Source of the DNA: Bacteroidales bacterium
GTDB lineage: Bacteria; Bacteroidota; Bacteroidia; Bacteroidales; GCA-2748055
Assembly (NCBI GenBank): GCA_016936975.1
Contig: JAFGWU010000014.1
Location: forward strand, 23,529 to 87,528
Length of the DNA stretch: 64,000 nt
Direction: 5' to 3'
Shown here: piece by piece, positions 1-64,000 of the stretch
Layout of the letters: each line of letters starts with the position of its first letter
How positions within the stretch are numbered: the first letter of the stretch is position 1
Program-made: the position numbers and the translations under genes
Notes under the pieces: generated by a model
Told to the model about the DNA's origin: nothing
Database searches by the model: none
What the model saw: the letters and a program-made list of their open reading frames with translations, nothing else

Positions 1-1815
1 ATACTGCCGGGAATATACTTAATTCTGGCATTCCTCTACATCTTTTTCATTACAAGGCCCGAATTCTATTTTCACCACGTCCAGCCCCCTTTTATCCTGA
101 GCATCGATTACCTGGTCCCTTACCTTAAAGTACCGGGAGGACTTTCAGAAATGATCGCCAATCTTTTTATGCAATCCTTCTGTTACCGGGTTCCGGGAAC
201 GATCGTATTATTTGGCCTGGCTGGTTTCATCGGATGGCTGGCACTCGAACTGATGAACCTGATCCGGACCAGCAGGCTGAACCGGATATGGGCCCTGATA
301 CCTTTCAGCCTTACGATCATTCTGACCAACCATTATAACTTCCCTTTTTCAGTCATTGTTTCACTGCTGATCGTACTGACCTGCTCTTTGCTCCTGGCCA
401 AAAAAGGAAAACGCCCCGCAGGCATCCTGATCCTTTACACCTTCGGGTCCCTGATGGTATATTATTCCTCGGGAAGCGGTTATATGATTCTTTTCTCACT
501 GATGGCATGGTTCTTTACCTTCCGGTTTAATCTCTGGAAAAGCCTGTTGATCGCCCTCTTTATTGCAGGATTTACCTTTTTTTTCTGCCGTGTTGCCTCT
601 GCAACCCTGTTTCCAATACCTCAGGAACACACCTTTTTCTATTTCTTCCCCGGGAAAATCTATTTCATGACCTTTGAGCCAAATGTCATATTTTATATTT
701 ACCTGTTATCGGTTCCGGGTCTGTTACTGCTGGCCTTCATCATGACCGGGATACAACGGGAGAAAAGAACGGATTCGTCGAAAAAGGTTATCATGATGGC
801 GGGCAAGGCATTTGCCGTTGCCACATTACTGGCCCTCACATTCTCTGGTCACCGGGCCACCTGCCGGGGCGATGCAGGAAAGATTGTGGCCGTCGATTAT
901 TATTGCTATCATAATGATACGGCACGAACCGCAAAGGTTGCCAGAAGTCTGGATAATTATAGTCTGACTGCTAACCTGAATTACAACCTTGCCATCAGCA
1001 AAGCCGGAACCATGACGGAAGATTTTTTTAAGTTCCTGCAACTGGCAGGGACCGATGCACTGCATCCCGATGCGGAGTTTGATCCGGAAAAGTCATTTAT
1101 AGCTGCAGATTTTTATTATAATCTGGGTTATATCACCGAAGCCAGGCACTGGGCATACGCATCCCTGGTGGATTTTCCCTACAGTCCCCGGGCATTGAGG
1201 ATCCTGGTGAAAATACATCTGATCACAGGGGAGTACAATGCGGCCCGGAGGTGCCTGATTATCTTAAGCAAAGGACTCACAAACAGAAAATTCGTAAGGG
1301 AATTTTCCCCTTACCTGCAGGATACATCGATGATTGAAACCTGCAGAGAGATTATGGAAAAAAGAAATTTCATCCCGGCTGAGAAAGAGCTGACCCCATT
1401 TATTGATGTGAGATTCCGGGAGCTTCTTGAGGCAAACGCACGAAACAAGTTTGCCTATGAGCATCTGGTGCTCTATTACCTCCTGGATGCACAGCTGGAA
1501 CGTTTCATGGAACTTTATGAAGATGCGGACAACTATTTCAGCGAACCTGTGGATATCTATGAAGAGGCTATATTGATGTTTGGTGAAGTGAATGATAGTC
1601 CTGTGAATCAACCATATCAAATCAGCCCCGGAACCATGGCCCGGTACAGGGAGTTTAACAGCATCCTTGAGCAATATGAAGGAGATGAGAAGATGGCCAG
1701 AAATGTGCTCTACTGGAAAATGGGTACCGGTTACCTCTATTATTTCCACTTTATTTATCCACGCATAGTAAAACCTGTAATCATTTATCCGGAAGATGAA
1801 GAACCACCGATATAG
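1..1815 (+). CDS. Polytopic membrane protein with a soluble TPR-like helical C-terminal half; probably 5'-truncated by the window edge
   Basis: ORF track gives 151..1815, but the same frame has no stop from nt 1 and encodes a hydrophobic segment (GIYLILAFLYIFFI), so the gene likely starts left of the window. The N-terminal ~230 aa form several hydrophobic helices and the C-terminal half is helical-repeat-like. I did not recognise the family. Confidence 0.75.
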   Translation: MLPGIYLILAFLYIFFITRPEFYFHHVQPPFILSIDYLVPYLKVPGGLSEMIANLFMQSFCYRVPGTIVLFGLAGFIGWLALELMNLIRTSRLNRIWALIPFSLTIILTNHYNFPFSVIVSLLIVLTCSLLLAKKGKRPAGILILYTFGSLMVYYSSGSGYMILFSLMAWFFTFRFNLWKSLLIALFIAGFTFFFCRVASATLFPIPQEHTFFYFFPGKIYFMTFEPNVIFYIYLLSVPGLLLLAFIMTGIQREKRTDSSKKVIMMAGKAFAVATLLALTFSGHRATCRGDAGKIVAVDYYCYHNDTARTAKVARSLDNYSLTANLNYNLAISKAGTMTEDFFKFLQLAGTDALHPDAEFDPEKSFIAADFYYNLGYITEARHWAYASLVDFPYSPRALRILVKIHLITGEYNAARRCLIILSKGLTNRKFVREFSPYLQDTSMIETCREIMEKRNFIPAEKELTPFIDVRFRELLEANARNKFAYEHLVLYYLLDAQLERFMELYEDADNYFSEPVDIYEEAILMFGEVNDSPVNQPYQISPGTMARYREFNSILEQYEGDEKMARNVLYWKMGTGYLYYFHFIYPRIVKPVIIYPEDEEPPI

Positions 1816-3304
1816 CGAAAAACCTTTTCCCGGGTCCTTCCCCCGGCATATTCTGTTCCACGGTCTGGTTGCGGTGATTATCACCATGCTTGCAGGCTGC
1901 AGGGGAGATGACCGTAGCAACTCCGAGGCAAACAGGGTGGCAAAACTATTTCCGCCCTATTACGATCTGACCATACCACCGAACATCGCTCCCCTCAATT
2001 TCATCATTCAGGAACCGGGTTCAGGATTCAGGGTTGAGATATCAGCCGGTAACAGCAAAACCATTAAAATCCGGCAATGCTCTCCCGAAATTACAATCCC
2101 TCTCCAGAAATGGCACAATATCCTTTCCGGTAATTCCGGGAAAACAGTGCAGGTGAATATCAGTGTCCTGGACCACAACAGGTGGACACGGTATGAACCG
2201 ATCACGCATCATATCGCTTCGGATCCCATTGATCCGGTCCTGGCTTACCGGAAGGTTCATGCCGTGTATCTGATCTGGAGAGAAATGGGGATCTACACCC
2301 GTAACCTTACCAATTTCGATGAACGTCCGCTTATTGAAAATTATTCAACCGGTTATGGATGCATGAATTGTCATTCATTTTCAAATAATGATCCATCGAA
2401 AATGCTCATTCATTTCCGCATTGTCCATCCGGGAACCCTTATATTGAACGAGGGAATGCTTTTAAAGGTTAATACACGCACACCGGATGCCATGTCTGCC
2501 GGGATCTATCCCTCCTGGCACCCTGACGGAAACCATATCGCATTTTCCACAGGGAAAATCAGCCCCCATCTTACGACCCGGTTGAACAAAGTGGTGGATG
2601 TGGCCGACAGGTCCTCGGACCTGGTGGTGTATGATGTTAAAAACAATACGGTTACAACCTCACCCGGGATATCCACCGGGATGCGGGAAAATATGCCGGC
2701 CTGGTCTGCCGATGGAAGGTACCTTTATTTTATTTGCGCCCCTGAAGCCGTAAAAGGGGATGACGAGAGCCTGTTGCATTCGAGGTACAGCCTGATGCGG
2801 ATTGCTTACAGCACAAAGCTGAATTCCTGGGGTGAGCCTGAAATGGTCTTAAGTGCCGATTCAACAGGGATGAGCATATCCATGCCCTCGGTCTCTCCCG
2901 GCGGAAAATACCTGGTCTGTTCAATGACGGATTATGGCTACTTTACAATCTTCCATAAAGGGAGCGATCTGTATGTTGTTGATCTGGAAACAAATAATTA
3001 CAGGAAACTTGAACTTAACAGCGGGAGTGCCGAAAGTCATCCATCCTGGTCGTCCAACGGAAGGTGGCTGGTCTTCAGCAGTAAACGGATGGACGATGTG
3101 TTGTCGCGGACCTATATTGCGTATTTCGACAGAAACGGGGTGGCCCATACCCCGTTTGTTCTGCCTATAAAAAATCCCGGGTCGTACCATACATCAGTCT
3201 TTAACTACAACCTTCCCAGGCTGGTAACCGGCAGAATTGAAACAGGTCCGGTTGACATACGGGATGCGTTACAAAAAGGATCCCTGGAGGTTGACTTTGA
3301 GTGA
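1796..3304 (+). CDS. Lipoprotein with a TolB/PD40-like beta-propeller and a single CxxCH (heme c) motif
   Basis: Lipobox ITMLAGC. CMNCH is encoded at nt 2360-2374. PD40-like blades are present (SWHPDGNHIAFS, PAWSADGRYLYF, SVSPGGKYLVCS, PSWSSNGRWLVFSS). A 20-nt overlap with the upstream ORF suggests co-translation. Confidence 0.8.
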   Translation: MKNHRYSEKPFPGSFPRHILFHGLVAVIITMLAGCRGDDRSNSEANRVAKLFPPYYDLTIPPNIAPLNFIIQEPGSGFRVEISAGNSKTIKIRQCSPEITIPLQKWHNILSGNSGKTVQVNISVLDHNRWTRYEPITHHIASDPIDPVLAYRKVHAVYLIWREMGIYTRNLTNFDERPLIENYSTGYGCMNCHSFSNNDPSKMLIHFRIVHPGTLILNEGMLLKVNTRTPDAMSAGIYPSWHPDGNHIAFSTGKISPHLTTRLNKVVDVADRSSDLVVYDVKNNTVTTSPGISTGMRENMPAWSADGRYLYFICAPEAVKGDDESLLHSRYSLMRIAYSTKLNSWGEPEMVLSADSTGMSISMPSVSPGGKYLVCSMTDYGYFTIFHKGSDLYVVDLETNNYRKLELNSGSAESHPSWSSNGRWLVFSSKRMDDVLSRTYIAYFDRNGVAHTPFVLPIKNPGSYHTSVFNYNLPRLVTGRIETGPVDIRDALQKGSLEVDFE

Positions 3305-3397
3305 CCTGCCTGTTCCTGATATAATTTGTTATTAGGAGTTTAAACCAGAAGCAACCCTTATTCTTCCTGCCCCATCTTGTGTTCAGATTAGCTGCTT

Positions 3398-3925
3398 ATG
3401 AAAAAGTCATTGTTCTTTATACTGATCCTTCTGATTTATGCCTCATGCGAGACGGTTGATAACCTTCCTTCCGGAGGACAACCGGTTTATTTCGAATACG
3501 AATACATCAACTTTGCATGGGGCTACCAGTTTAACGGGTGGATTATCGACAGTGAAGGAAATGTCAGGTACTATGAATTTCCGGAAGATTGGAAGAGCGC
3601 CGACAGAACCGGGTTTATCGGACAGGCAGACCTGGCATATAATATCAGCCTGGCGGATTCGGTTATTAAAACCATCGGTTCAACAGAATTAATGAATCAT
3701 GTTGCCCTGATTGAAGGGGCAAAGGATGGACATATTTCCGAACGGGTAAATACGGCATGTGATGCCGGAACGGCGTCCCTTTATTGTTATTGGTATCACT
3801 CGACAGAGGCAGCCTGCAAGAAAATCTTCCTGGCTGCGTCCGGGGACTTTACCTGGAAGAATGAGTCTGAGGAAGCTGAAGAACTGGTCAGATGGCTTAA
3901 GAAGTTTGGCGTTTTTTGGCTTTGA
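3398..3925 (+). CDS. Small lipoprotein of unknown function
   Basis: 175-aa ORF with a signal peptide plus lipobox (LLIYASC). No recognisable family. Confidence 0.65.
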   Translation: MKKSLFFILILLIYASCETVDNLPSGGQPVYFEYEYINFAWGYQFNGWIIDSEGNVRYYEFPEDWKSADRTGFIGQADLAYNISLADSVIKTIGSTELMNHVALIEGAKDGHISERVNTACDAGTASLYCYWYHSTEAACKKIFLAASGDFTWKNESEEAEELVRWLKKFGVFWL

Positions 3926-3945
3926 ATCCCCCTTCAGTCTATCAG

Positions 3946-4001
3946 GACCCTGAACCCTGGACCCTGAACCCTGCACCCTGCACCCTGGACCCTGCACCCT
4001 C
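3946..4001. repeat. Tandem heptamer array (NACCCTG)x8; the minus strand reads (CAGGGTN)x8
   Basis: Direct reading: gaccctg aaccctg gaccctg aaccctg caccctg caccctg gaccctg caccctc. It lies between the convergent stops of 3398..3925 (+) and fhs (-). Confidence 0.95.
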
Positions 4002-4037
4002 AATCGCCCAATGGCCCATTATCCAGGGAACCGTTAC

Positions 4038-5705
4038 TTAAAACAGTCCCGAAATATTTCCCTCATTATCGATGTCGATATTTTCGGCCGCCGGTTTGGA
4101 GGGGAGACCGGGCATACGCATGATGGTCCCGGTGATGGGGATCACAAATCCTGCTCCGGACGCAATCTCGATCTCGCGCACGGTCACGACAAAATCCTTC
4201 GGACGACCCAGCAGTTCGGGATTGTCCGAAAGGGATTTCTGTGTCTTTGCAATGCAAACAGGCAGGTTATCGAGACCGAGGTCCTTGATCTTTTGTAAAT
4301 CCTGCTTTGCCTGGGCAGTGTAGTCGACCGCTTCAGCCCCGTAAATGCATCTGGCGATGGTTTCCACCTTTTTCTCCGTGGGCCAGTCCCATTCATAAAG
4401 GGGCGTAAACGGCCGGTCGTTCCGGTTCACCACTTCGGCCACCTTATTGGCCAGATCCTTTGCCCCTTCTCCGCCCTTTGCCCATACATCGGCCACCGCA
4501 CAGGCGACTCCAAGTTTCCCTGCATGCTCCGTGATCGCCCCGATCTCCTCGTCGGTGTCTGATTTGAACCGGTTGATGGAGATGATGCACTCGGTGGAAA
4601 ACCTTTTGATGTTCTCTACATGTTTATCCAGATTGGCCAATCCTTTCCGGAGGGCCTCCACATTGGGTTCCCCAAGTTTATTTTGCTCAATCCCCCCGTG
4701 ATATTTGAGGGCCCTGATGGTGGCCACAAGCACTACGGCGCGGGGCGATAACCCTGCACTGCGGCATTTGATATCGAAGAATTTCTCGGCTCCCAGATCA
4801 AAACCGAACCCGGCCTCGGTGACGACATACTCTGAATGCGACAGTCCCATTCTTGTGGCAATGACGGAATTGGTACCCTGTGCAATGTTGGCGAACGGAC
4901 CGCCATGGATAATGGCCGGATTTCCCTCCAGGGTCTGAACCAGGTTCGGTTTGATGGCATCCTTCAGCAAGACCGTCATGGCGCCTTCGGCATGGAGGTC
5001 CCTGGCATACACAGGTTTCTTATCATAGGTATACCCGATGAAAATGTTCCCAATCCTCTTTTTGAGATCGGAGAGGTTATCGGCAAGGCATAGGATCGCC
5101 ATGATCTCCGATGCGGCAGTGATGTCAAATCCCGATTCACGGGGCACGCCGGAAGTGGTTCCTCCCAGGCCGATAATGATCCGCCGGAGGGCACGATCGT
5201 TCATGTCCATCACCCGTTTCCACTTCACAGTGCGCGGATCAATGCCAATGGAACCTGTTTTGCTCTGAATGTTATTGTCTATCAATGCAGCCAACAGGTT
5301 ATGTGCCTTTTCAATGGCGGCAAAATCGCCCGTGAAGTGCAGGTTGATATCTTCCATCGGCAGGACCTGACTGTATCCGCCGCCCGTGGCACCTCCCTTG
5401 ATTCCGAAAACAGGTCCCAGGGAAGGCTCCCTCAATACTACCGTGGTCTGGTAGCCCAGCCTGTTCATCCCTTCCGCCAGCCCGATGGAAGTGGTGGTTT
5501 TGCCCTCTCCGGCCGGAGTGGGGGAGATTGCAGAGACCAAAATGAGTTTTCCCTTTCTTACCTTCTCCGGATCAATCAGGTCCAGCGGCAGTTTGGCGAT
5601 ATACTTACCGTAGAAGTGAAGTTTTTCGGATTCAATATTAAGTCCCGAAGCAATCTCCGGGATGGGTCTGAGCGTTGTAGCCCGGGCAATGTCAATGTCG
5701 GTCAT
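4038..5705 (-). CDS. fhs: Formate--tetrahydrofolate ligase
   Basis: 555 aa. The N-terminus (MTDIDIARATTLRPIPEIASGLNI), P-loop region (SPTPAGEGKTTTSIGL) and length are typical of Fhs. Confidence 0.97.
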   Translation of the reverse strand: MTDIDIARATTLRPIPEIASGLNIESEKLHFYGKYIAKLPLDLIDPEKVRKGKLILVSAISPTPAGEGKTTTSIGLAEGMNRLGYQTTVVLREPSLGPVFGIKGGATGGGYSQVLPMEDINLHFTGDFAAIEKAHNLLAALIDNNIQSKTGSIGIDPRTVKWKRVMDMNDRALRRIIIGLGGTTSGVPRESGFDITAASEIMAILCLADNLSDLKKRIGNIFIGYTYDKKPVYARDLHAEGAMTVLLKDAIKPNLVQTLEGNPAIIHGGPFANIAQGTNSVIATRMGLSHSEYVVTEAGFGFDLGAEKFFDIKCRSAGLSPRAVVLVATIRALKYHGGIEQNKLGEPNVEALRKGLANLDKHVENIKRFSTECIISINRFKSDTDEEIGAITEHAGKLGVACAVADVWAKGGEGAKDLANKVAEVVNRNDRPFTPLYEWDWPTEKKVETIARCIYGAEAVDYTAQAKQDLQKIKDLGLDNLPVCIAKTQKSLSDNPELLGRPKDFVVTVREIEIASGAGFVIPITGTIMRMPGLPSKPAAENIDIDNEGNISGLF

Positions 5706-5905
5706 GGACTTTTGTGCTAAGGTTTTGTAACAAATGGATGCGAATTCCTAAAATTACTATTTTATTGGTGAAACACAAATTCCGGTTGGCAGCAGGCCGA
5801 ACCTGCACCATGCACCAGTCAATTAATCCCGACAGGTTTCCAAAGGATCCCAGAAAATGTCCCGATCTCTTCAAAGGTCAGCCTTGTGACGTCTGATTAC
5901 TGTCA

Positions 5906-6346
5906 AATGGCTCCGGAACCTGACACAATGTCACCGGAATGTCTTCAGATGCGGGGTGAAGGCTAACAAATGCGGACTGAAGGTTAACAAATGCGGACTG
6001 AAGGTTAACAAATGCGGACTGAAGGTTAACAAATGCGGCGTGAAGGTGATCAGATGGCACCGGAAGCTGACATAATGTCACCGGAATGGGCTCAAATGCG
6101 ATCTGAATGTCTCCAGATGCGGGGTGAATGTTAACAGAAACGGATTGAAGGTTAACAAATGCCGAGTGAAGGTCATCAGATGGCACCCGAAGCTGACACA
6201 ATGTCACCGGAATGTCTTCAGATGCGGGGTGAAGGCTAACAAATGCGGACGGAAGGTCAACAAATGCCGAGTGAAGGTGATCAGATGGCATCCGAAGCTG
6301 ACACAATGTCACCGTAATGGACTCAAATGCGATCTCGAATCCGCAT
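5906..6346. repeat. Array of 21 consecutive 21-bp units in perfect phase, with a higher-order A-B-C(n)-D-E structure
   Basis: The units read RATGnnnnnnGAAkGnnnnCA. AATGCGGACTGAAGGTTAACA is repeated three times identically at 5969-6031. 5927-5968 is identical to 6200-6241 (42/42). It lies in the divergent fhs/GH31 intergenic region. Confidence 0.95.
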
Positions 6347-6385
6347 CTGTCCGACCGCCAAAGGACCAGGTTTGCCAAATAATTG

Positions 6386-6393
6386 TACTTTTG
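6386..6393 (+). promoter_or_regulatory. Candidate Bacteroidota -7 promoter box (TACTTTTG matches TAnnTTTG) for the GH31 gene
   Basis: Exact match to the TAnnTTTG consensus, 52-58 nt upstream of the ATG at 6445/6451. Motif match only. Confidence 0.4.
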
Positions 6394-6444
6394 AGGAACC
6401 GATTTATCCATCTCCTGTATATTTAACACAGGACCCCGATCCAT

Positions 6445-9042
6445 ATGTACATGAAGATTAAACCAATTCTATTTTTTCTGTGCCTGGGATTCATGATCGT
6501 TTCCCGGTCCAATTCGCAGTCGATCGTTACAGTGACCGAAGAGGCTGATCAATTTCTCCTCTCCTCGGAAGCCCTGCACCTGAAAATTAAAAAAGATCCC
6601 TGGCATATCTCCGTTTATGACACGAAAGGGAATTTCATCTCCGGGGAGAAAAGCGGGGAGGTCTTCCTGTTCGGGACAGACCGGATCAGGGGTTGTGAAA
6701 GCGGTGATTATATTGAGATGGGATACGACACGCTGGTGAAAAGGGATCCTCATTTCTACCACCTGTATGATGAATCGGTCATCATCGGCGAATCGGTGGT
6801 TTTTGAATGTTTTACGGAATCGGGGAAAGCAGCACAGGTTTATGTAACCTTTCGAAATCCGTTTGTGTTCAGCGTATGGATGACCGTGCCCGATGTCGTC
6901 CAGCCTGTACGGCACCGGTTTGTTTCCGATGAGGGTGAGCATTTCTTCGGACTGGGGGAGTGCTGGGATGCGAGATCTCTGGATTTAAAAGGCCTTTCAA
7001 TTACCATGAACAATTCCTCTGGCACGCCCGACCAGGGTGGCTATATCCCTTTTTATGTCAGCACAGAAGGTTACGGGATCCTGGTGGACAATAACCTGAA
7101 GGTGAATTTCAATTTCACGGAGAGCGATGAGGTGTTCATCACTGCTCCGGCCATAAGCGGAAGTGAGGACGGGGCCGGCTATTTTTACGGTTCTTCCCTG
7201 CTCTATTACTTTTATTACGGACCCGGTCTGCTGGATGTCCTGGACCGGTTCACCGAACATGTTTCGAGACCTGCTCTGCCTCCTTCATGGGCCCTGTTCT
7301 CAACCTGGCAGTGGAGGGATACCAACGACGAAGCCAACGTATATAAGGATGCCGCCGGCATGCGTGATGAAGGGATACCCTGCGGATTGATCTGGATCGA
7401 CCGGCCCTGGGCGCAGGGAAGCGAGAACATGCCCCCTCCCTTTGAGTGGCAGACATCGAGATACCCCAACGGAAGCACCATGTTCGGCGACCTGCAGGAC
7501 GGGGGATATAAAACCGGCGTATGGGTGGCCAGGAACCTGTACGGCAGTTTTGCCGATTCAATGAATTACAAGCAGCTGAAGCTCGACACCAGACCATTCA
7601 TTGAGCGGGACAACTGCCAGATGTACAAGATCGACCGGGGGAACGTACAGAGTATCGACCCCCTGTTCACCTGCCAGGCTTACTACGAGGCCTGGGACGA
7701 TGTGCTGCACGGCGATTTCGTCACCCTGCCCCGGACCATTGCGAATCGCGCCCAGCAATATGTCTCCGGAAAATGGCCCGGGGACAATGATAATACCTAC
7801 GATTATCCCAGCGGACTGAAAGCCAACATTGCAGCCATGCTGAACCTGGCCATTGCCGGTTTCCCCTTCTGGGGAAGCGATACGGGAGGGTTCCCCGATC
7901 CGCCGGGCAATAACGTTACCATCCGGTGGGCACAGTTCTCCAGCTTCTGCACCATCTTTGAAACAGCCGGGACACCCTATAATTACAGCGGGACCTACCG
8001 GGACCTCTACCGGAAGTATGCCGAACTCTATACCCGCATGTTCCCCTACCGCTGGACCTATGCCCGGATGGCACATGAAAAGGGACACCCTGTTACTAGA
8101 GCCCTGCCTTTAGTGTTTCCGCAGGATGAAACAGGTTATGGAGAAAAATTTGAATATCTGTACGGCGACTGGATCCTGGTGGCCCCGGTAGTGGACGCCA
8201 CCTTTTCCAGGGATGTCTATCTGCCGGAAGGGACATGGTACGACTGGTGGGACGGTATGCCATATGAAGGCCCCATGACCATTAACGGTTATCCCGCGCC
8301 GGAAGATAAACTGCCCCTGTTCATTAAAGCAGGTGCCATAATCCCCATGATCGATGTTCAGCAAACCTGGCTGGATGCCAGCATGGATCCCATTACTCTC
8401 AGGATGTATCCTGAAGGGGAATCGGAATTCACCATTCTGGGAGATACCATTATTTATGAAGGTTTGGAGAAGCCGTATACCGGTTTAAAGACTACAAATG
8501 TCAAATGTTCAAAGACAGTGGGTGAAATCCGGATTGTTACCGGGGAGGTAACCGGATCACTCATCTATGAGTTACATCCCGGGGGAATCCCGCTTTCGGT
8601 GGAAAAGAATGAAACCGCTTTGCAGCAATTCAATTCCCGTTCCGAATGGGAGACAGCCCACGAAGGCTGGTATTATGAAGCCGGAAACGGCTCCATTGCC
8701 TGGATCAAAACTGCTGGTGGTGAACCGCGTGCCGATACCCTGCTGGTATTTTATGAGGATTTTGTCGCCACGGAATCTTTCATTGGGTTTTCTTCATTTG
8801 AGATTGTTCCCAATCCGGTCGGGGAGAAAGGAAAGATAGTGATAAACCTGACCCGCAACGCAATGGTTCAGATTGATGTGGTGGATATCCTCGGGCGGCA
8901 GGCTGTCCGGATGCCTGATGAATCCCATGCACCCGGGAGACATGAAATCGATCTCCCCGTTGACGGGCTCTACAGCGGACTTTACCTGGTAACCTGCAGG
9001 GTAAACGGGTCCTGCGGAACGGAGTTGATGGTGGTACGGTAG
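6445..9042 (+). CDS. Glycoside hydrolase family 31 (alpha-glucosidase/alpha-xylosidase type) with a T9SS C-terminal sorting domain
   Basis: Signal peptide present. GH31-like motifs GLIWIDRPW and KWPGDNDNTYD. The C-terminal ~80 aa (FEIVPNPVGEKGKIVINL...GLYLVTCRVNGSCGTELMVVR) match the T9SS type A CTD pattern. Alternative start at 6451 (MKIKPILFF). Confidence 0.85.
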   Translation: MYMKIKPILFFLCLGFMIVSRSNSQSIVTVTEEADQFLLSSEALHLKIKKDPWHISVYDTKGNFISGEKSGEVFLFGTDRIRGCESGDYIEMGYDTLVKRDPHFYHLYDESVIIGESVVFECFTESGKAAQVYVTFRNPFVFSVWMTVPDVVQPVRHRFVSDEGEHFFGLGECWDARSLDLKGLSITMNNSSGTPDQGGYIPFYVSTEGYGILVDNNLKVNFNFTESDEVFITAPAISGSEDGAGYFYGSSLLYYFYYGPGLLDVLDRFTEHVSRPALPPSWALFSTWQWRDTNDEANVYKDAAGMRDEGIPCGLIWIDRPWAQGSENMPPPFEWQTSRYPNGSTMFGDLQDGGYKTGVWVARNLYGSFADSMNYKQLKLDTRPFIERDNCQMYKIDRGNVQSIDPLFTCQAYYEAWDDVLHGDFVTLPRTIANRAQQYVSGKWPGDNDNTYDYPSGLKANIAAMLNLAIAGFPFWGSDTGGFPDPPGNNVTIRWAQFSSFCTIFETAGTPYNYSGTYRDLYRKYAELYTRMFPYRWTYARMAHEKGHPVTRALPLVFPQDETGYGEKFEYLYGDWILVAPVVDATFSRDVYLPEGTWYDWWDGMPYEGPMTINGYPAPEDKLPLFIKAGAIIPMIDVQQTWLDASMDPITLRMYPEGESEFTILGDTIIYEGLEKPYTGLKTTNVKCSKTVGEIRIVTGEVTGSLIYELHPGGIPLSVEKNETALQQFNSRSEWETAHEGWYYEAGNGSIAWIKTAGGEPRADTLLVFYEDFVATESFIGFSSFEIVPNPVGEKGKIVINLTRNAMVQIDVVDILGRQAVRMPDESHAPGRHEIDLPVDGLYSGLYLVTCRVNGSCGTELMVVR

Positions 9043-9212
9043 TTCAGGGCTTTGTCCTCCGTAGCCTTGGCGAAGGAGGATCAGGGTTCAGGGGGCTCAC
9101 CTGCGTTGCTACAGGCAACTTCGGTAGAGAAAGCAGGATCTTGATTCTTCATTTAGCTGAGTATACTGCTAAAAATCGTTGATATTCCAGGCCAGGCATG
9201 GCGTAGCTACGA

Positions 9213-9250
9213 CTGCTTACTGCTTACTGCTTACTGCTTACTGCTTACTG
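9213..9250. repeat. Tandem heptamer (CTGCTTA)x5 plus a partial unit
   Basis: Direct reading: ctgctta x5 then ctg. It lies between the convergent stops of GH31 (+) and the GH106-like gene (-). Confidence 0.95.
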
Positions 9251-9278
9251 GTTCCCGGTTCCGGGTTAAATGATGTTT

Positions 9279-12200
9279 TTATTGGTTCTTGAAGGAGATC
9301 AGCTTTACAGGACCCAGCAATCCGGATGGTTCGGCCCGGTAAACGCCCATAAAACTCCCGATAAATGTGTCCAGCATACGCTCATTTTCCGGCAGGATTG
9401 CATCCCCGGCCAGACGGTTGGTCCACTGGTTCGTTACGGTAATTTCGAGCGTATTGGTTCCTTTTTTTACAAATGAGGTAATATCCGTGCGGTATGGTTC
9501 TTTCCAGAGAAGGGGCAGGGCTTTTCCATTCAGTTTTATTTCTGCCATATCCCTCACCTCCCCGAGATCAATTGTGATGTTCTTCCCCTCCTTTAGCCTT
9601 TTTGCAGAAACCCTGAAAGTTTTACTGTAGGTTGCTGAACCGGAGAAGTACTTCATGAACGGGTCACTCAGTTCGGCCCACGATACCAGCCTGTCGAGGG
9701 TTAAGGGTCCGGGATTGCCCGGACCGGGCAGGAAGGTCAGCTCCCATGGTCCTTCTATTTCTGTGAGGATATGTTCCTCAGGAACCGAAAGAAACCTTTC
9801 GTCCGGAGAAGCGGAATTGCTGAACACCACGAAAACAGATCCGTATTCCGGGAAATGGAGCGGCACAGTGGTTGATCCGTTTTCATTTCTGAACGAAACA
9901 GGTTCCATGGTCCCTTCCCCGGGGTGCCAGCACTCGGCCTGTTTATGGTTTACCCTGAACCGGAACGTAACATTTTGTTCCGTGTCCGAACGGTTTGAAA
10001 TAAAATAGATATCCGTATCGTCCATCTTTCGGTGTATCCACGAAAATTCAGCGTTCAGTTTCCTGTCGTAATTCACATCCTCCTGAACGCCGATTCGTTC
10101 CAGGAGTGCGGGAAGCGGTTCTCCCCATGCGACCAATCCTTTCCCGGCATATCTAACCGTTCTTCCGTTCCCGTCCAGGTCCCCCCATAGCGCTTCCGAC
10201 AGTTCATGGATTTCCTGTTCGCTTTCCGGATAACCTGCCAGACCCGGGGAAGCTGTAACCTTCGGACCCAGGATGACGGCGCCCCCAATCACCAGCTCCC
10301 TGATTTTTCTTAGCAGGGGAAGGGTCATTCGTGGCGATCCCGGCAGGACCAGGATCCGGTAAGATGCTCCTCCGGGCAAAACGAGCTGTCCCCTCTCGTT
10401 TACATCCATCAGGTTGATCAGGGCATCCGCATTGATATAATCGTAATCGTACCCTTCTGGAACAGGAGGGCGAAGTCCGCCGCCCCAAAAGGGCATGGTC
10501 GACGGTGCCCCTTCGTCGAGCAGGTAAACCAGGTCGGCAACAGAATGCCCCTGCTGAAGCATAAATGAGGTGCGCGCAATGTAATCCATAAACGGCTTTG
10601 CCTGTTCCGCCCAGGTAATGTTCCGGTGCAGGTGTGTTCCCACCATGGTATTGCCGGGCCTGGTGTCGAGGGGCTGGTGGGCGGAAGTATGAAACACAAA
10701 CCGGTTAATGCCCTGCGTGAACCAGTAATCGCCAATTTGTTTCAACCTGAATGGAGACTCATATCCGCCTCCCGTGAAGGCTTCTGCCGCGGCAATTTTT
10801 TTGCCATAAACATGAGCAGCCGATGCAGCGCCACGGACATCCACCCGGTACATGATACCCGGATGCAGGTCCCAAACCCAGAACTCCCCCATGGGGACAT
10901 CAACCTGCTTTTTATTCAGCAGTGCATCTTCCATCACTTCCAGTGATACGCCCGATGCTTCACCGTAAGTTCTCAAGCCTTTTTCATGGGCGATACCGGT
11001 GATCGTTCCGTAATGATTTTCAGCAAACATATCGGCAAGCGTCCGGCGGAAATCCCACAGGAACCGGTCGCTCATCTCTGCGCTTTCCACAACGTAACCT
11101 GAAAGGGCCGGCAGCCAGGGCAGGGGATCGTACCCGCGGCGGGTGGCAAATTCTTCAGCCATATCATCGGTCCAGTTCTGCATCCCGGCCTCCCAGCTGT
11201 CGAGGAGCAGATGTTGCAGAGGTGTATCCTGCAAGGAACCCTCAGATTGCTCCAGCGCTTTCAGGTATGCTTCAATATAGGCCGCTGTATGTTCTTCATT
11301 CAGTTTGTCCACCTCATAACCGGTCCCGGCAGGAACGGCCGGCCGGTTTTTTGCACCGGTCAGGGAATAGCCGAACCGCATGATGGTCCATGACCCTTCA
11401 GGAACATCCCAGCTGAGGACCCCGTTTTCATCCATTCGGCCGGTCAGGTCCGTCACCTGTTGTGCACTGATTACCGATGTTCCGGGTGCTTCGGGGGTGG
11501 GGGAGGAACCATATTCAAACAGTATGCTGAATCCGGCCTTATCTTCCCACCGGTGAACCCGGCTTCCCTGATGAAGGATGCATTCGGTAAGGGTGACGGC
11601 ATCGGGATATTTAAGGAGTGTTTGGCTCATTACTCCTGCCGGCGATGGGGCGGCCCTGGTTATTTCCAGCCTGAAACAACGGGCTGTGGTCCCGGGAAAA
11701 GTATAGGTTCTGACCTTCCCGGACCTGTAGTTCTGGGTTCCGGGTAACGACACGATGGTCCGGAACGCCTGTCCGTCATCTCCGGCCAGCAGCCTTCCTT
11801 CGGGGATCCCTTCCCGGGAGGCAATTGAGAATGATCGTACCGTAACGGGCATCTCATAAGTGAACTGGATCCAGAGCGGACCGCTGTCGGCCGGCGGGGA
11901 GATTTTCAGTGCGGTATTCAGGTTATCGTCCAACAGGGGGTTGCCATCCAAATTGCCGGAATGGGTGGTTACAACGGGCTGATGTTTACTGTATACCTGT
12001 TCGTCCGGCGGTATGGGGAAGGCAATTATCCTCTGGTCCCTGTAGTATATGGGATTTGCGATCGTATCCGGTCTGCTGCTGCGCTGCATATCCCTGATGG
12101 GTCCATTATTTGCAGGTGGTTTGGGAAGGCTTCCGTTGAACAGGGAGGGACCATCCACGGTTGTTTTACTCCAGACCAGCTTTTTCATGGCCTGTTCGGG

Positions 12201-12611
12201 CTTCACCCACGGACCGCCCGTCAGGCTCCAGCCCGGTGAGCTGAAGATGCCCATCTCCAGCCCCAGCCTTTTTGCCTCCTGTGCCGCATGACCGATGGCA
12301 TTTAGCCATTCGGGGTAGCCGAAGAAAACCGGATCCTCCACCTTCTGACCCATCCCGAACGCCACATCGGCAAGCTGGAACCCGGCAATGCCCGACCGTT
12401 TCATCCATTCCAGGTCCTTTGTGATACCCTCCTTCGTGACGTTTCCCATCGTCCAGTGCCACCAGGTCAGCGGTCTGGAAGAATCAGGGGGATTGCTGAA
12501 CCCATTCCGGAGCAGGGTGAGGGTTTCCTGCGTAAATGTATTAAGGCTTATCAGGATGAAAAGGCCTGAGAACAGGATCTTTGAGAGGAATGGTTTAAAC
12601 GGTCTTTTCAT
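9279..12611 (-). CDS. Large exo-glycosidase, GH106-like (alpha-L-rhamnosidase type) with a C-terminal sugar-binding jelly-roll
   Basis: ORF 9279..12647; the likely start is MKRPFKPFL at 12611, followed by a signal peptide. The N-terminal motif PLTWWHWTMGNVTKEGITKDLEWMKRSGIAGFQL resembles the GH106 family as I recall it. The family call is from memory only. Confidence 0.6.
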   Translation of the reverse strand: MKRPFKPFLSKILFSGLFILISLNTFTQETLTLLRNGFSNPPDSSRPLTWWHWTMGNVTKEGITKDLEWMKRSGIAGFQLADVAFGMGQKVEDPVFFGYPEWLNAIGHAAQEAKRLGLEMGIFSSPGWSLTGGPWVKPEQAMKKLVWSKTTVDGPSLFNGSLPKPPANNGPIRDMQRSSRPDTIANPIYYRDQRIIAFPIPPDEQVYSKHQPVVTTHSGNLDGNPLLDDNLNTALKISPPADSGPLWIQFTYEMPVTVRSFSIASREGIPEGRLLAGDDGQAFRTIVSLPGTQNYRSGKVRTYTFPGTTARCFRLEITRAAPSPAGVMSQTLLKYPDAVTLTECILHQGSRVHRWEDKAGFSILFEYGSSPTPEAPGTSVISAQQVTDLTGRMDENGVLSWDVPEGSWTIMRFGYSLTGAKNRPAVPAGTGYEVDKLNEEHTAAYIEAYLKALEQSEGSLQDTPLQHLLLDSWEAGMQNWTDDMAEEFATRRGYDPLPWLPALSGYVVESAEMSDRFLWDFRRTLADMFAENHYGTITGIAHEKGLRTYGEASGVSLEVMEDALLNKKQVDVPMGEFWVWDLHPGIMYRVDVRGAASAAHVYGKKIAAAEAFTGGGYESPFRLKQIGDYWFTQGINRFVFHTSAHQPLDTRPGNTMVGTHLHRNITWAEQAKPFMDYIARTSFMLQQGHSVADLVYLLDEGAPSTMPFWGGGLRPPVPEGYDYDYINADALINLMDVNERGQLVLPGGASYRILVLPGSPRMTLPLLRKIRELVIGGAVILGPKVTASPGLAGYPESEQEIHELSEALWGDLDGNGRTVRYAGKGLVAWGEPLPALLERIGVQEDVNYDRKLNAEFSWIHRKMDDTDIYFISNRSDTEQNVTFRFRVNHKQAECWHPGEGTMEPVSFRNENGSTTVPLHFPEYGSVFVVFSNSASPDERFLSVPEEHILTEIEGPWELTFLPGPGNPGPLTLDRLVSWAELSDPFMKYFSGSATYSKTFRVSAKRLKEGKNITIDLGEVRDMAEIKLNGKALPLLWKEPYRTDITSFVKKGTNTLEITVTNQWTNRLAGDAILPENERMLDTFIGSFMGVYRAEPSGLLGPVKLISFKNQ

Positions 12612-12663
12612 ATGCACAGCCTGACAGGTCTTTGAACAGGAGGTCATCCGGTTAAGGTTTCAG

Positions 12664-14025
12664 TTATTCATAAACTCTTTTAAGCCATTCCTCCGGCACC
12701 GGGATGATGCAGATATTCATGGATTCGTCATCCCTGGAAAGCATGGCCGACTGGATCTGTATTTTTGTGCCGTCGGGACTGAAGGTCGGGTGGGGATGAT
12801 CATCGGCTGTTCGTTTATGACCGGCCGACAACAGCATCATTTCGTGATTATGGCGGTCGATGAGGTGGATCTCCCTGGCAAAGTTATCCCCGGCCAGGAA
12901 CCGTCCGTCGGCTGATCCGGTGACATGCCAGAAACCGCTTCCGTAAGGTATCTGACCTTCAAGCATCATTCTGCGCGTGCTGATACGCACCACCCCGAGC
13001 CCTGTTGGTTTCTCCCTGGTCCCCGAAGGGCCCCATTCAGGTTCCTGGCCGGGATTGGTCCGACGGTTGCCCGTACGGATCGTATCATTTCCTTCCTCAC
13101 GGTCGCGAATGGGGCGGTGTCCCATAATGGCGAATGCCACCTCATCCGGACTGATGACCGCTTCGTGGGTCACCCACTCATAGGGTGATTCCGGGTAGAG
13201 CGGCCGGAGGCCGGTTCCGTCTGAACTGACGATCCAGGTGCGCTGGGGAGCCTTGCCCCCTGTTTCCCAGCAAAAGACAATCTGTCCGGGAACCCATGGA
13301 TTGGATTGAATGTGGCCGACCTGGAACGGAACCGACACCACATGTTTTATCTCCCCGGTCTGCAGGTTCATGCCGGCAAGGCCGCCCGGACCGGCGCCCA
13401 TGTTCCGTGGACCGAAGGAAGGTTCAATCTTTGTGCCTTCAGGGAGATGTTTTTCCGCTTCCTCTTTCCCTACTCGGAACCAGATCCACTCTTCTCTGCC
13501 GTCGAGGGCCATGTCCCCCCCGGCTCCCATGCCGGGCAGTATGGTACCGCAAACCCTGAGGTACGCAGGTTCATCCTTCACAGTGCCGGCTTCACTGTCG
13601 GAAAACAGTGCTTCCAGGTCCACCTCGACAATTTCAGGTGCATTTCTTAAGGGATCCCTTGAAAAGCCTCTCATGTAATAGAGCTTCATCGATTTCCGGG
13701 CAACAATCAGCATCCCCCTCAAACCCTGTTCGGTGACCTGCACCATGTCACCCGTTTGCTCGTTGACCGCCATGCCTGCCCCTCCGATGCGGCCCGACCG
13801 GAAGATCAGCCAGTTGCCGTCGGAGGTCCACTGATTGTGGGTGGGATAGATTTTCCGGTCCCCTTCAGGGGTACTGGTAAGAAATATCAGTTCGGTGCCG
13901 GTTACCGGATCCCTGATGACCTTTCGTTCGGAAGGAAAACGGGTGCCAATCTGCGACAGGAGGGGAGTGTAAGATACAATACACAGGATCAGAAAAACCC
14001 ATAACAATTTTTTTTCTGTTTTCAT
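12664..14025 (-). CDS. PL22-like oligogalacturonide lyase family beta-propeller
   Basis: Signal peptide present. DPVTGTELIFLTSTP...HNQWTSDGNWLIFRS and the C-terminal DDHPHPTFSPDGTKI resemble Ogl-type lyases (THPHPSFTP motif). Confidence 0.65.
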   Translation of the reverse strand: MKTEKKLLWVFLILCIVSYTPLLSQIGTRFPSERKVIRDPVTGTELIFLTSTPEGDRKIYPTHNQWTSDGNWLIFRSGRIGGAGMAVNEQTGDMVQVTEQGLRGMLIVARKSMKLYYMRGFSRDPLRNAPEIVEVDLEALFSDSEAGTVKDEPAYLRVCGTILPGMGAGGDMALDGREEWIWFRVGKEEAEKHLPEGTKIEPSFGPRNMGAGPGGLAGMNLQTGEIKHVVSVPFQVGHIQSNPWVPGQIVFCWETGGKAPQRTWIVSSDGTGLRPLYPESPYEWVTHEAVISPDEVAFAIMGHRPIRDREEGNDTIRTGNRRTNPGQEPEWGPSGTREKPTGLGVVRISTRRMMLEGQIPYGSGFWHVTGSADGRFLAGDNFAREIHLIDRHNHEMMLLSAGHKRTADDHPHPTFSPDGTKIQIQSAMLSRDDESMNICIIPVPEEWLKRVYE

Positions 14026-14057
14026 AGTTCTTTCAATTTTCTGAAGTTGTCCGGCAT

Positions 14058-15449
14058 TTAATCTTCGATATTGAATATCGCTCCTTCAGCTTTAATCTTC
14101 CTGTCGTAGAATTGAATGGAGCTGTCGTTGCTGTTCGGGTTCGTTTGTTTCAGCAGGGCGATCATTTCAGCACCTGCCAGGATGGTTGGTCCGTAACCAT
14201 GGGCCGCAAACCTGCTTACCGGGCGGTAGTAATAGAATGCGGGGTCGAACCCCATCCCGGTACCCACACAGGTCCCTTCCACCTGCCCCTGCTCATTGAC
14301 CTTTGAGGCCACCGCGTTCCATGCCAGGCACACCATGGGGCCGTACACTTTGGCGTCTACATAACCCCGGTTGACGGCCCGTGCAATGGAGTAGGTAAAA
14401 ATGGCTGTTGCAGAGGTCTCCAGGTATGAATCGTTACGATCGATCAGCTGGTGCCAGAAGCCGAAGGGGGACTGATACCCGGCCAGCCCGCGGATATGCT
14501 GTTGAAGCAGATGGAGTACATCCCCGCGTTGGGGATGGTCGGCAGGCAGGACCTCCAGCAATTCCACGATGGCCATGATCGCCCAGCCGTTTGCCCTTGC
14601 CCAGTGATACGCGGGATGCTCCTCCATGCCCATGACCCAGCCGTGAATAAAAAGGCCCTTCTCCTCAATGAACATCCGTTCGGAAAACTGCAGGACCTGT
14701 TTTACAGCATCATCAAAATATTTATACTCACCGGTATACTTGCCCATTTGTGCCAGGGCCGGGACGCTCATGAACAGGTCGTCGAGCCAGAGCGTATTGG
14801 GATGCGGCCGGTTACGCGCCAGGGTGCCGTCTTCCAACCGGAACTGGTTTTGACTGATGTGGTTTATAGTGGTGTCGATCATCGGGTCCAGGTCCAGTCC
14901 GGATCCTGTACGTTTGGTTTTGATCATCGCCGCGCACATCGAGCCGGCATCATCCAGGGTGTGAGGATGAAGAACGGAGGTGAGGGGGTGACGGATGTCC
15001 GGGTGCCGGGTTTCATATTCCATAAAATAGGGGCGGGCACCGGCCAGGAACTTCATCCGTTCGAAGGTGTAACCGGCATATTTTGTGTCTCCGGTAACCT
15101 GTGAGGCAAGCAGCATACCGGCATAGGTGACGCCCCACTCATAGCTTATCAAACGAAAATCACTCTCTGCGAATCGAAGGCGTTTTGCGGATTGTATATC
15201 CTTCAGATCCGTCAGTTCCTTGCCGGTCTCATCCACCATTTGAGAGGGTGTTGTTGCTTCTAGGTAATTGGTTATCCGGTCGAGGACGGCAACTATATCC
15301 GATTCAGAGGGTACCCCGTATTGGGTGACATAGTCGGGCCGAAGGAGGTGCAGGGGGGTGTTGGAATCGGTCCGGTCCTGGGCCTGCAGTCCGGCCATGA
15401 AACAGAGGAACAGTAAACTCTTTAGAAACAATATGGTTGCAATTTTCAT
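14058..15449 (-). CDS. GH105 unsaturated rhamnogalacturonyl/glucuronyl hydrolase (YteR/YesR-like)
   Basis: Motifs WLDDLFMSVPALAQMG, WARANGWAIMAIVELLEVLP and FWHQLIDRNDSYLETSATAIF. The likely start is MKIATILF at 15449; the track ORF extends to 15542. Confidence 0.85.
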   Translation of the reverse strand: MKIATILFLKSLLFLCFMAGLQAQDRTDSNTPLHLLRPDYVTQYGVPSESDIVAVLDRITNYLEATTPSQMVDETGKELTDLKDIQSAKRLRFAESDFRLISYEWGVTYAGMLLASQVTGDTKYAGYTFERMKFLAGARPYFMEYETRHPDIRHPLTSVLHPHTLDDAGSMCAAMIKTKRTGSGLDLDPMIDTTINHISQNQFRLEDGTLARNRPHPNTLWLDDLFMSVPALAQMGKYTGEYKYFDDAVKQVLQFSERMFIEEKGLFIHGWVMGMEEHPAYHWARANGWAIMAIVELLEVLPADHPQRGDVLHLLQQHIRGLAGYQSPFGFWHQLIDRNDSYLETSATAIFTYSIARAVNRGYVDAKVYGPMVCLAWNAVASKVNEQGQVEGTCVGTGMGFDPAFYYYRPVSRFAAHGYGPTILAGAEMIALLKQTNPNSNDSSIQFYDRKIKAEGAIFNIED

Positions 15450-15695
15450 AACCTTCAGTTTTTGGTTTGGAGGAGATATTAAAGGTACGATAAATATAAT
15501 AAATTGGAGGAGAAGACACACTCCACAGGCTACAGGCTTCATCTGACCGGATTTGTTTTTTGTTGTTTATTTTTTTATTTATTTCACCTTTCTGTATATT
15601 TAAGGTTTCCGGATTGCTTCACAGCTATCAATAACTAAAGGGTAGTACTATTTCATCATACATTACTATGTAATACTAACTATAAAATAATCAAG

Positions 15696-18600
15696 ATGAA
15701 ACAATTATTTGTATCCCTGTTCTGCCTGCTCTGTGCGGGCGGAATTTTTGCACAGGCACGACTGAGCGGCACCGTGACCGATGAGATGGCGGTTCCGGTT
15801 CCGGGAGCTTCAGTCTTCGTGAAAGGAACTTCCGTCGGAACCATTACCGATCAGGATGGACACTTCATGATTGAGGCACCTGCTTCATCCGGAACACTGG
15901 TATTTTCCTTCGTGGGAATGCAGACCCGGGAGATGGAGTTCAGCGGAGATGCTGTGTTCGATGTGGTGATGGAGAGTGAAGCCATCGGGCTCGAGGAGGT
16001 TGTGGCCATTGGTTATGGTACGGTCAGAAAGCGTGATCTGACCGGAGCGGTCTCCTCGGTTAAAAGCGAGGATATCCAGATGGCCCCGGTGGTCAATCCC
16101 GTTGAGGCCATCCAGGGACGGGTGGCAGGACTGGACATTACACGTAACGACGGACGGGCCAATTCCGGTATGAACATCCTGCTCCGGGGCAACCGTTCCC
16201 TGACGGCCAGCAGTGAACCGATTTACATCATCGACGGCATCCAGGGAAGCATCAACAACCTGAACCCTGCCGATATTGTCTCTATTGATGTACTCAAGGA
16301 TGCCTCCTCGACCGCAATTTATGGTTCTGCCGGGGCAAACGGTGTTTTCATCGTTACCACCCGGAAAGCCGAGAAAGGTCAGATGCAGGTCGATTTCGAT
16401 TCCTATGTCAGCATCAACAGCTGGCCTTCGTTCCCGCGTGCCCTGCAGGAGGATGCATGGTTCAACTATCTCGAGGAGGGTTACAGGGCCACCTATGACA
16501 CCCTGCCGGGAGATCGGGATGAATTGCTTTCAGCATGGGGACTGGCCCCCGGTGTGCTGAATCCTTATATCGACAGTGCAAAATGGGTCGACTGGATCGA
16601 TGAATCCCTGAATACCGGAATCCAGAGCAACAACATGCTTTCCATCCGTGGGGGCAATGACCTGGTGCAGTCGAGCTTCTCAATGGGATACAACAGGACC
16701 GAGGGGATCTATAAAAATGATTACGTGGATGTGTTCACGCTCCGTGAGAACCTGAATGTGGATGCTGCAAAGTGGGTCAGGTTCGGTATCACCACCGGAC
16801 TGATTTTCAGGAACAGCGAGTCCCGTCCGAGCCGTATCAACAAAACATTCAGCATGGTGCCGCTGGGCGATGTGTATGATGAAGAGGGAAACATCAACCA
16901 GTATCCCATTGAAGGCATGACGGATGTGATCAGTGTCCTGGCCGACAATATCGACGGAACCTATAAAAGCAACAGCAAGTCTTTTTCCATAACGGCCAAT
17001 CCCTATGCCGAATTTACCCTGGCAAAAGGACTGACCTTTAAATCCATCCTTGGGGCCTCCCTGTCGACTTCCCGCTCGGGCGTATTTAACAGCGATCATA
17101 CATACATGATGCTTTCCGGGAGCCAGACGGCCATCCGGAACGGAAGCTACAATACCGGCCTCGGCTACAACGTAACATGGGAGAATATTGCCAATTATAA
17201 TGTCACAATTGCCGGTGATCATGAGGTGAACGCCACGTTCATTACCTCCTATGGTAACAGTCAGAACGAATCATCCGGATCCTACAGTGAAGGATTCCTG
17301 TATGACGCCTTCCTCTTCTATAATCTCGACGGCGGGATCAATCCTTCCGTCAGCACCTATTACAGTGTCAAGAAGCGGATGTCCTACGCCGGAAGGATCA
17401 ATTATAATTTCATGGGCAGGTACCTGGTTACCGGATCCCTCCGCTATGACGGGGTATCCCAGCTTTCGGAAAAATGGGATCTTTTCCCGGCCGGTGCCGT
17501 GGCATGGAGAATTTCCGATGAGAGTTTCATGGAGGGGACCAGGAGCTGGCTAAGCCACCTGAAACTGCGCGTTGGATACGGCGTGTCGGGTAACTCCAAT
17601 ATCAATCCCTATGTAACCCGTTCGGAAGTGACCAGCGGATCCGATCCCATTAACCTTGGGGGAGGGGAACTCATTACCAGCATTCCCACCCAGGCCATCG
17701 GGAACACACTGCTGGGCTGGGAAAAATCATATAACCTGAATATCGGGATGGATTTCGGACTGTTCCGCAACAGGATTGACGGTTCTGTCGAATGGTATGA
17801 TACCGATACCCGGGATGTGATTTATGCCAGGAACCTTCCTTTCTCAGGAGGCGGGTTCGGGCCCAAACAACCCTATACCATGAATGCCAATATTGCCAGG
17901 ATGCACAACAGGGGCATTGAGATCACGGCAAACAGCCGGAACGTGCAGCATAGGGACTTCAGGTGGAATTCGACGTTAACCTTTGCCAGGAACTGGGAGG
18001 AGATTACCTCTATTGACCTGGGAAGCGGGACCAGCGTGGACGATCTGATCTCCCTGGGACTGTTCCTGGGTTCGCCGAAAAATACCTTCTATGGATACAG
18101 GAAGACAGGAATATGGCAGGAGGATGAGGCTGAAGATGCTGCGGTATTCGGACTGGCACCGGGGGATGTGAAGATTGAATCGAGCCTTATAAAAAGGGCG
18201 GACGGTGTCTGGTACAAGATCGTGGAGGATGAGGAAGGCAACTCATACGAGGAAGTGTTCACAGCCGACTCAGCCTATACCATCAATGCAGAGGCAGACC
18301 GTACGATCCTTGGACAGGGAACCCCGAAATGGACGGCCGGCCTTCTGAATACCTTTTACTTCAAAAGCTTCGATCTGAATATCTTTGTCACGGCACGGTG
18401 GGGCCATATGATCAGCGGTGATTTGCTGGGGTACTTCAGCTACGGGAGCTACAATATGCCCGATATTTATGATTACTGGACGGAAGATAACCCGACCAGC
18501 GATTATCCGAGACCATACCTGAGAAGGACCACCAGGTATTCATCCCCGGTTGCCGGCCTCAGTTACGTGGATGCTTCCTATGTAAAAATCAAGAATATAT

Positions 18601-18794
18601 CCCTGGGATACACCTTCCCCTCAAATATTGTGAACCGTGTGGGGATATCGAACCTGAGGATCTACGGTACCGTTTACAACGCCTTAATACTGACCAGGAG
18701 CCATTTGCTGAAGGGAATTGATCCCGAATCGGGGGCATCCGACTCGTTCCCCCTGTATAAACAGCTGGTTTTTGGTATCAATGTGTCATTCTAA
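15696..18794 (+). CDS. susC: SusC/RagA-family TonB-dependent outer-membrane transporter
   Basis: 1032 aa. It has an N-terminal CarboxypepD_reg-like domain (RLSGTVTDEMAVPVPGASVFVKGTSVGTITDQDGHF), a plug, a beta-barrel and a terminal F. There is no STN/anti-sigma signalling domain. Confidence 0.95.
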   Translation: MKQLFVSLFCLLCAGGIFAQARLSGTVTDEMAVPVPGASVFVKGTSVGTITDQDGHFMIEAPASSGTLVFSFVGMQTREMEFSGDAVFDVVMESEAIGLEEVVAIGYGTVRKRDLTGAVSSVKSEDIQMAPVVNPVEAIQGRVAGLDITRNDGRANSGMNILLRGNRSLTASSEPIYIIDGIQGSINNLNPADIVSIDVLKDASSTAIYGSAGANGVFIVTTRKAEKGQMQVDFDSYVSINSWPSFPRALQEDAWFNYLEEGYRATYDTLPGDRDELLSAWGLAPGVLNPYIDSAKWVDWIDESLNTGIQSNNMLSIRGGNDLVQSSFSMGYNRTEGIYKNDYVDVFTLRENLNVDAAKWVRFGITTGLIFRNSESRPSRINKTFSMVPLGDVYDEEGNINQYPIEGMTDVISVLADNIDGTYKSNSKSFSITANPYAEFTLAKGLTFKSILGASLSTSRSGVFNSDHTYMMLSGSQTAIRNGSYNTGLGYNVTWENIANYNVTIAGDHEVNATFITSYGNSQNESSGSYSEGFLYDAFLFYNLDGGINPSVSTYYSVKKRMSYAGRINYNFMGRYLVTGSLRYDGVSQLSEKWDLFPAGAVAWRISDESFMEGTRSWLSHLKLRVGYGVSGNSNINPYVTRSEVTSGSDPINLGGGELITSIPTQAIGNTLLGWEKSYNLNIGMDFGLFRNRIDGSVEWYDTDTRDVIYARNLPFSGGGFGPKQPYTMNANIARMHNRGIEITANSRNVQHRDFRWNSTLTFARNWEEITSIDLGSGTSVDDLISLGLFLGSPKNTFYGYRKTGIWQEDEAEDAAVFGLAPGDVKIESSLIKRADGVWYKIVEDEEGNSYEEVFTADSAYTINAEADRTILGQGTPKWTAGLLNTFYFKSFDLNIFVTARWGHMISGDLLGYFSYGSYNMPDIYDYWTEDNPTSDYPRPYLRRTTRYSSPVAGLSYVDASYVKIKNISLGYTFPSNIVNRVGISNLRIYGTVYNALILTRSHLLKGIDPESGASDSFPLYKQLVFGINVSF

Positions 18795-18807
18795 TAACAA
18801 TCAGGAA

Positions 18808-20712
18808 ATGAAAAAGAACGTGAATCATATAATCGTAATATCAGCAACATTATTCATGATGTTGCTCGGGTCCTGTTCGCTGGATGAGTTCAATCCGTCT
18901 ACAGTGGACCTTGAAACCGCGTATACGGATCCCGATGGATTTGAAAGCCTGATAAACTATTGCTATGACGGCTTATACTATTTCTACGGAAAAATAGATG
19001 GCATCGGGATCATGGAGATGGGTACCGATCTCTGGTTTTCCGAGAGCAAGGAGAAGGGATTCTCTCAATACGGCAGCGATATGAGTACGGAAATGGGAAC
19101 ACTGAGGGTGTTCTGGCAGGGGTTTTATGCGACCGTTAATTACTGCAACATGGCCATTCATTACGCCGATAAGGTCGAGGGCTATACCGCGGAGGAGCGG
19201 GATGCCAAGGTGGCTGAAGCCTATTTTCTCAGGGGCTGGAGCAATCTGAATTTAGTCGAGCAATTCGGAGGTGTGGTTTTACGCACCGAACCGACCACCC
19301 TGACGGGTCCCGATAATTTCCCGAAACGCAGTTCGGAAGTTGATTTTTATGACCTGATCATTTCCGATTTGAAATTTGCCTGTGAACATTTGCCTTATGA
19401 CCAGGGTGCGGAACGCGGACGGGTCTCGAAAAAAGCAGCATACGGAATGCTCGCGAAAGCCTATCTGCAGAGAACACGGCTCGGGGAATCGGATGCATCC
19501 GACTATGCCCGTCTGGCCCTTGAAGCTGCCGAAGAGCTGATCAATAACCAGGGAGAATACGATATTGCACTCAACCTGAGTACCGATACCCAATCGGGCT
19601 ACTCCAAACTTTGGGATGGGGAGAATAATAAAACCAACAAGGAGTTCCTCTTTATTGAGGCAGTCGACCACGAAACCTTTTTAAATCCTGACGGGGACAA
19701 CCGCGGGCGCACACGTCAGTATTATTTGATGGACCTGAAGACGGTTGGGGCAGAGTGGGGAACCACCGAGAAGAACTGCTACTGGTACAGCCGGGCAAAC
19801 GACAGGGGATTTAAGCCGACCAAATACCTGCTGACTGAGGTTTTCGAACCAGTCCGGGATCCTGCAGATACCCGTTTTGAGGAAACATTCTTCACGCAAT
19901 ACTTCAACTCCAAATGGTCCGACCATGTTATCACCGAGGCACTGGCCACCAAATATGGCAAGGATCCGTCGGTCATCGGGGATACCATTAAAAATACGGC
20001 CGGCACTTATAATACCACAGATGAATATTATGGCGGAAAAAGTTATTACGGCATAAATGGTTCAGGCTGCGTCAATATGGTTGATGAAGACGGAGACGGA
20101 TACCTCGACGGTCTGTCGGTGTTCACGCCGAATTATACCATACCGGCCGGGGAGAAGACTATGATGCCGTTCCTCTGCGTGGACCCTTCAGATATGTTTG
20201 ATGCCCAGGGAAGGTGGGTTACCCCGTTAACAGAACCCCGCGGCACAGAGTATAAAGACTGTTATCCCTCCATGCGCAAATTTTCATCCCTTTACTGGAT
20301 CTATACAAATCAGAAATGGGAGGGCGATGTACCGATTCTGCGGTTGGGAGAGGTATACCTGATTGCCGCGGAAGCAGCTCTCCGGTACAACGGCGATCAG
20401 GGTAAGGCCGCCGGCTATGTGAATACCATCAGGCAACGTGCTGCCGTTACCGGACGGGCCGCCGGGATGACGGTTGATCCGTCAGAGGTGACGCTCGATT
20501 TTATTTTGGAGGAGAGGGCCCGTGAGCTGGCAGGAGAGCAGGTGAGATGGACCGACCTGAAACGGTTCGGCAAACTTTCCAGTGCCTATCTTTCAGAGAA
20601 GAATCCCGATATCATTGCCTTTGATGATAACAAGAATTCGTTGAGGCCCATTCCGCAGTCGTTCCTGGATGCCATTGCCAATCCGGAAGAGTTCGGAACG
20701 AATGGGTATTAG
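18808..20712 (+). CDS. susD: SusD/RagB-family nutrient-binding lipoprotein
   Basis: Start MKKNVNHI at 18808 with lipobox LLGSC. It sits immediately after susC. The C-terminal region ERARELAGEQVRWTDLKRFG is typical of SusD. Confidence 0.93.
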   Translation: MKKNVNHIIVISATLFMMLLGSCSLDEFNPSTVDLETAYTDPDGFESLINYCYDGLYYFYGKIDGIGIMEMGTDLWFSESKEKGFSQYGSDMSTEMGTLRVFWQGFYATVNYCNMAIHYADKVEGYTAEERDAKVAEAYFLRGWSNLNLVEQFGGVVLRTEPTTLTGPDNFPKRSSEVDFYDLIISDLKFACEHLPYDQGAERGRVSKKAAYGMLAKAYLQRTRLGESDASDYARLALEAAEELINNQGEYDIALNLSTDTQSGYSKLWDGENNKTNKEFLFIEAVDHETFLNPDGDNRGRTRQYYLMDLKTVGAEWGTTEKNCYWYSRANDRGFKPTKYLLTEVFEPVRDPADTRFEETFFTQYFNSKWSDHVITEALATKYGKDPSVIGDTIKNTAGTYNTTDEYYGGKSYYGINGSGCVNMVDEDGDGYLDGLSVFTPNYTIPAGEKTMMPFLCVDPSDMFDAQGRWVTPLTEPRGTEYKDCYPSMRKFSSLYWIYTNQKWEGDVPILRLGEVYLIAAEAALRYNGDQGKAAGYVNTIRQRAAVTGRAAGMTVDPSEVTLDFILEERARELAGEQVRWTDLKRFGKLSSAYLSEKNPDIIAFDDNKNSLRPIPQSFLDAIANPEEFGTNGY

Positions 20713-20818
20713 GCGAATAAGCGACTGAGCGAATAAGCGACTGAACGATTAGGCGACTGGGCGAATAAGCGACTGAGCGATTAGGCGACTGGGCGAGACT
20801 GGGCGACTGGGCGAATAA
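20713..20818. repeat. Tandem 8-bp array (13 units; 16-bp dimer GCGAATAA-GCGACTGR)
   Basis: Direct reading, starting at the first base after the SusD stop codon. The unit at 20793-20802 has a 2-nt insertion (GCGAGACTGG). Confidence 0.95.
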
Positions 20819-21102
20819 ACAGCGGGCTGCATCGCCTTTTATCGTCTTTCATTGGTTGTTTGAGGTTTGACGACGGTGCAAGGTGCAGCAGCTTTGCCGG
20901 AGAAAGGAACGTACCGCCTCATGTCTGAGCAACCTGATAATCAAAAGTATTGAATACATAAGAAAATGGTTGCGAAGACAGAGGGGGTATTATAATCCGG
21001 AAATGAATGTATCATTTATTATAAATTGAAACCTTGCTTCCTCAAACCTTTTATTTTGAGACACCCCTGTCCGATGGAGCTATGCCTTAAAATTGTTACT
21101 GA

Positions 21103-21870
21103 ATGAAGAAGAAACAATGGTATGAATCTCTGTTTGAGAATTATGCAGAGAAATACGATAATGAGAATTTTACAAAGGGCACAAAAGGGGAATGTGATTT
21201 CATCGAGACGGAATTGCAGTTCGATAAATCCCTGAGGATACTGGATGTGGGCTGCGGAACGGGCAGGCATGCCATAGAGTTAACGAAAAGAGGGTATATT
21301 GTGACCGGGATCGATTTGTCGGAAAACTTGCTTCAGCGAGCCAGGGAGAAAGCCGCGAAGGAGAACCTGAAAATAGATTTTCAAAAACAGGATGCCCGGG
21401 ATCTGCCATTCATCAGGGAGTTTGACGTGGCCATCATGCTGTGTGAAGGCGGATTTCCATTGATGGAAACCGATGAGATGAATTACCGGATACTGGAAAG
21501 CGTTACCCGATCCCTGAAAGAGAACAGCACGTTTATTTTCACCACATTGAACGGACTGTTTCCATTGTATCACTCTGTTGAGGAGTATACTGATAAGAAT
21601 GCCGGGGAAGGAAATGCGGTTTATCACAGCAACACCTTTGATTTAATGACGTTCAGGGATCATAACATAACGGAGTTAGAAGATGATTCAGGAAATAAGA
21701 AGATCCTTGAATCGAATGAACGCTACTATGTTCCCAGCGAAATAACCTGGTTGTTGAAATCCCTTGGCTATAATAAGATTGATATTTATGGTGCCAGGCT
21801 CGGGGCTTTCTCCAGAAAGGATGAACTGACGACGAAGGATTTCGAGATGCTGGTGATCGCTGAAAAATAA
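21103..21870 (+). CDS. Class I SAM-dependent methyltransferase
   Basis: Motif I ILDVGCGTGRHAIEL plus a downstream acidic loop. Substrate unknown. Confidence 0.8.
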   Translation: MKKKQWYESLFENYAEKYDNENFTKGTKGECDFIETELQFDKSLRILDVGCGTGRHAIELTKRGYIVTGIDLSENLLQRAREKAAKENLKIDFQKQDARDLPFIREFDVAIMLCEGGFPLMETDEMNYRILESVTRSLKENSTFIFTTLNGLFPLYHSVEEYTDKNAGEGNAVYHSNTFDLMTFRDHNITELEDDSGNKKILESNERYYVPSEITWLLKSLGYNKIDIYGARLGAFSRKDELTTKDFEMLVIAEK

Positions 21871-21941
21871 CTGCAATCATTCAGGCGGGCAGACTGCTGT
21901 TGCATCGTACAGAAGGTCCGCAGCGGAACGGGATAAAATTT

Positions 21942-22403
21942 CTACCTCATGAATTTTCTCAGTAATTCAGAGCAGATACTGTATCCGTTTCGCCACTCAC
22001 TCTCCCTGGGGCCGGAAAAGTTGAGTATGGCAGGTTTGATCCGGTCGGTAAACTTGCGAAGCTTCATGGCTGCCTTTTCGGGGGTGTGAACCGACATATC
22101 AAGCAGGAGGAACGGCTTCCCTTCCTGACGTGTGAACATATAGGATTCCAGCGTGCCACCCTCCATCTCCTCCATGAAAATGATCACCGTGGCATCGCTT
22201 CCGATGACATTGGCCCGGGTGCGATCAAGATAATCACCACCCGGCAGTTCGGTGAGAGGATACTTTTTATCGATGATACCATCTTCGGCTTTCCGGTCCT
22301 GGGGACACCATCCGCCGCATTCCACACGATTTCCCAGGCAAAAATCGAGCACGGCCCTGTCGACGCCTGTCTGTCCCCCGGAAATGAGTTTTATTTTATC
22401 CAT
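21942..22403 (-). CDS. SLOG-superfamily protein of the YpsA / 'putative molybdenum carrier' type
   Basis: ISGGQTGVDRAVLDFCL...GGWCPQDRKAEDG resembles the PF12694-type motif as I recall it. It overlaps the upstream kinase gene by 13 nt. Confidence 0.6.
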   Translation of the reverse strand: MDKIKLISGGQTGVDRAVLDFCLGNRVECGGWCPQDRKAEDGIIDKKYPLTELPGGDYLDRTRANVIGSDATVIIFMEEMEGGTLESYMFTRQEGKPFLLLDMSVHTPEKAAMKLRKFTDRIKPAILNFSGPRESEWRNGYSICSELLRKFMR

Positions 22404-23314
22404 AATATGTCCCCGTCAAATTTTTCAGTCAGGAAATCAATGGCAGTTTCGTGGCAGATTCCCAACAGATAGCCTCCGCCGGAACCATTCAGCTTAAGAT
22501 AATATTCATTGCTGACCTGGCCCTCGATCCACGGATCCAGCATATGGTCGGGAATCATCTTCCTGAAATGGTTGTACTGAAAATCGGAAATCACCCGGAA
22601 AATTAGACCCGGGTCGGTTTTCTCCAATCCGAGAAGCGCATCGATCAGTCTTTGATTCATGCGTAGATACTCTTCCCTGATCCTTGTTTCAAACTTTTCA
22701 TCCTTCATTTGTTCGAGGAAATATCCAACCAGCGGAGCGGTATCAAACCGGGTATGCGAATCGAGAAGGAAAAACCGGTATTTCATGGGCAGGTCCGACA
22801 GGTCCAGCTTCACCTCTGTTATGGTTCCGTCTTCCCTGAAATAGAGCGGGGCTTTCCTGAAGCAGGTGAGGGCATCCACCCCGGAGCTTCTGCCATGGAA
22901 ATAGGATTCGATCAGCACCAGGTCATGTCGCTGTTCTTCCATCGTCAGGCTGTCGGAATACTCGAAAAACTGATTGTAAAGACAGGCTGCCAGGGCTCCC
23001 GAACTGCCCAGTCCGTATCCCTCGGGAATGCTCGATTCGTACCAGAGGTCACCTGAATACTCTTCAAAAAGTTTCTTATTAAATCTTGCTTTAAAATTAT
23101 CTTCCGGCAGCCGGACCAGGTAATGATATAGGTCCTGAACCGATTGATTGGAAATGGCGGCCTGCTCAGCCATACCTGGAGGGACTTCTTTCATCCGCCG
23201 TGGACGGGTGGTGAAAATCCCAAAGGGAATCGTAAGCGCGCTTCCACCCAGAATGACGCCGTACTCCCCTGTGAGCATGATTTTTGCAGGAAACAGGATA
23301 TTTTCAGAATTCAT
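22391..23314 (-). CDS. GHMP-family kinase (mevalonate kinase candidate)
   Basis: N-terminal KIMLTGEYGVILGGSALTIPF and GHMP motif PEGYGLGSSGALAACLY, in a mevalonate-operon context. Confidence 0.75.
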   Translation of the reverse strand: MNSENILFPAKIMLTGEYGVILGGSALTIPFGIFTTRPRRMKEVPPGMAEQAAISNQSVQDLYHYLVRLPEDNFKARFNKKLFEEYSGDLWYESSIPEGYGLGSSGALAACLYNQFFEYSDSLTMEEQRHDLVLIESYFHGRSSGVDALTCFRKAPLYFREDGTITEVKLDLSDLPMKYRFFLLDSHTRFDTAPLVGYFLEQMKDEKFETRIREEYLRMNQRLIDALLGLEKTDPGLIFRVISDFQYNHFRKMIPDHMLDPWIEGQVSNEYYLKLNGSGGGYLLGICHETAIDFLTEKFDGDILWIK

Positions 23315-23319
23315 AAATA

Positions 23320-24513
23320 TTATATTTTACGGGCATCAGTCCCGGTTCGTGAAGGACCGTTACCCATCCGGTCACTGATAAAATATCCGTTTTCACAGTA
23401 TGCCCTGAGATCTGATCCAATAAAAGCATCAATTTCTTTTGCATCTTCTTCAGCATAAATAAGGTGCACATTGGCTCCCGCATCCAGTGTGAACCCAACC
23501 CGGTGACCGGTCCCGTTCCTGTATTCCCTTACCAGGCTGATGATTTTTAGTGATTCGGGTTGCATCAGCAGATAGCCGGGCCGGCCGGTCATCATCATGG
23601 CATGAAGGGTAAGTGCTTCCGTTTCCAGGATTTCAATGAATCCCTTCCAGTCTCCTGAGGCAATGTATTCCTTCAGCAGGCTGAGATTTGTTCCTGCCTG
23701 TCTGAAACGTACCTCGGCGAAAGGGTTGTTTTGCATGAGGGCATGACCGGCACTGCTGGATACTTTTTTTGCACCCGACTCGACAATCAGAATCGTATCC
23801 CGGATCGCTCCCAGGTTCCGGTGAACAGGAATCACAGGAATAGCATATTCATTGCTCGAACCGGCCCACTCCTTGCTTTCCCCCCACAACGCCATGTTGC
23901 CGTATACCGACCGCGATGCACTGCCCGAACCCAGCCGTGCAATAAAAGAAGCCTTCCGAAAAAACCACTCTTCATCTTTAAGTGATGAACGGCCATCCTG
24001 AACTTGTTTCAGGATCTTCTTCGTTTCTTGGTTTGTCTTCCGTTCGGGGGCCTGTTTCAGGATCTGCTCCTCCATTTCGCACAGGCAAAGGGCAAGAGCT
24101 CCCATGGCCGATGCACTGGAGGCAATGCCGGAGGAGTGCGGAAAGCTGTTACGCGAATGAACCGTCAGTTCGGCCTGTTTGAGAAAAGGCAGATAAGCTG
24201 TAACCGCAGTGAGGACCTTCAGGATTCGCGCCTCAAAGTCGGGTGCCGGTTTTTTTTCAAAAAAGAAGCTGAGTCCGGTTTCTTTCCTGCCGGGATCAAT
24301 GCTATAATCCACCCGGGTTTCGGTTACGGCCTTATCGAGTGTGATGCTGAGGGAGGGATTCATTGGAATCTGAACCGGTCGTTTGCCCCAGTATTTGACG
24401 ATTGCAATATTCGAGGGACAGGTCCAGCCAACTGTTCCGGAGAGGGGGCCGATCCGTCCGGACGGAAAATCCTTCAGGGCGGCAACCAGTTCATCATGAT
24501 ACGACATTCCCAT
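23320..24513 (-). CDS. mvaD: Diphosphomevalonate decarboxylase
   Basis: PSNIAIVKYWGKR, SFPHSSGIASSASAMGALALCL and GSGSASRSVYG are typical MVD motifs. Confidence 0.9.
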   Translation of the reverse strand: MGMSYHDELVAALKDFPSGRIGPLSGTVGWTCPSNIAIVKYWGKRPVQIPMNPSLSITLDKAVTETRVDYSIDPGRKETGLSFFFEKKPAPDFEARILKVLTAVTAYLPFLKQAELTVHSRNSFPHSSGIASSASAMGALALCLCEMEEQILKQAPERKTNQETKKILKQVQDGRSSLKDEEWFFRKASFIARLGSGSASRSVYGNMALWGESKEWAGSSNEYAIPVIPVHRNLGAIRDTILIVESGAKKVSSSAGHALMQNNPFAEVRFRQAGTNLSLLKEYIASGDWKGFIEILETEALTLHAMMMTGRPGYLLMQPESLKIISLVREYRNGTGHRVGFTLDAGANVHLIYAEEDAKEIDAFIGSDLRAYCENGYFISDRMGNGPSRTGTDARKI

Positions 24514-25426
24514 GCTTTACCAGTTCGTTAAAGTTAAAAAGCACCCTGATTTTTTTCTTCTCCAGGTATTCTTTCAAAGATTCATGATCCCTGCCGGTTA
24601 CGATCATGACAAAGTCACCACCCCATGCGCCCAGGGACTTCACGTATCCGTCCAGGTCATTGAACAGGGTTTTCCCGACAGGCGTCAGGTTCAGCAGTTC
24701 AGAGAGTCGAGCCTCGTGGCGGGTCATATAATCTCCGAACTCATCGCGGTTGCCTGCATGAAGCATTCCCTCGGTCATCGCATCGAAAAATTCGATTGTC
24801 CGGTGGTCGGGGTCCAGGACGGATTGATAATGTTCAACGCTTTCATGAGAGTTTTGCTTTCTTCCGAGCCAGGCGAAGAAGATATTGTCTGAGAAGGCGG
24901 GAAGGAAGCTGACATGCCTGTACTGCGGGGCATCGTGTTTGATACGGTATACGATGGGTCCGCTGGCGATGGCGGTGGCGACATCATATCCGGATCCTGA
25001 AGAGATTTGCAGGTGCAGGTCGAGGGGGTTGAGTTCGGCCCACTCAGCGAGAAGGGCGGTAAGGGTCGAGCTGCTGCCAAGACCCCAGGAGGGATGGAAC
25101 TCGAGTTGGGTTTCAACATCCCAGGTAAAGAGCTCCTGCCGGAATGATGAGGAGAGTGTATCAAGGGTCTTTAGATAACCGGCCAGCTTTTCGGCTTTGG
25201 ATCGATCGGTTGTCTCTACGATCTCCAGGGTTGAAGAATTGAAAACGACCCGGAACCAGGGCCTGTTGAGATAGAAAGCCTCCCAGCAAAACAGCTTTTT
25301 TTGCCGTGCTGGTTTGAGATGGAGGGATTGTCCGACATGCAGGGGAAAGGAGAGGGCCTGGGCTCCGTACATTACCATGTACTCGGAGGAGATAAGCAGC
25401 TTGCCGTGGGCGTAAAATGGTTTCAA
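24494..25426 (-). CDS. GYDIA-type GHMP kinase (phosphomevalonate kinase candidate)
   Basis: GKLLISSEYMVMYGAQALSFPL, SWGLGSSSTLTALLAEW and SGSGYDVATAI (GYDIA-like motif). Confidence 0.75.
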   Translation of the reverse strand: MKPFYAHGKLLISSEYMVMYGAQALSFPLHVGQSLHLKPARQKKLFCWEAFYLNRPWFRVVFNSSTLEIVETTDRSKAEKLAGYLKTLDTLSSSFRQELFTWDVETQLEFHPSWGLGSSSTLTALLAEWAELNPLDLHLQISSGSGYDVATAIASGPIVYRIKHDAPQYRHVSFLPAFSDNIFFAWLGRKQNSHESVEHYQSVLDPDHRTIEFFDAMTEGMLHAGNRDEFGDYMTRHEARLSELLNLTPVGKTLFNDLDGYVKSLGAWGGDFVMIVTGRDHESLKEYLEKKKIRVLFNFNELVKHGNVVS

Positions 25427-25429
25427 GGT

Positions 25430-26761
25430 TTACCGGCTTTGGTTCCTCAGGATATTCAGATAATTCTCAACCGCGGAATGCGATACGGTTTTATCACCGA
25501 AATAGCGTTTTACCTCGTCTTTTTCCGGTTCTGTAGCTCCCAGCCGCTGCAAAATGTTGCTTAGATGCATTTTCATGTGTCCCTGCTGGATCCCTTTTGT
25601 GATCAGTGATCTTACGGCACTGAAGTTGTTGGCCAGCCCGGCCGCAGCAATGATCTCCATGAGGAGGCTGGCTCCCGGATTCCCGAGTATTCCCAGACTT
25701 ATTTTCGCCAGGGGATGCAATTCTGTTAATCCCCCGACTGTTCCCACGGCGAACGGAACTTTCAGGGTAAACCGGAACATTCCCTTTCTGACCGATGCTG
25801 CAGAAAGACTGGTATAGGAACCTTCATGGGAGGCATAGGCATGGGCACACGCCTCCACCGCCCTGAAATCGTTGCCGGTTGCAATCACCACGGCATCCAT
25901 GCCGTTCAGGATCCCCTTGTTGTGCGTAACAGCCCTGTATGCATCCTTTTGTGCGATATTCACCGCCAGAGCAAATTTTTCTGCAAAAGCAGATCCGTTG
26001 AGATTGTCATCGAGCCGGTCGAGTGCTTTGACAGGTGCCTCCACATAACATTCAACAAGCGATTCGGGTGTGTAGTTGGAGAGAATAGACATGATGATGG
26101 TTAATTCACCTTTGATCCCCGCAGACCGGGTCTCCCGGGTAACCAGATCCTTCCATGCTTTTGCAAGTTCTTCCAACACGGAGTTGATGAAATTGGCCCC
26201 CATGGCATCGGCCGTATGGAAGTTCACAAAGAGCTGAAAAAAAGATGGAATTCTGTCGGTTTTATCCAGGAGGCGGAGTTCGCGTATGCCCCCTCCGCGT
26301 TTTTCCATCCTTTCGGTAAGGAAAGATACTGACTTCAGCAGGTTTTCCCTGTTCCGTTCGAAAAGGTTGTAAAGACTCGCGCCGTCACCGGTCCATCGGA
26401 AATGCACCTGGCCAACCTTGAGCCGGTCCACGACTTTTACATGAAATCCCCCATTCATGGCCCAGAAGCGGGCTGCAGAGGCGGCGGCAGCTACCACGGA
26501 GCTCTCTTCGATAACCATTGGCACCGTATAAAGATGTCCGTTCACCAGGAAGTTGGGAGCCAGTCCATAAGGTAAAAAGTAGTTGGATATGGTATTTTCA
26601 CTGAATTCCTCATACATCCCCTGAAGCAGGGGGTCAGGATGCAGATGGGAGTTCAGCACCCTGGCCAGATCTTCGGCTTCCTTATTCTGGTCGGCCAGCC
26701 ACTGAATTTTCTCACTCCTGGAAAGTTTGGAGAAACCTTTGACAATCGGGGGCAGTTTCAT
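25430..26761 (-). CDS. mvaA: Hydroxymethylglutaryl-CoA reductase, class II
   Basis: ENTISNYFLPYGLAPNFLVNGHLYTVPMVIEESSVVAAAS parallels class II HMGR (P. mevalonii type). The likely start is MKLPPIV at 26761; the track ORF starts at 26791. Confidence 0.9.
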   Translation of the reverse strand: MKLPPIVKGFSKLSRSEKIQWLADQNKEAEDLARVLNSHLHPDPLLQGMYEEFSENTISNYFLPYGLAPNFLVNGHLYTVPMVIEESSVVAAAASAARFWAMNGGFHVKVVDRLKVGQVHFRWTGDGASLYNLFERNRENLLKSVSFLTERMEKRGGGIRELRLLDKTDRIPSFFQLFVNFHTADAMGANFINSVLEELAKAWKDLVTRETRSAGIKGELTIIMSILSNYTPESLVECYVEAPVKALDRLDDNLNGSAFAEKFALAVNIAQKDAYRAVTHNKGILNGMDAVVIATGNDFRAVEACAHAYASHEGSYTSLSAASVRKGMFRFTLKVPFAVGTVGGLTELHPLAKISLGILGNPGASLLMEIIAAAGLANNFSAVRSLITKGIQQGHMKMHLSNILQRLGATEPEKDEVKRYFGDKTVSHSAVENYLNILRNQSR

Positions 26762-26765
26762 GTGT

Positions 26766-27767
26766 CTATTCTTTGATGGTGAGGTAGGCATATGCCATTT
26801 CCAAACCTTGTACCTGGTTCATAACAAAGTTACGAAGTTGTTCATAATCTCCCCTGGCGTATTTTAAAAAAGTGGAAGCCATTCCGTAAATGGCCGGCAG
26901 CTGAGACTTCCGGATGAGGTAATAACCATCGAGGAAGGTTTTTATTCCTCCTGAAACTATGAGTTCCCTGCACATTGGTTTCTCTTCCTGGATGATCCGG
27001 TTGACATAACCAACCATGGAGGCGGGATCCTCGCCGATAAGGGATAATGGTTCAAAGTGTTCCTTTTTGGCACGATCGTCCCGGAGAAGTTCAACCCTGG
27101 CGAAGTTGGTGCCACCGAATCCTCCGAACTCAATCGCCTGAAGGGGCAACTGCAACAAGCTCCGGAGGCTTTCAGGCCCCATTCCCTGGCCGACCTCTTT
27201 CACAATCACCGGAAAGGAAAACCGGTCCAGGAATCTTCGGAGGGTTTCTACCGGCGGATGGGTAAAGATATCTCCTTCAGGTTGAAACCACTCCTGGATC
27301 GGATTGATATGAACGACGAGTCCGTCGGCTTCCAGCTCCCTGACCAGATCAACGGCTTTGGATACCTGGTTACGTTCCAGAAGCTCCTCGATCTGTGCAA
27401 TCCCCAGATTGGCGTAGAAGGGGAGGTCGCCACCAATGATCCGCCGCATATTGAAATCATCGAAATAGGTTTTATCCTCCATGATGATTCGGCAGGAACC
27501 CAGACCCATGCCCATTCCGAACTCATTGCAGGCCATCGCCAGGTTACGGTTAATGATGCCCGCCAATTTTGTTCCGCCGGTCATACTGCTGATCCATAAC
27601 GGGGCACGGTGTGTCTTTCCAAGGAAGGTAAAAGGTTGAAGGCCATTCCGGGGATGTTCCCGGAGAACGGGCTCATAGTGGAACCGGTTATCCAGTTCCG
27701 GCAAACCGGCCTGGGATTTAAAAGCCAAATCGATGTGGTCCTTTTTTCGGTTTTCAAGCGTTTCCAT
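26766..27767 (-). CDS. fni: Type 2 (FMN-dependent) isopentenyl-diphosphate delta-isomerase
   Basis: RKKDHIDLA, the SSMTGG motif, TIM-barrel-like length (333 aa) and a mevalonate-operon context. Confidence 0.9.
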   Translation of the reverse strand: METLENRKKDHIDLAFKSQAGLPELDNRFHYEPVLREHPRNGLQPFTFLGKTHRAPLWISSMTGGTKLAGIINRNLAMACNEFGMGMGLGSCRIIMEDKTYFDDFNMRRIIGGDLPFYANLGIAQIEELLERNQVSKAVDLVRELEADGLVVHINPIQEWFQPEGDIFTHPPVETLRRFLDRFSFPVIVKEVGQGMGPESLRSLLQLPLQAIEFGGFGGTNFARVELLRDDRAKKEHFEPLSLIGEDPASMVGYVNRIIQEEKPMCRELIVSGGIKTFLDGYYLIRKSQLPAIYGMASTFLKYARGDYEQLRNFVMNQVQGLEMAYAYLTIKE

Positions 27768-27776
27768 ATCCGGGGA

Positions 27777-28928
27777 TTATCGAATGCCAAGGTGACGGGA
27801 GATAACCAGGCGGAGGATTTCCGAGGTGCCTTCCCCGATTTCCAGGATCCTCTGATCGCGGTAAAACCGCTCAATGGGGTTCTCCTTCATCAATCCGTGT
27901 GCGCCATGAATCTGAAGGGCTTCATTTACGACTTCGCGTGCGATTTCCGATGTATAGAGCTTGGCCATGGCAGCCTCCTTGGCAAAAGGGTGATGGTGAT
28001 CCTTGAGCCAGCACGCTTTGTAGAGAAGGTTGCGGGCAAGTTCAATTTTTGTAGCCATATCTGCCAGCTTGAAACTGTTTATCTGGAAACTCCGGATGGG
28101 CTTGCCAAACTGGATTCGTTTGGAAGCATACTGCATTGCCATTTCAAAGGCGCCCTGGGCAAGACCCAGTCCCATGGCGGCAATGGAGAGCCTGCCGCCA
28201 TCAAGTGTGGCCAGCATGATCTTCGAACCCTTTCCGCGCTCTCCCAGGATATTCTCTTCAGGGACCTTCACATTGTCCAGGAATACCCTGCCGGTGTCTG
28301 CTGCACGCCACATCATCTTGGTAGTGATCAGCTCTGTACTGTAACCGGGCGTCTCCCTCGGGACAAGAATCACCGAGAGCTCCTTCCTTCCGTCGCCTTT
28401 GTCCCCGGTCACCGCCTGAACAGTGATCCCTCCGGCCATCGGGGAACCGACATTTGTGATATAAATTTTCCGGCCGTTGATAATCCAGATTCCATCCTTC
28501 AGTTCAGCAGTCGTTTCGGTATTGTTGGAATCGGAACCGGCATTGGGTTCGGTCAGTCCGAAGGCCCATAGCTTGTTCCCGGCGGTAAGCATGGGCAGAA
28601 ATCGTTTTTTCTGATCCTCGGTACCATACTGGTAAATCGGGGCAAGACCCAGGGAGTTGTGGGCTGCAACCGTTGCGGCCTGGGAACCGTCAACCCGTGC
28701 CAGCTCTTCAACAGCAATGATATAGGAGAGGGTGTCGAGTCCGATTCCGCCGTACTCCTCGGGAAGGTTAATGCGCAACAATCCCATTTCAAACATTTTC
28801 CTGGTAAGGTGTTCTGAAAAAGTGCCCGTCTCATCGAGTTCTGCAGCCAGGGGTTTAATTTCACTCTCGGCAAATTTCCTGACACGTTCCCTCAATTCCC
28901 GGTGTTTGTCGTTCAGCAATGGTTCCAT
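27777..28928 (-). CDS. liuA: Acyl-CoA dehydrogenase (isovaleryl-CoA dehydrogenase by context)
   Basis: 383 aa with typical ACAD features (GLTEPNAGSD, C-terminal YRDQRILEIGEGTSEI). It sits adjacent to the MCC subunits. Confidence 0.8.
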   Translation of the reverse strand: MEPLLNDKHRELRERVRKFAESEIKPLAAELDETGTFSEHLTRKMFEMGLLRINLPEEYGGIGLDTLSYIIAVEELARVDGSQAATVAAHNSLGLAPIYQYGTEDQKKRFLPMLTAGNKLWAFGLTEPNAGSDSNNTETTAELKDGIWIINGRKIYITNVGSPMAGGITVQAVTGDKGDGRKELSVILVPRETPGYSTELITTKMMWRAADTGRVFLDNVKVPEENILGERGKGSKIMLATLDGGRLSIAAMGLGLAQGAFEMAMQYASKRIQFGKPIRSFQINSFKLADMATKIELARNLLYKACWLKDHHHPFAKEAAMAKLYTSEIAREVVNEALQIHGAHGLMKENPIERFYRDQRILEIGEGTSEILRLVISRHLGIR

Positions 28929-28935
28929 AGAGATT

Positions 28936-30939
28936 TTATGAATTAAAGGTTATTAAAAGTTTGTTGATTTCAACCTGTTCTCCTGCCGAAACATGTATTT
29001 CTTTTACTGTCGTATCCCGGGGAGAAACAATCTTGTTTTCCATTTTCATGGATTCGATAATTAGGAGGGTATCCCCTTTCATCACCTCATCACCGTTCTT
29101 CACATTGATCTGAACCACCTTCCCGTGGAGCGGTGCGGTGATCCTGCTTACATCAGTTTCTTCAGATGCCTTTCCGGTGCGGGAGAGATACCGGCTGTCG
29201 GGCATATCCAGTCTGCGAACCCTGAACAGCTGACCGTCAGGGTCCAGGTAAATATCCGACCGGTCGGTTACTCCCCAGACTTTTATCAACTGGTCATCCA
29301 TCCTGATCCAGTAGAGGTTTCCGACGGCCCGCTCCAGTGAAATATTCAGCAAACGGTCGTTCATCAGGAGTTCCATCCTTTCCCTGCCCTTTTTTAATTC
29401 ATATCCGATTCGATACTGTTTATGGTTGTGCTCCAGGATAATTTCGGGCGCCATGCGCCAGTGTCCGATCTGATGCCACGGGGATAGATCCGGCAGGTCA
29501 TCCCGGAAGGTGTTCCGGAGACTGATGAAGGCGGCGATGGAGAGGATCGTTTCGACGGACCAGAGGGTTCTGGCTCTTTCGATGCCGGAAAGGATCGTTT
29601 CCAGCTCGCTGTCGAGGTATTTTGTATGAATGGTGTTGCGGGAAAAATCGTCGGAACGGAGCAATTCAATAAGGAAATCCCGGTTGGTGGTCAATCCTGT
29701 TATCCTGTAGTCTTTCAGGGCTCTGATAAGGTGGTTCCTGGCATCGTCGCGATTACTTCCTGAAACAATCACCTTGGCAATCATCGGATCGTAGTAGGGC
29801 TCTACAAGGTTGCCTTGGGCATATCCCGAATCGATCCTCACCCAGCTGCGAACCGGTTCTTCAAGGAGGTCAATGCGTCCTGTTGAGGGCATGAATCCCT
29901 TCACGGGATCTTCAGCGTAAAGCCTTGCCTCAATGGCATGTCCCTTCCGGACAATATCCTCCTGCGAGAAAGAGAGCGGATAACCCTCTGCAATATTGAT
30001 CTGTTCCTTGACCAGGTCGATGCCGGTGACCATTTCCGTTACAGGATGCTCCACCTGTATGCGGGTATTCATCTCCAGGAAGAAAAATTCCTGGTTACCG
30101 TCGACCAGGAATTCAACGGTTCCTGCACCTGTATAGCTTATCTGGCGTACCAGCCTGATGGCACTTTCCGTGATCTTCTCCCGGGTTTCCCGGGCGAGGA
30201 AGGCCGACGGGGTTTCCTCAATGATTTTCTGGTACCGGCGCTGGAGGGAGCACTCCCTCTCATAGAGGTGAACTGCGTTGCCATGCTTGTCGGCGATCAC
30301 CTGTACTTCGATGTGCCTTGGTTTTTCAAGATACTTTTCAAGGTAGAGCTCCGGGGAACCGAAATAACTCAACGATTCACGGCCGGCCTCTTCAAGGGCG
30401 GGCCCAAGCTCTTCCGGGGAACGTACCACCCGCATCCCTTTTCCGCCACCTCCCCCGGAAGGCTTCACAAGGAGAGGGTAGGAGTAAGTTTCCTTATGGC
30501 TGAGCAGCGACTGGGAGGAACCATGATAACCCTGTAAAACAGGCACTCCCGATTTCTCCGCACTATTTCTTGCATTTGACTTATGCCCCATCAGGTCTAT
30601 AACATCCGGTGAAGGGCCGATAAATTCAATACCTGCATCGCGACAGGCCATTGCGAAGGCAGCGTTCTCTGAAAGAAACCCATAACCCGGGTGAATGGCA
30701 TCAACATGGGCGTCACGGGCAATCCTGATGATTTTTTCAATATTCAGGTAGGTATCCGACAGGGATCCTTCGCCAAGAGGGAAGGCCTCATCTGCCATGG
30801 TCACAAAGGGTAGGTCGCGGTCATAACGGGAATGAATCACTACAGCGAGTTTGTCGAGTTCCCTGATGGCGCGGATGATGCGTACCGCAATCTCGCCACG
30901 ATTGGCAATGAGTATCTTATGAAATTTTTTCCTATTCAA
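28936..30939 (-). CDS. liuD: Methylcrotonyl-CoA carboxylase alpha subunit (biotin carboxylase plus biotinyl domain)
   Basis: KILIANRGEIAVRIIRA, an ATP-grasp region and a C-terminal ESMKMEN biotinylation motif. There is no in-frame ATG near the conserved N-terminus. A TTG at 30939 overlapping the upstream stop is the plausible start; the track ORF runs to 31014. Confidence 0.85.
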   Translation of the reverse strand: MNRKKFHKILIANRGEIAVRIIRAIRELDKLAVVIHSRYDRDLPFVTMADEAFPLGEGSLSDTYLNIEKIIRIARDAHVDAIHPGYGFLSENAAFAMACRDAGIEFIGPSPDVIDLMGHKSNARNSAEKSGVPVLQGYHGSSQSLLSHKETYSYPLLVKPSGGGGGKGMRVVRSPEELGPALEEAGRESLSYFGSPELYLEKYLEKPRHIEVQVIADKHGNAVHLYERECSLQRRYQKIIEETPSAFLARETREKITESAIRLVRQISYTGAGTVEFLVDGNQEFFFLEMNTRIQVEHPVTEMVTGIDLVKEQINIAEGYPLSFSQEDIVRKGHAIEARLYAEDPVKGFMPSTGRIDLLEEPVRSWVRIDSGYAQGNLVEPYYDPMIAKVIVSGSNRDDARNHLIRALKDYRITGLTTNRDFLIELLRSDDFSRNTIHTKYLDSELETILSGIERARTLWSVETILSIAAFISLRNTFRDDLPDLSPWHQIGHWRMAPEIILEHNHKQYRIGYELKKGRERMELLMNDRLLNISLERAVGNLYWIRMDDQLIKVWGVTDRSDIYLDPDGQLFRVRRLDMPDSRYLSRTGKASEETDVSRITAPLHGKVVQINVKNGDEVMKGDTLLIIESMKMENKIVSPRDTTVKEIHVSAGEQVEINKLLITFNS

Positions 30940-31720
30940 TCCAGTTTGGTTTTCGTTTTTCCAGGAAGGCAAGCATCCCCTCCTGTCCTTCCGGTGAGGT
31001 GCGGAACCCGGCAATCAGCTGGGAGGTATCCTCCGGAAGATCTTTGTTGCCGGGATCTTTTTCGATGTACCGGATCAGTTCCTTGACCCCGGAGAGTGCG
31101 GAAGGGCCGCTTGTTTTCAAAATGGCAATCAATCTCTCGAGCGCCTGGTCCAGCCCGCCCGGCTTACAGAGCTGGTGGATGAGTCCGATCTCAAAAGCTT
31201 CAATAGCATCAAACCTGCGCCCGGTAAGCATCAGTTCCCGTGCCCTGCTGCTTCCTGTTTTCCTGATAATATGGGGCGCAATGGTTGCAGGAATCAGACC
31301 AAGCTTTACCTCAGAGAATGCAAAGGTGGCAGTGTCGTCGGCAAAGGCAATATCACAAGCCGCAATAATACCGTTGGCCCCGCCCATTACCTTTCCGTGA
31401 ACGGCACATACCGTAACCTTACTGCACTCATAAATGCGCGCAAAGAGACCAGAAAGCTCCATGCTTTCGGAGACCAGCTGGTCATGCGGTTGATTCAGGC
31501 CCGTCTTCATCCAGTTCAGATCCGCACCCGAACAGAAATGCTCCCCTTCCGACCGGATAATGATCATGCGGATTTCGGGATCCCTGTTAAATTCCTGGAT
31601 CACAGAGGATATTTCCCGAATCATTTCAAGGTTCAGGGCGTTGAAAACGGCAGGCCGATCCAGTATTATGGATGCGACCCGGTTCTTGACGGAGATCTTT
31701 ATGGTCTGGAAACGGTTCAT
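30932..31720 (-). CDS. liuC: Enoyl-CoA hydratase family (methylglutaconyl-CoA hydratase by context)
   Basis: Crotonase fold (ILDRPAVFNALN, FCSGADLNWM). The likely start is MNRFQT at 31720, directly after the upstream stop. Confidence 0.8.
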   Translation of the reverse strand: MNRFQTIKISVKNRVASIILDRPAVFNALNLEMIREISSVIQEFNRDPEIRMIIIRSEGEHFCSGADLNWMKTGLNQPHDQLVSESMELSGLFARIYECSKVTVCAVHGKVMGGANGIIAACDIAFADDTATFAFSEVKLGLIPATIAPHIIRKTGSSRARELMLTGRRFDAIEAFEIGLIHQLCKPGGLDQALERLIAILKTSGPSALSGVKELIRYIEKDPGNKDLPEDTSQLIAGFRTSPEGQEGMLAFLEKRKPNWIE

Positions 31721-31721
31721 T

Positions 31722-33329
31722 TTACATCCTGTATATACCCACCCGGGGTTCTTCAAATTTTTTATTCAGAGACATAGAAATGGCCAGGGCGATAATTCTT
31801 CTTGTATCCTTCGGATCGATTATTCCATCGTCCCATAACCTCGAGGTACTGTAATAGGCTGAGCCCTCTTTTTCGTATTTTTCGAGAATCGGTTTCCTGA
31901 TGGCCTTTCGCTCTTCATCGGAAAGTGTTTTTCCCTGTTCCCTTAACTGGTCTTCCTTGATGGTGGCAAGCACATCAGCTGCCTGCTCCCCCCCCATGAC
32001 ACTGATTTTTGCTTCCGGCCACATGAATAGCAATCTTGGTTCATAGGCCCGTCCCGACATGGCGTAATTGCCCGCCCCGAAAGAGCCCCCGAAAATAACG
32101 GTGAACCTTGGTACGCGGGTATTGGCTACGGCATGAACCATCTTTGCGCCGTCCTTGGCAATCCCCTCCTGTTCATAATCCTTCCCCACCATGAAACCAG
32201 CAATGTTCTGGAGAAACAGAATTGGAATTCCCCGGTGATTGCAAAGCTCAACAAAGTGGGTTCCCTTGAGGGAGGATTCACTGAAGAGGATGCCGTTATT
32301 GCCGATAATGCCGACCGGGAAGCCCATAATGCGCGCAAATCCCGTAACAAGGGTGGTCCCATAGTTCTGTTTAAATTCAGAGAATTCACTCCCGTCGACG
32401 ATCCGTGCAATTATTTCCCTCACATCCACCGGTTGCCGGAAACTTTCCGGCAGGATCCCGTAAAGCTCATCAGGATCATAAAGCGGGTCTTTTACAGGGG
32501 AACGATCCATACTCTGCCTTTGGGGAATCTGAATGGTTTCAAAAATATCCCGGCAGATTTGCAGTGCATGCTGGTCACTCTCCGCAAGATGGTCTGCAAC
32601 ACCCGATTTCGTTGTATGTACCAGGCCTCCTCCCAGCTCCTCCGCAGTGACCTCTTCACCGGTGGCCGCTTTAACAAGCGGTGGCCCCCCGAGGAAAATG
32701 GTTCCCTGATCCTTCACGATAATGGTCTCATCACTCATGGCCGGGACATAAGCCCCGCCGGCTGTGCATGAACCCATGACTATGGAGATCTGGGGAATAC
32801 CGGTGGCCGATAAGCGGGCCTGGTTGTAAAAAATCCTGCCGAAATCATCCCGGTCAGGAAATACATCAGCCTGGTTCGGAAGAAAGACACCACCCGAATC
32901 AACAAGGTAAATACAGGGTAATCCGTTTTGCATGGCTATCTCCTGGGCACGGAGATGCTTTTTGATTGTTTCCTCAATGTAGGTCCCACCTTTAACGGTC
33001 GCATCATTGGCCACAATCATGACTTCCTTTCCCTGAATAAGTCCGATACCTGTAACAATACCGGCCGAGGGGAACTGGTTGTCGTACTGACCGAAGGCGG
33101 CAAGGGATGAGAGCTCGAGAAATGGGGTGTTGGGATCGACCAGCATGTTTATGCGATCCCGCACGAGCAACTTACCTCTTCTGGTATGCTTTTCCCGCGC
33201 GCTCTCCGGCCCCCCCATGCTCACCTCCGAAAGTCGTTTCTTTAACAGGTTCACCGACGCTGTATAACGGTTCTTTCGTGACTTGAATTCTTCTGAAGAG
33301 GTATCGATTTTAGAAACCAAGGTTTTCAA
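31722..33329 (-). CDS. liuB: Methylcrotonyl-CoA carboxylase beta subunit (carboxyltransferase)
   Basis: [32 protein letters not shown] and [12 protein letters not shown] are typical of MCC beta / acyl-CoA carboxyltransferase. Confidence 0.88.
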
Positions 33330-33563
33330 TGCAGTCCGGGTTCAGTTCAGTTCTTAATAACAGAAATGAATCAGTTTTGTTTAAAAGTCAGTCCTGAAAT
33401 TAAAACAAAAAGAAGCTTTGCTGATTCAACGCGATAAGTTACATCATATAAAATTTGCATCAAAATATTACACAGCATAGTTCTGGCACTATTCCCCGCC
33501 GTCCGGCAATGTCTGTGCTTACATGTTCCCCTGTGGCAGTCACGGGAGAGTTTCCGGTAAAAA

Positions 33564-33571
33564 TAATTTTG
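33564..33571 (+). promoter_or_regulatory. Candidate -7 box (TAATTTTG) in the AT-rich divergent control region
   Basis: Exact TAnnTTTG match 118 nt upstream of the ATG at 33689. Motif match only. Confidence 0.3.
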
Positions 33572-33688
33572 TTAAATTAAATGCCACACAGAGTCAAAAT
33601 GTGGCTCAGTATTGTAAAATATGTAATTTGATGGCAATGCTTTATATTACAGCATTTATTGTAACTTGTTCGCATTAATTAAAATTGA

Positions 33689-35563
33689 ATGGTTCTCAAT
33701 CTTTCCAGGGCACTGAAGAAAAATACAGACCCGGCCGCCAGAATGCCTGGCCGGTCTGAAGAGGCGGTATCTTTAAACGATCGGGCATACCTGCCCGTTC
33801 CGCTTTATTCGGAGGAAACCGTTTTGCTTCCTGAAATGATTAAGATCAATCCCTACTTCACTCATTTCCTGACATCCGATGGATTGACATGGCTTATATC
33901 CCAGGATAATCCAATCATTCACGATCATATCGCCGGTTTAACAGACTGGTCGGTCAAATATCACACCAGCAGTTCCCTTAAAAAGATTAAAAGGGCCAGG
34001 ATGCAGACCGATATCAGGAGTTACATCAATTATCTGCGAAAGGTGGAATTTTCGGGGTCGGATAATCTGGTGGAGGTGGCGGGCTCGCCGGATAAAGAGT
34101 CTGTGATTGCGGCACTTGTTTCCGTTTCCAGGTCAGGGGACAGAAAACAGATACCTCTAATCATTGCACTTTTCAGGGATCCACATGTCGAAATTGCCAT
34201 GGCGGCTATTGAAACGGCTGAGATACTTAAGGCCGTGGAGGCTGCTCCCATTCTGGCAGAATATCTTGCCAATCCAAAGCTTTACAGCTATGCATGGTCC
34301 GCACTGGTCAATACAGGGGAGGAGGTTGTTGTTCATCTTGAAAAAGCCTTTCACAGACCAGAGCCAACGAATACGATGCTTATCAGGATCATCCGGGCCA
34401 TGACCGTCATTGGTGGAGACAGAATAAACAGGTCCCTGTTCAGGGGAATGGAGCTTCATCGCAGGGAGGTATTTTTCGAGGCTGCAAAAGCATTGTATAT
34501 TAATAATTTTGTCGTATCCGCGGAGGAGAAGCCTTTTTTGCTGAAACATATCGATGAACTGCTGGAGACGGGAGCCTGGAATCTGGTAGCAAGACAGATT
34601 ATTAGAAATGAAGGGAAACATGGCGGTTTGCTTGCCGCTGTTGAGGATGAAATAAGACACACCAATGAGTTGCTATTCATGCTTCTGGGTGTAACATACA
34701 GGAAGAGTTCCATAAGACAGATCAGGCACTCGCTGGAGAATCCCGGGAATCACGATACTGCTGATGCAGTGAAGTTACTGAAACTGATGGTCGATAAACC
34801 TCTGAGAGACCGGCTGGATTGTTATGTAAAAACCTTAACCGGCTCACTAAGGATTGGAAGGTTGAGGAATATGTTCCTGCTGGAGATGCCGGCCTACCAC
34901 AATCTTCTTAAGGCAATCGTGACAATGGATGGAATGCGGCTGGGTAACTACATCAGGATTTGTGCCATAGAAGAGCTTGGTCGGCTCCGGCGGGAAGAGG
35001 ATGAACCCACGATCACTGCTCAATTGTTCCATCCTCTCCCGGTCATCAGGGAATCGGCCCGGGTGGTGATGAAGGAAAAATACGGGAAGCGTTATAAAGA
35101 GATTGAGGAGCGGTTACATTCTGAACTCCCGCTTCAGGAGGAGATACTCCCTGGAAATAAACATTCCCATATTCATCCGGGATCAGCAAGAATGGAGGAT
35201 CTGAGGCACTGGAGACTTTTTGAAAGAGTGGACCTGAATGAGCTGTTGAAACTGGCATGGTCACTGGAGCCGTTTAAAAAAGAGCATATGGAGGATGACC
35301 GGTATGTTACCCTGCTCCGGTCGAACATGTCAGGGAACGGTTCGGTCTACAATTCCGGATTGGTTATCCATCCTGGTTATCATCAGGATTTGGGCGATCT
35401 GATTGTCCGGATAGCCTCAGAAGAGGGCGCTTCGGTTTACCAGGCAGGGATCGCAGGTCTGAAAGAGTTATTGTTTGACAATTCCGGTTTACTGAATTGT
35501 TTCCACGATCTGTTTGTGGGAACCAGGTTAAAAGATCTTAAATCTTCCCTGAAAAAGGATTGA
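33689..35563 (+). CDS. HEAT/armadillo-like repeat protein with a possible degenerate cyclic-nucleotide-binding-like C-terminus
   Basis: 624-aa all-helical repeat region (IPLIIALFRDPHVEIAMAAIETAEILKAVEAAPILAEYL). The C-terminal ~120 aa (LRHWRLFERVDLNELLKLAW...) are weakly cNMP-domain-like. There is no signal peptide or TM segment. Confidence 0.6.
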   Translation: MVLNLSRALKKNTDPAARMPGRSEEAVSLNDRAYLPVPLYSEETVLLPEMIKINPYFTHFLTSDGLTWLISQDNPIIHDHIAGLTDWSVKYHTSSSLKKIKRARMQTDIRSYINYLRKVEFSGSDNLVEVAGSPDKESVIAALVSVSRSGDRKQIPLIIALFRDPHVEIAMAAIETAEILKAVEAAPILAEYLANPKLYSYAWSALVNTGEEVVVHLEKAFHRPEPTNTMLIRIIRAMTVIGGDRINRSLFRGMELHRREVFFEAAKALYINNFVVSAEEKPFLLKHIDELLETGAWNLVARQIIRNEGKHGGLLAAVEDEIRHTNELLFMLLGVTYRKSSIRQIRHSLENPGNHDTADAVKLLKLMVDKPLRDRLDCYVKTLTGSLRIGRLRNMFLLEMPAYHNLLKAIVTMDGMRLGNYIRICAIEELGRLRREEDEPTITAQLFHPLPVIRESARVVMKEKYGKRYKEIEERLHSELPLQEEILPGNKHSHIHPGSARMEDLRHWRLFERVDLNELLKLAWSLEPFKKEHMEDDRYVTLLRSNMSGNGSVYNSGLVIHPGYHQDLGDLIVRIASEEGASVYQAGIAGLKELLFDNSGLLNCFHDLFVGTRLKDLKSSLKKD

Positions 35564-35782
35564 TGGATAGCCTGAGGAACAGGCTTATTTCGGGAAGATT
35601 TGCTAAATTGCGGGCAAATAGAGCCCATGTAATAATATTATACCCCGTTTTGAACAGGTGGTAGAACTGTTCGGCCAAAATTAAGACAAGGTTCAGGATT
35701 ATGGATGTTCCCCATAGGACCATCCTCACTTAACTTTTTCTGATCAACCGGATGAGCAGGAACAATGTGATTTAAGAAGGAT

Positions 35783-38700
35783 ATGACACCGAAAAACCCG
35801 TTTCCCGGATTACGACCCTTCACACTGGAAGAAGCCAATCTTTTTTTCGGTCGTGAAAAACAGGTCAGGGCAGTACTGAAACTGCTTAATTCCAATGGGA
35901 TCGTGTTCGTTACAGGCGTACCGGGAATCGGTAAGACATCTCTGGTCCAATGCGGAGTAGCTCAGGAGTTTTTGAAAACGGCGGGTGAATCGGCCAGAAT
36001 TATCAGCTTCTGCCCGGGGGTCGATCCGATAAGGAGCCTGGTGGATGCGTTTATGAAAAATTTCCCCGGCAAAATCGGGGCAATGGAGGATGTAGTATTG
36101 CTGAATGGGGATGTGACATTGGAATCCTGGCTTAAAGAACACGATCTTATGCATTTCAATTTTCTGCTGATCATCGATAAATTGGAGGAGATATTCAGGG
36201 ATGCTACATTACACGATACAAAGACCGGGGATAACCGGGTGAAAAGATTTGTTGATCTGATTTCCGGGGCAGTTCATGTGCCGGAGCATAAAATCCGGGT
36301 GGCAATTACAATACGGTCGGAAAGGATTGGAGAGTGTTCCGCCTGCAGTGAACTAACCGGTTTGCTCAACAGGAGCCATTATATGTTACCGGTGATGACC
36401 CGTGATAATTACAGGGAGGTCATTGAAGGTCCTTTAAAACAGGCCGGTGTTTCCATAGATGGGAATCTGCTCACACAATTACTGGATGAGACGGGAGAAT
36501 TTGTCAACCGGCTTCCCATGCTCCAGCATGCCATGATGCGGACATTTGATCACTGGAAGGTCCAGAATAAACCTTCAAAGCCATTGTCTGTTATAAATTA
36601 TGAGTCCACCGGAACGCTTCTCAAGGCAGTTTCCCAACATGCTGATGAGGCCTTTTCCGAACTGGGAGAGAAGCAAAAGGAAATCTGCCAGATCTTCTTT
36701 AAAACAATAACGGAAAAAAACGGGGTTGCTGAAGGAATCAGCAGGCCGGCCACTATCGGGAAGATTGCCGGTATTGCTCAATGTGCAACAGAAGAGGTTA
36801 TCGGGGTTGTAAATCATTTCAGGTCGGAGGGAAGAATCTTTTTAACCCCCTGTCATCCTCAGAAATTACTGCCTGCAAGTACAGTTGATCTTTCCCATGA
36901 GTTATTGATGCAATATTGGGATAAATTACGGTTATGGGTTGAGGAGGAGGCCTCATCGGTAGCGATGTACAGGAAACTGGTTAAAGCCTCCGCACTTTAT
37001 CAGGCCGGCCGGATCGGACTGCTGAGGCCGCCCGACCTCGATCTTGCCCTGAGGTGGAAAGAAGAACAAAAACCCCGGCTCGAATGGGCCGCTCAATACA
37101 ATCCGGCCTTTGAGCGGTCGATGCTTTATCTGAACCTGAGTCAGGAAGAATATTTAAAGGAGCAAAATAAAGCGGTCAGATTGCAGAAGAGGAAGTTAAG
37201 GATGCCGCTCATTATTACAGGTGTGGCAGGCATTATGGCAGTGACAGCAACCGGCTTGTTTTTCGGGACCAGGGAAGGATCCAGGCAGGTCGAGGTGGCT
37301 TCAAATGTGGGGGCACCCTCTTTGGAGACTCCGGAACCGGTCGGATTCGAAGCTGAAGTTTTTCCGGAAGATACTTTGCTGTCCACGGCAACAACTCTGG
37401 AAAACCGGGAGCCTGAACAAAGGGAAGAAGAACCTGATTCCCGGCAGGAATCCACTCTCCGGGAAAATATTGAACAGGAGAGAAGGGAGGTCAGGATTGC
37501 AAGGACGACCTCACAGGAAGCCCGCCGCCAGCAGCAGGTCGCTGCACAGAATGAACAGGCCGCGGTTGAGCAGATGGAACAGGCGGAGACGGAACGGCAG
37601 AGAGAATATCGTAACAGGCTCATCTCAAAAGCTAAATCCATTGCTGTGAGATCACTCCAGTTGAGCGACGATCCGGACCTGCAGGCATTGCTTGCTGTTC
37701 AGGCTTACCGGTTTAACTCGGAAAACGGGGGATACCGTTATGATGCCGACATATACCGGGGGCTGTACAACGCCCTTAAAAGCAAAATTTCAGACGGCTA
37801 TAATGTGTATAGCGGACATAACTACTCCGTCAGGTCCCTTGCGTGGTATAAGAGAAGAAATGGATTTCTGAGCGCCGACAGCCAGGGAAAAATTCTCTTC
37901 ATGTCCGGCGATTTTCGGAATAACAGGTCCAATTCGTTAATCGCCAATACCGGGCACGTCAATGAAGCAGTCGCAATCAGCCCTGATGAAACCCTTTTTG
38001 CCTGCGGGACAGATGGTGGGGGATTATATGTTTTTCAGATGTCGGACCCCTCGGAGAATTACAGCTTCAGGGAAGCCCACGGGGGGAAAGTGCAGATGCT
38101 TGCATTCTATGATAGCGGGAGGAGACTGGTTTCTGCCGGAGCTGATAACACAATCATGAAATGGAATCTCAACAGCCGGACGGGAGAGTTATTCGCTCAG
38201 CTAGAATCCAGGCCGACATCAATGGCTGTCTCAAATGCTTTAACGCACCTGGTCGTTGGAACAAGAGACGGAAAACTGGTGGAGTACCTTTTCGAAAATC
38301 CGGGTGATGGAAGGATTTTATACCATAACTCCGGAAATCCGGTCATGGCCGTAACATATAGTCCCAATGACAATCAGGTCGTCATTGGAACGCTGGATGG
38401 ATCGGTAAGGATAATCAACCGAAGCAATATATCTTCTGTGATAACCGTAAAGGGGCCGGAAGCACGGGTAACTGATCTGGCTTACAGTAATAACGGAAAA
38501 TTCCTGGCTGCTGCCTCGCATGATGGCAATGTTTACCTCTGGGAAACATCTGATTGGAACGAACAACCGGTAGTGGTGGGAGATAACCAGGGATTTGTAC
38601 TGACCCTCTGTTTCAGCGATGACAGCCGGCATTTCTACAGCGGAAGCACAAAAGCCCCATTGCTGATTGGAAGGCCCGTGGAATCTTCCCTGATGGTGAA

Positions 38701-38806
38701 CGGTTTCTGTGCATTGATAAACAGAAATCTGTCACGTGAGGAATGGAATATGTATATCGGAGATGATATTCCTTACGAAAAAACCTGTCCGGAAAAAGAG
38801 CCATAA
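35783..38806 (+). CDS. STAND-class NTPase (nSTAND-like) - single TM - E/Q/R-rich coiled coil - 7-bladed WD40 propeller
   Basis: N-terminus NPFPGLRPFTLEEANLFFGREKQV. Walker A GVPGIGKTS and Walker B LLIIDKLEE. TM segment MPLIITGVAGIMAVTATGLFFG preceded by KRKLR. Low-complexity EQR segment. Seven WD-like blades (for example HGGKVQMLAFYDSGRRLVSAGADNTIMKWNL and VTDLAYSNNGKFLAAASHDGNVYLWE). Confidence 0.85.
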   Translation: MTPKNPFPGLRPFTLEEANLFFGREKQVRAVLKLLNSNGIVFVTGVPGIGKTSLVQCGVAQEFLKTAGESARIISFCPGVDPIRSLVDAFMKNFPGKIGAMEDVVLLNGDVTLESWLKEHDLMHFNFLLIIDKLEEIFRDATLHDTKTGDNRVKRFVDLISGAVHVPEHKIRVAITIRSERIGECSACSELTGLLNRSHYMLPVMTRDNYREVIEGPLKQAGVSIDGNLLTQLLDETGEFVNRLPMLQHAMMRTFDHWKVQNKPSKPLSVINYESTGTLLKAVSQHADEAFSELGEKQKEICQIFFKTITEKNGVAEGISRPATIGKIAGIAQCATEEVIGVVNHFRSEGRIFLTPCHPQKLLPASTVDLSHELLMQYWDKLRLWVEEEASSVAMYRKLVKASALYQAGRIGLLRPPDLDLALRWKEEQKPRLEWAAQYNPAFERSMLYLNLSQEEYLKEQNKAVRLQKRKLRMPLIITGVAGIMAVTATGLFFGTREGSRQVEVASNVGAPSLETPEPVGFEAEVFPEDTLLSTATTLENREPEQREEEPDSRQESTLRENIEQERREVRIARTTSQEARRQQQVAAQNEQAAVEQMEQAETERQREYRNRLISKAKSIAVRSLQLSDDPDLQALLAVQAYRFNSENGGYRYDADIYRGLYNALKSKISDGYNVYSGHNYSVRSLAWYKRRNGFLSADSQGKILFMSGDFRNNRSNSLIANTGHVNEAVAISPDETLFACGTDGGGLYVFQMSDPSENYSFREAHGGKVQMLAFYDSGRRLVSAGADNTIMKWNLNSRTGELFAQLESRPTSMAVSNALTHLVVGTRDGKLVEYLFENPGDGRILYHNSGNPVMAVTYSPNDNQVVIGTLDGSVRIINRSNISSVITVKGPEARVTDLAYSNNGKFLAAASHDGNVYLWETSDWNEQPVVVGDNQGFVLTLCFSDDSRHFYSGSTKAPLLIGRPVESSLMVNGFCALINRNLSREEWNMYIGDDIPYEKTCPEKEP

Positions 38807-38820
38807 GTACCAAAAATTAA

Positions 38821-39861
38821 ATGATGAGGACCGGCCTGGTCATACTATTTTTTGTCATCGTTTATCCTTTCAACAATCTGATCGGGCAGGAAGAGTGTGA
38901 ACGCCTGTTAAGGATCGCCCGCGAACGATATGAAGCAGGTCGTGTTGAAGATGTTCCGGAACTTCTGAAAGATTGTCTCGCCTCCGGGTTAACCAGGGAA
39001 GACCAGATGGAGGCCTATAAGCTTATTATCAATTCCTATCTGTTTGATGGATTTTCCGAAAGAGCAGATTCGGTGATGTTATCCTTCCTGAATCGCTTCC
39101 CGGATTATAAACCTGCCGATGCTGATCCTGCAGAATTTCAGCAGCTGTTGGGTTCTTACCGGACCACTCCTGTTCTGTCGGTCGGTTGGTTATTTGGTGG
39201 AAACTTCTCCGTTCCCCAGCTCATCGAGGCTTACAGCACAGCTTCACCCCTGACGGACGACGGTACATTTAAATTTCCTGTTGCAGGCTTTCAGACAGCT
39301 CCTTTCTGCAATATCAGGATTGGAGAAAAGGCTGAAATGGGCTTTGAGTTGCGGTTCATGCAGAACCGTTTTAAGTATCGGACCCGGCCTTATACTTTTC
39401 TGGAGAATGAATACGTTGAACGACAAAACCGGCTGATAGTCCCGGTATCGTTTATTTACCGGATAGGCCCCGAGCAGAAAGCAGAACCTTATATCATCGC
39501 CGGAGCTGCCGCCGATTATCTTTTATCTGCCGCAGCCCATGCTTCGCGTTCCTACACAGAAACGGGGGATATGGTTTTTTCGGATGTGCTGCTCCCCCTT
39601 ACCGGGGTCACCGGGATGAGAAAAAGGTATAATGGATGGTTGTTCGCAGGAGGAGGCATCCGTCTGAACCTTCAACGTTCTTTCTGGTTTGCTGATCTTC
39701 GTTTCTGGGTTGGCTTGTCTTCAGCCAATAAGGGGGATGAACGTTATATCATACCCGATTTAAACTGGTTAATCTACTATGTGGATAACGATTTCAGAAT
39801 GAATTGTGTTACCTTTTCAATAGGCTACGCCCGGAATTTTTACAATCCCAAAAAGAGGTAA
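38821..39861 (+). CDS. Secreted protein with an N-terminal TPR-like hairpin plus a predicted outer-membrane beta-barrel
   Basis: Signal peptide, a helical segment (ERLLRIARERYEAGRVEDVPELLKDCL), then an alternating beta-strand-like region (VGWLFGGNFSV...) ending in aromatic-rich strands. It starts 14 nt after the STAND gene. Confidence 0.6.
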   Translation: MMRTGLVILFFVIVYPFNNLIGQEECERLLRIARERYEAGRVEDVPELLKDCLASGLTREDQMEAYKLIINSYLFDGFSERADSVMLSFLNRFPDYKPADADPAEFQQLLGSYRTTPVLSVGWLFGGNFSVPQLIEAYSTASPLTDDGTFKFPVAGFQTAPFCNIRIGEKAEMGFELRFMQNRFKYRTRPYTFLENEYVERQNRLIVPVSFIYRIGPEQKAEPYIIAGAAADYLLSAAAHASRSYTETGDMVFSDVLLPLTGVTGMRKRYNGWLFAGGGIRLNLQRSFWFADLRFWVGLSSANKGDERYIIPDLNWLIYYVDNDFRMNCVTFSIGYARNFYNPKKR

Positions 39862-39866
39862 ACGTG

Positions 39867-41057
39867 ATGAGGAATTCCGTCGGGATATATATGGCTGCGA
39901 TGTTCTTCCTGTTCTCCTGTGAAGTTGGGATCTCGGAAGAACAATCGGATACATTCATCAAGTTCTACGGGAATTACCTTCTTGATTCAGGTTCCGATGT
40001 AGTCAAAACTGATGAGGGGGGGTATGCGGTTGCAGGCACGACCTCTATTCCCGATTCTGTCACGGCAATGGTATTGATGAAAACCGATGAATACGGCAAC
40101 CTTCTGAGAAGATTTCCAAGGTATTATACTGACGGAAGGGATTGCGGGACCAGATACCTGCTGAAACTGGATGACGGGTTTCTTTTATGCGGCTACGTAA
40201 TGGCCGACGGGATCGGCGGCAGATTTCAGGAAGATATTTGCCTTATCAGGACCACCATTGATGGTTCCGTTGTCTGGCGCAAAACTTTTGGTGGCAACGG
40301 AGACGAAAATGTCAATCATGTCGTGGAAGGAAATTCGGACGGGTTTGTCATTGCAGGCTACAGGGAGCTGGACAATGAAAAAGACTACTGGATATTTTCC
40401 ATCAGCGGGGATGGGGATTTTATAAGGGAGGTGCCGCCGCAGCCAATCCCGGATAACAGCGATGATATGGCCAATTGCCTGGTGAATGTTCAGGGTATGG
40501 GATATCTCTGTGCCTGCACTTATAATGATGATACCCATAAAGGGACCAACGTTCTGATGCTTGCAATCAACAATGATTTAAATACACCCTATAACATTTC
40601 CCTGGGAACGGATGGCAATGATTATGGAAAGGCCCTTATTAAAGGTGAAACGAATACCTATTATGTTCTGGGAAATACCCGGAATGAATCATCGGGGAAG
40701 ATGGAAATATTTGTTTACAGCCTGGAGATGGACGGATTAAGATTTATAAATTTTTCTGAGTTTGCAACGATCCGGTCGGATTCAGAGGACTTAACAGGAG
40801 AAAGGTTCGTTATGACAGCCCCTGGTAGTTTTGCCATCATCGGGTCGTCCGGCTATGACAATAATTATGATATTCTATTGCAATTTGTTGAACAGGGGAT
40901 ACCATCCGGACGATTCTATTTCGGGGAAACCGGTAACCAGACCGGTGCTGGCATTCTCGTTTCAGATGATGGGGGCCTGGTTTTTGTAGGAACAAATACC
41001 TATGAGGGAAATAGCATGATTTCGCTTGTGAAAACCAACATTAATGGTGAACTTTAG
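39867..41057 (+). CDS. Lipoprotein with repeated beta-propeller-like modules
   Basis: Start MRNSVGIY at 39867 and lipobox FLFSC. A recurring motif occurs about every 45-55 aa (GGYAVAGTT, DGFLLCGYV, DGFVIAGYR, YYVLGNTRN, FAIIGSSG, GLVFVGTN). Confidence 0.65.
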   Translation: MRNSVGIYMAAMFFLFSCEVGISEEQSDTFIKFYGNYLLDSGSDVVKTDEGGYAVAGTTSIPDSVTAMVLMKTDEYGNLLRRFPRYYTDGRDCGTRYLLKLDDGFLLCGYVMADGIGGRFQEDICLIRTTIDGSVVWRKTFGGNGDENVNHVVEGNSDGFVIAGYRELDNEKDYWIFSISGDGDFIREVPPQPIPDNSDDMANCLVNVQGMGYLCACTYNDDTHKGTNVLMLAINNDLNTPYNISLGTDGNDYGKALIKGETNTYYVLGNTRNESSGKMEIFVYSLEMDGLRFINFSEFATIRSDSEDLTGERFVMTAPGSFAIIGSSGYDNNYDILLQFVEQGIPSGRFYFGETGNQTGAGILVSDDGGLVFVGTNTYEGNSMISLVKTNINGEL

Positions 41058-41082
41058 TAACGATGTCCGGAACCTGTTTGAA

Positions 41083-44000
41083 ATGAAGAGGAAAACACTA
41101 ATCCTGCTCCTTACGCTTCTTATATGCAGTTCACCATTCCTGAACGGGCAGACAGAACCCTATGCGATCCTGTCCAGGGGTTCACTGGGCGACCTGACGG
41201 AAAGAAACCTTGACGGGAGTCTGTTTTATGTGAAACTGCACGGGGAGCAGTTCTCAGACGCTACACTGTTCGCCGGGAATTTCAGCCTCACAACCTCAAT
41301 TCAAAATCTTTCGGTGAGCGAAGTTTTTTACAGGGGAGCCGATACCTGTATCTGCAGGTTGGTATATCCTGAAGGGGCTGATTTTGACGAGATTCAATCC
41401 ATTTCATTAACCATCGATGCATCCGAACTGGTGGGAAGCCAGGATGTGTCGAGTGCGAATACCCTCCCGGTGACTCCGCTGATTGAACCGGTCATAACAA
41501 ATGTTACGATTGCTGACCATCCTTATAAAATCGGGGATCAGGTCTATTGCACCATCACTGTTGAGACTGATTCAGAAGAGGATTATACCTATGACGGGGG
41601 AACCGTCGCCGGTCGTTCCCTTCAGGGATTCACCCGTACCGGGACTGTAGTCTATCAGGCCTATGTTACTGTCGAAGAGGGAGGACCGGCTTATGCCGCA
41701 GGGGAGGATATTCCTGTCAGTAACCTGCGGCTTTTCAATCCCGACGGATTTGTCTATGGTGAATTTTATAATGCCTTGATCTCTCAGCCAAACGATGTGA
41801 TCGATTCGGACCGGCCGGTTGTAAATTCCGCCGTTGTTAACGGGGGGACCTATCGTGTTGGACAGACTCTTTCCCTGGCAGTGACTGCCGACCAGTCAGA
41901 TTATGTTTTTGATCCCGTGCTGACCACCACCAATGGGATCCCTTTGACCGAATCCCGGGTATATGAAGGAATCGTCTCCGGTAATCAATATTACCTGAAT
42001 TATACAGTGGCAGAAGGAGATGATGATCTTCTGTCCGGACCGTTGCCGGTTGAAATCGTTATGATTGACCCGGTCGGAAATGCAAACATCAATCCCTTTA
42101 CTGCTGTTTCCGGTATCAATCCATTAATTGATGCCAACAGTCCACAATTGCTTTCTGCTGAAATTGTTGATCCGGATGTATGCATTATCGGGGACACCGT
42201 TCAAATGCTGCTTGATTTTAGTGAAGGCGGAATCTCGGCAAGGTCAGGAACACATGTAAACCAGATCCCCCTTGGAACACAGGTGAAATTTCAACCGGTT
42301 TCGGGCACACGGTACAGTTTAATTTATATAGTTTATGAAGGGGATCAGCAGGTTAATCCCGGTGAGCTCACTTATAATGTGGTTGTACAGGATCCTTTGG
42401 GCAATGAGTCATCTTCCGCCATCACTCCGTTAAACAATACGGTTTCGGTTTATGCAACCAGGCCTACGGCTGTGATTTCAGGCGAAGGAGAAATTTGCAG
42501 GGGTAGTTCCCATAAAATATCCGCAACATTTACCGGCGACGGGCCATGGGATGTAACTATTGAGGGAGACCAGGGATTCAACCAGTCCTTTTTCAATATT
42601 ACAAGCCCTTTCACGCTCTTTGTCAAGCCAACGGTTACAGAAACGTATGCCGTTACGGGTCTGTTTGATAAACATGGTAATTCCGGAACCGGCTATGGGT
42701 CCGTAGTGGTTAAGGTAAACCTGCCAACGCCGGTAACCATTCTCAATACACAGCTGGTCTATCTGAGGGATGCCGAGCCGGTTCAACTGCTTGGAGATCC
42801 TGAAGGAGGTGTTTTCTCAGGCGAAGGGGTTGAATCTTCAACAGGGATTTTTTATCCCGGGCTCGTGGATACATCAACCAATCAAACCACCATTATGTAT
42901 TTATATGTGAATGAATACGGTTGTTCAAGCAGTGCCACAAAGCAATTCACAGTGATTGATCAGGGTTATGCAATCTCCGGGTTGCCAGGTGTGGTGTGTG
43001 AGAATGATGATCCCTTTGAGGTTTCTGCTTTTAATGAATCGGGAAATCCGGGGATTTTCCGTTTACTGAAGGATGGAACGGATGTGTCATCTTCCGGATT
43101 AGCCGATCCGGATCCTGGGGATGATACGGTGATCATTATCCCGGGAGCCCTGGAAAGGGGATTTTATGATCTCGAGTACAGTTTTGAGTTCAATGAAGAA
43201 CGATACAGTTATCTTACACCCTTCTTTCTCGACCGGGTAGCGCATTTTGCGGTACTGAGTCCTGATTCAGTCTGTGCCAATGCCGGGCCAATCGAATTAA
43301 TTGTTACTCCAAACAGCGATTTCAATACGATTAACACGCATGTTTATACCGGTCAAGGTGTCAGCGGGAATCTGTCAACCGGTTATTTTTTCGATCCGGA
43401 GGAGGCGGATTCAGGAACCAATATGATCAATTACCAAATTACCTCCTCGGAAGGATGTGTAAAAGATACCAGCTTCATGATTGTAAAGCTGGATGTGCCT
43501 TTGCCTGATTTTGATGTAAGCACGGTTTGCATCCCTTCGGAGGGAGGGGAGGTATCCATGATAAACCTGACAAATAAACAGGAGCTGGTGAAGGAGTGGC
43601 TCTGGAATTTCGGAGATATCAACAGCGGTACACAAAATACCAGCACTCTGTTTGAACCGGTCCATCGTTATACTGCATCCGGAAACCGGACCATTCAGCT
43701 CAGGATCGGCACCACGGAAGGATGTATGGCCATCCTTCAGAAAACCATTGAATTTGCAGACAAACCCGTATCTGATTTCACATGGGTATCTGATTGTTAC
43801 AGTGAAACCCGGGGGATTGAGTTTGTAAATAAGTCCTCCAGTGACTCCCCCTGGTTACGTCACATCTGGACGATTTTTGAAAACTCGGGGAAGCCGGTCA
43901 ATACGATAACCCTGTCGGGTCCCACAAATATGGTTTATCAGTTTAGTAAAGTGGATGATTATCGGGTCCGCCTGGTTTGCGAAAATGTAAAGGGATGTAC

Positions 44001-45585
44001 AGACACCCTTGAGCGTTTGGTGGCTTTGAAACCCACCTTGATCTTAAATACCGATAATAGTTATTATGAAACGTTTGATCAATCGAATGGCCGTTGGGAT
44101 AGCCGGGCAGACAGCCTGAGCATATCCAGCTGGACCTACGGAGAACCCGATTTCGACGGTTTTGAATCGATGCCCGGCAATTTTGCATGGTTCACGGATC
44201 TTCCTGAGATTAAAACCGCTGAATCATCATGGGTTCAGAGTCCCTGCTTTGATATGACCGGCATGGAAAAACCGTTAATAAGACTCGACATTATGAAGAG
44301 TTTTAATGCCCGTTATGACGGAGCTGTTCTTCAATATACGCTGGATAATGGAAAAACGTGGCAGAACGTTGGAAGTGTGGATGACGGTATACAATGGTAT
44401 AATGCATCGGATATCATCAGCGCTCCCGGAGGCAGCAGCACCGGGTGGAGCGGAACAACTACGTTTAATCCTGATACCCGCTGGATTCAAGGTTCCCATG
44501 ATCTTAACGATCTCATAAACAGAAAAAATGCCGTATTCAGAATTGCCTATGCTTCGGATGGCAGCCCGGGGGAAGATAATCATGGCTTTGCCTTTGATAA
44601 TTTCTTTATCGGTGAGAGGACCCGTATGACGGTACTTGAATATTTTACCAACAGCAGCAGTTCTGCCTCACTGAGTGCAGACCGGATAGCCGATCAATTC
44701 ATTACCGGTATTGACAGTCTGGATGTGATCACGCTCCAGTATCACACAGCTTATCCGGGAGAGGACCCGATGAACCTGAACAATCCTTACCCGGCATCAG
44801 GCAGATCATTCTATTATGGAATTACCGAGGTGCCCTTTGCTGTTCTGAACGGGGGTACAAGGCAGGATCTTCAGTTTGATTTTGAGGCGGAAATTCCCCA
44901 ATCGATGGATGTAAGAATGATCGCCCTTGAATTACCAAAATTTGATATTCAAATCGAGGTGACCTTGAATGATGGAAACATGGATATGAATATCCGGTTA
45001 ACGGCACTGGATGATTATCCGGAGGATGAACTTTTACTGCATACCGTTATTGCAGAGCGCCTGGTAACTGGGTATAAGGGAAATAACGGGGATGATGAAT
45101 TCAGGAATGTGGTTCTTGAGATGCTGCCTGATCCTGCCGGTAAACTGATTCAAAAAGAGTGGTACCAGGGAGAATCATATATCCAGCCTTATTCATGGAC
45201 TATGGAACATTATGAGGATCAGGAAGAACTTATCGTGATCTCCTTTCTTCAGGAACGTCAGACCGGGGAGATCCTTCAGGCAGCAAAATGGGATGTTTTT
45301 TCAGCCACCGGAGTCACTACCCGGGACTGGAACGTGCGTGAACTCAGTATTTTCCCAAATCCGGTTTCCGATATATTGTTTGTTCTGACAGGTGAAAGGA
45401 ATAGTCAGGACCCGCTTCTGACCATTCTTGATCTGACCGGACGAAGGATAATGATCAGTCAGCCGGGACCCGGTAACAGCCCGGTTGAACTGCCGGTCAA
45501 CAATCTGCAAAAAGGGATTTATTTATTGAATTATTCTGAAAACGGATTGCTGAAGGGCCGGTGCAAATTCATCAAGATTGAGTGA
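41083..45585 (+). CDS. Giant (~1,500 aa) T9SS-secreted adhesin-like protein with Ig-like repeats, a PKD-like domain and a jelly-roll (MAM/LamG-like) domain
   Basis: Signal peptide MKRKTLILLLTLLICSSPFLNGQ. Repeated Ig-like modules end in YxxxYxVxEGD...DPxGN. PKD-like WNFGD...HRYTASGNRTIQL. The C-terminal LSIFPNPVSDILFV...GIYLLNYSENGLLKGRCKFIKIE matches the T9SS CTD pattern. Confidence 0.85.
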   Translation: MKRKTLILLLTLLICSSPFLNGQTEPYAILSRGSLGDLTERNLDGSLFYVKLHGEQFSDATLFAGNFSLTTSIQNLSVSEVFYRGADTCICRLVYPEGADFDEIQSISLTIDASELVGSQDVSSANTLPVTPLIEPVITNVTIADHPYKIGDQVYCTITVETDSEEDYTYDGGTVAGRSLQGFTRTGTVVYQAYVTVEEGGPAYAAGEDIPVSNLRLFNPDGFVYGEFYNALISQPNDVIDSDRPVVNSAVVNGGTYRVGQTLSLAVTADQSDYVFDPVLTTTNGIPLTESRVYEGIVSGNQYYLNYTVAEGDDDLLSGPLPVEIVMIDPVGNANINPFTAVSGINPLIDANSPQLLSAEIVDPDVCIIGDTVQMLLDFSEGGISARSGTHVNQIPLGTQVKFQPVSGTRYSLIYIVYEGDQQVNPGELTYNVVVQDPLGNESSSAITPLNNTVSVYATRPTAVISGEGEICRGSSHKISATFTGDGPWDVTIEGDQGFNQSFFNITSPFTLFVKPTVTETYAVTGLFDKHGNSGTGYGSVVVKVNLPTPVTILNTQLVYLRDAEPVQLLGDPEGGVFSGEGVESSTGIFYPGLVDTSTNQTTIMYLYVNEYGCSSSATKQFTVIDQGYAISGLPGVVCENDDPFEVSAFNESGNPGIFRLLKDGTDVSSSGLADPDPGDDTVIIIPGALERGFYDLEYSFEFNEERYSYLTPFFLDRVAHFAVLSPDSVCANAGPIELIVTPNSDFNTINTHVYTGQGVSGNLSTGYFFDPEEADSGTNMINYQITSSEGCVKDTSFMIVKLDVPLPDFDVSTVCIPSEGGEVSMINLTNKQELVKEWLWNFGDINSGTQNTSTLFEPVHRYTASGNRTIQLRIGTTEGCMAILQKTIEFADKPVSDFTWVSDCYSETRGIEFVNKSSSDSPWLRHIWTIFENSGKPVNTITLSGPTNMVYQFSKVDDYRVRLVCENVKGCTDTLERLVALKPTLILNTDNSYYETFDQSNGRWDSRADSLSISSWTYGEPDFDGFESMPGNFAWFTDLPEIKTAESSWVQSPCFDMTGMEKPLIRLDIMKSFNARYDGAVLQYTLDNGKTWQNVGSVDDGIQWYNASDIISAPGGSSTGWSGTTTFNPDTRWIQGSHDLNDLINRKNAVFRIAYASDGSPGEDNHGFAFDNFFIGERTRMTVLEYFTNSSSSASLSADRIADQFITGIDSLDVITLQYHTAYPGEDPMNLNNPYPASGRSFYYGITEVPFAVLNGGTRQDLQFDFEAEIPQSMDVRMIALELPKFDIQIEVTLNDGNMDMNIRLTALDDYPEDELLLHTVIAERLVTGYKGNNGDDEFRNVVLEMLPDPAGKLIQKEWYQGESYIQPYSWTMEHYEDQEELIVISFLQERQTGEILQAAKWDVFSATGVTTRDWNVRELSIFPNPVSDILFVLTGERNSQDPLLTILDLTGRRIMISQPGPGNSPVELPVNNLQKGIYLLNYSENGLLKGRCKFIKIE

Positions 45586-46786
45586 GCAGGAACGCTCCGA
45601 ATCGCTTTCCGAAATCCACCAATTGCATGGCTTTCTCCCCGCCGGGATAAAATTTGGACGGGAGACCCTCCATAACCACATTGAACTTCAGGTTTTTCAG
45701 ATGATCCTCAATGAGCTTGACCGCTTCACCACTCCAGCCATAGGAGCCAAAAACGGCGGCCGGTTTTCCCTTGTCCCTGATGGGAGACATAATGGAAAAT
45801 AACCTGTATACCGGAAGAAGGGTGTTCTGGTTGATCGTTGGGGATCCTATCAGAATAGAATCTGCCCTGACCATTTTTTCCTCCAGGTCACCCAGATGGA
45901 TATGTTCAATGTCCACCATATCGATATCGAAACTGCCGGTCTGTTCCAATCCTTCTGCAATCCTTGCCGCCATTTCGCCGGTATAACCATATGCTGAGAT
46001 ATAGGCAATCAGTACCCTGTTCCTCTGCCCCGATTCCTGCAGGTAGTCCGTGGCATACTGCCTGGAGAGATCTACCTTTTCTTTCCAGGTGGACCGCAAA
46101 ATTGGTCCGTGGCCGGGACAGATCATCCTGATGGAGAGAGGAAGGATTTTTTCTATCGCCTTCAGCATGAATTTACTGTATGGTTTCAGGATGACATCAA
46201 AATAATATTTGAATGCTTCCCTGTAGTCTTTTTCTTCTATCAGGTCGTCGAACATCGCCTCTTGAGCGTAATGTGCACCAAAGGAGTCGCAGGTGAACAA
46301 TATCCGGTCTTCTTCCAGATAAGAGTAGATTGTATCGGGCCAGTGCAGGTTCGGTGCTCCGATGATCCTGAGTTTTTTATTGCCGAGATCCACAATGTCG
46401 CCATCCTTCACCTTCAGGGATTTGAATGGGCCTTCAATCATTTCCGAAAGGTAGTTGAGTGCCTGCCCGCTCCCGATGACCGTGGCATCCGGCGCCAGCT
46501 TTAAAAGCTGCCCGATACACCCGGAGTGATCAGGTTCTGTGTGATTGCATAGGATGAATTCGACCTCTTCCGGTCTGACCACCTTACGGAGTTTGGCTTC
46601 ATACTCCGGCCAGAAATATTTTTTTACAGTTTCAACAACGGCCTTCCTGTCGGCATTAATGAAATAAGAATTGTAGGTGGTGCCGAATTGAGTCTCCATT
46701 ACAATATCGAAGGTGACAATGTCATGATCCAGTACCCCGATCCAATGTACGTCGTCGCTTACCTGCAAAATATCCAGCTTGTTCAT
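45572..46786 (-). CDS. fprA: Flavodiiron protein (FprA-type: metallo-beta-lactamase fold plus flavodoxin)
   Basis: HTEPDHSG di-iron motif and a C-terminal flavodoxin-like domain. The likely start is MNKLDILQ at 46786. There is a 14-bp convergent overlap with the adhesin gene. Confidence 0.88.
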   Translation of the reverse strand: MNKLDILQVSDDVHWIGVLDHDIVTFDIVMETQFGTTYNSYFINADRKAVVETVKKYFWPEYEAKLRKVVRPEEVEFILCNHTEPDHSGCIGQLLKLAPDATVIGSGQALNYLSEMIEGPFKSLKVKDGDIVDLGNKKLRIIGAPNLHWPDTIYSYLEEDRILFTCDSFGAHYAQEAMFDDLIEEKDYREAFKYYFDVILKPYSKFMLKAIEKILPLSIRMICPGHGPILRSTWKEKVDLSRQYATDYLQESGQRNRVLIAYISAYGYTGEMAARIAEGLEQTGSFDIDMVDIEHIHLGDLEEKMVRADSILIGSPTINQNTLLPVYRLFSIMSPIRDKGKPAAVFGSYGWSGEAVKLIEDHLKNLKFNVVMEGLPSKFYPGGEKAMQLVDFGKRFGAFLLTQS

Positions 46787-46906
46787 GATCTGTTCTAAAT
46801 TTGCCGGGATAAAGATAGGAAGTTTATCAACATGAATAAAAAAGCTGCCCCTCATGACGGAGCAGCTTTCATAAAAGCACAATCTGAACTGAACGAACTT
46901 TAACTT

Positions 46907-47146
46907 CTATTTTTTCTCATCGCACTCCTTGATGCAGGATTTCTTTTCACTGCAATCTTCAGCACATGTTTTCTTCTCAGCTTTTGTACAATCTTTTTCA
47001 GTCCTTGCTTCAGATTTTTCAGGCTCTTTTTTATCCTTTTTTTCAGGATCTGTCATGACCACGGAATCCTTTGCTGAACTGATTGTCCCTGCTATTGCCA
47101 CTGAACTGATTCCTCCCAGGAACACAGCAAGTGCTAAAATGACCAT
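46907..47146 (-). CDS. Small secreted Lys/Glu/Cys-rich protein
   Basis: 79 aa with a hydrophobic N-terminus (VILALAVFLGGISSVAIAG), then a KE-rich tail with 5 Cys (DCTKAEKKTCAEDCSEKKSCIKECDEKK). No family recognised. Confidence 0.45.
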   Translation of the reverse strand: MVILALAVFLGGISSVAIAGTISSAKDSVVMTDPEKKDKKEPEKSEARTEKDCTKAEKKTCAEDCSEKKSCIKECDEKK

Positions 47147-47245
47147 TGATTTCTTTATGACTATTAAGTTAAAAATGATGATTGTCTAATATTTATCGGG
47201 GCCAATATATTAAACAGATTGAAGCCGGACTGTTAACGGGATGTT

Positions 47246-47266
47246 AAAAAAAGACAAACAGGTCTT
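47246..47266 (-). terminator. Weak intrinsic-terminator-like hairpin after psd
   Basis: The minus strand reads AAGAC-CTGTTT-GTCTT followed by TTTTT. The stem is only 5 bp and overlaps the psd stop codon. Confidence 0.3.
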
Positions 47267-47918
47267 ATTTTATCCGGGCAATGGGGGTGACCCCTCCGAT
47301 TACGGATTCATGCAGCTTTACCAGGATCTCTTTATCATGGGGTATGAACAGGTCTACGCGGGATCCGAATTTAATAAAACCCAGCTCTTCCCCCTGCCTG
47401 ACTGATTTCCCCACCTCCGCGTAACATTTTACCCTTCGTGCCACGAAACCGGCAATTTGCCTGACAAGGATGGACAGATCTCCGTTCTTTATGCCAACGG
47501 AAGCGTGTTCGTTCAGTTCGGAGGATTTCGGATGTCTTGCAACGAGATATTTTCCGGGATGGTATTTTTGATAAATGATGCGTCCCTCAATCGGATAGTA
47601 GTTCACATGGACATCGTGGATGCTCATGAAGATGGAAACCTGTATGCGTTCTTCCTGAAAAAATTCCGATACCCTGACCTTTTCAACAGCCACAATGCGA
47701 CCGTCGGCCGGAGCCACAATTAACCTTTCGTCCTGGACAAATCTTCGATCAGGATTTCTGAAGAACCTTATCAGTAAAACCAGGAGAACAACAGACGCAA
47801 TAGATAGGATCGTAAAAATCCTGTAATCCAGGAACAGGACCATTAATATATTAATCCCCGCCAGGAGTAAGACTGAGATGGCAACAACTGTTCGACCCTC
47901 CTTATGAATCCTGATCAT
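47265..47918 (-). CDS. psd: Phosphatidylserine decarboxylase (short, Bacteroidota/archaetidylserine type)
   Basis: 217 aa with an N-terminal TM pair and an FGSRVD self-cleavage-like site. It sits adjacent to cdsA. Confidence 0.85.
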   Translation of the reverse strand: MIRIHKEGRTVVAISVLLLAGINILMVLFLDYRIFTILSIASVVLLVLLIRFFRNPDRRFVQDERLIVAPADGRIVAVEKVRVSEFFQEERIQVSIFMSIHDVHVNYYPIEGRIIYQKYHPGKYLVARHPKSSELNEHASVGIKNGDLSILVRQIAGFVARRVKCYAEVGKSVRQGEELGFIKFGSRVDLFIPHDKEILVKLHESVIGGVTPIARIK

Positions 47919-48736
47919 AAGATTGCATTGAGATATACAAAGATAAAGAAAAGAACCGGGGATATAATCAACAGTGAGTCAAAACGGTCAAGTATTCCGC
48001 CGTGTCCCGGAAGGAGATTTCCTGAGTTTTTAACATGGTGGGCCCTTTTTATCCTCGATTCTAAAAGGTCACCGGCGAGTCCAATCCCTGCAATCAGAAG
48101 GGCGACAAGTATCCAGGTGCCCGGAGTGTATGTTTGTGTAATTTGGAACACCATCCAGCCACTGAACACTGTTAAAATAAGACTCCCGAAAAATCCTTCC
48201 CAGGTTTTCCCGGGAGAGAGGTTGGGCGTCATTTTATGTTTTCCGAAGAGGGTACCTGAAAGATAGGCAAACATATCATTGATCCAGGTCAGGGCAATAA
48301 TTATGAGCGGCAGTCTGAACCGGTAAGCACCAGGCTGTTCAATCCACCCGGTCAGAAAGAAAAATGTAAGGGGCAGGGCGATCCAGAAAAAGGAGAGCAA
48401 GGTAAAAGAGAGTAACGCATTCCGGTATTGTCTGCCGGTGGTAAGGTGAACCAGTAAAGCAGCCAGGAGCAGAAGTCCGGGTATTCCCAACCAGAAGGGA
48501 GTAATGAGGACGGTTTTATACAGGACAGTAAAAGCCATCAGGGAGGCTCCTGGGAGAATGGAAAGAATAAAGGCAATTCCGGGCCTGACCGAAAAAATAT
48601 GTCCCAATTCGATGGATCCCAGTATGATAATGATAAGCAGGAGCAATGACAGCCAAATGCCTCCGAGCAGTATGCACGCCATGACCAGGCTAACCAGGGT
48701 AATCCCTGTAATCGTACGAATCAGTAATTCTTTCAA
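47915..48736 (-). CDS. cdsA: Phosphatidate cytidylyltransferase
   Basis: Polytopic protein with the CdsA signature SRIKRAHHVKNSGNLLPGHGGILDRFDS. Confidence 0.92.
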   Translation of the reverse strand: MKELLIRTITGITLVSLVMACILLGGIWLSLLLLIIIILGSIELGHIFSVRPGIAFILSILPGASLMAFTVLYKTVLITPFWLGIPGLLLLAALLVHLTTGRQYRNALLSFTLLSFFWIALPLTFFFLTGWIEQPGAYRFRLPLIIIALTWINDMFAYLSGTLFGKHKMTPNLSPGKTWEGFFGSLILTVFSGWMVFQITQTYTPGTWILVALLIAGIGLAGDLLESRIKRAHHVKNSGNLLPGHGGILDRFDSLLIISPVLFFIFVYLNAIL

Positions 48737-48939
48737 GCTTCTTCAAATTCCCGGATGAGCTTTTTGGCCCTCAATACATCATCCTGGTAAACGTAAATTT
48801 CAATATCACCGATTTTATAAGCTGAATCCTGCTTATTGACAATAAAGGAAAGGATGTCATAATGGGATAGCATCTGTCTGATGAGCTCTGCCAGGTAAGG
48901 TTTCCCCGTGCTGTAGATTCTTACAGGGTCGTTCGCCAT
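48733..48939 (-). CDS. DUF2007-like small protein
   Basis: 68 aa. The pattern (YSTGKPYLAELIRQMLSHYDILSFIVNKQDSAY...IEIYV) resembles DUF2007. It is tightly coupled between ftsH and cdsA. Confidence 0.6.
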   Translation of the reverse strand: MANDPVRIYSTGKPYLAELIRQMLSHYDILSFIVNKQDSAYKIGDIEIYVYQDDVLRAKKLIREFEEA

Positions 48940-51081
48940 TTAATCACTGATTTCTGCTCTTTTTTGGTCCGCTGAAACCTCTCCTTCAGCCTGTGGCTCA
49001 TCCGTTTTCTTCTTATTGATTTTCCTCTTATTTACTTTGTTTTCCCCGGTTGCTTGTTCATCCATGCTCTTTTTGTCCACTCTTTTTACTTCAGCTTTTC
49101 CCGGACGGATCTGCGATTCCTCGCTGGTGCTGTTCCAGGGTCTTTTGCCATAAATCTTTTCAAGGTCATCACTGAAGATAACCTCTTTTTCGAGCAGTAA
49201 TTCCGCGAGTTTTTTCAGCCCTTCCCTGTTTTTTCTCAAAATGTCCAGGGCTCTGTTATACTGCTCCTGAATGATTTTCTGGACCTCCTCATCAATCAGC
49301 TCTGCCGTTTTTTCACTGTAGGGTTTGGTAAAGGAGTACTCCTGCTGTCCGGTGGAATCATAAAAGCTCCTGTTCCCGATTTTTTCACTCATGCCGAAAT
49401 AGGTGATCATCGCATAGGCCTGTTTGGTGATCCGTTCAAGGTCGTTCAGGGCGCCGGTGGAAATTTTTCCGAAGGTTAACTGCTCCGAAGCCCTTCCTCC
49501 CAAAGTGGCACACATCTCATCCAGCATCTGTTCGGTCGTGGTGATCTGTCTCTCCTCCGGCAGGTACCAGGCTGCTCCCAGGGCACGTCCCCTGGGGATT
49601 ATGGTTACCTTAACCAGCGGATTGGCATGTTCAAGCAGCCAGCTGATGGTGGCATGCCCGGCTTCGTGGAAGGCAATGGTTCGTTTTTCATCGGTTTTAA
49701 TGACCTTGTTTTTCTTCTCCAGTCCTCCGATGATGCGGTCTACCGCATCAAGGAAGTCCTGTTTCTCAACCTCTTTCTTATCCTTACGAGCAGCGATAAG
49801 GGCCGCTTCATTACAGACATTGGCAATATCCGCACCGGAAAATCCCGGGGTCTGCTTGGACAGGAAGTCCACGTCGACGGATTTATCAATCTTGATGGGC
49901 TTGAGGTGAACCTTAAAGATTTCCTTGCGTTCATTCAGATCGGGAAGTTCAACGTGGATCTGGCGGTCGAACCTTCCGGCCCTGAGCAGTGCTTTGTCCA
50001 GCACATCCGCACGGTTAGTAGCAGCGAGAATGATGACCCCGCTGTTGGTGCTGAAACCATCCATTTCGGTCAGCAGCTGATTCAATGTATTTTCCCGTTC
50101 GTCATTTGCCCCGAAATTTGGATTCCGGCCACGGGCCCTCCCTACAGCATCGATTTCATCGATAAATACAATACAGGGGGCTTTCTCCTTGGCCTGTTTG
50201 AAAAGGTCGCGCACCCGCGAAGCTCCTACACCCACGAACATCTCCACAAAGTCGGAACCCGACATGGAGAAGAAAGGTACATGGGCCTCTCCCGCCACGG
50301 CTTTAGCCAGCAGGGTTTTTCCCGTTCCGGGAGGGCCCACCAGAAGGGCGCCTTTGGGAATCTTGCCTCCAAGGTCGGTATATTTCTTTGGATTCTTGAG
50401 AAATTCCACGATCTCCCTGATCTCCATCTTGGCTTCCTCGAGCCCTGCAACATCACTGAAGTCAACCTTAACATTGGTATCCTTATCAAAAATCTGGGCC
50501 TTTGATTTTCCCACGCTGAATATATTACTGCCCCCGCCTCCGGCTCCTCCTCCCATGCGGCGGAGCATATATATCCAGATTCCGAGGATGATCAGAAAAG
50601 GAAGGATCCAGAGAAGCAGATCCCCGAAAATATTCTTCCGGGTGACCGTGGTGTAGGTTGGCCGGATTTCGGGCGGCAGCTTGTCCATGGTCTGATTAAG
50701 TTCCTGCACAAATACATCCTGCGAGATAATGGTAAAAAAATACTGAGGCACACTCTGCCCGAAAATGGTGCTGGGTTTTTCCGACTTAACATCCTCGTAA
50801 ATCGGATCGGAAAGCTTTTCCGGCTTGATATAGATTTCAACCTGCTCTTTATTGACAATGACAATTTCTTTAATATCCCCTCTCTGGAGCATTTGAAAAA
50901 ACCGGTTTGAATCAATCTCCGTCGGGTTTCCGGTTGAACCGAGAAATTGCATCCCGATCAAAACCAGAAGAATCAGTCCGATGATCCAGTATGAATTGAA
51001 TCTGGGTTTATTGTTGCCGGGTTTGTTCCCGCCTGGATAGGGTCCAGGTCTGTTTCCCGGTATTTTTTTCCTGTCGTTCAT
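48940..51081 (-). CDS. ftsH: ATP-dependent zinc metalloprotease FtsH
   Basis: Walker [22 protein letters not shown] region, zinc motif HEAGHA and two N-terminal TM segments. Confidence 0.98.
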
Positions 51082-51091
51082 GATAATTTAA

Positions 51092-51484
51092 TTACATTTC
51101 ATCTGCAATCTGCTCAATTTTTCCGTCAGCCCAGAGCTCTTCAAGATTATAGAATCTTCGCTGATTTTCTAAAAATATATGAACCAGAATGGCATTATAG
51201 TCCATCAGTACCCACTGACAGTTTGTAAGACCTTCCACATGGTGTGCACGTATATTCCCGTTCTCCTTCAGTTTTTTCTCAACGGAATCGGTTAACGCAT
51301 TCACCTGTGTGGTTGAGTCGCCGTGGCATATAATAAAATGGTCACAAATGGAATTCTCTATCTTTCTTAAATCAATAGTCAGAATTTGTTTTCCCTTTTT
51401 TTCCTTCAATGCCTCTATGATCCGTTCAATCTGCTCTTCCGTGCTCAGCGGTTCGGTTTCTGTCATCCCGTATTTTATTGACAA
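51092..51484 (-). CDS. rsfS: Ribosome silencing factor RsfS
   Basis: About 125 aa. DHFIICHGDSTTQVNALTDSVEKKLKE is typical of the RsfS/iojap family. Confidence 0.88.
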   Translation of the reverse strand: MSIKYGMTETEPLSTEEQIERIIEALKEKKGKQILTIDLRKIENSICDHFIICHGDSTTQVNALTDSVEKKLKENGNIRAHHVEGLTNCQWVLMDYNAILVHIFLENQRRFYNLEELWADGKIEQIADEM

Positions 51485-51605
51485 AGGTAACGATTTTTAG
51501 TCATTTCAATTTTGTAAATTGCCAAACAAACTGCTTTCTGAATGACATAACATTGAGAATCTGTATTTGTTTCGACTGTCACTCGGGAAAATCAAAAATT
51601 GTACC

Positions 51606-52340
51606 ATGGATTATAATTTGATTTATAGAAGGGAGGTCACTTCCACTAACAGTGAGCTTCTGAAGTTGGTGAAAGAGAATCCGGGGGTGGGGGAAACAGT
51701 TCTGGCAGCAGAATATCAGACAGATGGTCGCGGTCAGGGAAGTCATGGATGGGATAGCGGCCGGGGAGAAAATATCCTGTTCAGCTGGCTGGTTTATCCT
51801 GAATTTTTGTCAGCATCTGAACAATTCCGTATCTCAAAAGCAGTATCTTTGGCACTTTGCGATTACCTTTCCAATTATATCGGCAACCTTTCTGTCAAGT
51901 GGCCCAACGATATTCTGGCAGGAAGCAGGAAAATTGCCGGTATCCTGATTGAGAACAGCATCATGCAGCAGACCATCCAGTATTCTGTCATCGGTGTTGG
52001 ACTCAACCTTAGGCAGGAGTTTTTCCCGGAATACCCTCTGACTGCCACTTCCCTCTTTCTCGAGACAGGGCGCAAACTGAATGTGGAACGGCAGACCAGA
52101 CGAGTGCTCAGATTTCTTTATAACAGGTATGAACAACTCCGTGATGGCAAGGATGAACGGATAGACCGGGATTATATTGAAAAACTCTTCAGGTATGGTC
52201 AACCGTCACTTTTCGAGGCCGGTAACCGGCAGTTCGAAGGCACCATTGTGGGAGTAAATGCTTATGGTCAGCTGGAGGTTTCTGTCTCAGGGATCATCAG
52301 AAGCTTTGATTTTCGCGAGATTAATCTGCTTCTGAGCTGA
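51606..52340 (+). CDS. birA: Biotin--[acetyl-CoA-carboxylase] ligase
   Basis: STNSEL and QTDGRGQGSHGW (GRGRxGRxW-like) motifs. The likely start is MDYNLIY at 51606. No N-terminal HTH domain is present. Confidence 0.88.
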   Translation: MDYNLIYRREVTSTNSELLKLVKENPGVGETVLAAEYQTDGRGQGSHGWDSGRGENILFSWLVYPEFLSASEQFRISKAVSLALCDYLSNYIGNLSVKWPNDILAGSRKIAGILIENSIMQQTIQYSVIGVGLNLRQEFFPEYPLTATSLFLETGRKLNVERQTRRVLRFLYNRYEQLRDGKDERIDRDYIEKLFRYGQPSLFEAGNRQFEGTIVGVNAYGQLEVSVSGIIRSFDFREINLLLS

Positions 52341-52737
52341 AATTAAATTGTTCAATTCCATCGATCAGCCTGTCGGCAAATTGCTTCAATGGGGCTTTGA
52401 CAAAAGGGAGCAACATGGCATTGATTAGTGGCTGAATGGTTATCTTAATCCGGGTGTCATCGGCTTCGGTTTTAAGAAGCTGGACCCAGATTGTGAAGTC
52501 ATATTTGGATTCATCAATGCTCGAAATCTTAACCAGTTTGAAGGGTTCCTTTTCGGCCAGTTTAAATCCTGTTTTTCCCACGGGATCAATCCTGAAGGAG
52601 CACTGTTCCGTGCTTGAAACCCACTCGCTGACCTGATCCTCAGGGATCAGGTTCCTGAAATTGTTGAAATCGGTAATAAATTTGTAGATGTCCCTGTCGG
52701 AATAACGGGATTTCCCGATCTTGCTCTCAATTTTCAT
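52321..52737 (-). CDS. SRPBCC/START-like small protein
   Basis: 138 aa from MKIESKIG at 52737. The size and sequence pattern resemble an SRPBCC-like helix-grip protein, judged by eye. Family call is tentative. Confidence 0.5.
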   Translation of the reverse strand: MKIESKIGKSRYSDRDIYKFITDFNNFRNLIPEDQVSEWVSSTEQCSFRIDPVGKTGFKLAEKEPFKLVKISSIDESKYDFTIWVQLLKTEADDTRIKITIQPLINAMLLPFVKAPLKQFADRLIDGIEQFNFSSEAD

Positions 52738-53392
52738 CTGTATCTTTTTTGTGTGACTGCTGATGACCCCAGTTCCCGGGATCCCTTCTCCATTCACTTA
52801 GCATCTGCACTTCCTCCCCGGTAATGTAACCGGTTTCGGTTGCTGTTTTTAGCAGTTCGTGATAGTTGCTGAGGGTTACAAGTTTCACGCCTGCTTTCCG
52901 GAAATTTTCTTCCGCGATGGCAAATCCATAGGTGAAGACAGCTACCATTCCAAGCACGTTGCAGCCGGCTTCATGGAGCGCTGCCGCTGCTTTGAGAGAA
53001 CTGCCACCGGTCGACACCAGATCCTCTATGATAATAACATCCCTGGCTTCCCCTATCATGCCCTCAATTTGATTCCGCCTGCCATGGTCCTTGGGGTCCG
53101 ACCTGACATATACAAATGGAAGATTGAGCTGGTCCGCAACAAGGACTCCCTGTGCGATGGCCCCCGTGGCAACGCCTGCAACAAGTCCGGCAGAAGGAAA
53201 TTCGGTCCGCACGATTTCCACGAACAGGTCCCTGATTCTCGTCCTGATATCAGGGAATGAAAGGGTGATCCGGTTATCGCAATAAATGGGAGAGAGCCAC
53301 CCCGAAGCCCATTTAAAGGGGTTTGCAGGTTCGAGTTTTATTGCTTTACTTTGTAGCAGTAATTTTGCTATTTCGCTCTTGCTGTTTATCAT
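52727..53392 (-). CDS. pyrE: Orotate phosphoribosyltransferase
   Basis: KAIKLEPANPFKWASGWLSPIYCDNR and PRPP motif VIIIEDLVSTGGS. The likely start is MINSKSEI at 53392. Confidence 0.93.
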   Translation of the reverse strand: MINSKSEIAKLLLQSKAIKLEPANPFKWASGWLSPIYCDNRITLSFPDIRTRIRDLFVEIVRTEFPSAGLVAGVATGAIAQGVLVADQLNLPFVYVRSDPKDHGRRNQIEGMIGEARDVIIIEDLVSTGGSSLKAAAALHEAGCNVLGMVAVFTYGFAIAEENFRKAGVKLVTLSNYHELLKTATETGYITGEEVQMLSEWRRDPGNWGHQQSHKKDTDEN

Positions 53393-53399
53393 GTAACAA

Positions 53400-54014
53400 A
53401 TGTATAAAGTTTTTTTCAAGGACAGAACGGTTTACTTCGGCGATGATTTTTCAAAGGCATTTGTTAGGAATAAAGGTCTGTTCTATAAATTCAATAACCT
53501 CCATGAACTGAAAGAGCTGGTAGATGTGTTTTTTGCGCTGACACGGATTCAGAATCTTTATATCTTCCACGATGATATCCTTTCCCTGGTTGAGGAGTTC
53601 AAAGCCTGTTTTGATTGCATTGAGGCAGGAGGAGGTGTGGTAATCAATAAAAAAGGGGAGTTTCTCATTATGATGCGCGACGGGATATGGGATCTGCCAA
53701 AGGGAAAACTTGAGAAGGGAGAAAACTTTGAAACAGCGGCCCTGCGTGAGGTGGAAGAAGAAGTCGGATTGTCGGGACTGAAAGTTGTCCGGCAGATCGT
53801 CTCCACATACCATACCTACCATCTTTCGGAGGATCGGGTGCTTAAGAAGACCAAGTGGTTTGAAATGCGTTATGATGGTGATGAGCATCCGGAGCCCCAG
53901 CTTTCGGAGAAAATAACCGAAATTCGATGGGTGAAACCCGGGGAAACAGATTTCATCAGAAAAAACACCTATTCAAGCGTGCTTGATGTCCTTTTTGTAA
54001 GGGATCTCCTTTAA
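53400..54014 (+). CDS. NUDIX hydrolase
   Basis: Nudix box GKLEKGENFETAALREVEEEVGL. Confidence 0.88.
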   Translation: MYKVFFKDRTVYFGDDFSKAFVRNKGLFYKFNNLHELKELVDVFFALTRIQNLYIFHDDILSLVEEFKACFDCIEAGGGVVINKKGEFLIMMRDGIWDLPKGKLEKGENFETAALREVEEEVGLSGLKVVRQIVSTYHTYHLSEDRVLKKTKWFEMRYDGDEHPEPQLSEKITEIRWVKPGETDFIRKNTYSSVLDVLFVRDLL

Positions 54015-55454
54015 TCAGATATCCCCGCGGGAGCGCATAATCCTGAATAATTGTTCCTGAAATCCTTCCGAGGGAAGCGTGGCCGGGGATTGAATCAGTA
54101 GGCCGTCGGGTCCGATCAGGAATGCGGAAGGAATAGTCCGGATATTATATTTTTCAAGAAGAGAAGGCTGGTCTTTATAATAGAGTGCAACCCATTCATA
54201 CCGGTTCCGGTTCATAAAATCCTTCAAGGTATCCATATTGTCTGTAATCATTATCGTGACCACTTCAAGAAAATCATGAAATTTATCGCGGTAGGATTTC
54301 AGGAAAGGGTATTCCATCATACAGGCATAGTGATCGGGCGTACAGAAAATGAGGTAGACATATCGGCCCCTGAAATCGTCCACTGTTTTGAAATGGTTGG
54401 TCTGATCACGGAGCAGGAAACCGGGAGGCCGGTTGCCAATCATTAATCCGGAGAAGCGTCTGTGCATTTCCTGTGCCATTTGACGGTAATCTTCAAGAGA
54501 GGCATCCTGTGATAAAGAATCCAGCAGGATCAGCAAAGCATCCCTGATAAAATAATCCCCGTAATACTGTGAAGCGATCTCTTTAAGGATAACCAGGTCG
54601 GCAAGGGTATCAGAGGAAATGGCCGGATGTCTCTTCAGTTCCTGCCTCACCATCCCGAGGCTGTGTTTCCGGTTGACTGCGGCAAGAATCTGTTCTCCGG
54701 TGTCTGTCTTCGAGTAATAATAAAAAAAATCGTCAAAAACAGCGTTAAACAGGTCCATATAGGCAGGTTCGCGAAACCGGGGAACGGAATCGTGCAGGTA
54801 ATTGTGCACCAAACCGGTCAGGTCGGTTTTCCCCTCATTTATTTTCAGAATCCCGTAACGGTATCTCCGGTAACGATCGAACAGCGGAACAGTGTTTCCG
54901 GAATAGTTCTTTTCGAGCTCCTCAATGAGGGGATCTGCCTGGACGATTTCATGGCTCTGACCTTTGTCAAGCAGGGAATGGTTCATTTTAACAAAGGTGG
55001 TATCGAAAGCCGCAATCAACCGGTTGAGTTCGGCGGTGTCCGGCAGGAGTTCCCGGCTTTCAATTGTTCTGCAGGACAAGACATTCAGATGGACCCTGAC
55101 CGGCTCATAAAAAGGCCCCATTCTTTTATGAAGGGCCTTTTCCGTGCGGGGAGGGAGTTTTACGTCATATTCATAACCCGGGACAGCATAAAGAAAGGCC
55201 TCGAAGATTCCGGCTCCGAGATAGAGTACAGATTGCTCCTTAATCGGAATGTGTTCATAGAAAGAACCGTCATCCAGTATCCTGATGGAATCGAAAGCCA
55301 CCCTGACACGGGAGAATGGATTTTCAATGCGGTACACAGGAATTTTCTGTCCTGCATGATCCTCCGAGGTGCCTGCAATGATACATTCCTGTGACACTGC
55401 ATGACCGGGTCCCAGGAGGCTCAACAGGCAAACAGTTCGGAGAATGGTTCGCAT
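54015..55454 (-). CDS. Secreted protein with a C-terminal thioredoxin-fold (TlpA/AhpC-like) domain lacking a canonical CxxC
   Basis: Start MRTILRTV at 55454 followed by a signal peptide. The C-terminal FRGRYVYLIFCTPDHYACMMEYP...IRTIPSAFLIGPDG matches TlpA-like topology, but the active-site position reads C-x6-C. Confidence 0.6.
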   Translation of the reverse strand: MRTILRTVCLLSLLGPGHAVSQECIIAGTSEDHAGQKIPVYRIENPFSRVRVAFDSIRILDDGSFYEHIPIKEQSVLYLGAGIFEAFLYAVPGYEYDVKLPPRTEKALHKRMGPFYEPVRVHLNVLSCRTIESRELLPDTAELNRLIAAFDTTFVKMNHSLLDKGQSHEIVQADPLIEELEKNYSGNTVPLFDRYRRYRYGILKINEGKTDLTGLVHNYLHDSVPRFREPAYMDLFNAVFDDFFYYYSKTDTGEQILAAVNRKHSLGMVRQELKRHPAISSDTLADLVILKEIASQYYGDYFIRDALLILLDSLSQDASLEDYRQMAQEMHRRFSGLMIGNRPPGFLLRDQTNHFKTVDDFRGRYVYLIFCTPDHYACMMEYPFLKSYRDKFHDFLEVVTIMITDNMDTLKDFMNRNRYEWVALYYKDQPSLLEKYNIRTIPSAFLIGPDGLLIQSPATLPSEGFQEQLFRIMRSRGDI

Positions 55455-55455
55455 A

Positions 55456-55926
55456 TCAGAGGTAATTTCTGATATCAATCCCCTTTGGAAGAAACTGGGA
55501 GGCATCGCCTCCATTTCGTATAATATCTCTTATAAGTGTGGAGTTAATGGGCGTGTGCTCCGGACTGGTCAGCAAAAAGATCGATTCGACTTCCGGCAGC
55601 ATCAGCTTGTTGATCTGAGCGACGGCACGTTCATATTCGAAATCGGCTGCGGTTCGAATGCCCCTGAGCATATGGGTTGCCTTAACCCTGCGGCAATAGT
55701 CAACGGTCAACCCTTCAAAATAATCTGCAAAAATCATGTTATGTCCTTCAAAAATATCCCTGATCATGCGAACACGGGACTCAATCTTCAGGAGGGGCTG
55801 CTTCCCGGAATGTACGCCAACGGCCACAATGATTTTATCAAAAAGGTCAACCGACCGGTGCACGACGGATTCATGTCCCAGGGTAAACGGATCAAATGAT
55901 CCCGCAAAGACGGCAATTTTTTCCAT
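55456..55926 (-). CDS. coaD: Pantetheine-phosphate adenylyltransferase
   Basis: IAVFAGSFDPFTLGHESVV (T/HxGH motif) and 156 aa. Confidence 0.95.
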   Translation of the reverse strand: MEKIAVFAGSFDPFTLGHESVVHRSVDLFDKIIVAVGVHSGKQPLLKIESRVRMIRDIFEGHNMIFADYFEGLTVDYCRRVKATHMLRGIRTAADFEYERAVAQINKLMLPEVESIFLLTSPEHTPINSTLIRDIIRNGGDASQFLPKGIDIRNYL

Positions 55927-55981
55927 GATCTCTGTTTTATGAAGTGAACGCCTTAAAATTTCAATCTCTGTGTCTGACCTT

Positions 55982-58429
55982 TTAACTAAAGCTGATAGGA
56001 TTTTCCACCTTATCCTTCAGGAGGGCAAATTTTAAAAGTTCTCCTGCATGATCCATATATTTGAACACGAGATTTTTTTTGTAGATCGCATTAATTTCTT
56101 CCACATCCTTCAGATTCTCGCTTGAGATTGCGATTTGTGTAATCCCTGCCCTTTTGGCAGCAAGGATTTTCTCTTTTATCCCACCCACGGGCAATATTTT
56201 CCCGCGCAGGGTAATTTCTCCCGTCATGGCCAGGTTATTTCTTACTTTACGCTGTGTGAACGCCGATGCAATTGAAGCGAGCATGGTGATGCCGGCAGAG
56301 GGTCCGTCTTTGGGAATGGCCCCTTCGGGGACATGGATATGGACATTCCATTTCTGAAAGATGGAGGGATCCAGGTCAAGGGTCGAAGAGTGTGACTTCA
56401 GGTACTCAAGCGCGATTACGGCAGACTCTTTCATCACATCCCCGAGGTTCCCCGTAAGGGTCAACTTGCCTTCCCCCTTGCTGAGGGATGTTTCCACGAA
56501 CAGTATTTCTCCTCCGGTTGCAGTCCATGCTAAACCGGTTACCACCCCCGCAAAATTGTTACCCAGGTACTTTTCCTTGAGAAATCGCGGCGGACCAAGT
56601 ATCTGTTTCACATTTCCCAGGGTAAGGGGGCGGGGGAAAGGCTCTTCAAAAGCAATGTATTTTGCGATCGAACGGAATATCTTGCTGATCTGTTTTTCGA
56701 GCTGGCGCACTCCCGATTCCCTGGTATAACTGTCGATAATATTTTCCAGAACCTTTTTGGACAGGGATACCTGACCTTTGGACAAACCATGGTTCGCCAG
56801 TTGTTTTGGAATGAGGTGCCTTCTGGCGATTTCGACTTTTTCTTCCACGATATATCCCGAAACCTCTATGATTTCCATCCTGTCCAGCAGGGCAGGATGA
56901 ATACCGGAGGTGGTATTGGCAGTTGCAATGAACATCACCCGCGACAGGTCATAATCCACTTCAAGAAAATTGTCGTGGAAATTGGAGTTCTGCTCGGGAT
57001 CCAGCACCTCGAGAAGGGCAGAGGCCGGATCGCCATGCACATCCCTTCCAACCTTATCAATTTCATCAAGCACAAACACCGGGTTCGAATATTTTGCTTT
57101 TTTAAGGTTCTGGATGATTCTTCCCGGCATCGCACCGATATATGTTTTACGGTGGCCCCTGATTTCTGCCTCATCATGCAGACCACCCAGTGACATTCTG
57201 ACATACTTGCGGTCGAGTGCGTCGGCAATGGATTTTCCAAGCGAGGTTTTTCCGACTCCCGGAGGTCCCACTAGGCAAAGGATCGGAGATTTCATATCCC
57301 CTTTGAGCTTAAGAACTGCCAGATGTTCCAGGATACGTTCCTTCACCTTCTCCAGTCCGAAATGATCCTTCTCAAGAATTCTGCCGGCTCGTTTAAGGTT
57401 GAAATTATCCCTTGTGTATTCATTCCAGGGAAGTTCGAGGAGGGTCTGAATATAATTCACCTGAACAGAATACTCCCCTGACGCCGGATTGAGACGCTGC
57501 AGCTTATCAAGTTCCTTGTTAAAGGTATCCTTAATCTCTTTGCCCCATTTTTTTCTGGAGGCCCGTTTCCTGAATTCATTTATTTCCTGTTCCTGAGGGG
57601 ACCCCCCCAGCTCGTCCTGTATGGTCTTCATCTGCTGATGAAGGAGGAATTCGCGCTGCTGCTGGTCAAGGTCGGTCTTGACCTTGCTCTGAATGTCGTT
57701 CTTCAGCTCAAGCATCTGAACCTCCTCGGAAAGATGCCCCAGCAGATTCATCCCCCTTCTGGCAATGCTGTTAATTTCCAGGAGTTCCTGTTTCTGCTTC
57801 AGGTTCAGTTCGCTGTTTGAAGCCAGGAAATTGATGAGGAACGAAGGACTTTCAATATTCTTTACGGCAAAAGAGGCTTCATTTGGAATACTGGATGATA
57901 GTTTTATGATTTTTATTGCCAGTTCCTTGAGTGCTGCAGCCACCGCTTTTGCCTCCTCAGCCGGTTCATCAACAGATTCCTCAAGGGGTATGATGCGTGC
58001 AACATGGTAGGGTTTCGTGGTCAGAAAACTCTCCATTTCGAAACGTTTCCGACCCTGAATGATCACCGATGTGGAACCATCAGGCATTTCAAGTATTTTC
58101 AATATCTGGGCAACGGTCCCAATCCGGTAAAGATCCGTGTAAGCGGGATCTTCCACGGATGCATCCTTCTGTGCTATGGCACCGAGGATTTTATTTTTCC
58201 GGTTAACCTCCTGAATGAGCCTCAACGATTTATCCCTGCCAACAGTGATGGGGATGACCACACCCGGGAATAAAACGGTATTGCGAAGAGGAAGGATGGG
58301 TAAAACATCGGGGATGTTCATTCTTTTCAGATCCTCTTCCTCTTCTTCAGAAAGTAATGGAATATATTCGGTTTCCTCGTCAGAAGGAACCACCAGATTC
58401 TTCAGGCTTATCTCAAATGTACTGTTCAT
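55982..58429 (-). CDS. lon: Lon protease (endopeptidase La)
   Basis: LON N-domain, Walker A GPPGVGKTSLGKSIA and catalytic-serine region PKDGPSAGITM. The ATG is at 58429; the track ORF begins at a TTG at 58438. Confidence 0.97.
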   Translation of the reverse strand: MNSTFEISLKNLVVPSDEETEYIPLLSEEEEEDLKRMNIPDVLPILPLRNTVLFPGVVIPITVGRDKSLRLIQEVNRKNKILGAIAQKDASVEDPAYTDLYRIGTVAQILKILEMPDGSTSVIIQGRKRFEMESFLTTKPYHVARIIPLEESVDEPAEEAKAVAAALKELAIKIIKLSSSIPNEASFAVKNIESPSFLINFLASNSELNLKQKQELLEINSIARRGMNLLGHLSEEVQMLELKNDIQSKVKTDLDQQQREFLLHQQMKTIQDELGGSPQEQEINEFRKRASRKKWGKEIKDTFNKELDKLQRLNPASGEYSVQVNYIQTLLELPWNEYTRDNFNLKRAGRILEKDHFGLEKVKERILEHLAVLKLKGDMKSPILCLVGPPGVGKTSLGKSIADALDRKYVRMSLGGLHDEAEIRGHRKTYIGAMPGRIIQNLKKAKYSNPVFVLDEIDKVGRDVHGDPASALLEVLDPEQNSNFHDNFLEVDYDLSRVMFIATANTTSGIHPALLDRMEIIEVSGYIVEEKVEIARRHLIPKQLANHGLSKGQVSLSKKVLENIIDSYTRESGVRQLEKQISKIFRSIAKYIAFEEPFPRPLTLGNVKQILGPPRFLKEKYLGNNFAGVVTGLAWTATGGEILFVETSLSKGEGKLTLTGNLGDVMKESAVIALEYLKSHSSTLDLDPSIFQKWNVHIHVPEGAIPKDGPSAGITMLASIASAFTQRKVRNNLAMTGEITLRGKILPVGGIKEKILAAKRAGITQIAISSENLKDVEEINAIYKKNLVFKYMDHAGELLKFALLKDKVENPISFS

Positions 58430-58607
58430 ACACGTCAATCCTTACTTAAATACAGATAACAGTCAAACTGTCATTTACGAACCGGTTCATTCCGGATTAT
58501 TCAGTTTCGCAATAAATATGCCAAGATCTTAACAAACCAACAGGCCCCCGTGTTCAGATCCGATTTGATGAAACATCACTTTTATTCTTCTGTTGTTTTT
58601 CATTTAA

Positions 58608-58615
58608 CAAAGCTA
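58608..58615 (-). promoter_or_regulatory. Candidate -7 box (TAGCTTTG on the minus strand) for lon
   Basis: The plus strand CAAAGCTA is an exact TAnnTTTG match on the minus strand, about 170-180 nt upstream of the lon start. It lies back-to-back with the rex -7 box. Confidence 0.3.
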
Positions 58616-58620
58616 ATACA

Positions 58621-58628
58621 TATATTTG
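58621..58628 (+). promoter_or_regulatory. Candidate -7 box (TATATTTG) for rex
   Basis: Exact TAnnTTTG match 38 nt upstream of the rex ATG at 58666. Confidence 0.45.
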
Positions 58629-58641
58629 TTTACATTGTAAA
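58629..58641. promoter_or_regulatory. Palindrome TTTAC-ATT-GTAAA (candidate operator) abutting the rex -7 box
   Basis: Perfect 5+5 inverted repeat. The same TTTAC-N3-GTAAA occurs only once more in the window, at 61531-61543. Confidence 0.4.
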
Positions 58642-58665
58642 AAGCTTCTTTATAATAATTATCAG

Positions 58666-59343
58666 ATGGATGCGAAACGTTCAAGCCGGAATTTAATGAA
58701 ACTCCCGGAGCCGACAGTGGAACGCCTGAGTGAATACCGTAGATCTTTACTGCAGTGCCTGGAACAGGGGAAAACACATATCTTTTCCCACGAACTGGCA
58801 ACACTGCATCACAACACTGCCGTACAGGTCAGGCGTGATATTATGTTCATCGGCTATTCAACCAATCAGCGAAAGGGGTATGACGTCAGGGAGCTCATTG
58901 ATGTCATAGGGAGTATACTCGATTCCGGAAAATCGCTTAATATTGCAGTAGTGGGAATGGGAAATCTTGGGAGTGCCATTACAGCCTATTTTTTGGGAAA
59001 ACGCTCAAAAATGGATATCGTTGCTTCCTTTGATGTGGATCCCCAAAAGGTCAACAGGGAGTTCTCGGGGATTCTGTGCCATCCCATGAGTGCATTGAAA
59101 GACATCATCCGGGAGATGAACATTTCCATTGCCATTATGACGGTTCCGGCCGACTCGGCTGTTGAGGTTGCCAATCTGCTTGATGAAGCCGGTATTAAAG
59201 GAATCCTTAATTTTACCTCGATTCCTGTAAAGGTTTCCCCAAGGGTCTATCTGGAAGATTATGATATGATAACCTTCCTTGAGAAAGTAGCTTACTTTGT
59301 TAAGCATTCCACGAGGCAAAACGTATCCCCGTCAAAGATATGA
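58666..59343 (+). CDS. rex: Redox-sensing transcriptional repressor Rex
   Basis: N-terminal winged helix (PEPTVERLSEYRRSLLQCLEQGKTHIFSHELA) and Rossmann motif VVGMGNLGSAI. Confidence 0.93.
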   Translation: MDAKRSSRNLMKLPEPTVERLSEYRRSLLQCLEQGKTHIFSHELATLHHNTAVQVRRDIMFIGYSTNQRKGYDVRELIDVIGSILDSGKSLNIAVVGMGNLGSAITAYFLGKRSKMDIVASFDVDPQKVNREFSGILCHPMSALKDIIREMNISIAIMTVPADSAVEVANLLDEAGIKGILNFTSIPVKVSPRVYLEDYDMITFLEKVAYFVKHSTRQNVSPSKI

Positions 59344-59363
59344 TACCTGTAAAATAAAACACT

Positions 59364-60995
59364 ATGAAAGAACTGACTGTTATCGTGCTGCTGAGTGCTG
59401 CCATCGCAGGGGTGATGGCCGCTCCTGCGGAAAAGAATGTTGATGCCGGAATCGATCATGTGACCCTGTTTCATTCAGGAGCCCAGGTCATGCGCTCCAG
59501 TAAACCGGTTTCCCTGGAAAAGGGACAGACCCTGGTCATCATCGACGGACTGGAACAGAACCTGGTGGAAAACAGTATCCGGGTTGGGCTGGACGGAAAC
59601 GGAAAGATACTTTCCGTGGTAAAGAGAATGGATTACCTGGAGCTGGTTACGACAAACCAGAAAATTGCTGACCTTGAATTGAAGCTGGAACAGCTCCAGA
59701 ATGAAAAAGAGGAGCTTCAGCTGGGCATCAGGGTGTTTGACCTGGAAAAAACGTTGCTGATAAATAATATGAAACTGGGAAGCGAACAGCAGGGGGTTCA
59801 GATATCCGAGTTAAGGGAGGCTTCTGATTTCTACCGTTCACGCCTGACGGAGATTGAAAAGGGATTTCTGTCCGGCAATCGCACCATAAAGGATCTGGAG
59901 CTGGAGATTGCCGGAATCAGGAAACAGCTGAGTGATCTGAATTATCAAAAAAACAAACCCTCATCCACCCTTGAAGTGACGGTGGAAATGACAGCCTCAG
60001 GAAATACCAGGCTGGTGATGGATTATTACGTTCCCGAAGCCCGCTGGAGCCCGCTTTATGATATCCGGGTGGATGAAATTGGCGAACCGGTGGCCATCAT
60101 CAGGAAGGCCTCAGCATCCCAGTCAACCGGCGTCGACTGGAATAATGTGAAAGTGACCTTTTCAACCGGTAATCCAAGGGAAAGGGCTACCAAACCTGAA
60201 TTGATTCCCTGGTACCTGAGAGAAATCAGACCGGAACCAACTATTACCCTGAGGGGGATTGACGATCAGGCAGCTGCCCGGCCAACGGTAAAAAAGTCTG
60301 CTGTGACTGAAAATGTGGCAATGGAGGAAGGGATGGACATGGATTACAGCATCAGTAGCTCCATGCCGGTGGTCATTACAGGGGCAAAAAACTCCCTGCT
60401 GGAGTTCACGCTTGCTTCCCCTGCCTCCATCCCATCCGATAACAAGGAGTATACACTGGTCATCGGTTCGGTGGAGGTGGATGCGGCATATGAGTACCAT
60501 TGCGTACCCAAGCTGGATCCTTCAGCCTACCTGGTCGCAATGGTCGCCGACCGGAACCGGTATAACCTGGTAAACGGAGCGGCCAATATTTACTACGAAG
60601 GAATGTTTGTCGGGAAAACCTATATCAATGCCGCCTCAACTTATGATACCATGCAGATATCCCTGGGCAGGGACAGGGACATTATGGTTGAACGGAAGCA
60701 GTTGGAGGAATTCTCAAGCGACCGGCTGATCGGTTCGAACAGAACCATCGAATTTGCTTTCGAAAACATTATCCGCAACGGGAAAAGCCGGGAGATCATT
60801 ATGATCGTTGAGGATCAATATCCGGTCTCCACAATGAAGGACATCGAAGTGAATGCAAAAGAACACGGAAGCGGAAAATGGGACAAAATTACAGGTAAGG
60901 TTTCCTGGCGCGTTCCGGTCAAACCGGGCGAAACAGTAAAGCTTCCTTTAAATTATGCCGTTAAATATCCTTCGGAAATGCAAATAAATCTTTAA
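59364..60995 (+). CDS. DUF4139/DUF4140-type protein (mucoidy-inhibitor MuiA-like family)
   Basis: Signal peptide, IDHVTLFHSGAQVMRS at the start, a central coiled coil and a C-terminal beta-rich region. Family call is from memory. Confidence 0.65.
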   Translation: MKELTVIVLLSAAIAGVMAAPAEKNVDAGIDHVTLFHSGAQVMRSSKPVSLEKGQTLVIIDGLEQNLVENSIRVGLDGNGKILSVVKRMDYLELVTTNQKIADLELKLEQLQNEKEELQLGIRVFDLEKTLLINNMKLGSEQQGVQISELREASDFYRSRLTEIEKGFLSGNRTIKDLELEIAGIRKQLSDLNYQKNKPSSTLEVTVEMTASGNTRLVMDYYVPEARWSPLYDIRVDEIGEPVAIIRKASASQSTGVDWNNVKVTFSTGNPRERATKPELIPWYLREIRPEPTITLRGIDDQAAARPTVKKSAVTENVAMEEGMDMDYSISSSMPVVITGAKNSLLEFTLASPASIPSDNKEYTLVIGSVEVDAAYEYHCVPKLDPSAYLVAMVADRNRYNLVNGAANIYYEGMFVGKTYINAASTYDTMQISLGRDRDIMVERKQLEEFSSDRLIGSNRTIEFAFENIIRNGKSREIIMIVEDQYPVSTMKDIEVNAKEHGSGKWDKITGKVSWRVPVKPGETVKLPLNYAVKYPSEMQINL

Positions 60996-61014
60996 GCACA
61001 TTAATGACTGAGTA

Positions 61015-61257
61015 ATGGAAAAACGTCTGGGTTCGGTAATTATTCTTCTTGAAAACACCACCGTCACATCCCGCATTAATGCAATTATTTCGGAATATGC
61101 TCATCTTGTCCTGGGCCGCCAGGGTATTCCGTTGCACGACCGGGGAATCAGCATTATTTCTCTTGTGCTGGAGGGTAATACGGATGAAATAGGTGCCCTC
61201 ACCGGAAAATTGGGAAGAATAGCCGGGGTAAAGGTTAAATCGGTTCTGACCGGTTAA
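61015..61257 (+). CDS. TM1266-family small ACT-like protein ('iron-only hydrogenase system regulator' family)
   Basis: 80 aa. ISIISLVLEGNTDEIGALTGKLGRIAGVKVKSVL closely parallels the TM1266 pattern (IIFLVLKTDNDTIGALSGKLGQISGVRVKTV) as I remember it. Confidence 0.6.
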   Translation: MEKRLGSVIILLENTTVTSRINAIISEYAHLVLGRQGIPLHDRGISIISLVLEGNTDEIGALTGKLGRIAGVKVKSVLTG

Positions 61258-61353
61258 ATGTTAAAAAACATAAAAAAGTGTTAAAAGAATCTGTTTTATA
61301 CAACAAAATCTTTCCCTGAAAGTTATTTATTTTGAAAGTAATTGTTGGGGTGC

Positions 61354-61413
61354 AAGGCAAGTTGCGAATCTTTTGAGGGTTTTAGGGAGAACAGCAACTT
61401 GCCTTCTTTTTTT
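61354..61413 (+). terminator. Perfect 12-bp stem hairpin with a 28-nt loop followed by a T-run (terminator or regulatory RNA element)
   Basis: AAGGCAAGTTGC (61354-61365) pairs with GCAACTTGCCTT (61394-61405), then CTTTTTTTT follows. It lies 97 nt after the stop at 61257. Confidence 0.45.
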
Positions 61414-61530
61414 GACCTTCCGTTCCCGTCCCTTCTTCCCGGTCTTTTCAGGTTATCCGGTATTATCAGTTTCAGCCTTATGCTATAAGACATTCCTGAT
61501 CTTTATTTAAGCTCTGCGTCCATTGTTATC

Positions 61531-61543
61531 TTTACACAGTAAA
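61531..61543. promoter_or_regulatory. Palindrome TTTAC-ACA-GTAAA (candidate operator) 12 nt upstream of the ADP-forming ACS gene
   Basis: Perfect 5+5 inverted repeat. It overlaps a near -7 box, TATCTTTA (61527-61534). Confidence 0.4.
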
Positions 61544-61554
61544 ACATAATGTAA

Positions 61555-63627
61555 ATGGTCAACAGGCAACTTATAAATCCGGAGAGTATTGTGGTGGTGG
61601 GAGCGTCCAACAATATCCGGAAACCCGGGGGGAAACTGTTTCACAATATTCTGCATGGCAGTTTCGGCGGAGAATTATACGCGGTAAATCCGGGTGAAGA
61701 TACCATCCAGGGCAGGCCATCCTTCAGGGAGATTAAAGATTTACCCGCCACCGAGCTCGCCATACTGGCAATTCCGGCCGTCTTCTGTGCCGGGGCGGTA
61801 AAGGAGCTTGCAAGGGATAAGGGAACACGCGCATTTATTATTGTCTCCGCGGGATTTGGTGAAGAGAGCTCGGAAGGGAAAAAGATAGAAAGTGAGCTGG
61901 TGGAGATTTGTAATCGATACAATGCCTCCCTGATCGGGCCTAACTGTATCGGGGTCATGACCCCATTCTACCAGGGTGTATTTACCCTTCCCATACCGAA
62001 ACTGGATCCGAAAGGATGCGATTTTATCTCTGGGAGCGGGGCCACAGCCGTTTTTATTATGGAAGCGGGTCTTCAGAAGGGCTTAAAGTTCAACATGATT
62101 TTTTCGGTCGGCAATTCTGCTCAGCTGGGGGTGGAAGATGTGCTTCAATACCTGGATGAGACCTTCACAGAAGAGAGTTCCAGGGTTAAGATCCTCTATT
62201 TTGAATCCATAAAGGATCCCGACCGGTTGCTGAGGCATGCCACGAATCTGATCAGGAAGGGATGCCGTATCGCAGCCATAAAAGCGGGAACCTCCGATGC
62301 CGGGAGCCGGGCTGCTACCTCACATACCGGCGCGATGGCCAGTTCGGATCTGGCTGTCGACGCGCTCTTCAGGAAGGCGGGTATCATCCGTTGCTATGGT
62401 CGTGAGGAGCTGACCACCGTGGCTTCTGTGCTATCCTATCCCAAAGCCAAAGGACGGAATTTCGCCATCATAACCCATGCGGGGGGACCGGCGGTGATGC
62501 TGACCGATACCCTTGCCGAAGGGAATCTCCATGTGCCGCAAATAAAAGGAAAAAAGGCCGCTGAGTTGCTTTCACACCTGTTTCCGGGCTCTTCGGTCTC
62601 AAATCCGATCGACCTTCTGGCAACGGGAAATGCAGAACAGCTTGGTATCGCCATGGAATACTGCGAAAAATATTTCGGGGAAATCGACGGGATCATTGTC
62701 ATCTTCGGAACGCCGGGTCTTTTCCCGGTTTACGATGTGTATGACGTGCTGGACCGGAAAATGAAGCAGTGCAAAAAACCTGTCTTTCCGATATTGCCAT
62801 CCGTGACTACAGCCGCAGGAGAGATCAAAGAGTTTCAGTCAAAGGGACATATAAATTTTCCCGATGAGGTTCTGTTCGGAAGGGCGTTGAATAAAGTATA
62901 CAATACCCCGAAGCCGGCAGGAGACAAGGTCTATCTCGACGGTATCAATTTAAAGAAGGTCAGGGCGGTGATTGACAGCGCACCAGATGGTTACCTGGAT
63001 GTGGAATCGGTCTGCGCGATCCTTGACGCCGCAGGAATCTCCCGGGTCAGGGAAGAGGTGGCAACGGATCCGGATGCCCTGAAAAAGATTGCTGCGAAAT
63101 TCGGGTATCCGGTTGTGTTGAAAGTGGTGGGGCCCGTTCACAAATCGGATGTCGGAGGCGTCCTGGTCAACATCAGGGATGAGGAGACCCTGATGACGGG
63201 ATTTCAGCAAATGAAGGGCATTGAGGGCTATCAGGGAGTGTTGATTCAGCAAATGCTGGAGGGTACCGAACTGTTTATCGGGGCAAACTACGAGCCCGGA
63301 TTCGGGCATGTTGTTTTGTGCGGACTTGGCGGTATTTATGTGGAGGCGCTGAAGGATGTAACTTCCGGGCTGGCACCCCTCTCGGTCACAGAGGCAGGCA
63401 AAATGATCCGGTCCCTCAAAAGTGCCAGAATACTGGATGGTACCAGAGGTAAGGAGGGTGTGAACAAGGATCTGTTCGCCGAGGCACTGGTCAGGATCTC
63501 ATCCCTGCTCCGCTATGCCACCGAAATTGTGGAGATGGACCTGAACCCGCTGATTGGACGGCCTGAGGCAGTAACGGTTGTGGATGCCCGTATCCGTGTT
63601 GAAAAAAAGAAAAAAAAGGCTCTATAA
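61555..63627 (+). CDS. Acetate--CoA ligase (ADP-forming) family, fused alpha+beta (CoA-binding plus ATP-grasp)
   Basis: LINPESIVVVGASNNIRKPGG, succinyl-CoA-synthetase-like CoA-binding/ligase domains and a C-terminal ATP-grasp (GYPVVLKVVGPVHKSDVGGV). Confidence 0.9.
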   Translation: MVNRQLINPESIVVVGASNNIRKPGGKLFHNILHGSFGGELYAVNPGEDTIQGRPSFREIKDLPATELAILAIPAVFCAGAVKELARDKGTRAFIIVSAGFGEESSEGKKIESELVEICNRYNASLIGPNCIGVMTPFYQGVFTLPIPKLDPKGCDFISGSGATAVFIMEAGLQKGLKFNMIFSVGNSAQLGVEDVLQYLDETFTEESSRVKILYFESIKDPDRLLRHATNLIRKGCRIAAIKAGTSDAGSRAATSHTGAMASSDLAVDALFRKAGIIRCYGREELTTVASVLSYPKAKGRNFAIITHAGGPAVMLTDTLAEGNLHVPQIKGKKAAELLSHLFPGSSVSNPIDLLATGNAEQLGIAMEYCEKYFGEIDGIIVIFGTPGLFPVYDVYDVLDRKMKQCKKPVFPILPSVTTAAGEIKEFQSKGHINFPDEVLFGRALNKVYNTPKPAGDKVYLDGINLKKVRAVIDSAPDGYLDVESVCAILDAAGISRVREEVATDPDALKKIAAKFGYPVVLKVVGPVHKSDVGGVLVNIRDEETLMTGFQQMKGIEGYQGVLIQQMLEGTELFIGANYEPGFGHVVLCGLGGIYVEALKDVTSGLAPLSVTEAGKMIRSLKSARILDGTRGKEGVNKDLFAEALVRISSLLRYATEIVEMDLNPLIGRPEAVTVVDARIRVEKKKKKAL

Positions 63628-63642
63628 CACATCCCTGTTATG

Positions 63643-63666
63643 CTGTTCGACATGAACGGTTTTATT
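63643..63666 (+). terminator. Intrinsic-terminator-like hairpin after the ACS gene
   Basis: CTGTTC-GACAT-GAACGG (6-bp stem including one G-U pair) followed by TTTTATT. Confidence 0.4.
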
Positions 63667-63703
63667 GCTTATTGATAATTTGGGTGCTCGTTAATGAAAG
63701 GCT

Positions 63704-64000
63704 ATGAAGAGGACACCGATAGATGAAAAGGTTGTAAACGAGGTTATAGAACGATTCGGCATTCGCCCTGCCGGAAAAGGGACCATTCGTGAGATCGTGA
63801 AGATAGTCAATGATATTGAAGAGATTACCGGGGAGGAATTCGTGCGGATGGAGATGGGGGTACCCGGTCTGGATCCCACCTTTGTTGGCACCGAAGCAGA
63901 AATGATTGCGCTTCGGAAGGGGGTCGCTTCAAAATATCCCAATATAGAAGGGATCAAACCCCTGAAAGAGGAGACCGCACGCTTTATCCGGCTATTTCTG
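63704..64000 (+). CDS. PLP-dependent aminotransferase, N-terminal fragment (3'-truncated by the window edge)
   Basis: Not in the ORF track because it has no stop. The ATG at 63704 opens 99 codons to the window end (MKRTPIDEKVVNEVIERFGIRPAGKGTIREIVKIVNDIEEITGEEFVRMEMGVPGLDPTF...). This resembles the N-termini of Bacteroidota class I/II aminotransferases. The opposite-strand track ORF 63691..63957 is its shadow. Confidence 0.6.
   Translation, partial: MKRTPIDEKVVNEVIERFGIRPAGKGTIREIVKIVNDIEEITGEEFVRMEMGVPGLDPTFVGTEAEMIALRKGVASKYPNIEGIKPLKEETARFIRLFL

Follow-up and report, generated by a model that had tools for sequence, protein, structure and literature searches.

A conserved Bacteroidota gene cluster encodes an NLR-like inner-membrane ATPase, predicted outer-membrane proteins, and a giant secreted surface protein

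INTRODUCTION

STAND (NLR-like) NTPases of the nSTAND1 clade (PF20703; Kaur et al. 2020; Kaur, Iyer, Burroughs & Aravind 2021) have been described in conflict systems, where effectors are fused or EAD-linked and sensors are cytoplasmic. The canonical STAND scheme gives sensing to the C-terminal repeats and switching to the NTPase (PMC7159879). The SprB gliding-adhesin operon of Flavobacterium johnsoniae (sprC-sprD-sprB-sprF) combines a giant repetitive surface protein, secreted via the type IX system (T9SS), with small envelope accessory genes. Its distinguishing features we take to be a type B C-terminal domain (CTD) and a PorP/SprF barrel. Tol-Pal and TonB-type links have an anchor in the inner membrane and a long, charged stalk in the periplasm, with a C-terminal domain that faces an outer-membrane (OM) lipoprotein or propeller. 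TPR and propeller modules also serve in the periplasmic layer of the T9SS, where the lipoprotein PorE consists of TPR, WD40 propeller, and OmpA_C domains (PMC5053529). Finally, the Esr epibiont-sensing pathway of oral Actinobacteria, in which signaling from the surface inward has been shown, encodes within a single cluster an Ig-like surface filament, a β-propeller, a P-loop ATPase, and a protein phosphatase (PMC13622651).

Here we describe a locus in a 64,000-nucleotide stretch of Bacteroidales DNA (the window) that resembles each of these systems in part.

RESULTS

A membrane-anchored STAND NTPase. Four intact ORFs, A to D, lie on the plus strand; the ORF coordinates of an initial annotation and the gaps between successive genes, read directly from the sequence as 14, 5, and 25 nt, were reproduced exactly. 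Gene A has the following features.

35783..38806, + strand: gene A, membrane-anchored nSTAND1 NTPase-TM-WD40 protein, 1007 aa (Pfam, topology)
35798-37006, + strand: NTPase and winged-helix module, residues 6-408 (nSTAND1 PF20703)
37007-37207, + strand: juxtamembrane segment, highly conserved, residues 409-475
37208-37264, + strand: single TM, residues 476-494 (hydrophobic segment)
37265-37651, + strand: stalk, charged, E/R/Q/A-rich, residues 495-623
37652-38662, + strand: WD40 propeller, residues ~624-960 (WD40 models)
38663-38803, + strand: C-terminal tail with the Cys976/Cys1002 pair

Gene A resembles the nSTAND1 clade: residues 6 to 408 match PF20703 over the model's full length (E 1e-73), the NTPase motifs are intact, with the Walker A and B residues K51, D132, and E135 invariant in 74 orthologues, and residues ~670 to 960 match WD40 and propeller models in Pfam, as a C-terminal WD40 sensor. 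These matches and the one hydrophobic segment bear out the original description of a TM-anchored STAND protein with WD40 repeats, a layout that is also found in Streptomyces, cyanobacteria, and myxobacteria. The NTPase begins at residue 6, leaving no fused effector.

One TM segment was present in all 26 orthologues tested, preceded by 5 to 7 K/R residues and followed by 1 to 4, a positive-inside bias. Because the NTPase requires cytoplasmic NTP and there is only one TM segment, the WD40 sensor is predicted to be periplasmic, at the tip of a charged stalk of ~130 residues; the topology thereby supports the periplasmic sensor suggested earlier. The stalk is long, charged, and A/E/Q/R/K-rich across orthologues (median, 129 aa). 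Evolution is faster in the WD40 part than in the NTPase (mean pairwise identity, 37.5% versus 56%), and Cys976 and Cys1002 of the extracytoplasmic tail covary, both being present in 61 orthologues and both absent in 13. Unlike the described nSTAND1 systems, gene A combines the lack of a fused effector with a sensor predicted to be periplasmic, and its chromosomal cluster, which is fixed, also encodes OM proteins and a T9SS cargo.

Two putative outer-membrane partners. The next two genes encode a small barrel and a lipoprotein.

38821..39861, + strand: gene B, OM protein, 346 aa (PF13568, AlphaFold2)
residues 1-22, + strand: gene B signal peptide (AlphaFold2 model)
38887-39150, + strand: gene B periplasmic helical (TPR-like) domain of ~90 residues with conserved Cys26 and Cys52, residues 23-110
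39169-39843, + strand: gene B small β-barrel, ~10 strands, residues 117-341
39867..41057, + strand: gene C, lipoprotein, 396 aa, lipobox LFSC with Cys18 (conserved lipobox, AlphaFold2)
39954-41036, + strand: gene C seven-bladed β-propeller, residues ~30-390 (AlphaFold2)

Gene B had been labeled a TPR plus β-barrel protein. The barrel stands, with a match to OMP_b-brl_2 (PF13568; 32 bits, cut-off 27) and an AlphaFold2 model (pLDDT 89.9) that comprises a signal peptide, a helical domain, and a small barrel; the helical domain is TPR-like only, and a Pfam search matched no TPR model. The structures matched by Foldseek are small OM barrels, OmpA, OmpW, Pla, and NspA among them; similarity to FadL was poor (TM ≤ 0.2), and PorV was absent from the matches. 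NCBI names a homologue "PorT family protein." Gene C, described initially as a lipoprotein with propeller-like repeats, fits that description: at least 90% of 42 homologues retain Cys18, and the AlphaFold2 model (pLDDT 90.9, pTM 0.88, ~30 β-strands) can be read as a seven-bladed propeller. A Pfam search of gene C gave no match, and the best fold match in the PDB was the CylK propeller (TM 0.76). From the signal peptide of B and the lipobox of C, both are predicted to be OM proteins whose interaction domains face the periplasm.

A T9SS cargo with a conserved base. Gene D is the largest of the four.

41083..45585, + strand: gene D, T9SS cargo, 1500 aa (PKD_4, type-A sorting domain)
residues 1-22, + strand: signal peptide
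41149-42990, + strand: N-terminal part, lineage-variable, residues 23-636
42991-45348, + strand: conserved base with weak Omp28-like region, residues ~637-1422
43582-43734, + strand: PKD, within the conserved base, residues 834-884 (PKD_4)
45349-45576, + strand: type-A sorting domain, residues 1423-1498 (PF18962, TIGR04183)

The PKD domain and T9SS sorting domain assigned to this protein at the outset were recovered, the latter by PF18962 and TIGR04183 (32.8 bits, cut-off 23), but no model above threshold confirmed the Ig and jelly-roll part of the label. The last 700 to 1000 residues align to the C-terminal end of every orthologue, while the N-terminal parts vary from 0 to >2000 extra residues; D of one related locus (L169, 914 aa) is essentially the conserved base alone. 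Adhesin-type domains (SprB, cadherin, Calx-beta, fn3) occur among the orthologues. Gene D is predicted, from its signal peptide and sorting domain, to be secreted by the T9SS, with a conserved base and a variable tip.

A HEAT-repeat gene and further accessory genes. The four-gene unit drawn originally was too narrow. The commonest gene upstream of STAND in related loci is a HEAT gene, and the HEAT gene of the window belongs to the cluster.

33564..33571, + strand: TAATTTTG, weak candidate promoter that fits the Bacteroidetes -7 consensus TAnnTTTG perfectly and lies 118 nt upstream of the HEAT gene
33689..35563, + strand: HEAT-repeat protein, soluble, 624 aa (HEAT_2, E 2e-9)
35051-35560, + strand: C-terminal divergent cyclic-nucleotide-binding-like domain of the HEAT protein, residues ~455-624 (hhalign)

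In most related loci the STAND gene is preceded by a 12-TM MFS-HEAT protein with a cyclic-nucleotide-binding-like domain, from a family of 394 clusters (E ≤ 1e-10), mostly ~1050 aa. The window's HEAT protein, in which no TM segment was found, corresponds to the cytoplasmic half of this protein: it is 29% identical to residues 564 to 1072 of the MFS-HEAT protein of locus L087 (tblastn), and its C-terminal domain aligns with that of the family (hhalign probability 96%, E 2e-9). The family profile of this domain matches the cyclic-nucleotide-binding domains of PKG and PKA (E 3e-17) and, weakly, the Pycsar effector PycTIR. Fuller versions of the cluster add a PP2C phosphatase that carries HAMP and has a loop in the periplasm. 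Often they also encode a TIR-like protein (TIR_2 plus DUF4062); in about half of the loci its gene is the one immediately upstream of STAND.

The TAnnTTTG consensus derives from Bacteroides promoters. In the intergenic regions of the cluster it is matched perfectly by TAATTTTG alone, and neither the HEAT-STAND gap nor any of the A/B/C/D junctions holds a match; three matches in 12.5 kb are roughly what chance would give, and TAATTTTG is at most a weak candidate for the operon promoter.

The window carries a reduced five-gene variant of the cluster: HEAT protein with cyclic-nucleotide-binding-like domain, STAND, OM barrel, propeller lipoprotein, and T9SS surface protein. It has neither the PP2C nor the TIR-like gene, and of the MFS-HEAT protein it is missing the MFS half; the locus could be partly decayed, though all five ORFs are intact.

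Conservation of the cluster. A lack of synteny in any other genome had been named beforehand as a ground for refutation, and it clearly does not apply: when the STAND proteins are divided at 50% identity into 11 subclades, at least 9 keep the order STAND-barrel-lipoprotein-giant cargo. Among 72 non-redundant related loci drawn from the 80 best matches listed, a sample that may be biased, 64 have B after the STAND gene. In all 34 loci that could be assessed, C is succeeded by a large ORF on the same strand, and nearly all of these ORFs that are complete end in a T9SS tail. Median gaps are 28 nt from A to B and 5 nt from B to C. The linkage is kept across STAND proteins as low as 33 to 40% identical to that of the window, and, looking in reverse from B or C homologues, a STAND gene lay upstream in four of four cases examined. 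With the same order in dozens of independent loci, the A-B-C-D linkage goes beyond chance.

In 42 loci the PP2C gene occurs along with B-C-D, and in 6 both are missing (Fisher p = 5e-6); among the loci listed, PP2C was never seen without B, and their losses are scattered within STAND subclades. Eight loci have STAND without B-C-D, seven of them as MFS-HEAT plus STAND; therefore, the STAND pair can work, or at least persist, without the OM and surface parts.

The locus in the window is surrounded by housekeeping genes, those for MCCase and mevalonate to one side and those for Psd, CdsA, and FtsH to the other, and distant relatives have the locus at the same chromosomal position, which argues for vertical inheritance rather than a mobile defense island. 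Flanks vary among loci: of 12 loci, 3 have the flavodiiron gene after D, of 40, 16 have Vut_1 upstream, other loci have an aminotransferase or DnaE gene on the right, and in cultured Fulvivirga marina (strain 29W222), which carries the cluster, the left flank is different. The cluster is conserved and vertically inherited in many Bacteroidota. We found no paper describing it, nor, in keeping with what the initial annotation had stated, one linking a STAND NTPase to a T9SS cargo.

DISCUSSION

The analogy with the SprB operon that was proposed initially does not hold. Some D orthologues share SprB repeats, but the window's D has none; its CTD is type A, not type B, and B joins a helical domain to a small barrel that is PorT-like rather than of the PorP/SprF kind. 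We know of no STAND, HEAT, or PP2C partner in spr operons. The cluster recalls Tol-Pal and TonB-type links in its layout, with no sequence homology to Tol-Pal, TonB, or PorE detected in its proteins; its switch is a cytoplasmic STAND NTPase, not a proton-motive-force stator, and B and C lack an OmpA_C peptidoglycan-binding domain. The resemblance to Esr is one of logic only: Esr has a monoderm host, unrelated proteins, a MoxR AAA+ ATPase and vWA instead of STAND, Ser/Thr kinases, and no OM or T9SS.

The reading that we tentatively prefer, as a real possibility, is an envelope-spanning signaling device that runs from a surface and OM assembly to a cytoplasmic NTP switch. The WD40 domain would dock under the OM on the helical domain of B, the propeller of C, or both, with B and C holding the conserved base of D or keeping watch over it. 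A surface change, be it in ligand, in load, or by loss of D, would be relayed inward and flip the STAND NTPase to an oligomeric on-state; this would act on cytoplasmic partners, in the window the HEAT protein and in fuller versions also the MFS membrane domain, the HAMP-PP2C phosphatase, and the TIR-like protein. This reading draws on the linkage that persists beside variable flanks, the joint loss of PP2C and B-C-D, the topology, the invariant Walker residues, and the base-and-tip build of D. Across loci the cytoplasmic partners bear signaling domains (cyclic-nucleotide-binding-like, PP2C with HAMP, TIR_2 plus DUF4062). We infer the direction only from the general STAND paradigm, which would favor surface to cytoplasm at least as well as the reverse. 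Counting against the model, type-A T9SS cargo does not normally need a dedicated OM partner, eight loci keep STAND without B-C-D, and the window's own cluster lacks the PP2C, TIR-like, and MFS parts that would extend the output branch.

The same conserved linkage and trans-envelope geometry would also serve a signal sent outward, the reading put forward initially, in which the NTP state of STAND passes through stalk and WD40 domain and gates, by way of B and C, how D is anchored, exposed, released, or turned over, as a regulated adhesin or cell-contact module. TolA/TolB/Pal-type links act from the inner membrane outward, and the long charged stalk and OM lipoprotein propeller recall their layout; the adhesin-type domains of D orthologues also suit such a role. 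However, we know of no STAND NTPase that drives an extracytoplasmic output. This direction seems unlikely, given that the repeats are the input side in known STAND cases (PMC7159879), that the PP2C, TIR-like, and cyclic-nucleotide-binding-like accessories are cytoplasmic and fit an inward signal better, and that no Tol, TonB, or OmpA_C homology was detected in the cluster proteins. Somewhat less doubtful is a role in immunity or conflict, where D would be a receptor or decoy for phage, epibionts, or competitors, STAND a transmembrane NLR, and the TIR-like protein the maker or destroyer of a nucleotide read by the MFS-HEAT cyclic-nucleotide-binding-like domain, leading to arrest or death. The clade itself is known from conflict systems (PMC8195603), there are earlier predictions of periplasmic sensors for STAND systems (PMC10907252), and Esr offers a precedent, an Ig-filament and propeller sensor at the surface feeding a kinase/phosphatase pathway against epibionts (PMC13622651); the frequent TIR-like neighbor, the weak PycTIR match, the variable distal part of D, and the faster-evolving WD40 domain point the same way. 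Yet PADLOC defense models gave no specific match for any component (STAND only weakly matches three models), STAND has no fused effector, the TIR-like gene is optional and absent from the window, and the position among housekeeping genes speaks for vertical inheritance.

It is very improbable that the STAND/HEAT pair and B-C-D have separate functions and merely share an inherited neighborhood or operon. The eight loci without B-C-D would allow this, and the housekeeping flanks are also syntenic with the window in several relatives, so that part of the conservation is plain shared ancestry. Against it, the linkage survives different flanks and low STAND identity, neighboring genes stand a few to tens of nucleotides apart, loss of B-C-D goes with loss of PP2C, and B and C orthologues were found only beside STAND genes in the four cases examined.

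The cluster links an NLR-like inner-membrane ATPase to OM proteins and a giant secreted surface protein, and its role we infer. If the preferred reading, with the signal running from the surface inward, is true, it would represent STAND signaling with a periplasmic sensor coupled to a T9SS surface protein.

Conservation of the gene cluster

The four genes that the initial annotation had grouped into one system lie on one strand, with intergenic gaps of 14, 5, and 25 nt read from the sequence:

35783-38806, +, gene A: STAND NTPase, 1007 aa
38821-39861, +, gene B: predicted outer membrane (OM) barrel protein, 346 aa
39867-41057, +, gene C: predicted propeller lipoprotein, 396 aa
41083-45585, +, gene D: predicted T9SS cargo, 1500 aa

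More than 100 full-length homologues of the STAND protein were found (36 to 58% identity, ∼1000 to 1050 aa), and the few with a named source are from Bacteroidota metagenome bins. Wherever individual homologues were looked up, one of them on a 3.67-Mb contig, the order was the same: STAND, a barrel of ∼345 aa, a protein of ∼400 aa without a Pfam match, and a T9SS cargo of 900 to more than 3100 aa. The survey consisted of ten such look-ups together with the best 80 matches of a metagenome-contig scan, which was seeded with the conserved juxtamembrane stretch of the STAND protein because the alignment of C was too divergent for that use. ORFs of the 80 loci were called in six frames and classed by BLASTP against reference family members, after which duplicates were removed.

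Among the nonduplicate loci from these best 80 matches, gene B followed the STAND gene in 64 of the 72 with at least 600 nt downstream, and the estimated median gaps were 28 nt between STAND and B and 5 nt between B and C. Estimates of the gap between C and D are unreliable because the N termini of D do not align, and the presence of a next large ORF was scored instead; a large same-strand ORF followed C in all of the loci, again from the best 80 matches, with at least 1.5 kb beyond C (34/34), and nearly all of the complete ones end in a T9SS-type tail. When the STAND proteins were grouped into subclades at 50% identity, at least 9 of the 11 groups showed this gene order. The reverse search agreed, with all four of the B or C homologues examined adjoining a STAND gene. 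One of the four belongs to the cultured Fulvivirga marina 29W222, whose cluster is near-complete (WP_202855446 to WP_202855450, with a giant gene after them). The initial annotation had named neighborhood conservation as the check on its unit, and the order does recur in other genomes; these comparisons strongly support genetic coupling of the cluster genes.

The flanking genes are less conserved than the order of the cluster. Downstream of D the window has a flavodiiron gene, which only 3 of the 12 loci that could be assessed share at this place, and others have an aminotransferase or DnaE gene on their right flank; a Vut_1 gene lies upstream in 16 of 40 loci, and the Fulvivirga left flank is an OmpA/PD40 gene. 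Individual loci also carry disruptions. An insertion of ∼1.3 kb splits gene B in one related locus (L154, 10165-12552), and fragmented STAND and MFS-HEAT genes occur in two others (L172 and L173), with B, C, and D intact after them; assembly frameshift errors are the most likely cause of this fragmentation.

Domain organization and topology of the STAND protein

Residues 6 to 408 of gene A match the Pfam nSTAND1 family (PF20703; E = 1e-73, 249.5 bits, cutoff 27.1) over profile positions 1 to 373 of 379, a full-length match, and many WD40 and propeller models match residues ∼670 to 960. By its profile match the protein is a member of the nSTAND1 clade. All 74 orthologues compared, the window protein included, have the Walker A lysine (K51) and the Walker B residues (D132 and E135).

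Exactly one hydrophobic segment was found in each of 26 STAND orthologues tested, with five to seven Lys or Arg residues within the 15 residues before it and one to four after it. Since the NTPase requires cytoplasmic NTP and there is a single hydrophobic segment, the C-terminal half must be periplasmic; the periplasmic sensor proposed in the initial annotation agrees with this positive-inside, single-segment topology in all 26. The periplasmic half comprises, in order, a charged linker, a conserved pre-propeller segment, the WD40 propeller, and a tail with Cys976 and Cys1002. The linker is rich in A, E, Q, R, and K and has a median length of 129 residues (range, 108 to 150); if helical, ∼130 residues would span ∼18 to 20 nm by our estimate (0.15 nm per residue), so that the WD40 propeller could come near the outer membrane. 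Both tail cysteines are present in 61 orthologues and both are replaced in 13, a pattern of joint presence and absence that would be expected of a disulfide in an oxidizing compartment.

Mean pairwise identity of STAND regions among 74 orthologues
Juxtamembrane segment (residues 408-475): 70%
NTPase region: 56%
WD40 region: 37.5%
Linker: 33.5%

B and C are 22 to 35% identical between subclades, and the periplasmic parts of the STAND protein, at 33.5 to 37.5%, thus change about as fast as these two proteins do. The most conserved part of the STAND protein is the cytoplasmic segment that precedes the TM helix (residues 408 to 475; window 37004-37207), which is a candidate partner-docking site. 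The public name of the Fulvivirga marina orthologue (WP_202855448.1; 6832-9996 of locus L168) is "High-affinity carbon uptake protein Hat/HatR"; the name looks to have been transferred via WD40 similarity and would conceal the family from keyword searches.

Predicted structures of B and C

The sole Pfam match of B is OMP_b-brl_2 (PF13568; 32.0 bits, cutoff 27), and NCBI labels the Fulvivirga orthologue a "PorT family protein." An AlphaFold2 model built on the homologue alignment (pLDDT, 89.9) shows, after the signal peptide, a helical domain (∼90 residues) and then a small barrel with ∼10 strands. The helical domain, which is additional to the PorT-like barrel and predicted to be periplasmic, contains two conserved cysteines, Cys26 and Cys52. 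In fold the barrel resembles the small OmpA-, OmpW-, Pla-, and NspA-type barrels of 8 to 10 strands; the 14-strand FadL fold matched B poorly (TM ≤ 0.2), and PorV was absent from the fold matches. The signal peptide and barrel of the initial annotation were therefore recovered, but its TPR domain is at most TPR-like, no TPR model scoring above threshold.

C has no Pfam or NCBIfam match, and NCBIfam gave nothing for the HEAT protein encoded upstream of gene A, for A, or for B. The AlphaFold2 model of C, also built on the homologue alignment (pLDDT, 90.9), has ∼30 β-strands after the lipobox cysteine, Cys18, and its best match among solved folds is the CylK propeller (TM, 0.76). We read the model as a seven-bladed propeller lipoprotein, in line with the propeller-type lipoprotein suggested earlier.

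Gene D is a predicted T9SS cargo with a variable N-terminal part

D carries a type-A sorting domain (TIGR04183, 32.8 bits, cutoff 23; PF18962, 37.3 bits, cutoff 27) and an N-terminal signal peptide apparent from sequence (MKRKTLILLLTLLICSSPFLNG|Q), features from which it is predicted to be a T9SS type-A cargo. Pfam also matched a PKD_4 domain and a weak Omp28-like region. Of the domains first proposed for D, the PKD and T9SS C-terminal domain (CTD) thus stand, but no Ig or jelly-roll model scored above threshold. A phmmer search of PDB sequences with D gave no match, and a relaxed-threshold Pfam search gave only weak, subthreshold labels for D and nothing for the C terminus of the window HEAT protein.

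From residues ∼500 to 800 through 1500, the window D aligns to the C-terminal end of every orthologue. The N-terminal parts vary from nothing (the 914-aa protein of locus L169) to more than 2000 extra residues, which bear SprB, cadherin, Calx-beta, fn3, or Big_5 domains. As judged from these alignments, D has a constant C-terminal base and a variable N-terminal part.

The cluster extends upstream and is reduced in the window

The unit first delimited holds for its four genes, but its boundary does not: the cluster extends upstream of gene A. In most loci the STAND gene can be preceded by three more genes on the same strand:

MFS-HEAT protein: ∼1000 to 1100 aa; ∼12 TM segments (weak MFS_1), HEAT repeats, and a C-terminal domain
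HAMP-SpoIIE (PP2C) phosphatase: ∼660 aa; two TM segments flanking a periplasmic loop of ∼270 residues
TIR-like protein: 430 to 490 aa, soluble; TIR_2 and/or DUF4062; in about half of the loci

The TIR-like gene lies directly upstream of the STAND gene and often overlaps it (e.g., 8602-9993 in locus L086 and 5370-6827 in L168). A profile of the MFS-HEAT C-terminal domain matches the cyclic-nucleotide-binding domains of PKG and PKA (E = 3e-17), and the Fulvivirga protein is named "cyclic nucleotide-binding domain-containing protein" in NCBI and UniRef.

The window has one counterpart of these genes:

33689-35563, +, HEAT gene: 624 aa, no TM segment; HEAT and C-terminal half of the MFS-HEAT protein

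Its product is 29% identical to residues 564 to 1072 of the MFS-HEAT protein of locus L087, and its C-terminal domain matches the profile of the cyclic-nucleotide-binding-like family with an hhalign probability of 96%; the window HEAT subclade alone did not reach the cyclic-nucleotide-binding domains in the PDB, and the window sequence has no clear phosphate-binding-cassette motif. Nowhere in the 64-kb window is there a PP2C, TIR-like, Vut_1, or MFS part. Both flanks are syntenic with fuller loci (methylcrotonyl-CoA carboxylase subunits and enoyl-CoA hydratase on the left; flavodiiron protein, Psd, CdsA, and FtsH on the right), and yet the upstream parts are missing, which indicates that the window cluster is a derived, reduced variant. 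Compared with the syntenic loci L087 and L083, it has lost Vut_1, the entire HAMP-PP2C gene, and the half of the MFS-HEAT gene that encodes the 12 TM segments; these sites now hold 360 nt (33330-33688) and 219 nt (35564-35782) of intergenic DNA, and the soluble HEAT-CNB-like ORF is left intact. The upstream genes are also absent from the closest relative (L081, STAND 58% identical), and the two nearest HEAT homologues are likewise short (681 and 762 aa). With five intact ORFs and conserved catalytic residues, a pseudogenized locus was ruled out, and the upstream deletions are real.

Seven loci keep only the MFS-HEAT and STAND genes, and B is likewise missing from one more STAND locus, which lies on a short contig (the eight are L001, L095, L108, L125, L127, L128, L148, and L162). 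The presence of the PP2C gene and of B was compared across loci.

Presence of PP2C and gene B in loci with both flanks assessable
PP2C present, B present: 42 loci
PP2C absent, B absent: 6 loci
PP2C absent, B present: 3 loci
PP2C present, B absent: 0 loci

The two are associated (Fisher P = 5e-6), and the losses of PP2C and B-C-D are scattered inside STAND subclades, which points to repeated co-loss of the phosphatase gene and B-C-D. This joint presence and absence, with the scattered losses, argues that the PP2C phosphatase and the outer membrane and surface genes work together.

Other genes in the window

A block at 6445-20712 resembles a polysaccharide-utilization locus and includes a second T9SS cargo:

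6445-9042: GH31 enzyme with its own sorting domain
9279-12647, -: GH106 rhamnosidase
12664-14025, -: 453-aa protein without a Pfam match
14058-15542, -: GH88 enzyme
15696-20712: SusC/SusD pair

At 22391-33329 (- strand), mevalonate-pathway genes lie directly beside leucine-catabolism genes, an adjacency that possibly reflects a link from leucine through HMG-CoA to isoprenoids:

mevalonate genes, -: GHMP kinase, diphosphomevalonate-decarboxylase-like protein, HMG-CoA reductase (25430-26791)
leucine-catabolism genes, -: acyl-CoA dehydrogenase, biotin carboxylase, enoyl-CoA hydratase, carboxyltransferase

A circularly permuted YpsA (SLOG-family) protein of 153 aa adjoins the mevalonate genes (21942-22403, -). 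Uncharacterized families are represented by a DUF6057 protein (554 aa) that overlaps the start of a PD40-propeller protein (151-3304) and by a DUF4140/DUF4139 protein of 543 aa (59364-60995). Scans for σ70 promoters (23 versus 21 in shuffled sequence), whose models do not apply to Bacteroidota promoters, and for terminators (14 versus 14) were at shuffle level.

Comparison with known systems

Antiviral STAND systems (Avs, bNACHT, and the like) have a fused effector, a specific match to a defense model, and a patchy, mobile context, none of which was found for this cluster. The NTPase of gene A begins at residue 6, and no effector domain was detected in the protein. PADLOC gave three weak matches, all to the STAND protein (HEAT-ARM_XIII in the WD40 part, mad8, and PDC-M26A), and no other cluster component matched a model. 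Both flanks consist of housekeeping genes, unlike a defense island, and relatives with STAND proteins of ∼40% identity carry the locus at the same place in the chromosome. A mobile defense island was ruled out by this context, the syntenic position, and the lack of a specific PADLOC match.

The initial annotation had also drawn an analogy to SprB and its SprC/D/F partners (sprCDBF), which fails: D matches only the type-A CTD model and no type-B CTD, and B is a small OMP_b-brl_2 barrel rather than a PorP/SprF barrel. SprB repeats (PF13573), a feature of the SprB adhesin, are absent from the window D but present in the D orthologues of loci L085 and L171. Membership in an SprB operon was ruled out by the CTD type, the barrel, and the lack of these repeats in the window protein.

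The layout of NTPase, TM segment, and WD40 domain is widespread, occurring in Streptomyces, cyanobacteria, and myxobacteria too; among the matches listed from a contig scan with the STAND alignment, most were distant STAND proteins of Actinobacteria and cyanobacteria, and four loci (L001 to L004) were from Bacteroidota. An earlier study predicted a sensor domain in the periplasm for STAND systems (PMC10907252), and Tol-Pal, PorE, and Esr are like the cluster in layout or logic only. In keeping with the earlier remark that no STAND NTPase was known in T9SS-cargo operons, a full-text search of an incomplete collection turned up no work on Bacteroidota that ties a STAND NTPase to SpoIIE, to PorT-like barrels, or to T9SS cargo.

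A possible signaling route across the envelope

Three modules predicted to face the periplasm, the stalked WD40 domain, the helical domain of B, and the propeller of C, are encoded together with a surface protein whose base is constant. The simplest reading is that WD40, B, C, and D would form a physical chain from the inner membrane to the cell surface. The usual STAND scheme has the C-terminal repeats as input and the NTPase as switch (PMC7159879); this arrangement and the cytoplasmic signaling accessories (PP2C, TIR-like, and CNB-like) favor outside-in signaling through the cluster, which we regard as plausible if still short of probable. The WD40 domain would read the state of the B/C/D assembly, and its reading would set the state of the NTPase, which would act on the HEAT-CNB-like partner and, in fuller versions, also on the PP2C phosphatase, the TIR-like protein, and the MFS membrane domain. 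Past the topology, these are steps that we infer.

In the opposite direction, the STAND protein would gate display of the adhesin from inside, as the initial annotation proposed; with the repeats as input and the accessories in the cytoplasm, we consider this improbable. A surface-sensing immunity system is made attractive by the TIR-like and cyclic-nucleotide-binding-like parts and has a precedent in the Esr system of Actinobacteria (PMC13622651), but its setting among housekeeping genes, which is syntenic and apparently inherited vertically, and the lack of a specific PADLOC match count against it, and we judge it somewhat unlikely. Beside the conserved gene order and the co-loss, it seems highly improbable that STAND/HEAT and B-C-D lack functional coupling. 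In its fullest form, outside-in signaling through the cluster would make it a trans-envelope NLR: a STAND protein with a periplasmic sensor, wired to a T9SS-displayed giant with a variable tip by way of a dedicated OM barrel and propeller lipoprotein, might detect surface contact (phage, epibiont, neighbor, or substrate) and answer by TIR-like, CNB-like MFS-HEAT, and PP2C nucleotide or phosphatase signaling. We advance this tentatively, as a possibility.

Significance

In the current view, bacterial STAND/NLR-like proteins do their sensing in the cytoplasm, where they mostly recognize phage proteins, and T9SS surface proteins are adhesins or enzymes for which we know of no dedicated signaling partner. 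The nSTAND1 clade is already known; what would be new here is STAND signaling in a trans-envelope, T9SS-linked configuration. The version in the window is reduced, as it lacks the phosphatase, the TIR-like protein, and the MFS part, and the near-complete cluster of cultured Fulvivirga marina 29W222 makes the question of coupling directly testable. This widely conserved Bacteroidota cluster suggests a way in which cell surface events could be relayed to a cytoplasmic switch that depends on NTP, and its PP2C, TIR-like, and cyclic-nucleotide-binding-like parts are typical of second-messenger signaling. If the trans-envelope NLR is real, it would be, to our knowledge, the first bacterial STAND/NLR-type receptor with an extracellular input, and it would place T9SS surface proteins under a new layer of regulation.
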